DNA from: Balanoglossus misakiensis | Lineage: Eukaryota; Animalia; Hemichordata | Direction: 5' to 3' | NCBI GenBank assembly: GCA_040954595.2 | Contig: CM082582.2 | Location: 12,148,415 to 12,212,414, forward strand | Length of the DNA: 64,000 nucleotides | Made by a program: the position numbers and the translations under genes | In this document: positions 1 through 64,000 of the stretch, one piece after another | Layout: each line of letters starts with the position of its first letter | Numbering within the stretch: position 1 is the first letter of the stretch | The notes under the pieces: generated by a model | Told to the model about the DNA's origin: nothing | Databases searched by the model: none | What the model saw: the letters and a program-made list of their open reading frames with translations, nothing else

Positions 1-227
1 TACAATAACATGGCGTGATGAGCGTATACATGTATTCTAGTAGGAGCTACAACCCAAATCGCCTTAAAAATTGGGCCAAAACTCGGAGAATTACTAAAAT
101 AGCAAGACGTCATGGTGTGGAGTGGATTGGCAGTGATAATACATAGTCTTTAAATGAGTATTGTACTATTAAACATTGACCTATGAAACACGATTACAAT
201 GTCACGAATAATCTTTCCTGTTAACAG

Positions 228-3200
228 GCGAGAATTAAATTTGTTGCCGGCACCAACAACGAGAGAAACTCAAAAAGCTATTTCTGGGAAACATTACCAG
301 ATGCATTGGTAAGATCATTCCGTTTCAACAGATATTCTTTCGCCTACATTCTGGTATTAATTTCAGCATTTTGCCTCATAATTTTGTTGCTAGAGCAACT
401 GAAGTCATTCCTCAACATTTGAGAATTTCCTGTATGAGATAGAAGTAGATTCTTCGCCTGAGACTTTTTCCTCTTTCTTTCTTGTAACATATAGAGAAAA
501 GCACACCCGCCATCTAAAGAAAAGACAGGTAAGAGGCTTTTTGACCGATAAATGTGACGGTTTATATCCAAAGTTCGCACAGAGACGGTTCCGATGGTTT
601 ACTACTGACACGTTATATATATATTGTATTGTCTAAAGATTTCATAAAATTTCTTCGCCTATCTGAAACAACGTTACAGATCAAAGAAAGGATGATAAAA
701 TTATAAAACATCCCACAAAAGCTATTATCGACGAAAACAAAGTACTTGAAGGTGAGTACAGCTTTCCCTTATCATACTGTGACAATTTAGCTCTCAAACT
801 TTACATAGGATTGAACCCTAGCCATGTTAGACCCCTGAACATACAGACCTCATCTATTGTCAGAACTACATATCATACGATAACACAGCAGACATCACAC
901 TAAAGATAGTCGCTGATCATCCTCTCTGCTGCCTTCTTTCATCTTCAATGAAAAACATTGTTTTAGTATTAATTATATAATGTGTTTAACATTCTTTTCA
1001 CGAAGATCATCAGCTTGACCACTTATTTCTGGAGAGTGACATTTATCTCGGCCCAAAGGTACGTTTCATTGGTTTTCTTTTGACCAATCAAATTGTAGTG
1101 TAGCGTAACACAGAAGCACGATTCAGCAGCGTGGCCAGCGTGCACGTCCGAGTGTGTGTTGTTTCATGTAATTGCCATTGAAGGTCGGAGTTCGTCTCTC
1201 GGGGGATGCACCAAATGCAAAAATCTCGCCTTAACAGCTCGTTATTGACTCCAAATCTCATTTGTACCTGCATGACTCCATGACGACAGGCAGAGAAGAA
1301 CGCCATCATTTACGAAACGAGTTTGTGGACGAATGGAATAGTGCCGTATGAGATCGACCCGGCTTTTGGTAAGAGAACGCATTATCCTACAGAAAAGTAT
1401 CAGTATGACAGTGCACTATAAGTATACAGTTCATTCTTTACCACATAAAACACCTGTTGACTTCTATTCCCCTCTCAATATTTCTTTTGTTGACAGATTC
1501 CACTGCGGTTACTCAGATCCAGAATGCTATCAATACATATCACACACATACCTGTCTGCAATTTGTGCGTCGCTCGACACAAACGGATTATTTGTATATT
1601 TACCCTGGAAGTGGGTAAGTAGCGACCTTCCAGTGCATCATTTCAGTATGAAAAATACTCATATCAATCCTTTCACTTCTGCATGTTTTGTACAATAGAA
1701 ACTCAACTTTCATAACGGTTTCATTTTGTCTGCTCTTTTCACAGATGCTGGTCTAGCATTGGTAAAGTTGGCGGCAGACAACCTCTGTCTCTTGGACAAG
1801 GATGTGCCCACCACAAAGTTACACCAATGCACGAGTTCATGCATGCTATTGGGTTTGCCCATGAACAAAGTCGGACGGACAGAAATGCTTTCGTCTACAT
1901 TGCGTATCAGAATATCCTATCTGGTTGGTATATCCCACTAGCCACTCAAATAAGAATATGACCAATAAAATCATTGTAAGAAAATGTGATACAATGAAAT
2001 GGTCAAGATATAATGTGATTTCTATTTGTAGGTATGGAGCATAACTTTCAAAGGTACGAAGAAGATTTTATCCAGGATCTGGGCTCTTCCTATGATTATT
2101 ATTCCATTATGCATTATTATCACAAGGCATTCACCTCCAATGGTCAGTCTACAATCGTACCTCTTCAGAGTGGAATAACTCCTGAAGATCTTGGATCAAG
2201 TCTAGACTTCACAGCAACTGATATATACAAAATCAACGCCCTCTACAACTGCGGTGAGTACAGGAAAAGAAATAAACACCAACTAACTAATATGCCATTT
2301 AAAATGATTTTTTTGAAGTTCTGAACTTCAATGCAGTAGGCCCTATAGATTATGTTTAAGTTTAGATAATGACTTGTAGTTCATATTCATTTTGACCAAG
2401 ATGGTGGAGATGGAGGGGAAGAGGAAGGAGGTGGCGATAGTGGACAAAGATGGCGACATGATTATCAATGTGGACCAAACTATCCCTTATCCGATGGAAG
2501 TCCATCAGAGTGTGACCCAGATGGTATATATCCATGCTGTTCACCCTATGATTGGTGTGGTATCACTCCAGAACATTGCGACTGTCCAGGGTGCATTGAT
2601 TACCGGGGTAGGTTAAAACAATTTTTTTGCAAATGTACTGCCACTTATTATGTTTACCGCAAAGTAAACTGGTATTTTTCCACATGTAATATGCGTATGA
2701 GAATTGAGATAAAGTAGCTGAACCACTGACGAACTGACCCAACATGACCCTACTTTGCATATTTTGGCTAAGATGGCGGAAACGGAGAAGAAGATGATGA
2801 TGATGATGATGATGATGAAGATGGTGATGAAGATGGTGATAGTGGACAAAGATGGCGAGATGATTATCAATGTGGACCAAACTATCCCCTATCCGATGGA
2901 AGTCCATCAGAGTGTGACCCAGATGGTATATATCCATGCTGTTCACCCTATGATTGGTGTGGCAATACTGCAGATCATTGCGACTGTCCTGACTGTGTTG
3001 ATTACCGAGGTAGGTTGAAATTATTTTCTTTCACATAAATATTCATGTCAATCGTAATGTCTAAAAGAGACCAACAAGGGAATTATGCCAGATGATAATT
3101 ATAAGATTCTTGCATATTTTGGCCAAGATGGTGGAGATGGAGGGGAGGAGGAAGGAGGTGGCGATAGTGGACAAAGATGGCGAGATGATTATCAATGTGG

Positions 3201-3385
3201 ACCAAACTATCCCCTATCCGATGGAACTCCATCAGAGTGTGATCCAGATGGTATATATCCATGCTGTTCACCCTATGACTGGTGTGGTATCACTCCAGAA
3301 CATTGCGACTGTCCAGGGTGCATTGATTACCGGGGTAGGTAAAGATAACCTGGTACTGACACTTCACAATTGTCTTTTGGCAAAA

Positions 3386-3477
<92 letters not shown>

Positions 3478-5875
3478 CGATGATCTAATATAGTCTTTTT
3501 CTCCGTCTAGAGGGTGGTGGCGTAAGCGAAGAAGGTATGTATGTTCCTTCATAGATTTGGCCTATGAAACATATTAAGACAAAAATATTGACACCATTAC
3601 CACTGCACAACAATGAAAGAAATGTTCAATGTATTTGCCTTGTCTTTTGTAATAATCAAGTAGATAACCAAAAGACATCGGTTTTCTAATGCTAGGTCTT
3701 CAATCCCTCCACACACAAGAAATATTCTTTCATATATTTCAGAATGTGGAAATTCTTACAACATACGTGAAGGAGATCTCATTCAAATCAGTTCCCCAAA
3801 CTATCCAAGCAACTATGACAACAATGCTGACTGTACATGGACTGTTACCAATGCCGATGGTGGGAATGTAGAACTCGAATTCAGCAGCTTTGAAACAGAG
3901 GCAGGATACGATTATGTTCAATTCGGAAGTGGAAGTGATCCAGACAGCAGTGCGGAAAAGCATGATGGGAATGACATCCCTGAAAGTTACACATCATCAG
4001 GGGATATAGTTTGGATAACGTTCCATTCAGATGGTTCAAAAACGTCTGCAGGATTTCAGTTGTCAGCACGTGCACTACAGGGTAGGTTTAACAGCATTTC
4101 CAAAACAAATTTAAATAATAATTTAGCATAAGTGATTTATTTTTGAACAAACACTTACACTTTTTTAAAACTCTCCACTCAGAAATTCCAGAATGCGGAG
4201 ACACATATCAAGTGAGTTCTGGAAATCCTGTACAGATTTCTTCACCGCTCTATCCCGAATTCTATGAAAACAACCACGACTGTATCTGGATCATCAACAG
4301 CGCAGAAGGCAACAGAATTCAAATTGACTTCAGCAGTTTCGATACCGAAGCCAATTATGATTATGTACAGTTTGGAAGTGGAAGTTCTCCAGACCCAAAT
4401 GCAGTGAAGCATTCTGGGACAGACATCCCAGAAAGCTACACATCATCCGGGGATGTTGTGTGGATGGTCTTTCGATCTGATTCTTCAAAGACACGTCCTG
4501 GATTCCTTTTAACAGCAACCTCTGTTGGAGGTGGGTATCAGATGTGAATTTCATCTATTTTAGAATGTGTGAAGACATGTCATTGTAAAATTTGTAGATC
4601 ACATTCAAAAGAGTAATTCTGGGCAATCCTAAGGAGAACTTCCAATTCTTACATGTATAAAATTTGTTGTTTCAGATGAAACTGGTGGTGGTGGTGGCAA
4701 AGGTAAGATCTCACTGAAGAAATTTGCTAACTAAAGAATCTGTATCAACAGTCCTGGCAGGGTTTCTGTATTGAAAACATTATGTTTGATTTAACATTGT
4801 GAGTCTTCAATTCTAATAAAGCAGAGCATTCAGCCATTTGAAATTCTCACACCTATGATTGTTCACATAATGAATTAACAGGTTGTGGGGGAGTCATCCG
4901 TTTAGGAGGCGTAAAGACTGCCTCGGCCAACGTGCAGTCACCAAACTTTCCTGGTAACTACGACAACAACTTGAACTGCACCTGGATTTTCACTGGTATC
5001 GGCGATGTTGTCATAAACCTTGCATTCAGTGTCTTTAACACTCAAAGCAAACATGACTATGTTCAGTTTGGAAGTGGATCAACTCCCAACACTAATGTTG
5101 CAAGACATGATGGTTCTGAGCTTCCTGAAGCCTTTACTTCAGTGGGAAATTCTCTGTGGTTGACATTTCACTCTGATGGTTCGACTAACAAGGAAGGATT
5201 TGAGGCAACTGTTACTGTAATTGAAGGTAAATTTACAGTTATATATGGGAGTAGCTGATGGGTTATTTGATGTATGAAGACTTGCCTTTGATATCAATGC
5301 TCTTTTCACATCCATAGATTACATTAGCAGTGGTGATGACAGTGACATTGACAGGCGATGGAGGGATGATCTTCGATGTGGAGCAAAATATCCCCTTTCG
5401 GATGGCAGTCCTGGGGAATGTGATCCCAACGGTGACTACCCATGTTGTTCACGAAGTTCCACTTGTGGGAACACAAGGAAGCACTGCTCCTGTGAAGGTT
5501 GCATCGATTACAGTGGTGAGTTGAGCCAAGTTTCTACATTTACAGAGTCATTTGCTACTTATACAGTGATAAGGTACGCTGCCGTCAGCAGAAACAGTTC
5601 TTGTGACATATCAACAATAGTAAATTCTAATTTCCACACAAGCTGGTGGAACACAAACCAACAAAGAAGTGGGTGTAGCAGCAAAGGAGAAGAATTCTAG
5701 AAAAGACAAACGGTGGAGGGATGATAAAAGATGTGGACCTGGATATCCTCTTTCTGATGGTCGTCCAGCAGAGTGCGACCCCAACGGCAAAAGGCCATGC
5801 TGTTCACTAAGTGGGCGTTGTGGGAAGACGGCCGCCTACTGCTTATGTTGGGGATGCATTAATTACTCACAGTAA
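228..5875 (+). CDS. Astacin-family (M12A) zinc metalloprotease with 3 CUB domains and 5 hevein/chitin-binding-type-1-like Cys-rich modules; 5' end unresolved
   Basis: Hand-spliced GT-AG exons with consistent phase: 228-308, 495-528, 680-751, 1006-1058, 1290-1368, 1497-1614, 1745-1923, 2032-2253, 2401-2607, 2773-3009, 3128-3334, 3511-3534, 3743-4081, 4183-4530, 4676-4702, 4882-5226, 5318-5515, 5643-5875 (TAA 5873-5875). Motifs: propeptide 'LFLESDI', mature N-terminus 'NAII..LWTNGIVPYEI', zinc motif HEFMHAIGFAHEQSRTDR (from 1830), Met-turn SIMHY, and CUB motifs such as 'CG..ISSPNYPSNYDNNADCTW'. The first three exons are less certain and no signal-peptide exon was found. Confidence 0.9.
2401..3334 (+). 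repeat. Three tandemly duplicated phase-1 exons encoding an 8-Cys hevein-like module
   Basis: Near-identical exons 2401-2607, 2773-3009 and 3128-3334 encode (acidic linker)-QRWR(H/D)DYQCGPNYPLSDG(S/T)PSECDPDGIYPCCSPYDWCG(I/N)T(PE/AD)HCDCP(G/D)C(I/V)DYR. Their acceptors are also similar (ttttgaccaag, ttttggctaag, ttttggccaag). Confidence 0.92.
3386..3484 (+). repeat. (GAT)n trinucleotide microsatellite, 33 units (one GAC)
   Basis: Directly visible in the intron after the third Cys-module exon. Confidence 0.97.
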
Positions 5876-8131
5876 AGGTTGGTAACATTCCAATATGAGT
5901 CTTTGTATAACAGAATGAATATTTGTCTGTTGAAGTACACATGGCAGGAATAAATTTAAGTATTTTTCTTTTATCAGGTACTTCATTAGACTAGGAAGTT
6001 GAACCAGCTGGAGACAATCTTGGAGAACACCTATGATCAGAACTGACAAAAGTCAAGTAGACCACTAGATCAACCCTGGATCACAAGGACAATACCCATA
6101 AAAATCAAATAAGACTTAAAAGAGACTCCATTGAAATAATTGACTAATTTCAAGCCACAATTTTGTATGGAACAACAAATAAATGGCAGTTACACACTAC
6201 AAGCACAACCAAGACATGGAAACTGTGTGGGGCGCTCTCATGGACGGCTGATTCTTTTTCATCAAGATAATATGTAGTTATAGATTTTGCTAATAAATGA
6301 TTGATGTTGGTCAAAAACATTTAAGGCCGTACTGGACTACATGTAAACATTATATCGGGCATTTAGAGATTTCACTTTCAATAAAGGATCAACACTAACC
6401 TTGCATTCTAGTCACATTCTCACATCAAACAACACACTTCAACATCCTGACATGCTGTTTTTTTTATTATTTTTCCATCTATATCACTTCACCAGTAAAC
6501 TTTAAAGCTGATGTTGATTTCAGATTACAATAGTCTTTAGATTATAATGTTATTTAACTTAATTTATGCCCTATAACAACACTGACATTACATCAAAGTA
6601 GTAAATGAATAAATTGTAACAACATGAAAGGTAAAAGGGGACCTGCCACTCTCAAAAAAACCTACGTTTCTTTTAATACAACACATTAAATTCAATAAAT
6701 GATTTTTTTTTCAATATGAATGAAAAAAATATTAGGAATTTCAAAGATAAAGATATTATAGATATTTATATATATGTTTTAAATTGGCCTATAATTTGCT
6801 TCGACATTTTTTGGCATTTTCTACAGTAAAATCAAAGGCAAGTTATTATTTCTATGTCTGATAACAAATTCAATGAATAACTAATAGTTGGGTTGACATA
6901 ATCTCTCTGAATGAGAAAATTATCCCTCAGTAATAGAGGCATTAACTGCACACTTGTTAATAATTACAAAATGGAGTAACTTTTGGAATATATTTGATTA
7001 CTGATTGCAGAAAAAGACTGGAAGTTTAATACTCATGCAAACACAGAAAGAAAGAAAAAAGTTTTAAAAAAAGTCACACTATCTCACTGCAGCATTTTTT
7101 CATGTATATAAAGCACTGAATGGAAGAACTACATACCATCAAATGATGATACAGAGGTGAAACAAATTAGTTTTCACAAGGGTTCAAATGCCACTGTCTA
7201 GTTTTGGTGTTGGAATCTAAGCAAGAGAATGTTATGCTCTGTCATCTGTCTAGACATGTACTTGCAATGTACAACACAACAATTAAGACTGCTCAATAAC
7301 TATGCAAATTGTCAGGTGGCAGGTTCTGACCACATTACATGTCTACTGCACTTTCAATAAATCTGAGACCAGGACATTTCACATTCTATCAAACTTATTA
7401 CTGAAGCACACATCACATCACATTGCTATGAATTTTGTACTTTTTGGAGATGCCATACTGTATATACTATTATGCAATACCATAGATTAATTAGGCAGTT
7501 CAAACCACAACAATGCAAAGGTTAAAGACTTGACAGTTATCTGGGAAAACACACAATAATGTGCGCATAGTGGAATCTAACTACATGTGTGGAATTCCCA
7601 GCTGATGTGCATAATGGCAATATAATAATGATCTTGGGTCAATCTCTAGTTCAGCATTCATGTCAGATTGTTGTCACACTTTAAATCTACAATACTACCC
7701 TAACCATCAACACAACTAGCACGGCAAATTGCACAAATCTAATCATTCACTTCTTTGACAAAATATCTGTCATAAAAGTGGTGTTGGACTTCGAGGCTTG
7801 TTGAAGAACTATGATAAACTGCACACCCTGGGAGGTCAAAGGTCACTACAGTATTAAGGTACTACTAGTATACAGCTGCTAATTGTAACATCACAAAGCT
7901 TACCAGAAGCTTTGACGTAATCTGATAAAACCAGAAATGCAAGGGTTAGATCAACTGCAATATGTAAAACCACTGGTGGGTCGAAGTGCTCATTATCCTT
8001 CATGAAAATCTGATCTCATCTACTGTTTGGGAAGAATTTGATCTATCCAAAGTACAAACTGAGATCACACTGTACACTTACTCACTGTGTATCAATATTG
8101 TGAATCAATATGGATGAAATAACAAATGGTC

Positions 8132-8152
8132 TATATATATATATATATATAT
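8132..8152. repeat. (TA)n microsatellite
   Basis: Directly visible. Confidence 0.85.
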
Positions 8153-9405
8153 GACCTTGCACTAACCTTTGACAGAACGACCTTGGCATTACCTTCACTA
8201 TCTGCCAACCTCACCATTTACAACCAAAACAACAGTAAATTAAATTTCCAAGTTCTGTGTAATGATCAATTATCATACTAGATATTAGCAAAGTAAAGTA
8301 TTTGGCACGATTATAGGAATGAAACGAGATTTGTAAATTTCACTAAACGTACAAATTTCAGATGATATTTCAACAACCCCAGACACCACAAGATCATCTC
8401 CTACCAGATTTCTTTGCAACATATTAATAAGCTGTGGTCATCATTATCACTTGGCAAAGTAAGAATAGAAAATCATAGTGGTGGCATGTTTAAGGGGATG
8501 GCAAGTTTCCCTTGATTTTCGAGGTGCATATTATGTACCTTAATTAAGGGATCACTTTGTATGGTAAGTTGACACACAGTGTCAATAAATATGCACCATT
8601 CCTCATGTTCATGTAACTGGTTTAAAACAAAAACAAAATCAACAAATAAAACTTAAACAGCAAATTGCTTTGAGTGGAGTGAAGATTTTGGATCCACACT
8701 CAGGAGGAATATTTAGCTATAAACTGAAGTCATATTTGAAATGACAAGAAACTCTATACTAATATACTGCAGACAGCTGAATCTATGGTGGGGTTTTAGA
8801 CACTGATCTAGTAGTATTCACAGCAGACCACCACAAAAAAGACAAATACATTTCTACACTAATCATTTGTTTCTGCATAGAATGTTTTTTCATTTTTGAA
8901 CTGACAGCTTTTGCTTAATTTGAAACTTTTCACAAATTAAACAATTTCATGATGCTGTGAAAATGAGAGGATTTTCACTTTGCACAGTTGTTTAGAATTA
9001 TTCTGTATTTTAAACAGTTGATGACTAATAGAAATCATCAATACTGTATTATTAAATGAAACTTATATCAAATTTCTATCTCTACTAAATCATAAATTAT
9101 ATACCTAATAATAATTATTACATAAATCATAAGCCCAATTTAATACTAACATTTATCACTAAGCAGTAATCTGTTCCCTTATTATGAGTACATGTACTTG
9201 CAAAATTTTGAATGTCAACTTTTCGCTAGATTGGTCACCATTCTCCCCATGAAAATAGTACATGGTAAAGATTGTTCATCATGCTCAGAAAATGCCCTAC
9301 CTTTCCCATTGATAAACTACTGACGCATTCACCTGATAATGCATTCAGTAATCAGCGCCCCCATGAGGCAATGGTTGAGTACACTTGCCTACACTTTGTT
9401 TTTAT

Positions 9406-9427
9406 GGGGGGGGGGGGGGGGGGGGGG
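9406..9427. repeat. Poly-G homopolymer (~22 nt), poly-C on the TRAF7-like sense strand
   Basis: Directly visible, downstream of the TRAF7-like stop codon (probable 3' UTR). Confidence 0.9.
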
Positions 9428-10027
9428 CAGGGCATTTTCGTCATAGGTATTTTCATATTGTCAGGGATGCTTTCCTCCAATCTACAAAACAAATTCACAC
9501 AACACAACTTCTAAACCCTGTTTACCATTAAATTTTACATTTTAAATTAGCATACCTATCATAAAGAGCATCATAATACCGAACCGCATCTATTTGCCCC
9601 TGCAATCAGATAAAACTTGCAGGAAGATGCAGCTGATGCTTCCCTTTGATGTGAATATTAAAACCCTGAATGACTTGACTGTTGAGTTTGTTCCTGAAAC
9701 CTTACTGTTACCATGACAGCATAATCTACATGCCCCGTCTTCACCCTTTTCATCGCAAAATGCACAGCACAAGCTGGTATCATCAGGGGCACACTGGACT
9801 GGTCATGGAGGTCAAAGGGCATACCCAGCATTCATTTCATCTCAGCTGTAAAGTAAAGGAAGCATTCTAGCCACATCTTCAGCCATGTATGAATAATTAT
9901 AAAGCTGTGTGAGAAATTATTGTATTCTATTTTTGCATCATATGGAAATGAAATCTGAACATAAGCTCTTCTGATTGTAATATCTGTGATGTCCTCTCCA
10001 GTTCTCTGTCAACTCTTCCATTGTAAC

Positions 10028-13000
10028 TTAAGTGTCTTCTGGTGTGATGTGAATTCCGTAACTGCTGTGGTGTACCAGTTTGAAATACTTGAAAATCTGC
10101 AATGAATGAAAACAATATTTTTGCCCGTTATAAACTGAAACTTAAGCTATCGAAAGCTACCTTTCGCAAGACCACAGAAGGATGCCAATCTTACAAATGT
10201 ATTAAGTTGTGGCTGTACAGTACTGTCCCGGGTGGACTCAAATATCAAATGTACGTTCACCCTGTCTGAGAGATTCTAGCACAAGCAGGTCAAAGGTAAC
10301 ATTTCAACAAAGACACCCTTTGATGGAAATATAGTTGTAAGACCAATGACCTCACATCTCGTGTAAAGAAATGCTGGCAGTCTTACACCACACAGTTACA
10401 TATTAGTACACTGTTCTGGTTAAGTCAATTTATTTTGGAATAAAATTATCACTCTGATTAGATAAACCTAGCATCTCCGCATTCAGGCATGTACAGAAAG
10501 ATAACGGTCAATGCTCTTTTTTTGGGTAAAATCATACTGGTTTTAAAAGATACACTGCAAGCTTTGAAATTTCTTATAGCTATAACATTTCTTTAAGATA
10601 TAACATTTGCATACAATGGGTCAAACATGTGATGGAGTGACTTCAATACAGACTTCACACAACAATGGCTGCATAGAATGTATTAGCTTCAACAAAGGTG
10701 CCCTTGATTGGAATGTTTACGAAACCCCTGAAGTGGGATCTCATTTCTCACACATATCAGATCCAGACAAGCTGGCTTTGAAAACTGACACTTATGAAAC
10801 ATGGATTACCCTCTGTTAACTTAACCTCTGTCCCACAGTCTAATGTGCAAGTTCAAGGTCAGACTATATAACTAATGTGCCTTTTACCACAATGGGTCAT
10901 GTGTTGTTTGCCCTGCATTTATAGTATACATGGATATCCTTTCATATAAACTGCATGGCCATGCAAGATCTTGCAGGGTCTTGTGAAGTTTGGAAAATGG
11001 TCTATAAGGAATCATGATTTGTTAATCTCACCTTGATTTCCTTGTCATCAGCACCGCTGAACAGGAGATCATTATGGAGACACAATCCATTCACACTACC
11101 TTCATGCCGGTATAATGTCTGTATTGGCAGGAAGTTTTCCAAGTTCCAAACCTGGGAAAGACACATACAGGATAAGTACATCCTTAAACTGGGCTGACAT
11201 TAACTGTAGTAGTTATGATGAAATTTAAACTAACAATTTAAAAGTAAAACTTGAAGGAACAATAATATGAAATGAAATTGGAGAGATACCTGTACTGTGT
11301 TGTCATAGGACGATGAAAACAGAAACTGTCCTGACGGAGACACTACCAAGTCTGTGATTGTTCCAACATGCCCACTCAACATTTTCACATGTTGTAATTT
11401 ATCATCATACAAGTGTATGTTCTGGTTGTAGGTACCTAAAATACAGATGTACATTAGGAAATTAGATCAACCGATAAGATCATCTTGGTTTTAGTTGCTG
11501 CACCATTTGATGTGTAAATTGACATCTTTCATTGTTATCTACGAATAGATTAAATATACTGTATGCAGGTAAATAGGCTTACTCACCCACAATGAGGTAC
11601 TTGGATGTGATACACAATGAATGTATAGAGCCATGGTTATGGTCCATCTTTCTCTTCAATGCAAATTTATTATTGGCATCCCAGACATAGATGGTGTTAT
11701 GACCACCACTGTAAATTCTGTCCTTTGCCATATCCACAGCCAGGGCCCTCACCCAATGATGTAATCCAGGTATGGTATGAACTGGTTCTAGTGTTTTAGC
11801 ATTCCACACCTGTAAAGTGTAATGCACAGAAGACATTGATTGAAGATATGTGCAACTTTTGATGAGGCCATGTGTGTTTGCCTGTAATGATTTCCACCAT
11901 GTCTAAATTGGGCACTTGAAATGCTAAGATTCAAAGTTGGTGTGATAGACTGCGCTGGACAAAGCAAATCTTACCTTGATACAGGAATGTGACGACGAAA
12001 AGAGATTGCATCCAACCAATGCCAGAGCACACACAGCATCACAGTGAGCATCCTACAAAAAGGTGATATTTGTACAGTTATTCGACAGATATTTGTTGTT
12101 ATTCGACAGAGATATATGTACAGTTATTCAGATATATCACACCATACATTATAGCAAGAATACACAGCATTTTAAGCTGAGCATGGACTTATCTAAAATG
12201 TGTCTAAAATGCATTCAGTTTGTAATCTTACTGCCCTTCTATTGGCAAATTCTCACCTTTCTACATTTGTGTTCAGGATTTCTTTTGTCAAAATGCCAAC
12301 TTCTGATTGCACGATCTGCACCAGCACTGTACAGGAAGTCCCCTCCCACCAGCAGTGCATGAACCTTAACAAAAGACATGATAAATCAACCAATCACTAA
12401 ACAACATTCTCGTCATGTGATACACAATATCCAATCAGATGTTTCACAGTTTGTTTTGGGTGACTGGTCTACAATTCAGACAGCACCACAAACGAGTTTA
12501 CATCAATAAATTCAAATTGGAAACTCAATCAAAGGATGACTTCTCAGGCATTTGAAAAAGCAGTAAATTAAAGCTGAGGTAATAAAAGAGCATGTCAGCA
12601 AACCAGTACTGACATAAAGATATAGGGTTGCTGTCGCATTTTATCAGAAGACTCTAACAATGTTGCCATGGAAACTTACAGGCCCAACATGTCCTTTGTA
12701 CGTCTGTATAGTCCCTCTAGCCAGACTGTCCATGTCCCATACTCTAATGTCACCAACAGAACTGGCACTGTAAAGACGGTTGTTTTTGGTCCCCATACAC
12801 AGCACACCTGCCTGGTGACCTCTGCAATGAGACACAAAGTAGTGTGTTAAGGTGTGTGTATAATATACCACAAGACTGATCTTTTCAGTTTTGTTGTTTA
12901 TTAAATATTCATGACCTACAGTAACATGATAAATATAAACCTTACCGTAATGTTCCAATGCACTTGAACTCAAACGGCATCATCCATTTCTCTGTCTTGC

Positions 13001-16000
13001 CAATTCCGTCCAAGCTTGCACTGGCACTAAGAGATCGTGGTTTGCCATTGAAGCTTGCTGCAAAATAATAACAATACATGTTTTTAAGATACGTCCAGAG
13101 TCAAAGATAGGAAGTCTGTTGAATTCAAAGTCCTATATGAGATTCATAATCTACAAACATACAACATGTAGCTCTACAAGAGTATTTATATTACGTACTG
13201 TTGATCAGTTTGCGACTTCCATTGGGAATGTAGGCAGTAATCATATTCTGTTGCTGTTCCACTATCTGTTCCATGTGTTCATATCTCTGTTGAAGCTGAT
13301 TCAACGCACTGAGGGGACAGAAATGGAGAAACACAAACAACATTGATGAGCGCACGGAAACTCCTTTGATGATGATGGACTGTCATTCTTGTCACTTGGC
13401 ATCTAACCTTTAATTTTTTCCCCTATCTAAAATGGACACTGGATTGCAAAATTTTATTTCCATTGAAATGACAACACCTCTGAGGGATGCTAGTACCAGC
13501 TACATTTTCATGATGTTAATCTGAGATACATGTATGACTCACTGGACATATATAAAAGGTAATTGAATATGTATGTTTACAGTTAATTTCATTCACAGAA
13601 TAGAGGGTTCTTGTTCATTCATGTTCTGCAATTTTATGTCTGGTCAGCTGATTTGCAGTCTTACTAAATTTGTAGTTTCCTGATCATGGGTGAATTTCTC
13701 ACCCAATACTGGTTTGATGATCTCCAAAACATATGTTCTATTCCCCAATCAACTAGTGCACAAAGGTTCCTATTAATTCTAGCAGCGACACAATGCATTT
13801 CCACCCCACAACAAGATGAATTGTCAATATCATCTGTGACTAATACGCAACATTCAGTTGTTCGGATTACAAATTGTGTAACAGATGAAGAACAGATCAC
13901 AGCATTACCCAAGATCATCAGCAACAGCTTGCAATCTGCTTCATTTATATTAAAATCCGCACTCAATGGCCTCAAACAAGTCAACTATTACAAACACTAC
14001 ATGCACAGCGATTCAAAATTTTGGGAGTAGCCTTGGAGTACTTGCACAGGTCAAATAATCATTTACCTTCCAACATCTGCAATAGGATGGAGTGGGTGGT
14101 AATTGACAAACCTGATTCGTCTTGAAGATGGTATAAACTCACCTCGAGTACTTATCTAATCTGGCAGAGAGACTGTCCTTGTATTTCTCCATCCATACAA
14201 TTCTATCCGTCAACAGTCTCACAGATGTCTTCAGTTCTTCATTCTCATCTTGTAAAGCTGTTATCTACAGGTGACAGATTTCCACAATGTTAGAAGAGAG
14301 GGCATAAGCCCACCAGCAGTAATAGGCAACCTACATGTATTATGTAGCTACTGACTATGGCACATATGCATGAAGCTGTAATAAACATTTTATGACAGCA
14401 TGTATGTAGGCACACCCTACCTCTTCTGTGTGGTCCACTGGTGGTCTGTGATAACATGAGGTAGAATGCTGCTCTACAGTTTCTAAATTTCCAACAAATT
14501 CGCATCCTAGAAGAAGAAAATAGATGAGATCCTAGAATGTTATTGTGTCCACTCTCAAGTTTATTTATTGCTCCAAATGAATGTGAATTACCTCTGCTAG
14601 GTGAACATCATTGAAAATACATAGAAATCTCAATCTAAATTAAAAATACATAGAAATCTAAATATAAATCTACTGAATTCGATAACAATGAGAATGGGTG
14701 ATTGATGAGATTGTCTCTATGAACTCAAACACAGCTATCAAGTTCTACGTGTATGCTATCACTTATCATGTAAATTTGTAGCCTTGAACTTCAACAGCCT
14801 TGCACTAGAACTGATAGTACAGCTGCTCTGAACTCTCACAACTTCAGCTGTACATGCACATACAATTCTGTATACACAGACTACTCTTAGGATTTACATG
14901 TGCATGTTGATGTATGCATACTAAGGAGCTGATGGATTGGATGAGTTGACACAGTGAACAGAATGAGTCACAGAAGCAGCACAACTCATGAATATATCAC
15001 ATGCAGGATAATTTTAGACTGAAGTTATTTTAAACTGCATATGGTCACTATGCAGTTAGAATATCTGGCTAAAGACGACATGCTATGAGAAAATAAGGAG
15101 TACACACATAAGACACACATACCTCTTTCTTTGTGAGGGCACGGTGAGAATGTACATATTTTTAAATGCTCTTCTAAATCTTTCCTTCTAAACAGTCCAC
15201 ACTGTTCTTCATTATTCTCACATGGTACTGACTGAAACTGGCAGTTAATTTCATGCTCACTCCTCGTTCCCAGTGACACAGTTTCTGGGCAGCCACTTTC
15301 ATCTCGTACATACAGTTCCTGTGATTCGGATCGTATAAGTCCATTACGGCAGTAAATCTGGAGATCCTCTATTTGGCCTACGATTGCTCTGTAAGAGAGG
15401 AGAGAGATTTGTTTGTCAATTCTAGAATGATGTACCTACAATAAAAAGTCACAAATTCTGATACAGAGAATTTACTTTGACACAGATTGGTGAACTATAA
15501 ATCATGAGAATGGAATTAGCAAATATTTCAAAAACAAATGTGTACATGTACTATATTACAAATGTAGATTTAGCAAAGACAGATTTATCAGTGTTTACTT
15601 CAGGTATAATGTACATGAAGACACTACCAGTTTCTGTGTAGATGTTATCTCCAACCAATACATACACATACACGCTGGTACATGTAAATGTGAGTTTGTT
15701 TTTATCCTGAACATACAATTTTTATCATGTTTAAGTACATTATGCAATAGTAAATGAATATTAAACAATATTCCGGTCATGAATGGACATGTTGTGCCTT
15801 GGTTTGTTCTTAGTAAAATTTGAAATCAACATATTTCAAGTAACATACAATGCTATTTAGACTTGCAAGTTTATATAAGTGCACAAGTTCAGACAAGTTT
15901 CCAGAAATCTGAACTGCAAGTCTGCATCCACTGAAGTATACAGTTCAGTCATACTGTTTGAAATAATACAATTACAATCAAAACAACACAGGTGGAACCA

Positions 16001-19000
16001 AGTCATGAATACTATCACGTTTCCATTAGTTGTCACTCCACCTGTACCATATACATGTACATGAAACCCAGTAAACAGAACTGGAATACCTCTATACAAC
16101 AGAACCTTGTACATGTGGTTTTGTTTACTATGAACACAATTTCTTTTACAGATGTAGAGCCCATAACCTTTGACACAGACGCACACCTTGGTGGGGTCTT
16201 GGATACCATGGTAACACCCTGTCAGTATTCATTCAAATGATCATAGGTTACACTACATTGCCCTTGAGATGCAGTCCCATATGTTTTATCCCAAACACCC
16301 AGAGCTCTTGGTGACATAACCTTGACAACATGTGCCAGCTAGTACTTGTTACAAATCATGAGAGCAGATAGTTGATTGATTGATCAGTGGATGGCCTTTA
16401 TCAAGATGCTATCTCCATAATCACATTCTACATCAGTATTCTGCTCCAGGCTGTAACAGCGCTCTTTATATTCAACAAGTTGAATGTTTCAACAACCCAT
16501 GATGTGCGTTTGTGTCTGACGCTGTACAGGACAGTATACAGTTGTGTTTTGATATCGCTGCTGTTTAACAGTTCTGCGAACACAGTGTTGTGACTAAGTC
16601 TGAAATTTCTGAAATGATTTTCCTAGAACTGTAAATGTGCATGTTAATATTGGTATATGTGCCCATATAAGTTACAGATCATTAGAGATGTATTGTGTCA
16701 ATTGAGTTGTTATGGAACACTGACTGACATCAGCTGGTAAACAATATGTAATGCCTGATAATTAAGGATACTCCAGAATACAATATGTACATATTTTCCG
16801 TGCCTGGATGCACCATACTGATTGACAGGACTTAATTGAAATCATCCATATCAGAACATATGGTGAAGTTTTTTTAACAAATGACTGATAATGTACTACT
16901 TGATGTACAGGCTTCAAAATATGCAATTTTACTGGCCATGCTAAAAGTGCAAAACAAAACAAATCCAAAGGAATCGACCAATAACTGACAACCTAAGAAG
17001 ACTGTTAAGTCAGCAGCTAATTCTGACTGCATTCAACATCAGTGTATGGCTTCAGAATTCTAAATGCATGTGAATTTAACTGTTAAATGGTAACAAATTA
17101 TGTAACACTGGCTTCTGTGCTAATCCACCTCACAAAGCATGTATTCTGGATACAAAAGTGTTATGACCCAATAAACCCCATGTTTTTAAGTTGTCAGTTG
17201 AATAGAATTTGTTCCGGAGAGCTGCACACTGATGTACAGTCATATAGTGTGTTTATTTAAGTCATCTGAGTTTTTCCACTAGGACAGATATATACTTTGT
17301 CTTTGTGTTCTATCATTCACAAATGCTGAAACTGTGTACAGGTGTACGTGTTGTTCATTTCAGTGCAATGAACAATCACGTATGCCAGTCATGCTCATTT
17401 CGATTTTCCGCACACATCACAGTGTTCTGACATGAAAAGGTGCATGTGTTCAGCACTTAATTTTCACCTGGCTTACTCATGAATGCAAATTCATCCATGG
17501 TTGTATGAAATGAACATGGTCAGAGCATTTCATGACATAGCATGTTTTGACCTAAAACCTTGCCATCATGAATGCAAACTGGAATTACATAGGTGTACAC
17601 GAACACGCCCCTGAATACAAAGTGATGACATTGACTAAAAATAAATCCTACAGTGAAAGTACATGGACCCATATGTCAAATGATATTAAGCCGTCATTAC
17701 ATTTCCCAAACTGCAAATGCCAATTTGAATGACACCTATGTGTCTCATTATTCTAATTTATAAAATAAACACACATTAAACACAGTCATTTGTTTTAATG
17801 ACAAATTCCTTCATGTAGTTTTTCATCACATTATCATTATACATTAGCGTTCCTACAAATATGCACCATAAGGTATCATTATACAATAATGTTTTTCCTG
17901 AATTTGTAATTGATACCTTTGAACTATAGGATTTTACTGGTAAAAGCACAGTTTTATATCAAGTTATAATCATTATCTGAATTTCTGTTTAATATCCATC
18001 AATTTAGTTAATCATTTATTTCTGTCACCATGGAAATACAAACTCACAGGGGCAACTTTTGAGGGGCATGATATAGCTAAAGATTACATAATCACCAAAA
18101 CCCCAAACACCAAATGCACTCCTTGTGGCATGTTGTAACTCATCCCTGTAGTCTTCTCCCCAGGAATTTCTGGAAGAGTATCAGCTAATTTGCTCAACAA
18201 TGTGACCAATTGTTATGATAATGAGTATCTATTGTCTTACAGTATCAGCCCATACTCTTTGCTTTGGGGAGAACAATGTCCTGCAACTGAAATTAAGGAG
18301 CTGAGAGCCACTACCATGGAGGGTTGCTAGGACACCAAATACTGCTATAATACACCTGGTCAACAGTGTCCTGCATATCAACCTCTGTGTAACAGCTCAA
18401 CCCCAACTCTCCAAACAAAAACAATTTCAATTTAATCTTGATGATAAAGTATCAGCTTAGAACCATCAAATACCTCAGTAAGCAAACTACAGTTACATGA
18501 ACCTATCAATAATCTTCAAAAATCCTCAACTGCAGTAACACTATCTAATAATCTCACCCTTGACTTTATGTACCATATGGTGCCAGTTACCATAAATGTA
18601 AGTTATCTACAATGCCATACATTTTTTTGGTTGTCAGTTCACATTATGGACCTTACATACTGTGGGATCATAATGTTGAAATGCCTACGAATGTATGTGT
18701 TGTTGATAAAGTAAACACTAGTAAACATTTCGGTAGGATCCCAGCCCATTTTTACCAGGGATCACTTATGCCATTAATTAACACCACCCACTCCACCAGA
18801 CAATAATTAATTTTTTATGTCATAAACTCAACACTATGGTTAATTTAATGCTTTGGGAAGTTAAACGTGAAACATACACTTAATATTATATAGCCAAATA
18901 CATTGCAGTTACTGATTAAATCGGTCTTAATAAAGTCAATTACAACATTTCCTGAAACCATTAAAAACTATTGTAATTTCTGTGGTCACCAAGCTGCAAG

Positions 19001-19729
19001 TATACAAAGCAACAAATAATTTTAAACGGATTCTGAAGTATTATCTCAGCATGTTGCTTGGGTAGATCTGGATTATCTCTGCAGTATCCCCTGGTAACCT
19101 ACATTTCATACATTATGTTTAATAATATGTATGAATTTGGGTCAACACTTCCTCTATTTTTCTATTCAGTCGTTTATATCGCCTAGAAAGTCCACGAGCG
19201 GAAAACAGAGGGGTGGACGTTAAAAAACACACAGAGTCATGAAAACCCTCATTATAGTGCCCTTGACCCAAAACCTATCTGAGGACATTTCACTTGCCAC
19301 TTAAAAATTATTTCGTTGACATTTCAGTTCAATTCTGGACTGTCAACATTAAGAGATGGCGGCGGTCGATCACAAACCGAGTCAAAATATTAGCGGCTGC
19401 ATTTCACTAGCTACGTATATCGATTAGCTTGGAGATGATGTAATGTCAAACGGAACATACAATACAACTGGGCAGCCGGCTTGTTTGTAGACATGTCATA
19501 CACTGTTCGCTTACCTGTTCACAACCAAGTCTTTGTCTTCATAACTTTTCTTGTCCAAAGGACATGTTCTCGACGATTCCTCTGTCTCTCTGTTCAAAAT
19601 ACAGGTATTGCAGAATGTGTGACCGCAGTTCACGCTAATCACCGGGTTCGTAAATAATTTCTGGCAGATAGGACAAAGTAAATGTGATGAAGGTGGCAGG
19701 ACGAAAACACATACGTCGTCATCCGCCAT
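10028..19729 (-). CDS. TRAF7-like E3 ubiquitin ligase (RING, TRAF-type zinc fingers, coiled coil, 7 WD40), 598 aa
   Basis: 13 exons with consistent phases (minus strand): 19515-19729, 15123-15388, 14421-14506, 14143-14264, 13199-13308, 12946-13057, 12680-12821, 12257-12364, 11975-12052, 11587-11809, 11290-11435, 11032-11151, 10028-10096; total 1797 nt. RING: CPICQKLFTNPVISVNCGHTFCNTC...CPLD. TRAF7-like segments: 'AIVGQIEDLQIYCRNG..GCPETVSL', 'FKCIGTLRGHQ', 'HHWVRAL' and 'IQTLYRHEGSVNGL'. Ortholog versus paralog is unresolved, so no symbol is given. Confidence 0.88.
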
Positions 19730-19773
19730 ATTTAAAATTAGAAATAGGTGCACTACACAGCTGAAACCCTGAA

Positions 19774-19820
19774 ACCGGAAGTTTACATACGAGGGCCTCA
19801 TATTACATGTATTACGTCAT
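19774..19820 (-). promoter_or_regulatory. Putative proximal promoter of the TRAF7-like gene (ETS CCGGAAGT and CRE-like TTACGTCA)
   Basis: ccggaagt at ~19775-19782 and ttacgtca at ~19812-19819, 45-90 nt upstream of the ATG. Motif match only. Confidence 0.45.
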
Positions 19821-19927
19821 TTCCTATCTTTAGACTCGCCCAATATTATGTGTATAATAGATGAAAATACGGAGAATCGGGAATTCTTAAAGGATTCCAT
19901 TAAGAAAAGTGCCAAATTTTTATAAGA

Positions 19928-19992
19928 CTATCCTATAGGATAGGTCTATAAGATAATCCTGTAGGAATCCTACAGGATATTTTTGTAAGGGA
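19928..19992. repeat. Cluster of short perfect palindromes, possible MITE remnant
   Basis: ctatcctataggatag (19928-19943) is a perfect palindrome. atcctgtagga-a-tcctacaggat (19956-19978) has 11-bp arms and is followed by atttttgtaaggg. Confidence 0.5.
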
Positions 19993-20236
19993 TCTTGTCA
20001 GGGAGGGTGCAAAGTTTCAAATGACAAAGCTAAAGTTGTACTTAGACGGATATTGTTTAGGCGAGAGGGGTAAAAATATAAAATAAACCATATAAAGAAT
20101 GCATGTTGTCATTTCAGTGTCACTTTATTGCTGAAACAAGCATTTACATGTAAGGTGATTATAATCTGTGTTCAAAACTCAGACAACTATTTGTTGCCTA
20201 TATAGAACTAAAATCACAAAATATTAGGGTTACAAT

Positions 20237-21821
20237 TTATGCCAGGCAGTAAGGCATGTCCTTCAGCGTTTCCAAGTAGAAAATTCCACCCATTGATTTG
20301 AGAGCGTGGAAACCCATTTTTTGATCTGAAGTACAGCTACAGGTCTGCCCCAGTGTACATGGACAAGCAGCAAAAAGGCAGCCTGGACCTGAATTGATAG
20401 ATTCAGTAAAGTATTCTGGTGCTCTGCCATGATCACATCCCATGCCTGAAACAATATAAAACAGATATAAGTTTATTTCACACTTGTAATCAATATATTC
20501 ACTGAAGTGAATGGCCATCATGATATGTTGCAAGAGGGCGCTATAGATAAAGCAGTAGAGTTTCCCACTTACTTCCATAAACGCTGACGTCTCTTTTACC
20601 AACGTTGATACAGCCAGGCTGATCTTTGCCACCATTGGGATAGAAATCAACATCTCCAGTCTGATTATACACAAGAAAACATCAACACCAACGTGTGTCA
20701 TTCATTCATGGTTTTACTTTTTTTAAAACAAATGATTCTCAATATGCAAATATCAACTAGTACTACAAGTATCTATCTCTTCAAAGTTTAAATTTTCTTA
20801 TCAAAGTGACCCGAAGACTTGTTCCCTTCCCCCATTTAATCTAAGCTCAACATGGCCATAGCTCAAACAGGTAGAAATCTGTGTTAGGCTACATACGGGT
20901 TCCCAGGTACCGTAACCACCAATTCCAGTGAATGTATCGCCATCAGTATGGATGACATCAACGAACTGTGCATCACTGGCATCTAGTCTTTCATTGATAG
21001 GATGGCCTTCGAAGTCAGGTGAAGCGGGATCCAATCCTGATATTCAAAATAAAATTGAAAATATTACAAAGGTTAGGAGGAAATATACGAAATAGGACGA
21101 TATGATCAATAAGATTAGAATTAAGAGAGTGTCCACGGATTATCAACCAGTAATGATATCTTACCAGTGATTCTTGCGATTGACGGGTTCCTCATACCGG
21201 CCTGACCGGAGCACTGAGCTCCCAAACTGAAACCTATCAAATGCACACGGCTGTACGAATATCCAACTTGTTGATTTAAGAATCGAATGAACAAATCCAT
21301 CTCATCTCCAACAATGTAGACATTTGGTGTGCTTCCATAGTATGTACCACTGTCAGCGCCTTGTTCCCAGTCCACAGATATCACGTTGTAGCTGGCCTTC
21401 AAGACACAATAAGAAAAACATTCACAAGCTCGAATTTTAAAACTCTTAATTTTTTCAAACATTTTAAAACTTACTTTTTTACCATGACATGACGCTCAAC
21501 CCTCCGTCAGCCTGACTGATGGCTTTCTACTTACATCATAGTCTAACAACGCGTTCATCATGTCAATGACGAACGGAGACGCTCCATTTTGACTCCATCC
21601 GTGGATGATAAATTTGGTGTCGGCTGATGGATTGAAATTAGAGGAGCTCAACGAAGATGGGTTATTTCTATCAATAACTTGATAGACACTACGATTAGGA
21701 TGGGTGTACAGTCGAAATGTGATCGGGAATGCAGCAGCTGAAAAATAAAATTGAGATTTGTCAATTATAGCCTACAACATGTGTCGGACTCTTTAAAAAT
21801 ACATTTATGAGGCAGTTCATA

Positions 21822-21881
<60 letters not shown>

Positions 21882-21928
21882 AAACCTGACGCTAATGCAA
21901 GGCAGAGAAGTCCAAGTGACGACAGCAT
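20237..21928 (-). CDS. Secreted pancreatic-lipase/phospholipase A1 family enzyme (catalytic domain only), 304 aa
   Basis: 6 exons: 21886-21928, 21535-21737, 21165-21396, 20897-21036, 20573-20660, 20237-20445 (915 nt). Signal-like MLSSLGLLCLALASAAA; motifs FIIHGW, VISVDW, VHLIGFSLGAQ (catalytic Ser), RITGLDPA (Asp), DAQFVDVIHTD, GDVDFYPNGG..QPGC and CDHGRA (His). Confidence 0.93.
21822..21878. repeat. (GA)n microsatellite in lipase intron 1
   Basis: Directly visible. Confidence 0.95.
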
Positions 21929-24525
21929 GATGACCAGTTGATTTAATTTCAGATGAAGTAATCTAAGAAATAAATTTAAACAAATGGTCATTAATTAAGA
22001 AGTACTTTCGACACAACAATCTGTCAATACGTATATACAGATTCCAAACTCCCGGGGTAAAGAATAAATCTTTGAACAACCAAATTAAAAAACATACTTA
22101 CGCTGTACCTTCAAAACCCTTATGTCGATCCGAACACAAGGAGTCGCAGTTAGGATCCGATCTGAGTCGATCAACCACGGCTTTTTATTCCAAAACTTTC
22201 AGAAAGTTTACGACCCCGCCCATCGGTGGTCTGATACAAATCACCATTTAATTATCCCATATCTCAATCACAAGTTATATCCAAAACAGGTCAATAAACG
22301 ATATGCTTATAAATTATGAAAGTACGTACACAGTTGACTTTTGCTTATTGGGTAAAAAATTACAAAATTTACAACCCTGTAAAGCGATAAGCTGGGTGCG
22401 ACATCTGCAAGACGCGAAACAAATTCTGATATGAATTTATCGGTCACACGTGCATATGTTCATGATTGTGTTAAGTTCCATCATATGATAGTTATCCGTC
22501 GGAATTATGAGATAGTTTAAGACTAATTTTTGAGGCGCAGTCCTTATTTGTAAGGACACGGACAAATATAGGAAACTGTACGTTTAAGCATAGAAAAATT
22601 TCAACCTGGGAGAACCACTTTAATTTTTTTTATAGGCCTAAGCTTGATGTAAATTGAGATAAAATTGATTGTTGAAAGAAAGTACGTGTATTTCATGCCA
22701 TATTTCTCTCAGTTTACAACCACATCATAAAAGTGAAAACCTAAGAGGTAAATGATAAAAGATATAAAAAAAAACTAGTGCACAGAAACTAGGTCTGTGA
22801 CTTGTGCATGACACGTGTCGTGTGATACAATATGTGAACTCTATACACAAGAGGTTTACATAGAAAGTTTCATGGCTATATAGGTACATAAACATGCAGA
22901 TGGCTGCATGTATAATATGATGGTACTGATGGTTTTGCAGATTGTATTAATATTCGATGGCGTGATGTTATTTCTGTCTATGTCTCGACATATCTATAGA
23001 CATTGAATTTTGCTCCAGTAGTTTCTTTTCGACCGTGTACAGTCGATCATACTGTACAGCGAACCACCGATTTAACACTGTCATAAATTCTTAACACACG
23101 GATGGGACACATAGAAATTTTCCACAGCAATCACAGATGTTTTCAGTTGGTTTGTTTGTCATGACAGCTTGTGGGATTCACAACGTACGCCCACATTCGA
23201 AGGCCTGTCCCACGTGATATAGGTATTATGGTTATCTTGGTACAGAAGCACACAAGCACAAAATACTGTTTTTAAAACTGTGGTCACTTTTATTTTAAAA
23301 ATCTCATTGTCTATATTATTCAACAAATCAATAATCTCAAACAGACTGAGGTTTCAAAATTATTAATACCCTGCCGAATAAGGCTCATGTGTGATTGACT
23401 CTTGAAGCTGGCATTTCCACAGATATACATTTTGTCAGAGTAATTCTTCTCAAGTGCATGTATTATCATGGGATGGCAGCTAGCACACAGTTCAGATTCA
23501 ACATCGCAACTGGATTTGGATTGTATTGCTAGTAACTTCAGATCCGGTCTGTGCATCAACCAACAAATGAAAGGACAAAAGTATTTGTTTGATTAAAAGA
23601 TGCTCAGGGTCCCTGGATGACTTTTTTATTTTCAAGTCCTTGGAAGACATTACTCCTGAGCATCAAAATGCAACAACATGAAATGAGACAATAAATTAGT
23701 TTTCAGGCTGTTGTGACTGGAGGTATTTAACAATCCAACAACCGACGATACTGTATATCACCGACAGTGATATACAGTATCAACTGTCTACTCCGCACAC
23801 ATTTTTAAATGCTAAATCATATATGATTTGCTGATTTCAGTTGATATCAAAGTCAACCAAGTGAACTTCCAAATAAACCGAGCTTCTCTTTGCAACAACA
23901 TTGATCATATCAGCATCACCTGATACGATGAGGTCTGCGTCATATTTCTTACGAAAGTCTTGTTTGTTGTTGTCCATAGAGGGCGCTATTCGACTTCTTA
24001 ACTTCTTTGAAGCCTGGCAAAATACTTCTTGCAGAAATCATAATAGGGGTAAATCAAGTAACAGGATTGGATTCTGTACGATTTTACATCCCAGTCTTGG
24101 ATCTATGGAGTACATCTGTCTTGCTCTTATAGAGCCCTTTATAAAATTTATATAAACTAGGACCTTCTCTCTTTTTCTCTGTCTTTCTAGCCTCTTAAGA
24201 TGTTGATTCTCTCTGTTTCCATATTCTATGTATTTCAATACATATTTAGCAATATAACTTTCTAAATCTAAAATAACATGGTACATGAAGCAGAGTAAAA
24301 AAGCAACAAATAAATTGTTAAAATCAAAACTATCTGCAAGAGTTAGCAAGACTTTTCTGCAAGCTGCCATATTTCACCCATTGTTTTGATTTCATTTTTC
24401 TCCTTTTCTTATAAAATGTTTGGAGGTAAAATATTTTGGTGTGCAATTTTTGAAGATTGGACTTCAAGCAGAACACATGTAAATCTTGCATTGATGAAAG
24501 TTCCATCTTTGTTGTCTGTAAATGA

Positions 24526-26436
24526 TCAGAGAGTGACGTTCTCAGGTGTGTCTGGTACTGTGAGATTCTCAAGGTTGTGTCTGATGTCTTCCACTCCTTT
24601 CTTGGCAGAATGGGCCAATTCCGTCACTTCTGTGTTGATTTTGTCAATCACCCATTCCATAGCTTGCCTTCCCTGTACGACAAATGTTGAATTACGTGGC
24701 GTTAATGTGAACACAATCAGATGTCTCAGTGAGATAACTGACCTGAACTGCTGGAAATTAAACGACCACATTAACGATTAAAATGTGGTCAATTTGAGAA
24801 CATGATCATTACTTTCTTGAATAGTGTTCAATTTTATGTCCGTGTGATTTAAGTACGCAGAATTGATTAGCTTACATTGCAAATATGACAAAAATCTTCA
24901 CCTTTCCGCTACAGTACTTTGATTTTGATCCGATTGTTTTCAAAAATGTATCAGTCAGAGATCGGTCACACAGTTCACAGTCCAATCATAACACAAGCCA
25001 AAGGTTTTGCCGGGATTACGTGATCTGAGCAGTTGATGAAGTTGTGAGATGATGATTCATTACGTGTAGTCCTTACCTGAGCTGCTTTGGAAGACATTGT
25101 GTTGACAACTAACTGCTCCACGTAACTACCAAGGCTTATTCCTTTTACTGTAATGGTTGCTTCTTGCTTCAACAATGTTCTGCAAGAAATTTTTCACATT
25201 AGATTTGGATACAAACGAATTACGAACAAACGAAATAAATTGCATAATTTTGTTCTAAATAAGTAATGTAGACAAGAGGGTGATAAAAATAAGTTAATAT
25301 TATCTAATGCTGGATTAACTGAAGCAAAGTACACACTACCCACCAGACACGAGCTGATACCAAAGTATAACATGCCAAGTAGTTCATGGTACAATCAACC
25401 TAGCACTCTAAAATTTGAAAACAACGTTTTGGTTTCCTTCATGGAAAATACCACACAAATAACATTCTAAGTACTTACGCGTCTTTATCTGTGGGATGAG
25501 GTGCATAGGTCAGTTTTTCATCAATAGCTACCCAGCTATTAAATGTCACCTGTAGTGAAAGCAAAGAAGACAAAACTAGCTGAAACATCTCCTTTACCAG
25601 CATAACGTTTCTAGACATTTTACAAAAAAAAGGCCCAAACAAACCAAAAAACTTGTATCTTGTATTTTATAAATGATGTGCATAAAGAAGTCGAAGTTTG
25701 GTGTTAACTTACATTATGTGATTTTAATGTTAATGTTTTTGCTTGTATGTCCACCACTGATTTTTCACTGGCATGGCACACTCTATCTGCTCCTACAATC
25801 TGTATGTAGAAAAATGAAGAAAGCAATTAAGTTAAAAAAAATTGCCAGTGACCCACGCCTAATACTACAAGAGATACATCTGGAAAAAAAACTGAACAAC
25901 TGATGCAATCACTTACCGAGGTTACCCATCCTGGTAGTCCCCACTCTGTGCTTAAAAGTCTGTGACTTATAAGACGTCCTCGCTTGTCTACAAATCTGTC
26001 TATAACATCTAAACCTACTACGGAAGGATTCATTGGATTGGGATACTTCCTCCATGCTGCTTGTACAACTGTCTCCCATGGATGACTGAAATGAGACAAA
26101 ATATCAACAATATCAGTACTGATTGAATCATAGACTCTAGGGTCTATGATTGAATCAAGCCAACACAGAATACAGATAAGTCAACAAACAATATTATGAA
26201 TTGTTTGTCAAGATTAAAAGTGCTGTCTAAATATGACATAATCATACATAGTTTTATCATCATCTCATACATCGTCGTATACAAGTAAAGAGGATAATTC
26301 CTAGTATTTTTGTATCACGTGTCACGCCCACATAAGCGCACGTACGTCACACTCGCTTTCATCATTCATGGTGTTGGTTTCATTGACGTCGTCATCATCA
26401 CGCGCGCGCGCCGGTATGTCGTCAGTTTCGTCGTAG

Positions 26437-26476
<40 letters not shown>

Positions 26477-26940
26477 CATCTTCAAAAACAAGACAATACT
26501 ACCACAATATTGGACAAAAAAAAACTGTTGGCAAAATCGTGAACGATAGTTGACCTCAACAAAAGGTCAACGTTCATGGATACGGACTTGAAGGTCGCAG
26601 TGATCTTGGTCGTTTGTTTCTTACGATTTCCCCAGTAAAAGCCGCAAAGTAGCTTAGAACGTTTATCTTGGGAAATATGTATACATGTAGTAATGAAGAG
26701 GAAAATTTGGGGATCAAGTTGGTGATCAGACTTCTATCTGTGCGTATATTCCATCAGCTCAAACGAAAACGTGCACAGTAAATTCGTCAACGTGACCGAC
26801 CGGCAGATCGAACGCGACGCCGCGTTACTATGCCAGCGCCACACAGTCTCCCAAAATGCGCAAATGTACACAGTGTAGTCAAAGACCAAACGGTTCCGCA
26901 TTACTTACCTAAATACGTGTTCTGAAGTCCAGATCTTCAT
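24526..26940 (-). CDS. PRELID3B: PRELI domain-containing protein 3 (slowmo homolog; mitochondrial lipid transfer), 202 aa
   Basis: 6 exons: 26909-26940, 25917-26085, 25713-25799, 25479-25549, 25077-25179, 24526-24672 (609 nt). [41 protein letters not shown]...SHRLLSTEWGLP and TLLKQEATITVKG...GRQAMEWVI match the SLMO/PRELID3 family. In an invertebrate this is probably the co-ortholog of PRELID3A and PRELID3B. Confidence 0.95.
26120..26157. mobile_element. Probable DNA-transposon footprint: 20-bp palindrome flanked by a direct repeat
   Basis: catagactctagggtctatg (26129-26148, palindrome with one mismatch) is flanked by attgaat on both sides. The direct repeat can be extended to tgattgaatca (26120-26130 and 26147-26157). 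Confidence 0.5.
26439..26474. repeat. (AT)n microsatellite in PRELID3 intron 1
   Basis: Directly visible. Confidence 0.93.
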
Positions 26941-27728
26941 ATTGAAAGCTAATATCTATAACTTGCCGGCTTCACACACACGTACACTCTCCGGAAAGAT
27001 CACCGAGCAGACTTGCGCAACCTTTCAGTGATCGTGACGTCAAAATGGGATCCATGGAGCCTGTTCACTCCGACCAAAATAAATATCCTACCAAGTAGAT
27101 TTCGTAAATATCGAATAAATGCTTAATTTCACAAGTTTGGTATTAAAGGAGGTAATGATAGATTGACTTAATACTATTATTTTAATAATTTGTATGGACT
27201 ACTGCGCTGTAAAGACAAAATTTATGGAAAAAAGTCCATAGATTACTCCGCGGAATACTACTCTGTCCTGGGGTTATTGAAGGTCACACCATATAATATT
27301 TCGGATAATGCAATAATGTTACATTTATAATGAACACTGTCGCGAAAATAATGGAATTCTTTTTCTTCTAAAGACTAAGTAAACGTTTTGTACCCTATCC
27401 AATTAATTTAACGAACTGAATAGATTTATGCAGGTTAAGATTTTCGGTAGTGTTCGGAAACATTCGGTGGCAAAATGCTACAGGAGGGCTGTAACGATAA
27501 ATCTGATTGGTCAAATTAAAGGTCGGCGGCTGTGATGTGTCCTGGTAGCCTATTGCAGCTGCTGTCCCTCATGAATATTGTTGTTGAGGTTCCATGACAA
27601 CACCGAAGCTCTATTTTCAAAAACAAGATGGCGACGTGCTGTTGCTGGTTGACTGAGTCGGGATTTTAGTAATCAGTCGCATTTGTCGCAATACCTGAAC
27701 TCTGTTGGATATTTTTTAGAGACACGAG
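26941..27728. promoter_or_regulatory. Divergent promoter region PRELID3 / HYDIN, with RFX X-box and probable non-coding HYDIN exon 1
   Basis: The two genes are head-to-head. Near PRELID3: CRE tgacgtca (~27035) followed by aaaatgg. Near HYDIN: inverted CCAAT ctgattgg (~27503), X-box-like GGTTCCATGACAAC (27588-27601), YY1-like aagatggcg (27625-27633) and donor gag|gtaaga after 27728. The acceptor tctgtag at ~28553 leads into the ATG exon. Confidence 0.65.
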
Positions 27729-28608
27729 GTAAGAAATTGTCCAACTTTATCCTTCTACATACTGACAGTAAGCATTTTTCGGTTGATTGCAGCTGTACGT
27801 TATTCGATCTATTCGACTTCCAGAATCAGAACGACCGTCGCCAAGTGATGATTGTTGTCCCTCACAACGATATATGATTTGGAACCCATGTGAAACATTA
27901 ATCGATGATCAACAAAAACCTGGTCAAAACGAAAAAAGTGCAAATGCAAAAAGATAAACAATGAAAGGCCCAAGCTAAAATGCCAGAAAACATAACTGAG
28001 TGAGGTACAAATGTACACCGATCACAAACGTAAACACATCAGTGATCAAGATTATGGATGGGAGCATATTAAATTTTGGATCGGTATAAAATAACATTCG
28101 GAACTAACGAATTGGAGACTGTGCCCACTCAACTGAGTGATATGTTGAGAATCCGTTGTTTCACTAGCTAAATAATCTGTGGTACGTCCACGATCGCGTA
28201 AGTGCACGGTGGTTATGTAATAGCTCTTGTTGCATTACAGCAATGCTTTGAACAAGGACACACACAATACTACAGTAAAATAAATAATTTCATTGAATAA
28301 TATTGACACCAAGAATCTTTTAGTTAAATAGATGCAATGTAGCAATTATTACATTCAACAGTCATATTGCATTATTAAATGCAAGAATTAAATTAAAAGT
28401 AGATTTTAATATACTGAAATATATATATGATTGAAATCCTTACAGAAATAAGATGTATTGTCTGTATCACATCATAATACAAAATAAAACATTTGTTACA
28501 TTTCCTTGTCATGTTGATATGCTATTCTATTTTTACTACCATTTCTTCTGTAGGTTACTGTACCTCAGTTATATTTACATGAATTGAGCAGATAGAAACA
28601 TCAGCAAA

Positions 28609-31600
28609 ATGCCTACTGGGTTAGAGAAGAAAAGCGTGAAGCGGTCAACAGGTGGCAGTGGCGCGCCTGCCTATGCAAGTAAGATCTCTGCCCCAAAGAA
28701 CCCCAAGCTGATCAGAGAAAGGATACCGCCAAAAGTCAAAGTGAGTGATCATCTTTGTTATACTTATAGAGATGGTAAATAGCTCTGTCCAGTTATAAGT
28801 CTGAAATGCTGTATCAACCAATTTTATCATTAGGTTTGATGTTATGTTCCAGCCAAATTTTACAGTATCAACGACTACGTTCTAATATTCATCAGTTTTG
28901 TTTCTTTCATATTTCAGTTTACACCATCATCTTTCATGAAAGAAATAGCGCAGACAACAGATGAGAAATTATCCAACACACATGAAATGAGACTACCCAC
29001 AATCATTGAACTGCTTGATATGGGTGAAACTACTCATCAAAAGGTATGTTGGTTTAAACTACCATTTGAACATTTACCAAAGATGTTATTTTACTTTTAG
29101 AATGAGAACGGTTAAAATTAATCACGTTATTATCTGTTTTATATTACAGTTTACTCAAGTAGACGTAGATGAGCCTATGTTTCAACCATTTCCATCTGAC
29201 ATTACATTTCAACAATACGAACCTTGTGAAGTCTATGAAGTACCTCTCATACTCCGGAACAATGACAAGGTAGGTGTAACACATCTAATTTTACTAGCAC
29301 TTTCTGTAGCTCTTACAATACATAAACCCAGACCCCAAATCATGTAAATTAAAGGCAAGGGTTGCTGACAAGGAGACATTTAGTTGAAAGTGTTTTTTTT
29401 TTTTTTTAAGTAGATATATGTAGTAAATAGATACAGTTATCATTTGTAACACAGTTTCTGTTTCTCCCCTTTTTCACAGGTTCCAAGACTGGTATCGGTT
29501 TACCAGACAGATTCTCCCTATTTCAAAATAATCAGTCCGCCCAATGTTGGACACAAAGTTGCACCAGGCTGTGCTTCTATCTTCAAACTGAAATTTACCC
29601 CTGAAGAAAAGAAGGTGAGTTTACTTTGTAGAGATGTGTGGTCTTGTCAAGTTCTGTAAAGTAATAAATTGATTATTTTTCTTTCAACACTGACATTAAC
29701 TGAGTGAAAATGACCCCTGATGTTGATATATATTGTTGTTGGTTTTCTTTTCCTTCAGGATTACACCCATGAATTGATTTGTATGACGGAGAGGGAGAAA
29801 TTTATTATACCTGTCAGATGTATAGGTGCCCGTGCAATGCTCGATTTCCCGGATGACGCTAATTTTGGTGTTTGTCCAGTCAAATATGCTTCCAGTAAAA
29901 CTCTACTTGTGAGAAATATTGGCAACAAAGAAGCCAGATTTGGTCTCAATGCAGCAGCGTAAGTTATTTTCTTTACAGTAAAAATATATTTAATGAGAAA
30001 TGGAAATTCTTAACTTTTAATACTTCACACTACTGAAAGGAAAATGGATTTATTTATGGTGAGGTTTAAATGCCTGAAAATTGTGTGATGATTCTGGGGT
30101 ATGAAGAAACAGGTCTCTAACAGACAAAGCTGATTTGATTGGCCAAATAATTAATTGTGATTTGTTTTTACTTTCAGACCATACTCTGTCAGCCCCGAGA
30201 ATGGTATTCTGGCTATCAATGACAGCATGCAGGTAGAAGTGACATTCAATCCAACAAAGGTTGGAGATCATGCTGGAGAACTTGTCATTCACTACGATTC
30301 TGGTGAGTTTAATTTTATTCTGTACCATATACATATATATTGTTTGCTTATATTCACAACTGAGTGTATCAGTTCCCAAATGAACAGTGTTTAGTGATTT
30401 ACAATGCAAACAGGGAAGATTTCTTTTGGATTTGGGTTGTTTGTAGAACAGCACGTGACAGTAGTTGGCTTTCTTATCACTTCACAGGTGAAGACGTATT
30501 TGTGAATTTATATGGTGGAGCTATCGATGCCAATGTGAGGCTAGATAAAAACACACTGCGGATCGAAAACACCTACATCTCAATGGCCAATCAGAGGACT
30601 GTCAACATCTCCAACAGAAGTGATGTCATTGTACATTACCAGTGGAAGCCGTTTGCCACTCAAGAGGAAGAAGACCAACAAAAACAAAGGTAAAATCTGA
30701 TAAATATTACATTTTTTTTGTATTTTCAGAAATACATGATCCCTTTAAAAATCTACTTGATGTGTTTTTAGCCATATCTTAGAAATCTTTCTAATATTGG
30801 TTTTCTTTACTTTAGATTTTGTCATGATCTATCATCTGAAGAAGAAATGGAAAGAGACAGATTTCTTGAAGAATGTATTACAGACCCAACACTCAGAGAC
30901 AAGATGTCGTTACTGACAAGGACTTTCAAAAACAGAAGAAGAGTAAGTTATATTATTTTGAATAAAATGTAACATGTAGACACATCACTTCAGGGTGTAC
31001 ACAAATAATTTAAACTCACAGCAAATCTTCTGCATATTGGTAGAAGCTTACACGAGTCCTACTTTTTACACTCCAGCTCGTTGAGGGTGACAATATGCTC
31101 TTCTCTGATGACGTATTCTCCATCGAGCCAGTGGAAGGGGACATCTGGCCCAACACCTCAGCCGAAATCAACATCATCTACCAACCTCAGGAAGCCAGGC
31201 CGTATCAATGCACTGCATACTGTGACATCACAGGAAGGGAGTCTCGTCTTCCATTGCGCATCCACAGTAATGGCGTTGGCCCAACTGTTCAGTTTTCATT
31301 CGACGACCTCGACTTGGGAAATATATTTGTTGGATCAGTACACACCTATGAGGTAGGTGGCTGAGATTGGTGGACCTTTCAACCTGAGAATAATTGTATA
31401 TATTAATTTCTGATGGTTAATCAGATTTTGTCATTTTCTGTTTTCAGACCTTTGACATGTACTACCGGGGTAATGACCATTTTGCACGTTTGTTTATTTC
31501 CACAGGTTGTGCTGGCCAACAAAGGTGACATTGATGCTCTTTACAACTTGATTCCGTCCAATTCAACATTCGGCCCACAGTTTACCTTCAATCCGAATGA

Positions 31601-34600
31601 AGGCATTGTGATGCCTGGTGGTCACCAAGCAATACAGATTACATTCTGTTCACCCATTCTGGGTGATTTCGATGAAGATTTCTACTTCTGTGTGGATGGC
31701 TCACCTCAGAAACTCAAACTTAACTTCAGAGGCTGTGTTATTGGACCAACATTCCACTTTGATGTTCCCAAATTGAAGTTTGGCTCCGTCTCCTATGGTA
31801 AGTAGAACACAAAATGCAGAAAAACTCTGTATGTGGTAAAAGTATTTGAAAAGATGTTATGTTCTGATCCCCATTTGCAAACTATTGTAACACCTACTTA
31901 GAAAACTTGATCTTTTATTTGAACCAGGCTTTAAGAGTACACAGAGTGCCACACTCTCCAACACATCATTGGTACCAATGACCTTTCACCTCCGTGTACC
32001 TGGTGACGGCACAGGTGAGGTGATAGATGCAGCCGTAGATGATACGCTGAATAAAACACCTGGTGTCAATCCGGCCATGGAATTCAAAATTCTACCAAGT
32101 ACAGGAACCATTGATCCACAGAGTGAGAAAGAAATCAAGGTATGAAATGTGTACTCTTCTCTTTTAATGATTCATTACATTAAACCATGTTTCTTTTGAA
32201 TTGTGTGTGAGAGAAGTTTCCTTTATTTTCCATTATTTATTTTATGTGTCAAATTCCCAGGATTACCAGCTTGTTTGGTGGTGAATCTGTCAAGTCTGCT
32301 TACAAGCATAAAGGGTACTATTTCAGTGATTAGAGATTGATAATTTTCCTTGTTCTTTCCTCAGGTTGAATTGATCTCTAACACCATCAGAAAGTATGAT
32401 ATGTCTTTGGTGGTTGACATTGAAGGAGTTGGGGAGGAGATTCTTTCATTGCCAATCTCAGCCAAGTAAGTCTTCAAATTCGTTTTCGTTTATATCATTA
32501 AAGTTTAAGGCTCAAATATATGCAAACCATTTACTAACATCATACCAATTCTGTCAAATTACTGGTTAATATATGAGTATGGTCAAAATGTTTATTAACA
32601 TTGTTTGGTTTGACTTGACAGGTGTATTGTCCCAGCCATCGCTGTAGTGACACCTATACTGGACTACAAGAGGTGTTTCCTCAATCACCCATATGAACAG
32701 AATGTTCAACTTTTCAATGACTCTGATCTGCCAGCCAAGTATGATCTGTTGCCACAAGAAGTGGATGAAATGACACCTATCCTGTACAGCAGTCCACAGC
32801 CTAGTGGCATCATCCAGCCGCATAATGTAGTCGACGTTCCACTGGTGATCACACCACAGGCACTGGAAGAACTTGACATTCATTCGTTTTTCCAAATCTT
32901 TGGAAGCGTGGAACCACCAATGGTATGTATCAGTTTCCCATTACTACGAACAGCAATATACAATGTAGTTACAGATGTTTGAATATTGAAGATGCCTGGG
33001 ACACTTCTATTGTATCAGAGAAATTGACAGTTTCTGTTGTATCTCTTTCACAGCAAGTACAACTGTCATGCATTGGAGAAGGCCCTGTGGTACATGTGAA
33101 TCCAACAGACATCGACTATGGCCAGACACCAGTACTGACAGACACCTATCGTACAGTCTTGCTGTCCAATGAATCGCTCATCCCATCTCCATTCACATGT
33201 CAAATGGTACGTAACAGTGTCTTGATAATACAGTATTGCCATATGCTTGAGCTTGTGCTGTATGGAATGTGTGGAATAAGTATTGGACAGGATGAATTTG
33301 AGATTGTAAGTCACTATATGTATGATGTGAAAACTACACGTAAACAGACATTACGTCCTGAAATGAGTCATTCTACTTCACATGTTCAACTCATATTTAT
33401 AAATCTGTTGGAATCACTTGACAGGTGCGTCCCAACTCAGTGTGGAAAGTTGAACCAGAGGAAGGTGTCATTCCACCAGAGGAATCAATGGAGCTTACAG
33501 TGACATGTAATCTGGATGATTGCATAAGGTGAGTGGGATTACCATGATTAATCCAAATCCTCATTTATCTCAGAATGTGGAAAACTCTTCTCTTTACAAT
33601 GTGAACCAAGTTCTCACTTTATTGCATTTGTCTTCTGTTTCTTTCAGATTTCAAGACAAACTTGCCATCAATTTTGTCAATAGCCAAGTGCGTACAGTGT
33701 CTGTGTCGGCATACGGCCAGGGCACAACCATTGTATCAGATCCTCCACTTACACCTGCTGTCGACTTGGGACCTCATTTCAGGTAAGCACCCCAAACTTA
33801 ATATCTTGATCATTCCAAGACTGGTCTAATAGGCATGTATCCTACTGATATTATATATTCATGATATGGTCAGGTTATGTCACGCCATGTAGTTATTCTT
33901 GATGTGATTTCCTCTACAGTAACAACCCTTGTACGCGCATCTTCAAGCTGACCAACAGAGGCCGACGTCATCAGCAGATGTTTTGGAGCACTGAGGGATT
34001 CCTTCCAATGAAGAACAGAAAACTACCTGAGATCAATCCAAAGGATGTCAAGTATCAGGTGGGCATCTCTTCAATGTACCCTCTCACCCCCATTTACCTG
34101 TGAATAGGTCCAGTTGTGCCACTGAAAACAATAGAGTTGAACAGATGAAGGGGTGTAGGGTTTGATGAAGTTTGTACTGATGACAACAAACTCTGATCAA
34201 CTTTTTTTTCTGTCTTGCAGCGCATGCCAGTGCCACCTCCACCACCAAGACCAGTGTTCTCTTTGACACCATCTAGATTTGAACTTGACCCAGGCCAAAG
34301 TATAGATGTCTTACTGGAGGGAAGTTCAGATGTGTAAGTTTCTTTTCTTTTCTTTTTGCACAGTTGATACTTTTATGCAGTAGTCATTGTGTTCTTTGAT
34401 ATCATAGAAGAAGAAAAATCTCAGGCAGTCCATTTAATCCAAAATGCTCAAATCTTCCTGTATATCCATTGCAGTCCCAAGGTGGTGAAGGAGAAGCTGA
34501 TATGCCATGCAATCATTGGAAGAGCCAGTGGAAAAGAACGGATCATGAAGACTGACATCAGTGTGGAGTTTATCAGTCCACTCATGGAGTTCTCTACAAA

Positions 34601-37600
34601 ACAGATTGCATTCAGAGTAGAAAAGGTACAAATTCTCTGGTCTTTCTTTCAGGGTAGAAACGTACTGAGTGATCATTCTCATACACAATGCAATGTATTT
34701 TCTTCCAGCTTTGATATTTTTCTCATCTCAAGTTTGGATTTTTTTTTCCTTACAGGGACCCGATGACATCTTAGAAAAACAGTATGGAGAGTTTGAAATA
34801 CATAATGTATCCTCTCTGGCTCTGACCACAAAGTTGTCACTGGAACCACCTTTCCAGATTATTCTTGAAGATGGACAGGAAGTCTCTGAGATGGCAAGTC
34901 AAATTAAGATACAATGTCTGAGTGACTTTCTTTTCAAAAAGGAATATAGCAAGCGTGAGATGTGTAAAAACCAGTGTGTAAAACTTAAGTTGCTTCAAAG
35001 CTATGGATTCTAATGATTTTAAATGTTCCCTTACAGTCCAATTCAACGTTGTTGTTTTTTCCTCTCATCACAGGAAATAATGATGGAAGTTGACCAGTTC
35101 ATGCAAATAAGGATTGTGTTTGACCCTGATTATCAGGATGACAACTACACAAGAACTGCTGATCAGCTCATAACAGTGTCATATGAGGAACATCCACATA
35201 TTGTAAGTTGAATTCTCCTCAGTTCTGTAGATCATAATTTAACAGCTCAAAAAACACAGCTGCAACTATAAACAGATACTGGATAACCAGTTACTGTCTA
35301 CTTTCTCTCTGTGTCAACATAGTCTCTGACATACTTCTGATCTGTAGTCATTATCAATCAATTTGTCTTACAGGATTATGTCAATGTCATAGGAGAAGTT
35401 TTCTTCCCAAATTTAACCTTTGAGAAGATGACCGTTGACTTTGGCTGCATTTTGAATGACACTGAAGTGACACGGTACGTGAACATCACCAACAATAGTC
35501 CCATGCCAGTCAGATACCAGTGGTCCTTCCTGGAACCAGAGACACCCATCACCATTTATCCGAGGGTGGAAGAGGAAGCGCAGATTGTGGAGGAATATGA
35601 GGAAGAGATGCCGGAAGCTGAGATACAGATTACGGATCGTAGCAGCCAGAGAGGAGATGAGGAAGCTGAAGATGAGATGGAGAAGGAAAGAGAAGAGGAT
35701 GAAGGACTTGGAGAGGAGACAAAAGTAAGAGTGTGTTTAGATTTGTGGAGTACTGACATTGTAAAGAGAAAACCTTTGTATTTGCATTGACTCGTGCAGG
35801 AATTTCATGTGATGTGTTGGAAAAAATCTGTCAAAATCAAATCAAAAGCCACCAAGATCGATGTGTACGGTGGGTCTGATCATTGATTTTTGTGTCAAAC
35901 GCAGGATGCAGAAGAAGAGAAAGAGAAAGAGCTGTTGATTGAAATTGAAGAAATAAAAGATGAGCAGATGGGTGAGGAAGAGAAACAAGATGAAACCAAA
36001 GATGTAATGGATGAAGAAAATCAGGTAAATATCAAAAAATTTGACAGTGTCAATTATCATGTCAACCTGTGTGGTTCAACACTTTCTGGTGTTTAACTAC
36101 TGTCATTATTTGGTGAAATTACATCTTTGTTTGATCTCACTTTTACAGGATGAATTAGATGGAGAGAAGGGTCGAAGCACACCAGTTGTGACTATAGAAG
36201 AAGCAATCCGTCCTCCAAGCACAGCATCATTACATGCTGGTGGTGATGGTCCAGGCAGAGGCAAACTTCCATGGCTGAGTGGCATCACAGAGCCAACTAC
36301 ATGTGGCATTGAAGAGGTCAGTTTCTGGACAATGAGAATTATGCACTTTTGTTTATTCGCTTCTCAGATCAACACATCATTAATAAATAACAATAAAGAA
36401 AGGAAGAAAATGTGCATTCTGTATATAGTGAAGTGAGCTTGATATTTTGAGTTTATTTGTATTTTGCAGGTGTTTGATATTCTGCCCTTGTACGGCATGC
36501 TGATGCCAGGTGAAAGTGAAAACATCACTTTTACGTTTTACGGTCATGCTGATATCGGCAGTGAAGCCATGGCCATATGTGATGTGGAAGGTGGACCCAA
36601 ATATGAACTGAATCTGAAAGGAGAGGCTTCCCTAGTGCAGTATCAATTTGATACGAATGATATTGACTATGGAAGAAGGGTAAGTTGACTACTTTTGATC
36701 AAGAGACTCCGTATTTAACTGTGACCGCGTTGTCTGTTCTGACAAAACAAAAAACACTTTCACTCATTTTCATAATTTTCTTTGTGAAAACAAGGAAGGA
36801 AAATGGAAAAGATGAAGTACTGAACTAACTGTCCATTTCTGACTATACAACATTAATGATTTCATTTTCTTATTACAGATGTATGACCAGATCGCTGAGG
36901 CAACAGTTGTCCTGAAGAACACAGGCAAAGTTGGTTTTGACTTTGTGGCTTTGAATATGGACCCTTCCAGCCAAGACAAGCCTGTGCCTGGCATGCCTGT
37001 GATGATCCCACATAGTGGTCACATTGAAGCTCACAGCGAACAGTCTCTGCTCATCAAATTCCTACCTGGAGTGCCAGAGAAATTCCACAAGAGCTTTGAG
37101 GTGAGTCTCAAAATATACCACTTTTGTAAGAAACATGACAACTTCGGATGTGATATAACCCTATTGCTGGTATTTTATCCAGTTATTCTGTATTTGAACT
37201 AATAATAAGTATACAAATTCTGTTTGACAGATCCAAGTTGCCCACTTTGAACCAGACATCATCAATATCCGTGGTGAGGGTGTTTTCCCAAGGGTGTCCC
37301 TGGACCTTCCCAGATTTGCTGATGAGGAAGGCCGATACACATCCCTGATGAAAGAGGCCAAGGAAGTTCTCGGCAAAGACACAAAGAAACCGGACAAGGA
37401 GGATCGACCAATCAGTGGTGTCAGTACTCCACATCCAAAAGAAGCCAGCGAAGATATCAAATCGATCGCTTCTGTGCAGGTTAGTCCATAACTATCATCC
37501 AATATGCCATTATAAATATGTCATTGTTATGTCCTCAAGTGAACGCCTTGCTTTAATTACTGAAATTTCCAGTTGAACACAATATGTTATGTATGACAAA

Positions 37601-40600
37601 TAGCCATTTACTATTCATCAACCAATGCTCTTTCCTTTGCCCTGTCTAGAAATGCATGCTATTGTCCTTTTCTGTGCACGTTGCATGACAATTTCACAGT
37701 ACTCTTTTCTCGTTACCTTTTTGATTTGTATTTCAACCACCTTCAGTTGCCATATCTGAAGGTAAGTTTGCTAGCAGCTGCAGCCTTTCTTTCCAATCTC
37801 ATTTTGCACCACTGTGCATTTCCACACAGATTTGCCACCAGCACGCTGCATTCCCACGTAGAATCATTCACACACATACATGGTTATTCATTACAACTCC
37901 CCAGTTGCTTCTTATTGTGTGAGGTTGAAAGTTTGTAAAGGGCTCTAACAGTCTGTGAATGGATTAAGCAGAAATGTGTTGATATAACAGTTTGATACTG
38001 TGTCATAATCGTTTGACCTTACATTTGCAGTGACAGTTAATACACTCACTTACATTATAAATATATGATGGTCAATAATCTCCCTTTATCAATCCTACTT
38101 TTTTGAAATCCATCCCCAAGATACTCCCAACACCTTATTCAAAGTCAGTAGACTCTCTTTTAGTTCTTCAAAGTTATTTGTTCATGCATGTATGAAGATG
38201 CCATCATACATTTAGGAAATTCCCGTAATGAAATTCATATCAGTGATTATCATTCTGTGTTCATTGGGATTAAAAGTAAAATGATATGTTCAAAGTCTTG
38301 CTAAATTAAAGTACAGTTAAGTTTTCTGTGGATATGCATGCAGTCTTAGCCTACAATCCACTCGTATACACTTGTAAACCAAGATTTGTAGTTCGCAATT
38401 TTTATAATTTGCCTTTTCTCCCCCAAATCTTAGAATGAATTCCCGTCAGAATTGGAATTACAAATGGAAGTAGAGCGTGTCATCGTGAAGGAGTTTGCCA
38501 CCGAGTACCAGTCTGAGTTAATTATGAGCCGTGCAGATTCCATAGCAGCTGCAGCAATCAGTGACCAGAATGAACAAACACCACGCACCTTCACTGGACA
38601 CACAGGACAGACACCCAAAGGGAGAAAAAACAAGAAACCCAAGTGAGTATAGAAACCATCTTACTTGTGTTCTGGCAAAATTACCACTTTATTTCTATGT
38701 ACACATTTACTCAAGTTGAGGGTCTGGTGTCCATGGAACGCTGTTGGCGTCATCACATGTATGTGGCATTTTGTTCTATAGTAGGGCTGTTTTAGCTCAT
38801 GAAGATGGCTGGTTGCAACATGAATCTGTCACAATTCTCAGATACTTTATAATTGATTGTTCTTTATTTCAGAGCCAGACTGCCTGACTATCTCCTTGAT
38901 TTTGGCTATGTTGTCCTGGGCACAGTGCGTACACACATAGTCCGAGCCATAAACACTGGACACTCTCCAGTCTCCTTCTCTGTGGATCGTCACAGCTTGA
39001 TTGGAACAGGATTCAATGTTGAATTGGATCGAGTCAAAAATCTGCCAGGATTCCCTGATCACGAGACTGTGGACTTTGTGGTCAGCTTTGATCCACGTGG
39101 GGCGAATCTGGATCTGGGAGGCGTTGAAACTCTGGTTCCAGTGAATGTAAGTAACCATAGTCTCTGCTGTGTTGCTACTCTCAAAGCCAACATACTCTTT
39201 CTGTATTCTTTCATAGGTAAAATATATTTGCTATTTTCCCTTGTTCTCCTTAATCAAAGAGAGGGATAGTGGCCACTAGCACCATCTATGCGCAGTATTT
39301 GGGATGCAATGTTTGATTGCATTTCTTGGGCCAACTCATTTCTAGACTGGCATTGTAAATGTCACAAGTTGAAACATGTATTTTTTTGTTTGCTAGATTA
39401 TAAACGGACCATGTGTGCACCTGAGATTGCGTGCCAATGTGACCATGCCAGACATGGAGATATCAACTGATACACTTGACTTTGGACAAGTTCAATGTGG
39501 ACAGTGTAGAGTCATTACTGTACAGCTTCATAATCACAAACAAGTGAGATGTGAATGGTCGTCACTACCAACAGAGAAAGAGAGGAAGAAGGTAAGAATT
39601 TGAAAATCCAAAGACAAAAATACAGGTCTGACAGAAGATTCATTTTGATCTCATATTTTGTGTTCATCAGAGGACAAACCTGTTTTTTCATTCACTGAAT
39701 ACAATCATTGCCTGAGCTTGCATGGTGCATTATAATGTTGATTATACATTTTATGAGAGAAAATTATGCTGTTGGAAAAGGTTGAAATATTTCAGCACAC
39801 AACTCTGATCCCACTCTCTCTACCTACACCAGTACATCTTGTATTTGGCATGTATATAATGTTGTAATATTATCATGTTGTCTTAGTTGAAGAGAATTGT
39901 GATATTTTTGTTATTCATTCTTCATGTTCATCAATCATCACGATGTTTTGTGGTACATTGATACAGTCAGATTGATCAACTATCTCTTGACATAAATTAT
40001 GACATTCTATTATGTTCCACTGCACCACATATATCTATTACACATGTCCATCATACACAAGTGTTTTACGTAGTGTCACATGTATATAATCACATTCAAT
40101 GTTCCATTACACATTATTTTGTCATTATTTAAATATATGGTGTGTGTTTAATTGTAAACTTTTCTCTAATGCTAACTTAAAAGGCAGAGGAAACTTCCAA
40201 GAAGGTACAAAAAAAACATGTAATTAAACTTTAATATTTTTGCATGAATTTTCTGCTTCTCTAAGAAGCATATACACTATCCTGTTAAAATAATCCTTCT
40301 GATGTCCTTTCGTGTCACTTTTTTCATGAGTAAAGGAATGTCATCATTCCTGATGTGTTTTCTCATGAAAATTGACATGAAAGATTCTTCTCTGTCCACT
40401 ATTGCATGAGTGTATCTCTGGCCAGATTGACTATTGTATGTATGTGTTGCATACATGAAATCTGTCAAAATACAGATGTCATCAGTTGAGTATAAGGTGT
40501 AGCTTGCATGTGTTGTCATTTCATGTATTAAACACAGAACAACTTTGATGCCATCATGGTATATGTACATGGTCATCAAAATATCTACTATATCTAAAGT

Positions 40601-43600
40601 TTCGTCTAACACAGAAATTTCTGAAAAATATAATACTTTCAATTAGACTAAAATGTCTAGATCATTCTCTTTCTTGTAATGTATTAAACCAGTAGATACT
40701 ACAATATATTGTGGTGGATTCAACATATAAAATCATATTGTGTAATCCATTGACATAACCCTCCAATCTCACTAACCTGGCTACAAACAACCCAGTCATG
40801 TTGCCATAACCATCTTCAAAACAAACAAAATCTGACAGACCCAAATGTCACCTCAAAAGTGGCAGAGAATTCAATACATCAGACAAGTGGTTAAACTTTT
40901 AAAGCATGTCAACCACCTGCATGAAGTATATAAACTTCTCTTCTACACATTCTTGTCATCTGTATTAACGCATTTCCTGAATCTAAATATGAATTCTGTT
41001 TTGACTGCCTGCTAGGTGGACAAGCATGTACCACTCCACTTGAAACGCAAGCTGAAACCAGACAAACCCAAGGCACGTAATTTTGAAATGATGCCACCAA
41101 CTGGTATGTTGTTACCGGGTCAGAGAATCAACGTACAAGTCAAGTTTATGCCTACAGAAGAGGTGAGTGTTGCATATTGTAGTATGAAATATCTTTGAAC
41201 ATGCACTTTAGCACAAGATTAATTACTGTGCATGTTTCTCGATATCTCTCTTTGTCTGTCTCTATCTATCTCTCAGTTTTTATTCAACTAGCATCGCTCC
41301 ATTTCCTATTTGTCTCCTGCCTACACCATTGGGTGATTAAAATAGCAGGATAATCTGACATATGGCACACACTTTTTCCTTCAGAAACTGTATGCAGATA
41401 GACTTGCAATCAGACTGGCACAGAGCAGTCAGAGAATCTTACTGATGGTCAACGGACAAGGTCTGGAACCCAGGCTGGATTTCTCCTCCTCACTGGTGGA
41501 GTTTGGACCAATATTACCTCATAGTTCAGGTGATGAGGTGGATGTCATCGTCAAGAATCCTTCGGAATATCCGGTGGAGTTCTATTCCCTGGAATATGAT
41601 AAACAGTATCTGGAAGAGGAGAAGGTAAGTGGTCCAGTAATGGAATCTATCAGTGTCTCACTCCGCCTATGTGTACAGTTGTTTATTCTTGATGATGATC
41701 AAAACGTTGATAATTCTACATACAAATTTTCTGACATCTGATAGATCCTACGTATGATGAAAGGCTATGATGAAAACAACACCATACTTCTACCACCACG
41801 GAATCCAGCTGAAAGGTTGCCTGTTGAGTTGACCGATTTCTTCGCTGAACAGCAGAAGAAACAGGAGGAAGAAGAAGAGAGAATCAAAGCAGAGGCTGAG
41901 GCAGCTGCCTTGGCTGCACAACAAGCTGCAGAAGGTGTGTGTTGTTTCAGAATTGATTGCAGGGGGTGTTGAACATTGGAAGGTGAATGAACGACAATGT
42001 ATTTTGTATCATTCTTGCATTGGTATAATGTAATAGTATATGATAAATTCAAATCAATTTCGCAACTTTCTCCCTGTCATTTCTCACCAATCCTTCCACA
42101 GCCAGCGAAGAGGGAGCAGAAAATGGACAACCCTCATCAGACGAACAAGGTGCTACAGCCATCATGACCACAGGACCATCCCGTCCTCCGAGCAGCACAC
42201 ATGACAGTGAGAAAGACAGGAAGAGTGACAGAGCAGACAGATCTGTTCTTGATAAACCGATGGAGAAGACGAGCAAGGATGTTGAAGCTGAAGATGTGGA
42301 TAAGATGGAACCCAAGGAGGATGATGAAGATGGACAAGGTAATGAGAATTAACAGAACCCCAATTGTGTGTATATAGCCCTCAATTGGAATGGACACATG
42401 TTCAAATGAAGCCTTGATTGCAGCCTAGATTGACAAAAGTGATGAAGAGTGTAAATAATGGTTTATTCTGATTCTTTGTTGCAGACAAGAAAGACAGTGC
42501 CAGCAGTATTGGAGTTGGTGAGTTAGAAATCACACCAGTCTCAGCTGCGATCGCTCGTCATCTTGGAATTGATCTCTCACCAGAGGGGAAAGCTGCCCGC
42601 AACAGAAGAGGTGTGGCCATTGTGGTCCATGGGGCACCACTCTCTGGTAAGTGTCTTTGCCGTCCGCAGATATCACATGCTGTTTGAAATAGCTGTATCA
42701 GAGTAACAGCATCTCCTGTTCATAAAATAACCAACCAGCATACGATTGTTTCTGTCAACAGGAAAAACAACAACCGCTGTTGCTTTGGCCAAGTATTACG
42801 AAGCAGCCTTATTAACAATGGATGGTGTGGTACTGGAAGCCATTTCCAACGGGGCGTCGCCGGCTGGCCTGCGTGCTAGAGAACTGTGTTCACAGACGGC
42901 CAAGGCCCAGCTCCTTAAAGAAGGTGAAGGCAGTGACGCCGAAGCCAAGGCTGCAGCTGGCGGTCTTAGTGTCGAAGCAGTCACAGCTCATGCTGCACAA
43001 GGGGGTGGTTCAGGTGAGGCTGCATTATTTTTAGTCGGTTTCAATCGTCTGTGAATTTGTGGTGTGGCACATGACTCATTAACATACAGTGAAGAGTGAG
43101 ATAATTGTACAGTGTATACTAGTAATTGGATAAGAGTGATTTTCCGGTATAGGAAGTCTTTTCTGGAAGACAAGTCAAATAAAAAATCAAGTCATACCAA
43201 GTCTGGCTCAAAATGTTACTTTGGTGTTAAAGTGTGTATTCAACCAAACATTTCGAAGGCAGTGATACTGTATTGATGATGATGATAATAGAAAGTGAAC
43301 TTGAAGGAGAAAAAGTTTGTAGTTATTGCAAAAATTGTCTGTAATTATTTAGCAGGGAAAATCAAGATAACATGCGAAACATTATTCAATTTTACTTTAC
43401 ACATTTCAAGACATTCATAACTACATATTCTCATCATTCTTTTTCATGACAAACTCATCTCTGTTACTTCTCTTTGTTAATTGTCAATCAAACCTTGTCA
43501 CTTTCACTGGTGTTTCGTAACAGCATTTGTATCATCGTACTGGTATTTCTAGCATTGTCTTGTGTGCTCTGTCACTCAAATGAATTTCAATGTCTGATTG

Positions 43601-46600
43601 TATGCATTCAAAGTCATCTCTCCCCAAGAAGAACCTCGTCAAGCTGTCTCAAGACACTCAAAGTCACGCTTGCAAGGTGGCTATACGTTACTGTCAGTTA
43701 TATGCGGCATGGCTGGTGAATTGACCCAACACCTGGTTTTTCTCCCTCATCGGTCAATCATCCCCCCCCCCCCCTCCCTCTTGATGTTCTCTACTCTGTT
43801 TCATTACCATGTACTTTTGTCATCAACACAACCCAGACCTCCAGAATGACACAACGCCATCACTTGAATGAATGCTGATTTCACGGAATCACAGCTCAGT
43901 CTCATTCCCATTCCACTGTCCGGAATCGCAAAAAGTAGAACGGGAATGGGACTGCACAGATGCGTGACTCAGCAATCATTCAAAATATAACATGAACATA
44001 CCTACAAAACTATTAGAAAAAAACATACACAAAAATGCTGAAAGATCTGCTGATATTTCTGGACAAAGATCCCGATGAAGTTAGCAAACCTGCATGGTGG
44101 TAAAATGGATAGCAAAGGTAGATTGTTTGAGCCAGGGATTGCAGTGGTGTCGCAGTGGCTAAGTCCCGCCTATGGTTGCTTGTATCGCCTGTTTTCTTGG
44201 TGTCTATATGCTGTGCTGTGCTGTGCTAGCATGTTGTGCTGTGCTGTGTGGATGTTACTCAAATCAAAAATCTCAAAAGGATGTATGGTCATTGCTATGT
44301 GTTTTTACAACTTGCAAAGTCCAAGAACTACTAACACTCTTTTGCAGCATTAACCCAATGATATTTTATTTTTAGAGAAAATAATTGCTTTTATAGTATA
44401 ATCATCGAACCTTGCTTAAATTCCAAATATCCTGGCTTAATGCTATACTGTATTGCATGAACAGTGTGCGACAAAATTCCGTTTTAATTTGGCATGTAAT
44501 TTGCTTGTGACTGTTTTGCCCAAGGATGTAGAAATGCTTATAGTCATGACCCTGCATGTTAATCCGTGATCAGTCCCCCCCTCCCCCCAGCATGCTGCTT
44601 GCTTGCTTGCTCCTTTCCCCGTAACACGACTGATTCTAGCTTCTCCGCACCCGTTTGTCTTTTTTTTTTTGCACCTTGCCTCAGGCTCTATAAGTGCTGG
44701 GGTGGGCGGACATTCAGGCGCTCACTCTGTGATCAGCAACCGCAAAACAAGCACTATTTCAGGCCACAAGCCCGCACACAGTACCATTGGTAGTAAGGCA
44801 GGAGCTGATGATGATGGCGGTGGCGGCGGCGGTAAACTGGACAAGAAAAAGGACAAGAAAGCCGATACAGACAATACGACACAGCTCAGTGGAAGCCCTC
44901 CCCCAGCTGCGCCTATTTCTCGAAGACTCAGTGTGAGTGCAAGTGTAGCTGGTGAGGAGGGCCTCATGAGCTGTATATTGCCTGAGGAACTTCTTGTTGA
45001 AATTCTGGCTGAAAGACTGCAGGTAACGTTAGCCTTGACATCTGTACTGTGTTTCACTCCCTGCCTATTTTGTGCATTCCACATAAAATAACCATGCTCT
45101 TATTTTCCATGGTTAGATTTAGAAAGATCAAAACAGGTGAAGATATGCAAAGTGGACAGTCACAAATGGCTGTTAAATGCCTCCATACATTTTCATGGGC
45201 AGAGATTTGCATTGAGAATCCCTAAGCACCGTTTCCATTCAATGTTTACTCTCCATGTTTCAGTTAAACGACTGCCATCGCGGTGTGGTCTTTGATGGCA
45301 TGGAGACACTGTTCAGTGCTTCCCTGTCAGCCTCTGCTAATGCCCTTCTCAAAGCGTTCAACAACAGAAAATACATCTACTTCATTACGATGAAACTGGA
45401 GCAGTCAGTTCTTCAAGCCAGAGAGAAACGAGAACAGGAAGAGAAAGGTAAATGCACAAATCTATCCAGATCTGCACTTTTATCATCATCTGCCTGTTCA
45501 CAATGTTCAGTGTAGCTGTGTGCATATATGTCATACTGGAAACCAACAAGTTTGTGTTGATGTTTTGTGATGCAGAACAACTTGAAAAGAAGAAGGAAGA
45601 GGAAGAGAAGCAGGCTTTGGAAGAAATGAGCGAAGATGAATATGATGGACTGAGTGAAGATAAGAAAGCTGAAGTGGATATGAAAAGATTGAAAGCCAAG
45701 AAAGAACGGCTGAAAAGGTACAAATGATGATTTTCTTTGCGAGATCTCGTGAGACTTGTTTAAATTCTGTTGCTAGCCGAGAAATGCAGGCCATGGTTTG
45801 TATGAAACCAAAACAGGTGCAGAGTTTAACGAAATGATAACATGTTGTCATTACAGAGAAATGGAAGAAAGGCTTGAAAAAGAACGCAAAGAGAAAGAAC
45901 TGAAGCAGTTGGAAGAAGAAAGAAAACTAGAAGAAGAAAAGTAGGTTTTTGTGTTTTAAATTCTCAATTCTCAATAACTTCATCAGAAGTGTTGGCTCAA
46001 TTTTGAGAATGAAATATTTCGTGGAAACTATATTATCAAAAGCACAGGCTAACATGAACTAAATATAAGTGCCGTCAGAATTGTTACTTTTTGCCGGTAT
46101 TTGTCCACCAGGTTGAAGCATAAGAAGGGACACAAAGGCAAAGACAAGGAAAAGGATGGCAAAGATGGAAAGGGTGGGCCCCCTGGTAAGAAAAGCCAAG
46201 ATACAAAAGTGGGCGGAGCAGCCGGCAGCAAAGAGACAGTGAAACAAGCGGATAAACACAAAGAGAAAGACAAGGAAAAGGAAAGAGAGAAGGATAGAGA
46301 GACATCCGATCACGGACTGAAAGCTGCTCCATCTCAACTGACGGATAGGCCGGAATCTCACGGTACAGCCGGAAGTGAAGTTCTACTGGATGAAAGTGGA
46401 AAGTAAGTTAGCCCTTCAGAGTTGGTTTGTACAGTGCACATAATCAACCCTTTCACCACTGTGGTTTGGTCCACATCCATTGTTTTCTTGGAAAAGGTGG
46501 ACCTCTATGGAGGAATGTGGGGGTGAAAGGGTTAGAGACAGCATTGCCTGATGAGTTGACACACACATACCCAACCCACCACTGCCATCCTCTGTTAGTG

Positions 46601-49600
46601 TTTTGTTTATTGCAAGTGGATCATACTGAGCGTTTCCAGTGGTATGTTGGAAAGCTGTACATGTATTGGAAATAGCCATGCACTGTTTAAAATTTCACGA
46701 AAAGAAAACATTATTCGGCACCTGTATGAATCAAAGGAGGAATTTAATTGGCGTTCACAAACCCTTGAGAAAGCTGAGTTACACCAACCCTTCAAGACAC
46801 ATCCTGCTTTCCTGTGGGTTTTTTTTCTGTTGTTGTCAACCAGTCCTGTATTTTTCTTTTCTTTTTTATGTTTGTTCAACACTAACCATACTTCTGTTGT
46901 TTATAAAACTGTCCATGTATCATATTTGTTTACATGCCTTAGTCCTGGAAAGGTTAGCATTTTGTCATTAGTGGCAATAAAGCAAGTCTGGTAAGATACA
47001 CATGGATTTGGAATTCTACTCTGCAGTCTCTTGTTATTATCACCTTTCCTCTTTCTCTGTATATCTAATGTTTGTAAAATGTATAAAAACTTATCACTCT
47101 TGTATCTTCAAATGAGGTATTATTCTAAAGAGTCCATTCTATCACTGTCTGGTTCATTTAGAGAGTAGCAAACACAACAACAGTTAGTATACTAGGTCAC
47201 ATCTTAGAAAGATATTAGAGTCGCAATGTAAAAAAAAATTCCTGATGTCTTCAATTTTAGTCTAGCATTCACGATATGTTTTATTTGGATATGAAAAATG
47301 AAAATGAGGTCTTCTTTGATCCAAAAGAGCTCACATGCATGATAAGTGAGAATGCATGTTCTTTCTCTTTGGTATCAGTTTGCATTGGAAATTGTCTCAG
47401 TGAAATTAAGAGTCCCATGGCCACATTGCATTGAAAAGTTCTATACACTGATAGTCTTTTTGTTTTTCAGGAAACGCAAGGGTGGAAAGAAAGATGAAAA
47501 GGGTCGTCCGATTTCAACTGAAGTGGCCTCCAAAGAGACTGTAGCTGAAGGAGATGAAAAGGACCCTGCTAGGGAAGCAGAGATCATCCTCAACAATCGA
47601 TTCCGGGCATTCGAACACTGCCAGAAGGATATCGACAAGCTGTTAAACCGATGGGACAGAACGCAGGGTGTGGTCGTTCCAGATCCAACAGCTGATGCCT
47701 CAGACGTCGATGAACAGCAGATTCCAGTCCATCCGCCGTCGGGAAAGAAACTGAAGGGACGCGACAAGGAGAAAGAAAGAGAGAGACAGGAGAGAGAACG
47801 CATGGAAAGAGAGAAAGCTGAGAAAGAAAAAGCCGAGAAGGAAAAGGTAAAGAAAGAGAAGTTGTACTGATGGATACATTTACATTTATCTATATGTTTT
47901 TGTTTGTGTTGCTATCATGCCTACTTCAGTACAATAACAAAACTGATATCAAATCTGTGCAGAAACAATCATTAAAATACTATTACTACCTGAAAATCAC
48001 AACATGAGAAGTACTTTCAATAAGAGAGAACATGACATTGACCTTGCAGGCAGCAGCAGCGGCAGCTGATGGTCAAGGTGAGGGCACTGAAGGTCAAGAC
48101 ACTGTTGACGGAGAAGAAAAGAAAGACGAAGAACCCAAGAGTGACGTTGGAGTGCCACATATCCTGATGGATGCCAGTGAATTAGATGCACAAATGGGAC
48201 AGAAGATATTGGATACTGGCAGGTTGCCTTCTGCAGTAGAGGTTCTGGATGGCTTAGGGCTAGGTCCTAGTGGTCCACCAATACCACCCCCTGCCAATTT
48301 CTCAGTGGTTCCCTATCCTGTCAAGCGTAAACCCCCACCTGGTGGGGAAGTAGCTGCTCATTATGTCTACGTGGCGTCCTCACCTGATGATCCGTAAGTA
48401 CTCGATCTGTGTATATACGTGTACAATGTCAAGTTCTCTGTGATCATCATTTAGATATCAGAATTGCAGAAGTAGACTGCCTTGTTTGTTCTGGTAAAAG
48501 GAATCAGTTTTCAGCAATTTCTACATTTTCTATTTTATAGTAATATTGGTGTGGAAGAGAAACCCAAAGAACCTGAAGCGGAACCTGAGTCTGCAACTCC
48601 TGATAAAGGCAGGGAAAAGGTCAGTCCTGTATACTCTAGTCCTGTCACAGGATTCTATACATACATCAACATATACACACATAGAGCAAAAATGTCATGT
48701 CATGTTTGAAAATTAAACGATGCCCCATCAAGTAAAAAATGAATTTTTAGTTTTAATAACATTAACAAGGTTCAAAGTAAAAATCAGTATTTAATGGGAG
48801 ACTATCATCATTATCAGACAAGTGTGAGTGTTGGCTTTTGATGTCAGTATTGATAATTGATAAGACTATGATGTGTGTTGCTTTAATAGGAAGAGCATGC
48901 AACCCCTACTGGTAAGGGCAAAAGTAAAGACAAAGGAAGCAGAGCTGGTGCTGAGAGTCAGAGTGGAAGACGAAAATCTGCCGGAAAATCCCGGGCGCGA
49001 AAAGGATCCCTGACTGTGACCTCACCACCACCAGGTACGACCACGCCCATGTCAGATGCTGATGGTCAGAGCAGTACAACTGGTGATACAGCTGCTTTGC
49101 AAGAACCAAAGAATCCAAAGTAAGTCTGGGTTTATTATGAGAGAAATTTATCTCAATTAACTAGTTTTCAACAAAAGATACAGTGAAATAAAGTTGACTA
49201 AAAATCTAAAGGCCAGTTTTCGAAATAATGTACCCTGTCTCCCCTGTCATTCATAATTCCGTCATGATCACTCCTGTTACAGATTATCCATATTCCGATG
49301 GATTGTTCCTGCCAATGGAGAAGTGGTCCTGCGTATCCGCTTCCAGTCTGAGGAACTGGGGCAGTTTGATCAAACTCTGAACTTTGAAATTGTCGGAACT
49401 CGTCGACGTTATCAACTGTATTGTCGTGGAATCTGTTCCTTCCCAAATATCAGCAGAGAACCAAGGTGGGTACTCGATTGAATTACTGAATTCAGAAAAA
49501 AAAGTTGAAGAGAGTGGCTCGTTATGTTGCAGTACACATGGCATGCTAAATGTTTATTAAATGACATTTCTGTCGTTACAGAATTGTGTTCCCTCACCGC

Positions 49601-52600
49601 AAGAAGAGCAAGAAGATCGACGAAATTGTCCACAAGAAGTACATCCTGAACAATGAGACATTGGAGTTCGGACCGCTCCTTGCCGGCAAAACGAGAGACC
49701 GATACAAAGAAGGCAGATATCCGGAAAACCTGGAGAAGCTGGTAGTATTGAACACATCACCCTTGGATGCAGATATCAGTTTCTGCTTCCAGACAGACAG
49801 CCAGGCAGAAACATGGTTACTGGATCCTCCAAACATGATGTTGAAACCAGGAGACTCTCAGGTTTGTCTTCAAGAAGACATCACTGTAAAATTATTTTTC
49901 ATTTAGAAGAACAAAACGTCTCTTCCCATGTTCATAAGTAGCATATTCTGTATACCTTTTAACTGAAACTATTTTTTCTGGCCGTATAGGAACTGACTGT
50001 CTGGGCATACCCGAAGAACAAAGGTTTCTTTGAAGACTGTATCGTGTGTTGCATTCGAGAGAATCCTGAGCCCATTCTGTTCAAAGTGTCCTGCTATGGC
50101 GTCCGACCGGAATTAGAACTAGACAAGAAACAAATACATTTTGAGAAAGTACTCCTGCATAGGTAAGACTATACTTCCATTCTATCATAGCTTTTCATAT
50201 TGTGTGGTGTATGTCTCTAAAATCTCCAGTAAGATGCTGTTTCATTATAATTCATTAAAAGTGTTTGAACATTCTGTTTCTTTGACAGAAAGGACACAAA
50301 GACTGTATACCTGCGTAACAGCACATTGCTACCAGTAGCCTGGAAGATCAACGGTCTGGAAAACCTAGGAGATGATTTCTCAATGCCCAATGAATCTGGT
50401 GTCATTGAACCCAAGTCAGAATATGCTTTGAACGCTCATTTCAGAGCGATGAAAGCCATTAATCTGAGGAAGACTATAAGACTTGAGGTGAGTAGGCATT
50501 TGGATTCTGTTTGCAGTATCAGGCTATGTTTATCAGACCATTTAACTCCTTACACCACACATCACTGATGACTGAAACTCTCCATGAAGAACATTTAACC
50601 TTGCACACAATTATTTTCACACAACACCTAATTCACTTTTCTGTGTTGTATTCCATATAGGTCTCAGATGTGGACAACATTATCGGTCTCTTGCAAACTG
50701 AGAATATCTTGGTGCAAGCTGAAGCTTATGATGTGGCATTGGATATGAGTTTCCCCAAGGGTGCAGATGGTGGCTTAGACTTTGGTGTCATACGTGTCAT
50801 GGATGAGACGAAACAGACATGTTCACTCAAGAACAAAGGCAAATACGAAATCCAGTACAGCTTTCAGTTTGAGCAGAGCGATTTCAACAAAGATGTCTCC
50901 TCACTGTTTTCTGTGATACCCCAGAAAGGTACACTGATCAACAGTGACAGACCAACACAAGTACAGGTCATCTTTAGGTCACGCGAAGAGGTCACCATCA
51001 AAGATCAACCTGTTCTTAAATGTCAGGTAAGAAAAAACTTAATATGATCCATTGTTTCTATGCATTACAGATATATCACACAATATGTAAAGTTATCTCT
51101 CCAAATGTGGATCACTCATCATATGTTTATTTCTACCATCTTTGACCAGGTCATTGAACCCAACATTGCTGATGGTGGTGAAACCATAGCCAGTATTCCG
51201 GTCAAGTTGAGTGTACGATCCGTCTTCAGCAAGTACACCATCTCTCCCGTCAGCGATATCAACTTTGGATCCATGTTCCTCAACCAGCGCAAATCCCGGA
51301 ATTTTGTCATCGAGAACAAAGGAGAGTTTGATTTCAAATACTCCATCACCAAGATGATCAAAGACATTCCGATACAAGCACAACCACAGAGAGGCAGAGC
51401 GTAAGTATTCATTTCTGCCAAATTTTACTCTGTACTCATAGCTAGTATTGTAGTGCTATTGTTGTACAACTATAGAACTGTAGAGATATATTTAATGTTC
51501 CGTCTGTCTACTTCAGCTCTTTAATCATCTTGACCAGTGACCAGCTATTATCTGCATCACTGCTCTGCAGGATCACTGTCCATTAGACTACCACCATGGT
51601 ACACACACAAAAATCTTCAATGTTTTTGTGTTTCTCACATTGCATTCATATGAAGTAACACCACTGTTTTGAATTGTGGTGGCTAATACCAAATGTTGGT
51701 CTTCTGATGTCTGTGCTGTTACACCTCAGTCAAGATCAATAGCTGAAAAAAAAACCTCATACACAATACAAACTCTAACTATGAGCGAAATCCTAGTCAC
51801 CAGTTCCACAGAATGGAAAGCTTTTCTGTCATAAAAAGATAGTAAATCCCATGAGCAACCATTCAAATACATATAAGTGCCTTTATGCCATTAGAACCAT
51901 AAAATTGGCATTTTAAAGCTACTTTTGTTCATGCCTGCATGTGCCATGCTTTGCATAATGTTTGTATGGTTGACATTAACTTCAAGTACTTGCTTGCTTG
52001 CTTGGCATGGCATCTTGTGCAATGCTTTCTAGGGGTTCCAAGGCTTCCACTAGAGCATCTCTTCAAGTTCCTAATTTGAGGTACAGTAGATCTGTCACCA
52101 ATGTATGTGTGCCACTCTAATAGTAATACCACGGCTAACTCTTCTGAGAAAGGGGACAGCTGGCTGCTAAACCAGCTAACATTTGGTGTGACTCAACTCA
52201 CCATTAATCACAGTTTTCAAAGTAGCATTAGGGCTGACTGTAACTCTGCACATTATACCACAACCACTGTGCACTGCACATTACACACACGCACGCTAAC
52301 TAACAACATAGCAACAATTTAACTAATGTCACATTGATTTTGAATGAGTTTTTAGTACCCACTAACTTGATTCACCCAATTGTGCCACAATTAACACATG
52401 GTAACCGCAACATAGATTCTAATATCAAATTCTCTTTCAGGTATCATTGTACAGTCATTAGATGTACTTCCTGGCTGCTGTAGGCATAGTGAAGGCAGCC
52501 AAATTCTAGTATATGACATATATTCCCCTGTCATCCAGTACTTTCACATTGTCCTGGCCCACGCACACTCCCACCTGTCCCACTGTCACAAAACCATGCA

Positions 52601-55600
52601 TGCTGTTTGCAGTGATATATATATATATTTTTCACCTGTGTGTTGTTCCAGGCAAGTACCAGGTAAACGAACCCGCTCACGAGATGGGTCCAGTTCTGGA
52701 CGCTCCATCGCCAAACCTAAGAGAGCCGAATCCATAAGGTAGGACTGCACCCACCTTCCATATTCCCATCTCACAAACCACCAAAACCATCATCCTGATT
52801 CCTTGAATGTATACATCCAGTCAACCAAAACTCATCTGTATATCATTTCTTATCAGCAGTTGAGTATTTCTTTCGAAAACCTCCTTGCTCCTAGCATGGA
52901 AGGTGTATCATTGGGAAATAGACAAACTGTGGTTTTATATGGTGTACTAGCTGGCAATTATCTTGGTGTCTAAGTGAACTGGTGATGATTTACTACATGC
53001 CAGGGTGGTTTATAGTCAGCTGTGATGACAATAATCAATATCAAATGTAATTCTTCTTTCCACAAATCCTGCTGGTTATACTGTTATTTACTACTTATCC
53101 CCATATTCAAGGTTTTCACAAAGGTAAAGATGACTGACTTCTATAAAGAAGTGAATGATCATTGATTTGCTGTGCCATTCATTCTTCACTCAATCTCTCT
53201 TTCTCTCTTAAAACCAAGGTTTGTTTATTTCAGTGGATTTGGTGTGTGAATAACAACTGGAAATCCTGTCTCATCTCATAATTCCAGCTTCAAGATTCTC
53301 TCTTAATAATCATGGGTTCTAATTTTTCTCTTTCTCTCTCCTTATGATTGGTCTCTCTTCCTGTGTTGATTGGGGGAAAATTACAATGCATCTGACACTA
53401 ACTATAAGTTTTGTGTTGAGTGAACTGTCAACACTGCACGTGGAACTTCACAATACCCACTGCCAGATATAGCCTTTTTTCTCATTCTTTGTTTTTACGA
53501 TCCTCTGCAGGCAAGAGATGGGTGGCGGTAACCAGACGCGTCTTCAGCTAGGGCCATTCACCGTGTATCCTGCATTTGGACTTGTTATGCCCGGAGCACA
53601 GCAACAGATACAAGTAGACTGTGCTCCTGAAATGGTTGGCAAATCAGAAGAGGTAAGCAGGCCAGGGCATAATAAGAACTCATTTCATGATAGATACATG
53701 AACATAGATACAGCTACCATTGATAATTATCCAGATGACAATATCATGAAATTACATCATCCCAAAAGTGCAGCTGTGAGAGTCAAGGATAGTATACTAA
53801 ACGTCATGTTTTTACTCTCTCTAGGATGTGAGTATAGACATAACAGACCGCGATCCAACTGATCATCCGCAAGGCATTCCGTACAAACTCATTGCGGAAG
53901 CCTGTGTTCCAGGCATAGACATCACGGACATCGGATCCATCTTTGAAGAGCATCGCATCTGTAAGAACCTGAGTGTGTTCCTCAATAACCACACTCTGGA
54001 ATTAGACAGTGGTGGAGTCTATGGGGAGGATGAGAACAAGTTTGTCTTTGGCAATGTCATCGTGGGAAGGAAAGCAAAGGCTAGGTTCAAGATTGTCAAC
54101 AGCAACAAGGTAAAGTATGACAATTGCATGCAGCTAGACTTTTGGAGCATCTGGTATGAAGACAAAAATATACTACAAAAACCACTGAAAACCCCAGGAA
54201 GACTGCATAATGCATACAGATAGACACATACTCATCCAGTCAATTTACATTTGTTGATTCTTTTTCCAGGTTCCATGTGATGTTGTGTTTTCATGCAAAC
54301 CAGTGTCCTCCAAACCATCAGCCAAGCTTCAAGACATTTTTGAGCTGGAGCCAAACCGAGCATCCATACAAGCTCACAGCCACACCTACGTGACTGTCAA
54401 ATTCACACCACCATCAATGCAGGTAAGTAGTAACAAACTCATTAGCACAATTACATTCAGTCAATTCAAATCTGCAAATTGCAAGTAATGGTATTTTCAT
54501 GTGGCCACCCTGTGAAACTCTATGATTGGCTAGATCTCAACTTTCCTTGGTAATTAACTGTGGCTGTACATGTATTTGTATAGGTGACCATGTACCTTTA
54601 ACTGATATTGCACTCTTTGATCATTGATGTTATCAGACGTACACAGCCTACTTTGAGGCTGCTATTGATGGACTGTCTGGTGCACTGGCCAAACAGCGCA
54701 ACTTGGCATTTGAAGTTCAGGGTGAGGGTAATCTGCCTCGCATCTCCATCATCAAACCTGGCATCCGTAACAAGAAGGGAAATCCCCTCATGTTGTTCAA
54801 GAGAATCCTTGTCAGCCGCGTCCAAACCCTACCACTGTGTTTCAGAAACGAAGGCACTCTACCCACTAAAGTAAGTTTTGAAACCTTTCCTTCATGTCAG
54901 TGTGTATAAGGTTCATTTGAATTCAATTCTGAAGCAATTATACTATATTGATCACAAAGGAAATGTCACAGTACTATTGTTTAGCAGAGGAAACGTTAAC
55001 GTTTCAATGTATTTTACACCTCTTTCAGATTGACGTTGATTTAGACAGTCCTGATGGGGCATTCACTCTAAAGAATGATGCAGAGACTAGACTCATCTAT
55101 CCTATTGTGTCAGAGTCTTCATTCGCTAGTCTGGATGGTAAGTCAAAAGGAAGGAAAGGTTAGCTGAATGAATGAATGAATGAATGAATGAATGAATGAA
55201 TGAATGAATGAATGAATGAATGAAATATACTCTTTGCAAGTTTCTAGTTTGTTAATGGATGGGTTGCCTGTACAATTTGCCACTTTGTCTTCAAGTCACA
55301 AACTACAGCAGTAACCTGACTCACATACTATTTCTTTGTAATTGAACAGAGGAAAGCTCAGCAGCAAGGAGACCACACACAGCCTCCTTGATTGTAGATG
55401 TGGGCGGAGAGGCCCACTTTGATGTCAGCTTCAAAGCCATTGATGCCATTCGCAGTCAGGGCACCATCAAGATACATGTACATGACAACCAGTATGAAGA
55501 GTCTCTGATCCAGTTAGTGGGAGAGGGTTACCAAGACGATATCACTCTAGATAATATCCATGGTTACATCAATGAAAATGAAAGCGTGGAAACGCTGCTA

Positions 55601-58600
55601 GATCAGGATGATGTCACTGGTAAGATTGATTACCTCGGAGTCCGTCATTCTAGTTTCAATATTTCACAATATTCCTGTGTTACATGAGTATATCCTCCCG
55701 TATAAACTTCCTAGCCACACATGGTCTATATTTAACATCTCAAAACTTTTCTATCTCCACACAGCTGCTCCCTCCAACTTGATCAGTTTTGGCGACTGTC
55801 ACATCGGAGAACCTCGCACTCTCTCCTTCACCATGACCAACCACAGCAAAGAAGACATCATTCGATTCCAATGGCCCGAACACAATGAGTTGAAATTCTC
55901 ACCGACTGTTGGACATCTGCATCCAAACACAGCAAAGGACATGACAATTACTTTCAAGACGGACGAACCAAAAGCCTTGGAAGAATCCAAGATTGAATGC
56001 AAAGTTACAAAGATTACATTTGACCTGCCTGCAAGTCAGGTAAGGGTTTTGTCTTTTTTCGACAGTATGCAAGTTTTCATCATGATATAATTATAGTTTC
56101 ACATCACATAAACGGTTTCAATGAGTTCTTGAGAAGCCAGAAATGTGAAAGTTTAAATTGTAATTTTATCACTTTATTTATTCAGATTACTGATTGGGAT
56201 GACCGTATGAGAGTGGTCAAGTGGATTGATGTACCCCTGCAGCCGGCAAGACCAGCAACATCGGCCGAAGGTGGACCGAGACCCAAATCCAACATGGATG
56301 TCAAGAGAGAGGAGAAAGAGACCAGCAGAAAGGGAGATCACAAGAAACAAGCAGAGTTGGAGAAAGAAAAAGAGAAGGAACGAGAGAGAGAACGTCTGGA
56401 GGAAGAGATGAGACGTAGAGCTGCAGAGCCCGTACAGACACCCAGACCGGCCAAGAAGAAGGTTGTAGAGACAGAGCCAGAACCGGTGTTCCAGGCTGTG
56501 GAAGATTCAAGCCGTGATATCGAACTCATCGTCAGTGCGAATGCTGACTATTCCAAATACAAGTGCAAGACAGACACCATACATTTCAAGGATACGCTCA
56601 TGTTCCAAACCAGAGTTTACCAGTGAGTATACTGCCTCTTTATTTCTTCGAACTACCTGTGTTGAGTGTTCCCCAAGCTCACGAACCTCTCACTGAAATT
56701 GCTGACATGGGTGTAACTTTTATCTTTCACTCTATCAGATTTCAACTTACAAACAAAGGCACTGTACAGCTTGACTACAACTGGCAAGTGATCTTGGAAG
56801 ACAGTCGAAAATCTGTCAGCTTTGCAGATGAAGACAACTTGCGCCTGACAAGCCCACGTAGTGTGAGCGTTCTGTCAGAAGTTCCTGATGTCATACCCTT
56901 TGGCATTGAGCCTGATGTGGGCAGTGTTGGTGTTGGCAAGAAACAAAGTTTTACAGTCAAGTACTCGCCGTTGGATGTTAGTGAGTGTGAAGGCAGGCTG
57001 ATCTGCAGGTAAGAGCATCAAAGCATTTATCAAGTCATTTCTATTGTTCTGATATTCCTGTAATACAGTGGCTCTTTTCCATAAAAAAATCTCAACATTT
57101 AAGATTCACATTCCCTTTTTCTGATAATGATAGCTAACTTTATGACAATCATGGCTGCATTTTTTACTTTACTTGCATGTATATTTTGACACCATTGACT
57201 GATTTTTTTCTTCAGAATTTCCAACTTAGAGGAAGGCAAGCAGGGTCCAACCGTCCTGGTACGTGGTCGCAGTCTGATGCCATATTGCCACTTTGAGCTC
57301 GAAGACTCTGATTACATCACAGGTGCGCGACGCAATCCGGAACTGCGCGGACCAAAAGGGGCGCCACCTGGTTCAACTCTTGATCCCAATACTCGAGTGA
57401 TAGAGTTTAGTTCAGTAGGTGTGCGTGTCAAGAATTCCAGGTAAGTTTTCATATCACGTGCTTGTGAAAAATTACAGTTTGTCACAAAACTATCATTCCC
57501 GTTCCGTGGAAACTTCACCAGTGAAATCTCACATACATATCTGTATTATTGGCATACAGACAATTCTTCATACTGAACCCGACACAATCAGACTATTCGT
57601 ACATCTGGACTTGTGAAGATGATGAAGATGCCAAGAGACCGATAGTATTCAATTGTATAGCTCCAAGTGGACAGGTGTCTGCTGGCAAGAAAAATCTGGT
57701 AAGTAATGAATTTCATGAGGTTACCATGCTGCAGTAATCTCTTTGGTGTTTCTGAAAAAATGAAAATCTGTATCACATTGTGCAGTCTGACTGCATTGTT
57801 GCTGACTGCTGTTCTTGATTTCCTTCTCGGGTCAGATGTATTCAATGCAATTATTTTTGTTCTGTAGGTTGGATTTGATTTCATCCCCAATGAACTTGGC
57901 ATTGTTGAGTCTTTCTGGAGATTCACCATTCCAGAACAGAATATCTCAGTACCCTTTCTGCTTGTTGGAAATACAAGAGAACCTGCTATATCCACTGACA
58001 GATCGCATGTCAATTACAAGTCTCTTCTCCTGGGTAAGTTCTAATCCACAAACTATTTGTTGGCCACTCTAGGAAAATGGTCATGATTTTAGAAGAATTT
58101 ACTGTGTTAATTGATAAAAAAATATTCAACATCTACAATGTCTGCATCTTCATGTTTTTGATCTGACAGGTCACACAGCCAAAGAGGAGGTGAATTTGAT
58201 CAACAATGAGTCTATTCCATTTGAGTTTGAAGTCTTGGAGTCGTCTTGTCACTCGGAGGCATTTGCGGCACATCTTGATGTTATGCCTCTCAGAGGAGTT
58301 GTTCCACCCAATTCCAGGTAAGACTGAATCTACTGTTGTCTTCTCAGTCAGTTATTAATCATGTTGTCCAAAATTTTCAAGGATAAAACAATATCGTTTC
58401 TGACTGTTTGATATTTATTGTTTTCAGACTACCTTTGGAAGTGCACTTTTCTCCCAGTGAGGAGAAAGAAGTGAATTTTAATCTTCAGATCAACGTTCAG
58501 AAGAAGACTTTGCCAATTCATGTCAATGTCAAGGCCGAAGGTTATTCCATGAATGCTACTTTGTTGTGTGAAGATTCTTCTGGCAGGAAGATAGAGCTCA

Positions 58601-61600
58601 CTTCCAGAGGACTGAATGAAATCAACTTTGGAGAGGTGCGTTTATCTTAACAAATCTCCCAAGTAGAAATTACCTGTGTTAGAGTTTTGCTTTTTCAGTG
58701 AAATTATGAAAAAGACATAATAACTTAAAACTTAATAAGTGTCATATCTTTTCTCCTTCAGGTTGAAATGAATGAGAAATCATCCCGCCAGTTGTGGATT
58801 GTCAATTCTGGCAAATTCAACTTCGATTATGAATGGAATTTGAATGAAAGATCTGGCAGACGAGACAGAATGGTCAACATCACACCAGAATCTGGTGGTG
58901 TACCGTTCAATGATAGAAAGAGGTGTACACTGACCTTCAAACCACCTGGCAAAGCTACGCTTAGAGGGTGTGAACTTATTCTCAAGGTAGGTTTAGTTGA
59001 ATTCACTGCTGTACAACTTTACATAGTTCCCTGTGCTTGAACGGCGAACATTGAAACAGTGAATTTTGGATATGCATGTATTTTGCATTCTCTGTCGAGA
59101 ACCATAACACACTATAATAGGAACTCAGTCCTGAGGGAAAAATTATAAAGTCAGCAGCTAATTTTCATTTTTCCCCGTTCCAGATAACTAACGGACCAAC
59201 ATACAATATTACTGTTGTTGGGAATGGTGTGGCACCAGGGGTCAATTTCTCGTTCACCAAACACGACTTTGGTCCATGTTTCATCCACCGTGCCGGTATG
59301 CCAGTGCACTCTACTGTACTCAAAGTAACGAACAAAGACAGTAAAGAAATCAGGTGAGATACACAATTGTTATTGTGCCTATCAGTTTATATGTGATAGT
59401 TTAGTCCTGTTGTTCAAGTATAGGTTGAACATATGGATCAGAAATGTCTGTCCATGATTGTGTACGGTATATACCTGAATAACTTTAATTTTTTCATTTC
59501 TTGTAGTTTGGACCACAATTTTGTGAGCACTGCTCATATAGAAGTCCATTTTGAAGCAACAGTGTTAGAACCAGGCAAGAGTGCGGACATTCCAATCACC
59601 TTCTTCCCTCGCGATTGCAAGAAATACCATGAAACTGTAACGTTTGAGATCAACGGACTCTCGAAGACGAATGTAGAGATCTTCGGCGAGGGAACAGACA
59701 TGAGAGTGGAGGTCGCCAATCCGAGAGATCGAACCGTCAACTTTGGAGCGATGCGGGTCGGTCAGACGGTCAAACGCATCGTGCCACTGATCAACAACAG
59801 TCCCTGTCCCATCACCTTCAACATCGTGATCACTCCGTCCAGTTCCGAGTTGCAGCAACTACCCAGTGTGTTGACACTTTCCAATACCAACAACATCACT
59901 TTGAAACCAAGAGGTGGTACGCACAATCTGGAGATCATGTTCAGTCCCAAATGTCGCATACCCAAATTTACAGAGGAGGTAAGTGGGCTGTTTGTGGTGT
60001 CAGACACACGTACCATAGTGTTTTCTTTCAGAAGATAGAGTTTACCCTTTCTTTTCATCTTCAGCTTGGATAGTGCGCAGTGTACCAGTAGCAGTAACTT
60101 TGACTGAACACACCATTTTTTGTCACATTATTTCAGGTTATCTTGGAGTGTGAAGGGCTTTCCCAGCCAGTTTTTGTAGTGACTGGGTCCTGCCAAGGCA
60201 TTGAGATCGGCTTGGATCAAGATTCGATTCCATTTGGTGCTGTGGTATTGAAGAGTGCGAGTACAAGACGTCTCTTGATGCACAACACTGGTGACATAGG
60301 AGCTGCGTGAGTACCCATCGATCATCATTACACAGACGCATCTATTTCTCTGCCATGTGTTCACCAGTGTTCATAAGCACAAACTTTGTATCAACACACC
60401 CTTGATGTCCTTGAGTAATATCTTGAGTGAATGACATTTCTACCATTCCCGTTCTCAGGTTCAAATGGAATGCAGAGAAGTTCGGACCTGATTTCTCCAT
60501 CTCTCCAACCAAAGGATACATCTCAGCTGGCATGACAGTCTCGTTTGAAGTTGCTTTCCATCCGACAGAGATCAATCAGGATATCAGATATGATGTGAGT
60601 CTTGATATCATCTCACAGCATTTGTTTGCTGGAGTCGTTCATTGAAAGGAAGTTTATTATTTAAATAGTGCTGATATACGCACAGAGTGCAATAGATAGA
60701 TGATCACTGTCAAATCACGAAATCGGTTTTGATCTATTATGCTATAGAGTGTGGCTGAAAGCTAGCAGACAGGCCAGATATTAAAAATCCCATCTTTTGT
60801 TTTATCTCTTGAAGAACCTACGCTGTACAATTGAAGGTGGCAAGCCTTTGAAACTTGTCTTGACCGGGATGTGCGTTGCCTGTCAGCTGCAGAAAGAAGT
60901 GCTTCATTTCAGCGCTCATGTCCGGATGAAGGACACCAAGAGCCTGACGGTGGTCAACCGCACAAACCAATTGTGGAATCTGAGACCAGTGATTGATGGA
61001 GAGTATTGGACAGGTCCTGATGCTATCACCATTGAGCCACAGCAGAGTAAAGGCTACGAGATTACATACAGACCATTGGTTATGTCCAAGGAGGGAAAGA
61101 AACACACAGTACGTATCCAAAAATTTGATATGTTATTTAAATTATGGTTTCAATTGATCACATTATCAAAACCCAGCCACAAACCCATACTTGCATTTAA
61201 ATAAAAGATGGGTGAAATTGAAAAGAGTGAGCAACAAGCAACCATAAGTTGCAAGGTCTGGCTGGGACCATAAGTAGTAGCACATTGATAAATATGACTC
61301 AATTTCTCTGAATTCAGGGAACGATATTCTTTGCCCTGCCTGATGGCTCTGGTCTGCTGTACAACCTGACTGGTGTAGCAGAAGCCCCTAAGGCTGCTGG
61401 AAGCATCACCCGTGAAGTGCCATGCAAGACCCAGTATACAGAGTTATTGTCTGTTTCCAACTGGCTGAGGAAGCCCCAGAGATTCCGAGTGGAGGTGGAA
61501 TACATCAAACCCGACAAGCTGGATCCTGCCACCATGATGAAGGGTCTGGATTACATTGATGTGCCTGGAGTGGCCAAGAGAGATTATAAATTAAACTTCC

Positions 61601-63113
61601 ATGCTCATAAAGAAGGAACTTATTCTGCCAAGGTGAGACAAGAATTGAATTTAAGTTGAGAGTAATGCAACCAGGATTTGACAGATCATATATCCACTTT
61701 TGATGATGTTATTATTGTTTACAACATCTCTTGTAGGCTTCTTGATAAGAATGTCACTCATGAAGTTGTTTGTTGACTTGTACAGGTCCAATTCATCAAC
61801 AAAGACACAGAAGAGTTCCAGTTCTACTTCATCACTTTCAAAGCAACACCTCCTGGTGTGATCGGCTCCATTGAGATGGTGACCCCCGTGCGTCTGAGTA
61901 CTTCTTACAGTCTGCCTGTGGAGAACCCACTGCCTTATCAAGTCACATTCCAGACCAGCTGTCCTGTTGCAGAGGTCATGTTGCCTGGCCAGTTTGTGGT
62001 GCCGGCCCAGTCCGAGGTGAGATTGCTAGGATAAGGCTTTCTAATTCTGTGGGGAATAGTTTACACTTTTCAATCCTTTACCATGCCCCCAATTTGGTTT
62101 AGGCCAACATTTTTTATCATATGTACATTTGCATATAGTGGATACACATGTCACTGTATTAAACTTGTACTCATAACTTTCTCTTTCAGAGCTCCTTGAA
62201 CTTTGAGTTCTTACCCCTGAAGACCTCTGTCACCAACGCTAAGCTGCAACTGACCAGCAATGAACTTGGCCTCTACCAGTATGACCTGACCTTGACTGCA
62301 ACCCCAGCTGGGCCAGAGAAAGCCGTGCATTTCAGGTGTGCACTGGGTGCCACTCAGACACTCGGTGCTAAATTACTCAACTTTGCTAAAGTCAAGACTG
62401 AGTATACTTGTAAGGTAAGCTTTGCACATCCTGGTTCTGTTGGCTATCTGTCCAATTTGTTTTATATCCGGAAGTTGGATCCTGCAGACATTTGTAATAC
62501 AGATGTGAATTGGATGTACAAATATCAGACTCTCTGATCTGAAGACAAGATGATTAAACTTGTGATGTATTCTTTCACAAAGTAAAGAAAACAGACAATT
62601 TCACGTATTTTTGGTTTGTATGTTTTGTAGATTGATAGCAGTGAATTCCACTGTGACAAGACCGTCCCTGTGGTACCTGCTTCAAGTGGTGGAACAGAAT
62701 TCAACGTGGACGTGACCTTTGAACCCTCTAAACTCGGCGAGACCAGAGCCAATCTGACAGTGAGCTCCGGACCAGGTGGTGACTACATCGTACCACTGTT
62801 TGGCACCTGTATTGCCCCCAAGCCGCAAGGACCATACACCATCAAGGCAGGGTCATCGACCTCTGTTCCCTTCCGCAATGTGTTCTCTCACACCACGCAG
62901 TTCACCTTCCAAGTGGACAACCCGTCGTTCTCCTGCAAGCCAGGCGAAAATATCCGAGGAAAGAAGACGCATAATATCATAGTAGGGTTTGAAGGCAACT
63001 CGGATGGTTCCAAAGCTCCTAAAATGGGCAAATTGGTGGTCACGTGTGCACGCTCTGCTGGTGGAGCCAGTAATGTGGCATGGACATTCTATCTGAAAGG
63101 AATCACTCCATAA
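28609..63113 (+). CDS. HYDIN: HYDIN, axonemal central pair apparatus protein (hydrocephalus-inducing protein homolog), full length
   Basis: About 76 constitutive coding exons from ATG 28609 (MPTGLEKK...) to TAA 63111-63113. Hallmark segments: 'IIELLDMGETTHQKF', 'FQPFPSDITFQQYEPCEVYEVPLILRNNDK', 'DYTHELICMTEREKF', P-loop-like 'IVVHGAPLSGKTTTA', 'LDGLGLGPSGPPIPPP', 'DWDDRM..VKW' and C-terminal 'WTFYLKG'. Many ASH/PapD-like beta domains and charged linkers. Confidence 0.97.
37747..37761 (+). CDS. HYDIN: Candidate HYDIN microexon, 15 nt (LPYLK)
   Basis: cttcag|TTGCCATATCTGAAG|gtaagt; phase 0-0 matches the flanking exons; consensus donor. Confidence 0.7.
40184..40204 (+). CDS. HYDIN: Candidate HYDIN microexon, 21 nt (AEETSKK)
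   Basis: ctaatgctaacttaaaag|GCAGAGGAAACTTCCAAGAAG|gtacaa; phase 0-0. Confidence 0.6.
43614..43676 (+). CDS. HYDIN: Candidate HYDIN cassette exon, 63 nt (VISPQEEPRQAVSRHSKSRLQ)
   Basis: tatgcattcaaag|...TTGCAAG|gtggct; phase 1-1, no stop codon; weak donor. Confidence 0.5.
43864..43983. other. 120-nt imperfect inverted repeat (hairpin) in a HYDIN intron
   Basis: Pairing arms: ttgaatga/tcattcaa, tgctga/tcagca, tcacg/cgtga, and a 21-bp inner stem cagtctcattcccattccact / agtagaacgggaatgggactg around a 16-nt loop. Confidence 0.8.
46943..46990 (+). CDS. HYDIN: Candidate HYDIN cassette exon, 48 nt (N-PGKVSILSLVAIKQV-W)
   Basis: tttacatgccttag|...CAAGTCTG|gtaaga; phase 2-2, no stop codon. Confidence 0.55.
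52033..52080 (+). CDS. HYDIN: Candidate HYDIN cassette exon, 48 nt (GSKASTRASLQVPNLR)
   Basis: gcaatgctttctag|GGGTTCC...TTTGAG|gtacag; phase 2-2, no stop codon; TGC-rich upstream tract. Confidence 0.6.
53112..53123 (+). CDS. HYDIN: Candidate HYDIN microexon, 12 nt (adds FSQR)
   Basis: cttatccccatattcaag|GTTTTCACAAAG|gtaaag; phase 2-2. Confidence 0.5.
55166..55223. repeat. (TGAA)n tetranucleotide microsatellite in a HYDIN intron
   Basis: Directly visible. Confidence 0.95.
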
Positions 63114-64000
63114 GAGTTTCCACCATAACACCTCATTCTAATAACACATCAAGATATGCTTCATTCAACACTAATATAACTCAGACCCATACATGTATAT
63201 ATCCCTTTTCCGCTTGTACCTTGATTAGATATATGCATTTCAGATTGTGTTGAATGGTGCCCCTGCAAGATGCATTTCTGCTGTAAATTGCTTGTTCATT
63301 GCAAGATGTGTTGTATTACAAGTACAGTACCATTGAATCTTGTGGCTTTTCACTGTTGTGTTTCCTGTCCAATTCTCAGCTGTTATGCACTGTGTATCTA
63401 GCACTAATATCAAACACAGTGAAATATTGAGCCACAAAATTTGATTGTATTGTGCTTGTAAAATAACAAATTTGATTTGTTTTAATGCATGGATTGTACT
63501 AATGGCAGTGCCTGTAATAATTAAATAGCATGTTTACATTATTGCTTTTCTATGCTTTATAACAGTGTGTCAAGATAATGCCCCCCTCCCCTCCCCCATT
63601 TCCCCCCAGAGTATTTTTTCTCCCATCCCTCCTTTACTCATACCCTCCACGCTGCCGTCCATTTATTTAACGTTTGCTGTGTACTTAAAGTGAACCATCT
63701 TCATCATAGCATGTGTTACTTCAGCTATCCCCCGATAATTGGCATCACTTTTTTTGCAAATGATTCCAGTGCATGAATCCTGTTCAGTCTCTGTGGATGA
63801 CCATGTTTCATTAGCAGGTGGTGCGCGCACGACTCCAAAACCATGACGCGGAGTTTAAAATAAAATGGATGAACCACTGTACGAGTTGAATCCAAACTCT
63901 AGTATGGCGTGTGTGCCTTCTGCCATGAGTCAAATACAGCGCCCCCCCCCCCCCCCTTGAAAAATAGAAAAACTTATGGCAAAACCTTTCAACTGTATCT

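What the first reader, a model, noticed from the sequence alone, without database searches (positions are those of the whole stretch)
37480..53510. Possible coordinated microexon programme in HYDIN: every long intron holds a frame-preserving mini-exon
Seen in sequence: by my reading, HYDIN coding-region introns are under about 300 nt except six: 37480-38433, 39592-41015, 43014-44684, 46403-47470, 51401-52651 and 52739-53510. Each of the six contains an AG/GT-bounded segment whose length is a multiple of 3 (15, 21, 63, 48, 48 and 12 nt) and which has no stop in the phase set by its neighbours (0, 0, 1, 2, 2, 2). All six insert into charged or low-complexity linkers rather than ASH/beta domains. 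Established knowledge: regulated microexons are typically 3n, lie in lengthened introns and remodel protein-interaction surfaces. Inference: tissue-specific HYDIN isoforms (e.g. sperm flagellum versus ciliary band versus neuronal cilia) may tune the central pair apparatus. I know of no description of such a set for HYDIN, but cannot search. Short AG..GT 3n segments also arise by chance in kb-sized introns, so some candidates may be false.
Basis: partly seen in the sequence, partly recalled or inferred. Interest (0 to 1): 0.8.

Follow-up and report, generated by a model that had tools for sequence, protein, structure and literature searches.

The report
Optional mini-exons in acorn-worm HYDIN
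The gene for the cilia scaffold protein HYDIN in a likely acorn worm has six unusually long introns, each holding a short in-frame exon-like piece; four resemble inserts annotated at the same spot in related acorn worms, starfish or feather stars, so they are likely optional exons that remodel flexible loops of the cilium's central apparatus, although shared regulation is untested.

Summary
Observation confirmed. HYDIN (28609-63113, 76-exon core) has 69 introns of 106-270 nt and six of 772-1671 nt, each holding a 3n, stop-free AG/GT segment of the stated length. That criterion alone is chance-level: shuffled introns give 15-60 such segments each. Comparative evidence carries the finding. Annotated ambulacrarian HYDINs have similar peptides at the same junctions for sites 2, 3 and 5 (0 of 300 shuffles match as well) and site 6 (P=0.013). 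Glandiceps isoforms also use a second, 36-nt donor present in the window, and Saccoglossus/Glandiceps models use an internal acceptor at 44763. Isoform-variable sites in other invertebrates hit 5 of 6 long introns versus 4 of 69 short ones. Sites 1 and 4 have good splice signals but no sequence homologue. Corrections: the inserts lie in loops inside ASH or ADK-like domains, not between domains; only three are 27 nt or shorter; coordination is unproven. No RNA run was listed. UGC motifs and long AG-free zones suggest eMIC/Srrm234-type control of some. Verdict: real cassette-exon hotspots, a new member of a known kind; the scan's earlier notes had nothing on HYDIN.

The parts
28609..63113 (+). 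HYDIN coding region, 76-exon core model, 5341 aa
   Evidence: 85.7% identity to Glandiceps talaboti HYDIN, 79.5% to Saccoglossus; exon 50661-51026 hits mouse HYDIN 9ijj_4G at E=1.4e-40
37480..38433 (+). Long intron 1 (954 nt, phase 0, after core aa 1577)
37747..37761 (+). Candidate cassette 1, 15 nt (LPYLK); consensus donor AAG/GTAAGT; no homologue found
   Evidence: best of 198 AG..GT segments; shuffle P=0.002-0.005; absent from 10 of 10 ambulacrarian models
39592..41015 (+). Long intron 2 (1424 nt, phase 0, after core aa 1803); five TGCATG motifs
40184..40204 (+). Cassette 2, 21 nt (AEETSKK); weak acceptor, UGC at -14, CTAAC branch-like motif, 108-nt AG-free zone
   Evidence: Glandiceps AEEASRK, Saccoglossus AEVAARK, 0/300 shuffles match as well; features
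40205..40219 (+). 15-nt extension of cassette 2 to a second donor (36-nt form, adds VQKKH)
   Evidence: Glandiceps isoform X1 vs X2 differ only by VQKRH at this place; 0/300 shuffles; donor score 3.3
43014..44684 (+). Long intron 3 (1671 nt, phase 1, core aa 2212, inside Hydin_ADK)
43614..43676 (+). Cassette 3, 63 nt; weak acceptor with UGC at -11
   Evidence: best of 112 segments against the 20-aa insert of the older Saccoglossus model, shared AVSRHS core, 0/300 shuffles
44685..44762 (+). 78-nt optional 5' part of the next exon; internal acceptor at 44763
   Evidence: Glandiceps X1/X2 and the older Saccoglossus model lack this part, the newer Saccoglossus model has it; oyster isoforms drop the corresponding 22 aa
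46403..47470 (+). Long intron 4 (1068 nt, phase 2, core aa 2558)
46943..46990 (+). Candidate cassette 4, 48 nt; UGC at -8, donor CTG/GTAAGA, 97-nt AG-free zone; no sequence homologue
   Evidence: best of 286 segments but shuffle P=0.17; an unrelated 11-aa isoform-variable insert maps to the same junction in Littorina
51401..52651 (+). Long intron 5 (1251 nt, phase 2, core aa 3385)
52033..52080 (+). Cassette 5, 48 nt; UGC at -15 and -10
   Evidence: best of 29 segments against the Asterias insert GSRASKASFQFLR, 0/300 shuffles; Antedon has a 7-aa isoform-variable insert at the same junction
52739..53510 (+). Long intron 6 (772 nt, phase 2, core aa 3414)
53112..53123 (+). Cassette 6, 12 nt (RFSQ before R); 90-nt AG-free zone
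   Evidence: Anneissia X1 vs X2 differ by a 4-aa insert RLST here; best of 16 segments, shuffle P=0.013; longer inserts here in 8 of 16 mollusc proteins

Best explanation
The six long introns of this likely acorn-worm HYDIN gene each hold a short frame-preserving segment, and at least four are likely alternatively spliced cassette exons at old splicing hotspots, predicted to add short, mostly basic peptides to flexible loops inside HYDIN's ASH and adenylate-kinase-like domains. Shown: the intron-length split, the segments, their phase, similar peptides at the same junctions in annotated relatives, and domain-internal positions. Inferred: the introns stay long because they carry a cassette plus its regulatory elements (UGC, distant pyrimidine tract, TGCATG). 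Sites 2-5 look like weak-acceptor, UGC-type (eMIC/Srrm234-like) targets. By my own ASH count the loops belong to ASH12-18, the part that in mouse sperm scaffolds C2b and runs laterally over C2. Inclusion would leave the ASH chain intact and change surface contacts. Three supported inserts (3, 5, 6) each add an R-x-S motif, so they may add basophilic phosphorylation sites. Site 2 is predicted to lengthen a helix that projects from an ASH domain by 7 or 12 residues.
For: Length split 69 short vs 6 long. Peptide match to relatives, best segment of its intron with 0/300 shuffles as good: site 2 (Glandiceps, two donors; Saccoglossus), site 3 (Saccoglossus older model), site 5 (Asterias); site 6 P=0.013. 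Inclusion and skipping forms both annotated: Glandiceps X1/X2 (two donors), Antedon X1-X4, Anneissia X1/X2, Littorina, Mercenaria, Haliotis, Argopecten, Crassostrea. Of 53 hand-collated isoform differences in 15 invertebrate groups, some fall within 3 aa of 5 of 6 long and 4 of 69 short intron positions (Fisher 4e-5); restricted to introns in similarly variable protein context, 5/6 vs 3/41 (P=2e-4). UGC at -22..-3 in 4 of 6 candidates vs 10 of 69 constitutive acceptors (P=0.01); TGCATG 16 in 7140 nt vs 4 in 11339 nt (P=2e-4). AG-free zones 44-108 nt vs constitutive median 35. These features match those described for eMIC targets (10.1101/2021.02.24.432780, passages). Pfam and my profile place the junctions inside domains. 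AlphaFold of Glandiceps 1491-1903 (mean pLDDT 78.9) puts site 1 in a pLDDT<50 stretch and site 2 in helix 302-319 between strands of one Ig fold.
Against: No transcript evidence from this organism. Sequence-only score is weak overall (P=0.06). Sites 1 and 4 have no homologue in 10 of 10 ambulacrarian models; the Littorina insert at site 4 does not resemble the candidate (rank 28 of 56). Asterias amurensis and Antedon site-2 inserts and the Antedon site-5 insert match in position, not sequence (candidate ranks 10, 4, 15). Site 3 support rests on one superseded Saccoglossus model, and predicted models need not be RNA-supported. Species in the coincidence test are not independent and isoform lists were partial. 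The R-x-S enrichment (3 in 73 aa vs 3 in 1219 loop aa) was noticed after the fact with loop limits I chose. The site 5/6 model is low confidence (mean pLDDT 54.4). ASH numbering is my own count.
Confidence: 0.78

Rival explanations
1. All six are switched together by one regulator (for example neural Srrm234/eMIC), giving one included and one skipped HYDIN isoform.
For: All six have long AG-free zones and four have a UGC near the acceptor; all preserve frame; ciliary genes are known microexon targets in vertebrate photoreceptors (10.1101/2021.09.08.459463, passages).
Against: Sites 1 and 6 lack the UGC. TGCATG lies downstream of site 2 but upstream of sites 1 and 5. None of 10 ambulacrarian models carries more than two inserts, and Antedon has all four combinations of sites 2 and 5, though short-read models cannot show phasing.
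Confidence: 0.25
2. The cassettes are real but largely neutral: low-level exons that arise repeatedly where disordered loops tolerate insertions.
For: Insert sequences and lengths differ between molluscs and ambulacrarians at the same junctions; no such inserts at sites 2 and 5 in 10 vertebrate, 5 amphioxus and 3 tunicate proteins.
Against: Peptide conservation between enteropneust families and, for site 5, between hemichordate and starfish; both site-2 donors are shared with Glandiceps; other equally variable introns stay short and mostly lack variable exons.
Confidence: 0.15
3. Sites 1 and 4 (possibly 6) are chance AG..GT segments, and those introns are long for other reasons or hide a different exon.
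For: No homologous peptide for sites 1 and 4; shuffles reach the site-4 score in 17% of cases; the site-4 peptide is unusually hydrophobic for its charged context.
Against: Site 1 is the best of 198 segments with a consensus donor (P=0.002-0.005); site 4 is the best of 286 and coincides with a Littorina variable site; no Rfam family and no clear long repeat explains the extra length.
Confidence: 0.3
4. The segments are constitutive small exons in this species that gene models tend to miss.
For: Both Glandiceps isoforms include site 2; both Asterias models include site 5.
Against: Skipped forms are annotated in relatives for sites 2, 3, 5 and 6; acceptors of sites 2 and 3 score below all 75 core acceptors; skipped junctions align without gaps to most of 50 homologues.
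Confidence: 0.08

Closest known systems
eMIC (Srrm234 / SRRM3/4)-dependent microexons and short exons of bilaterians (10.1101/2021.02.24.432780; 10.1101/2024.09.17.613571; passages read)
   Same: Short 3n exons, weak acceptor, long AG exclusion zone, UGC close to the 3' splice site (4 of 6 here), nearby branch-point-like motif (site 2).
   Different: Dependence on eMIC and neural specificity untested; three segments exceed 27 nt; the host is a motile-axoneme structural protein rather than the ion-channel or GTPase targets highlighted there; those papers report little positional sharing between phyla, whereas here junctions recur in ambulacrarians and molluscs.
Retina microexons (RetMICs) in cilia genes, Srrm3-regulated (10.1101/2021.09.08.459463; passages read)
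   Same: Microexons that remodel ciliary proteins in loops, with upstream UGC.
   Different: Vertebrate photoreceptor sensory cilia and transport genes; HYDIN is not mentioned in that text.
Fgfr IgIII region as a hotspot of recurrent alternative splicing across Bilateria (PMC5703972; passages read)
   Same: Same gene region gains non-homologous alternative exons in several lineages, with one exon shared across Ambulacraria.
   Different: One region of a signalling receptor, versus up to six junctions in loops of a central-pair scaffold.
RefSeq/GenBank HYDIN isoform models of Glandiceps, Saccoglossus, Asterias, Antedon, Anneissia, Littorina, Mercenaria, Haliotis, Argopecten, Crassostrea
   Same: Already contain inserts at junctions 2, 3, 4 (Littorina), 5 or 6 as automatic annotation.
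   Different: Each model holds only a subset; none shows site 1; I found no paper describing them as a set.

Membership tests
HYDIN | About 5000-aa chain of ASH/Ig domains with an adenylate-kinase-like domain, full-length similarity to annotated HYDIN | tested here: met
   5341 aa; 85.7% to Glandiceps HYDIN; PF17213 on three window exons; 9ijj_4G E=1.4e-40
Microexon (27 nt or less) | Length 3-27 nt (cut-off implied by '28-50 nt RetLONGs') | tested here: inconclusive
   Met for sites 1, 2, 6 (15, 21, 12 nt); not met for sites 3, 4, 5 (63, 48, 48 nt)
Alternative cassette exon | Frame-preserving with canonical AG/GT ends | tested here: met
   All six; full inclusion gives 5410 aa with no internal stop
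Alternative cassette exon | Cross-species conservation of the exon | tested here: inconclusive
   Met at peptide level for sites 2, 3, 5, weakly 6; not found for 1 and 4; orthologous enteropneust intron DNA not available
Alternative cassette exon | Both inclusion and skipping junctions in transcripts of this species | not testable with these tools
   No RNA holder listed; both forms appear only in annotated models of relatives
eMIC/SRRM3/4-dependent exon | UGC near a weak 3' splice site with long AG exclusion zone | tested here: inconclusive
   UGC in 4 of 6 vs 10 of 69; AG-free zone 44-108 nt in 6 of 6; sites 1 and 6 lack UGC
eMIC/SRRM3/4-dependent exon | Inclusion depends on eMIC and is neural- or sensory-enriched | not testable with these tools
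   needs perturbation and tissue RNA
Co-regulated splicing programme | Correlated inclusion of all exons across tissues or on single molecules | not testable with these tools
   annotated models show subsets only and cannot show phasing

The most novel reading that the evidence does not exclude
HYDIN carries a set of ancient splicing hotspots in the loops of its C2-facing ASH12-18 segment, used in both ambulacrarians and molluscs and apparently silent in vertebrates. Cell types with different ciliary beats (sperm, ciliary band, gill, sensory neurons) would use them to install or remove basophilic phosphorylation sites and a helix extension, tuning the central apparatus by splicing rather than by paralogues.
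Probability: 0.25. Interest if true: 0.68.

Novelty: new member of a known kind. Interest (0 to 1): 0.45.

Why it matters
HYDIN is a single-chain scaffold linking the two central microtubules; truncations cause severe ciliary disease (PMC12297659, passages). If its loops are remodelled by regulated small exons, invertebrates have a splicing route to cell-type-specific central-pair variants, a testable idea for how one gene serves sperm, locomotory and sensory cilia. The case also shows that in a compact-intron genome, outlier intron length points to hidden cassette exons that public models capture only piecemeal.

Tried and rejected
This is no evidence either way. No whole genome is held. An exon-sized query with lengths 'longer' reached only proteins of 215-2000 aa. 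A 23-row alignment of exons on a full-length protein misaligned and was dropped; A3 and A4 were also unused. The metagenome scan gave 6 loci from 323 pattern matches, all distant (71-83% identity); none was an enteropneust, and I did not score their introns. Rfam: 0 matches in the window. Repeat search: no clear long repeat or hairpin that accounts for intron length (only the top 20 direct and 25 inverted shown). The filter (donor>=4, AG-free>=40, acceptor>=-2) picks exactly the six candidates, with 12-31% of shuffles passing per intron. I set its limits after seeing them, so I do not count it; the untuned version gives P=0.06. Foldseek of the site 5/6 model hit mouse HYDIN chains (E 2e-6) with TM 0.25, uninformative on the loop. 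Platypus (6 models) and Synchiropus (6 models) isoform differences do not fall at the six junctions; too few to claim absence in vertebrates. The idea that inserts lie between domains was rejected. Earlier scan notes held nothing on HYDIN.
Full report
Gene and organism. A splice-aware dynamic-programming model from ATG 28609 to the stop at 63113, with 11 exons removed by hand (10 inside the six long introns, one in a 225-nt intron), gives a 76-exon, 5341-aa open frame. It is 85.7% identical to Glandiceps talaboti HYDIN, 79.5% to Saccoglossus, 66-67% to three echinoderms and 49-62% to the other 20 proteins aligned. The window is therefore most likely from an enteropneust (inference). One exon hits mouse HYDIN in PDB 9ijj.

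Observation. All six intervals are exact GT-AG introns. Of 75 introns, 69 are 106-270 nt and six are 772-1671 nt, with nothing between.

Chance. The bare criterion is uninformative: 15-87 such segments per intron, 15-60 in shuffles. With an untuned score (donor, acceptor and AG-exclusion learned from the 69 short introns) the candidates rank 1/37, 4/68, 3/109, 1/54, 1/20 and 1/16. Only site 1 beats shuffles on its own (P=0.005), and the sum gives P=0.06. A filter that selects exactly these six was tuned after the fact and is not counted.

Comparative evidence. No RNA run was listed, so I used annotated proteins. Site 2: Glandiceps X2 carries AEEASRK and X1 adds VQKRH. These match the window's 21-nt form (AEETSKK) and a 36-nt form ending at a second donor, 40219 (adds VQKKH). 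The newer Saccoglossus model carries AEVAARK and the older one skips it; Asterias amurensis has 7 aa there and A. rubens none; Antedon has an isoform-variable 14 aa. Site 3: the older Saccoglossus model has a 20-aa insert sharing AVSRHS with the candidate, joined to an internal acceptor that exists in the window at 44763. Glandiceps uses that acceptor without the cassette, and the newer Saccoglossus model uses the outer one. Site 5: both Asterias models carry GSRASKASFQFLR; Antedon has a variable 7 aa. Site 6: Anneissia X1 adds 4 aa (RLST vs RFSQ). Scoring every 3n open segment of each intron against these inserts, the candidate (or its 36-nt form) was best in 6 of 11 comparisons: Glandiceps twice, Saccoglossus twice and Asterias site 5 with 0 of 300 shuffles as good, and Anneissia with P=0.013. 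It was not best for A. amurensis and Antedon at site 2, Antedon at site 5, or Littorina at sites 4 and 6. Sites 1 and 4 are absent from 10 of 10 ambulacrarian models.

Hotspots. Molluscs have unrelated inserts at the same junctions. Among 50 full-length proteins, site 2 carries 7-14 extra residues in 4 of 6 ambulacrarian and 4 of 16 mollusc proteins and none in the other 28; site 5 in 3 of 6 and 2 of 16; site 6 in 1 of 6 and 8 of 16 (read by eye). I collated 53 within-species differences from 15 invertebrate groups. I left out N-terminal differences, the two vertebrates, Montipora and the two-species Asterias pair, and merged fragmented events. They fall within 3 aa of 5 of 6 long and 4 of 69 short intron positions (Fisher P=4e-5), or 5/6 vs 3/41 among introns in similarly variable protein context (P=2e-4). 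Caveats: only 15 members were listed from clusters of 47, 20 and 150; Saccoglossus is two annotation versions; species are related; models are predictions.

Regulatory signs. AG-free zones are 44-108 nt against a constitutive median of 35. Acceptors of sites 2 and 3 score -1.7 and -1.8, below the weakest core acceptor (2.8). UGC lies within 22 nt of the acceptor in 4 of 6 vs 10 of 69 (P=0.01), and TGCATG (RBFOX motif, recalled) occurs 16 times in 7140 nt vs 4 in 11339 nt (P=2e-4). This resembles the eMIC-target code (10.1101/2021.02.24.432780, passages; 10.1101/2024.09.17.613571, passages, where 74-79% of SRRM3/4 microexons have the UGC). The six are heterogeneous: sites 1 and 6 lack UGC, and TGCATG is downstream of site 2 but upstream of 1 and 5.

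Where the inserts sit. Pfam Hydin_ADK matches profile 12-92 before and 100-183 after junction 3; Ig-type profiles match both sides of junctions 2 and 5/6. My own ASH profile spans 1757-1868 and 3338-3469, covering junctions 2, 5 and 6. AlphaFold of Glandiceps 1491-1903 (pLDDT 78.9) places junction 1 at the end of a low-confidence stretch between two helices, and the site-2 insert in helix 302-319 between strands 294-297 and 342-345 of one Ig fold. A weaker model of the Asterias site 5/6 domain (pLDDT 54.4) shows a roughly 77-residue unstructured loop between strands. Site 4 is in the long charged region after the ADK-like domain, with no Pfam match on either flanking exon. By my count these are ASH12-14 and ASH18. 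In mouse sperm ASH8-12 scaffold C2b and ASH13-18 run laterally on C2 (PMC12297659, passages; supplement Fig. S24 not read, so numbering may be off by one or two).

Mechanism. Most likely these are regulated cassette exons whose inclusion changes surface loops without breaking the ASH chain (0.78 for the set; about 0.9 for sites 2, 3, 5, 0.75 for 6, 0.6-0.65 for 1 and 4, my estimates). Five of six inserts are net basic and site 2 is neutral; sites 3, 5 and 6 each add an R-x-S, also present in the matching relatives' inserts (3 in 73 aa vs 3 in 1219 loop aa, noticed after the fact). Added basophilic kinase sites are a testable guess; kinase control of ciliary beat is recalled knowledge. A single coordinated switch is possible (0.25) but unsupported: no ambulacrarian model has more than two inserts.

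Novelty. Searches for HYDIN+microexon (2 papers), HYDIN+alternative splicing+isoform+central pair (16 papers, 15 listed), microexon+hemichordate (3), microexon+motile cilia+axoneme+splicing (4) and HYDIN+phosphorylation+PKA (8) showed no description in their listings; most subscription journals are not covered. Parts of the set exist as automatic RefSeq isoforms. Recurrent exon hotspots are known (PMC5703972, passages), as are ciliary microexons (10.1101/2021.09.08.459463, passages). This is a new member of a known kind, with a plausible but untested role in tuning the central apparatus.

Noticed in passing
window 44685-44762 and acceptor 44763: Alternative 3' splice site removing 26 aa inside the ADK-like domain. 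Models of Glandiceps, Saccoglossus and two oysters vary for the same stretch; cassette 3 may be used in place of it.
   Followed up: partly
window 52652-52738: The 87-nt exon between long introns 5 and 6 is itself skipped in annotated isoforms of Mercenaria, Haliotis, Argopecten and Dimorphilus, so it may be a seventh cassette here.
   Followed up: partly
window 52054-52080: An internal AG in cassette 5 would give a 27-nt form; relatives show 13-aa and 7-aa versions at this junction.
   Followed up: no
core aa 2433 (window intron 45718-45856, 139 nt): Mercenaria and Ruditapes have an 11-aa variable insert here, while the window intron is short: a hotspot apparently not used in this species.
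   Followed up: no
window about 1300-5900, + strand: Astacin-CUB gene with several tandem cysteine-rich repeats weakly like Chitin_bind_1 and a long GAT run at about 3385-3485.
   Followed up: partly
window about 9900-19730, - strand: RING plus WD40 gene (TRAF7-like is a recalled label) with an intron of about 4 kb at 15390-19510, far above the local norm; not scanned for hidden exons.
   Followed up: no
window about 20230-22100, - strand: Lipase-family gene (PF00151).
   Followed up: no
window about 23900-26500, - strand: A spliced gene divergent from HYDIN; two exons gave no Pfam match.
   Followed up: no
L003 2306-3265: Site-2 intron of an unidentified spiralian-like HYDIN holds a 15-nt AG..GTAAGT segment at about 2943-2957; introns in that locus are generally long, so it is not a length outlier (read by eye).
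   Followed up: no
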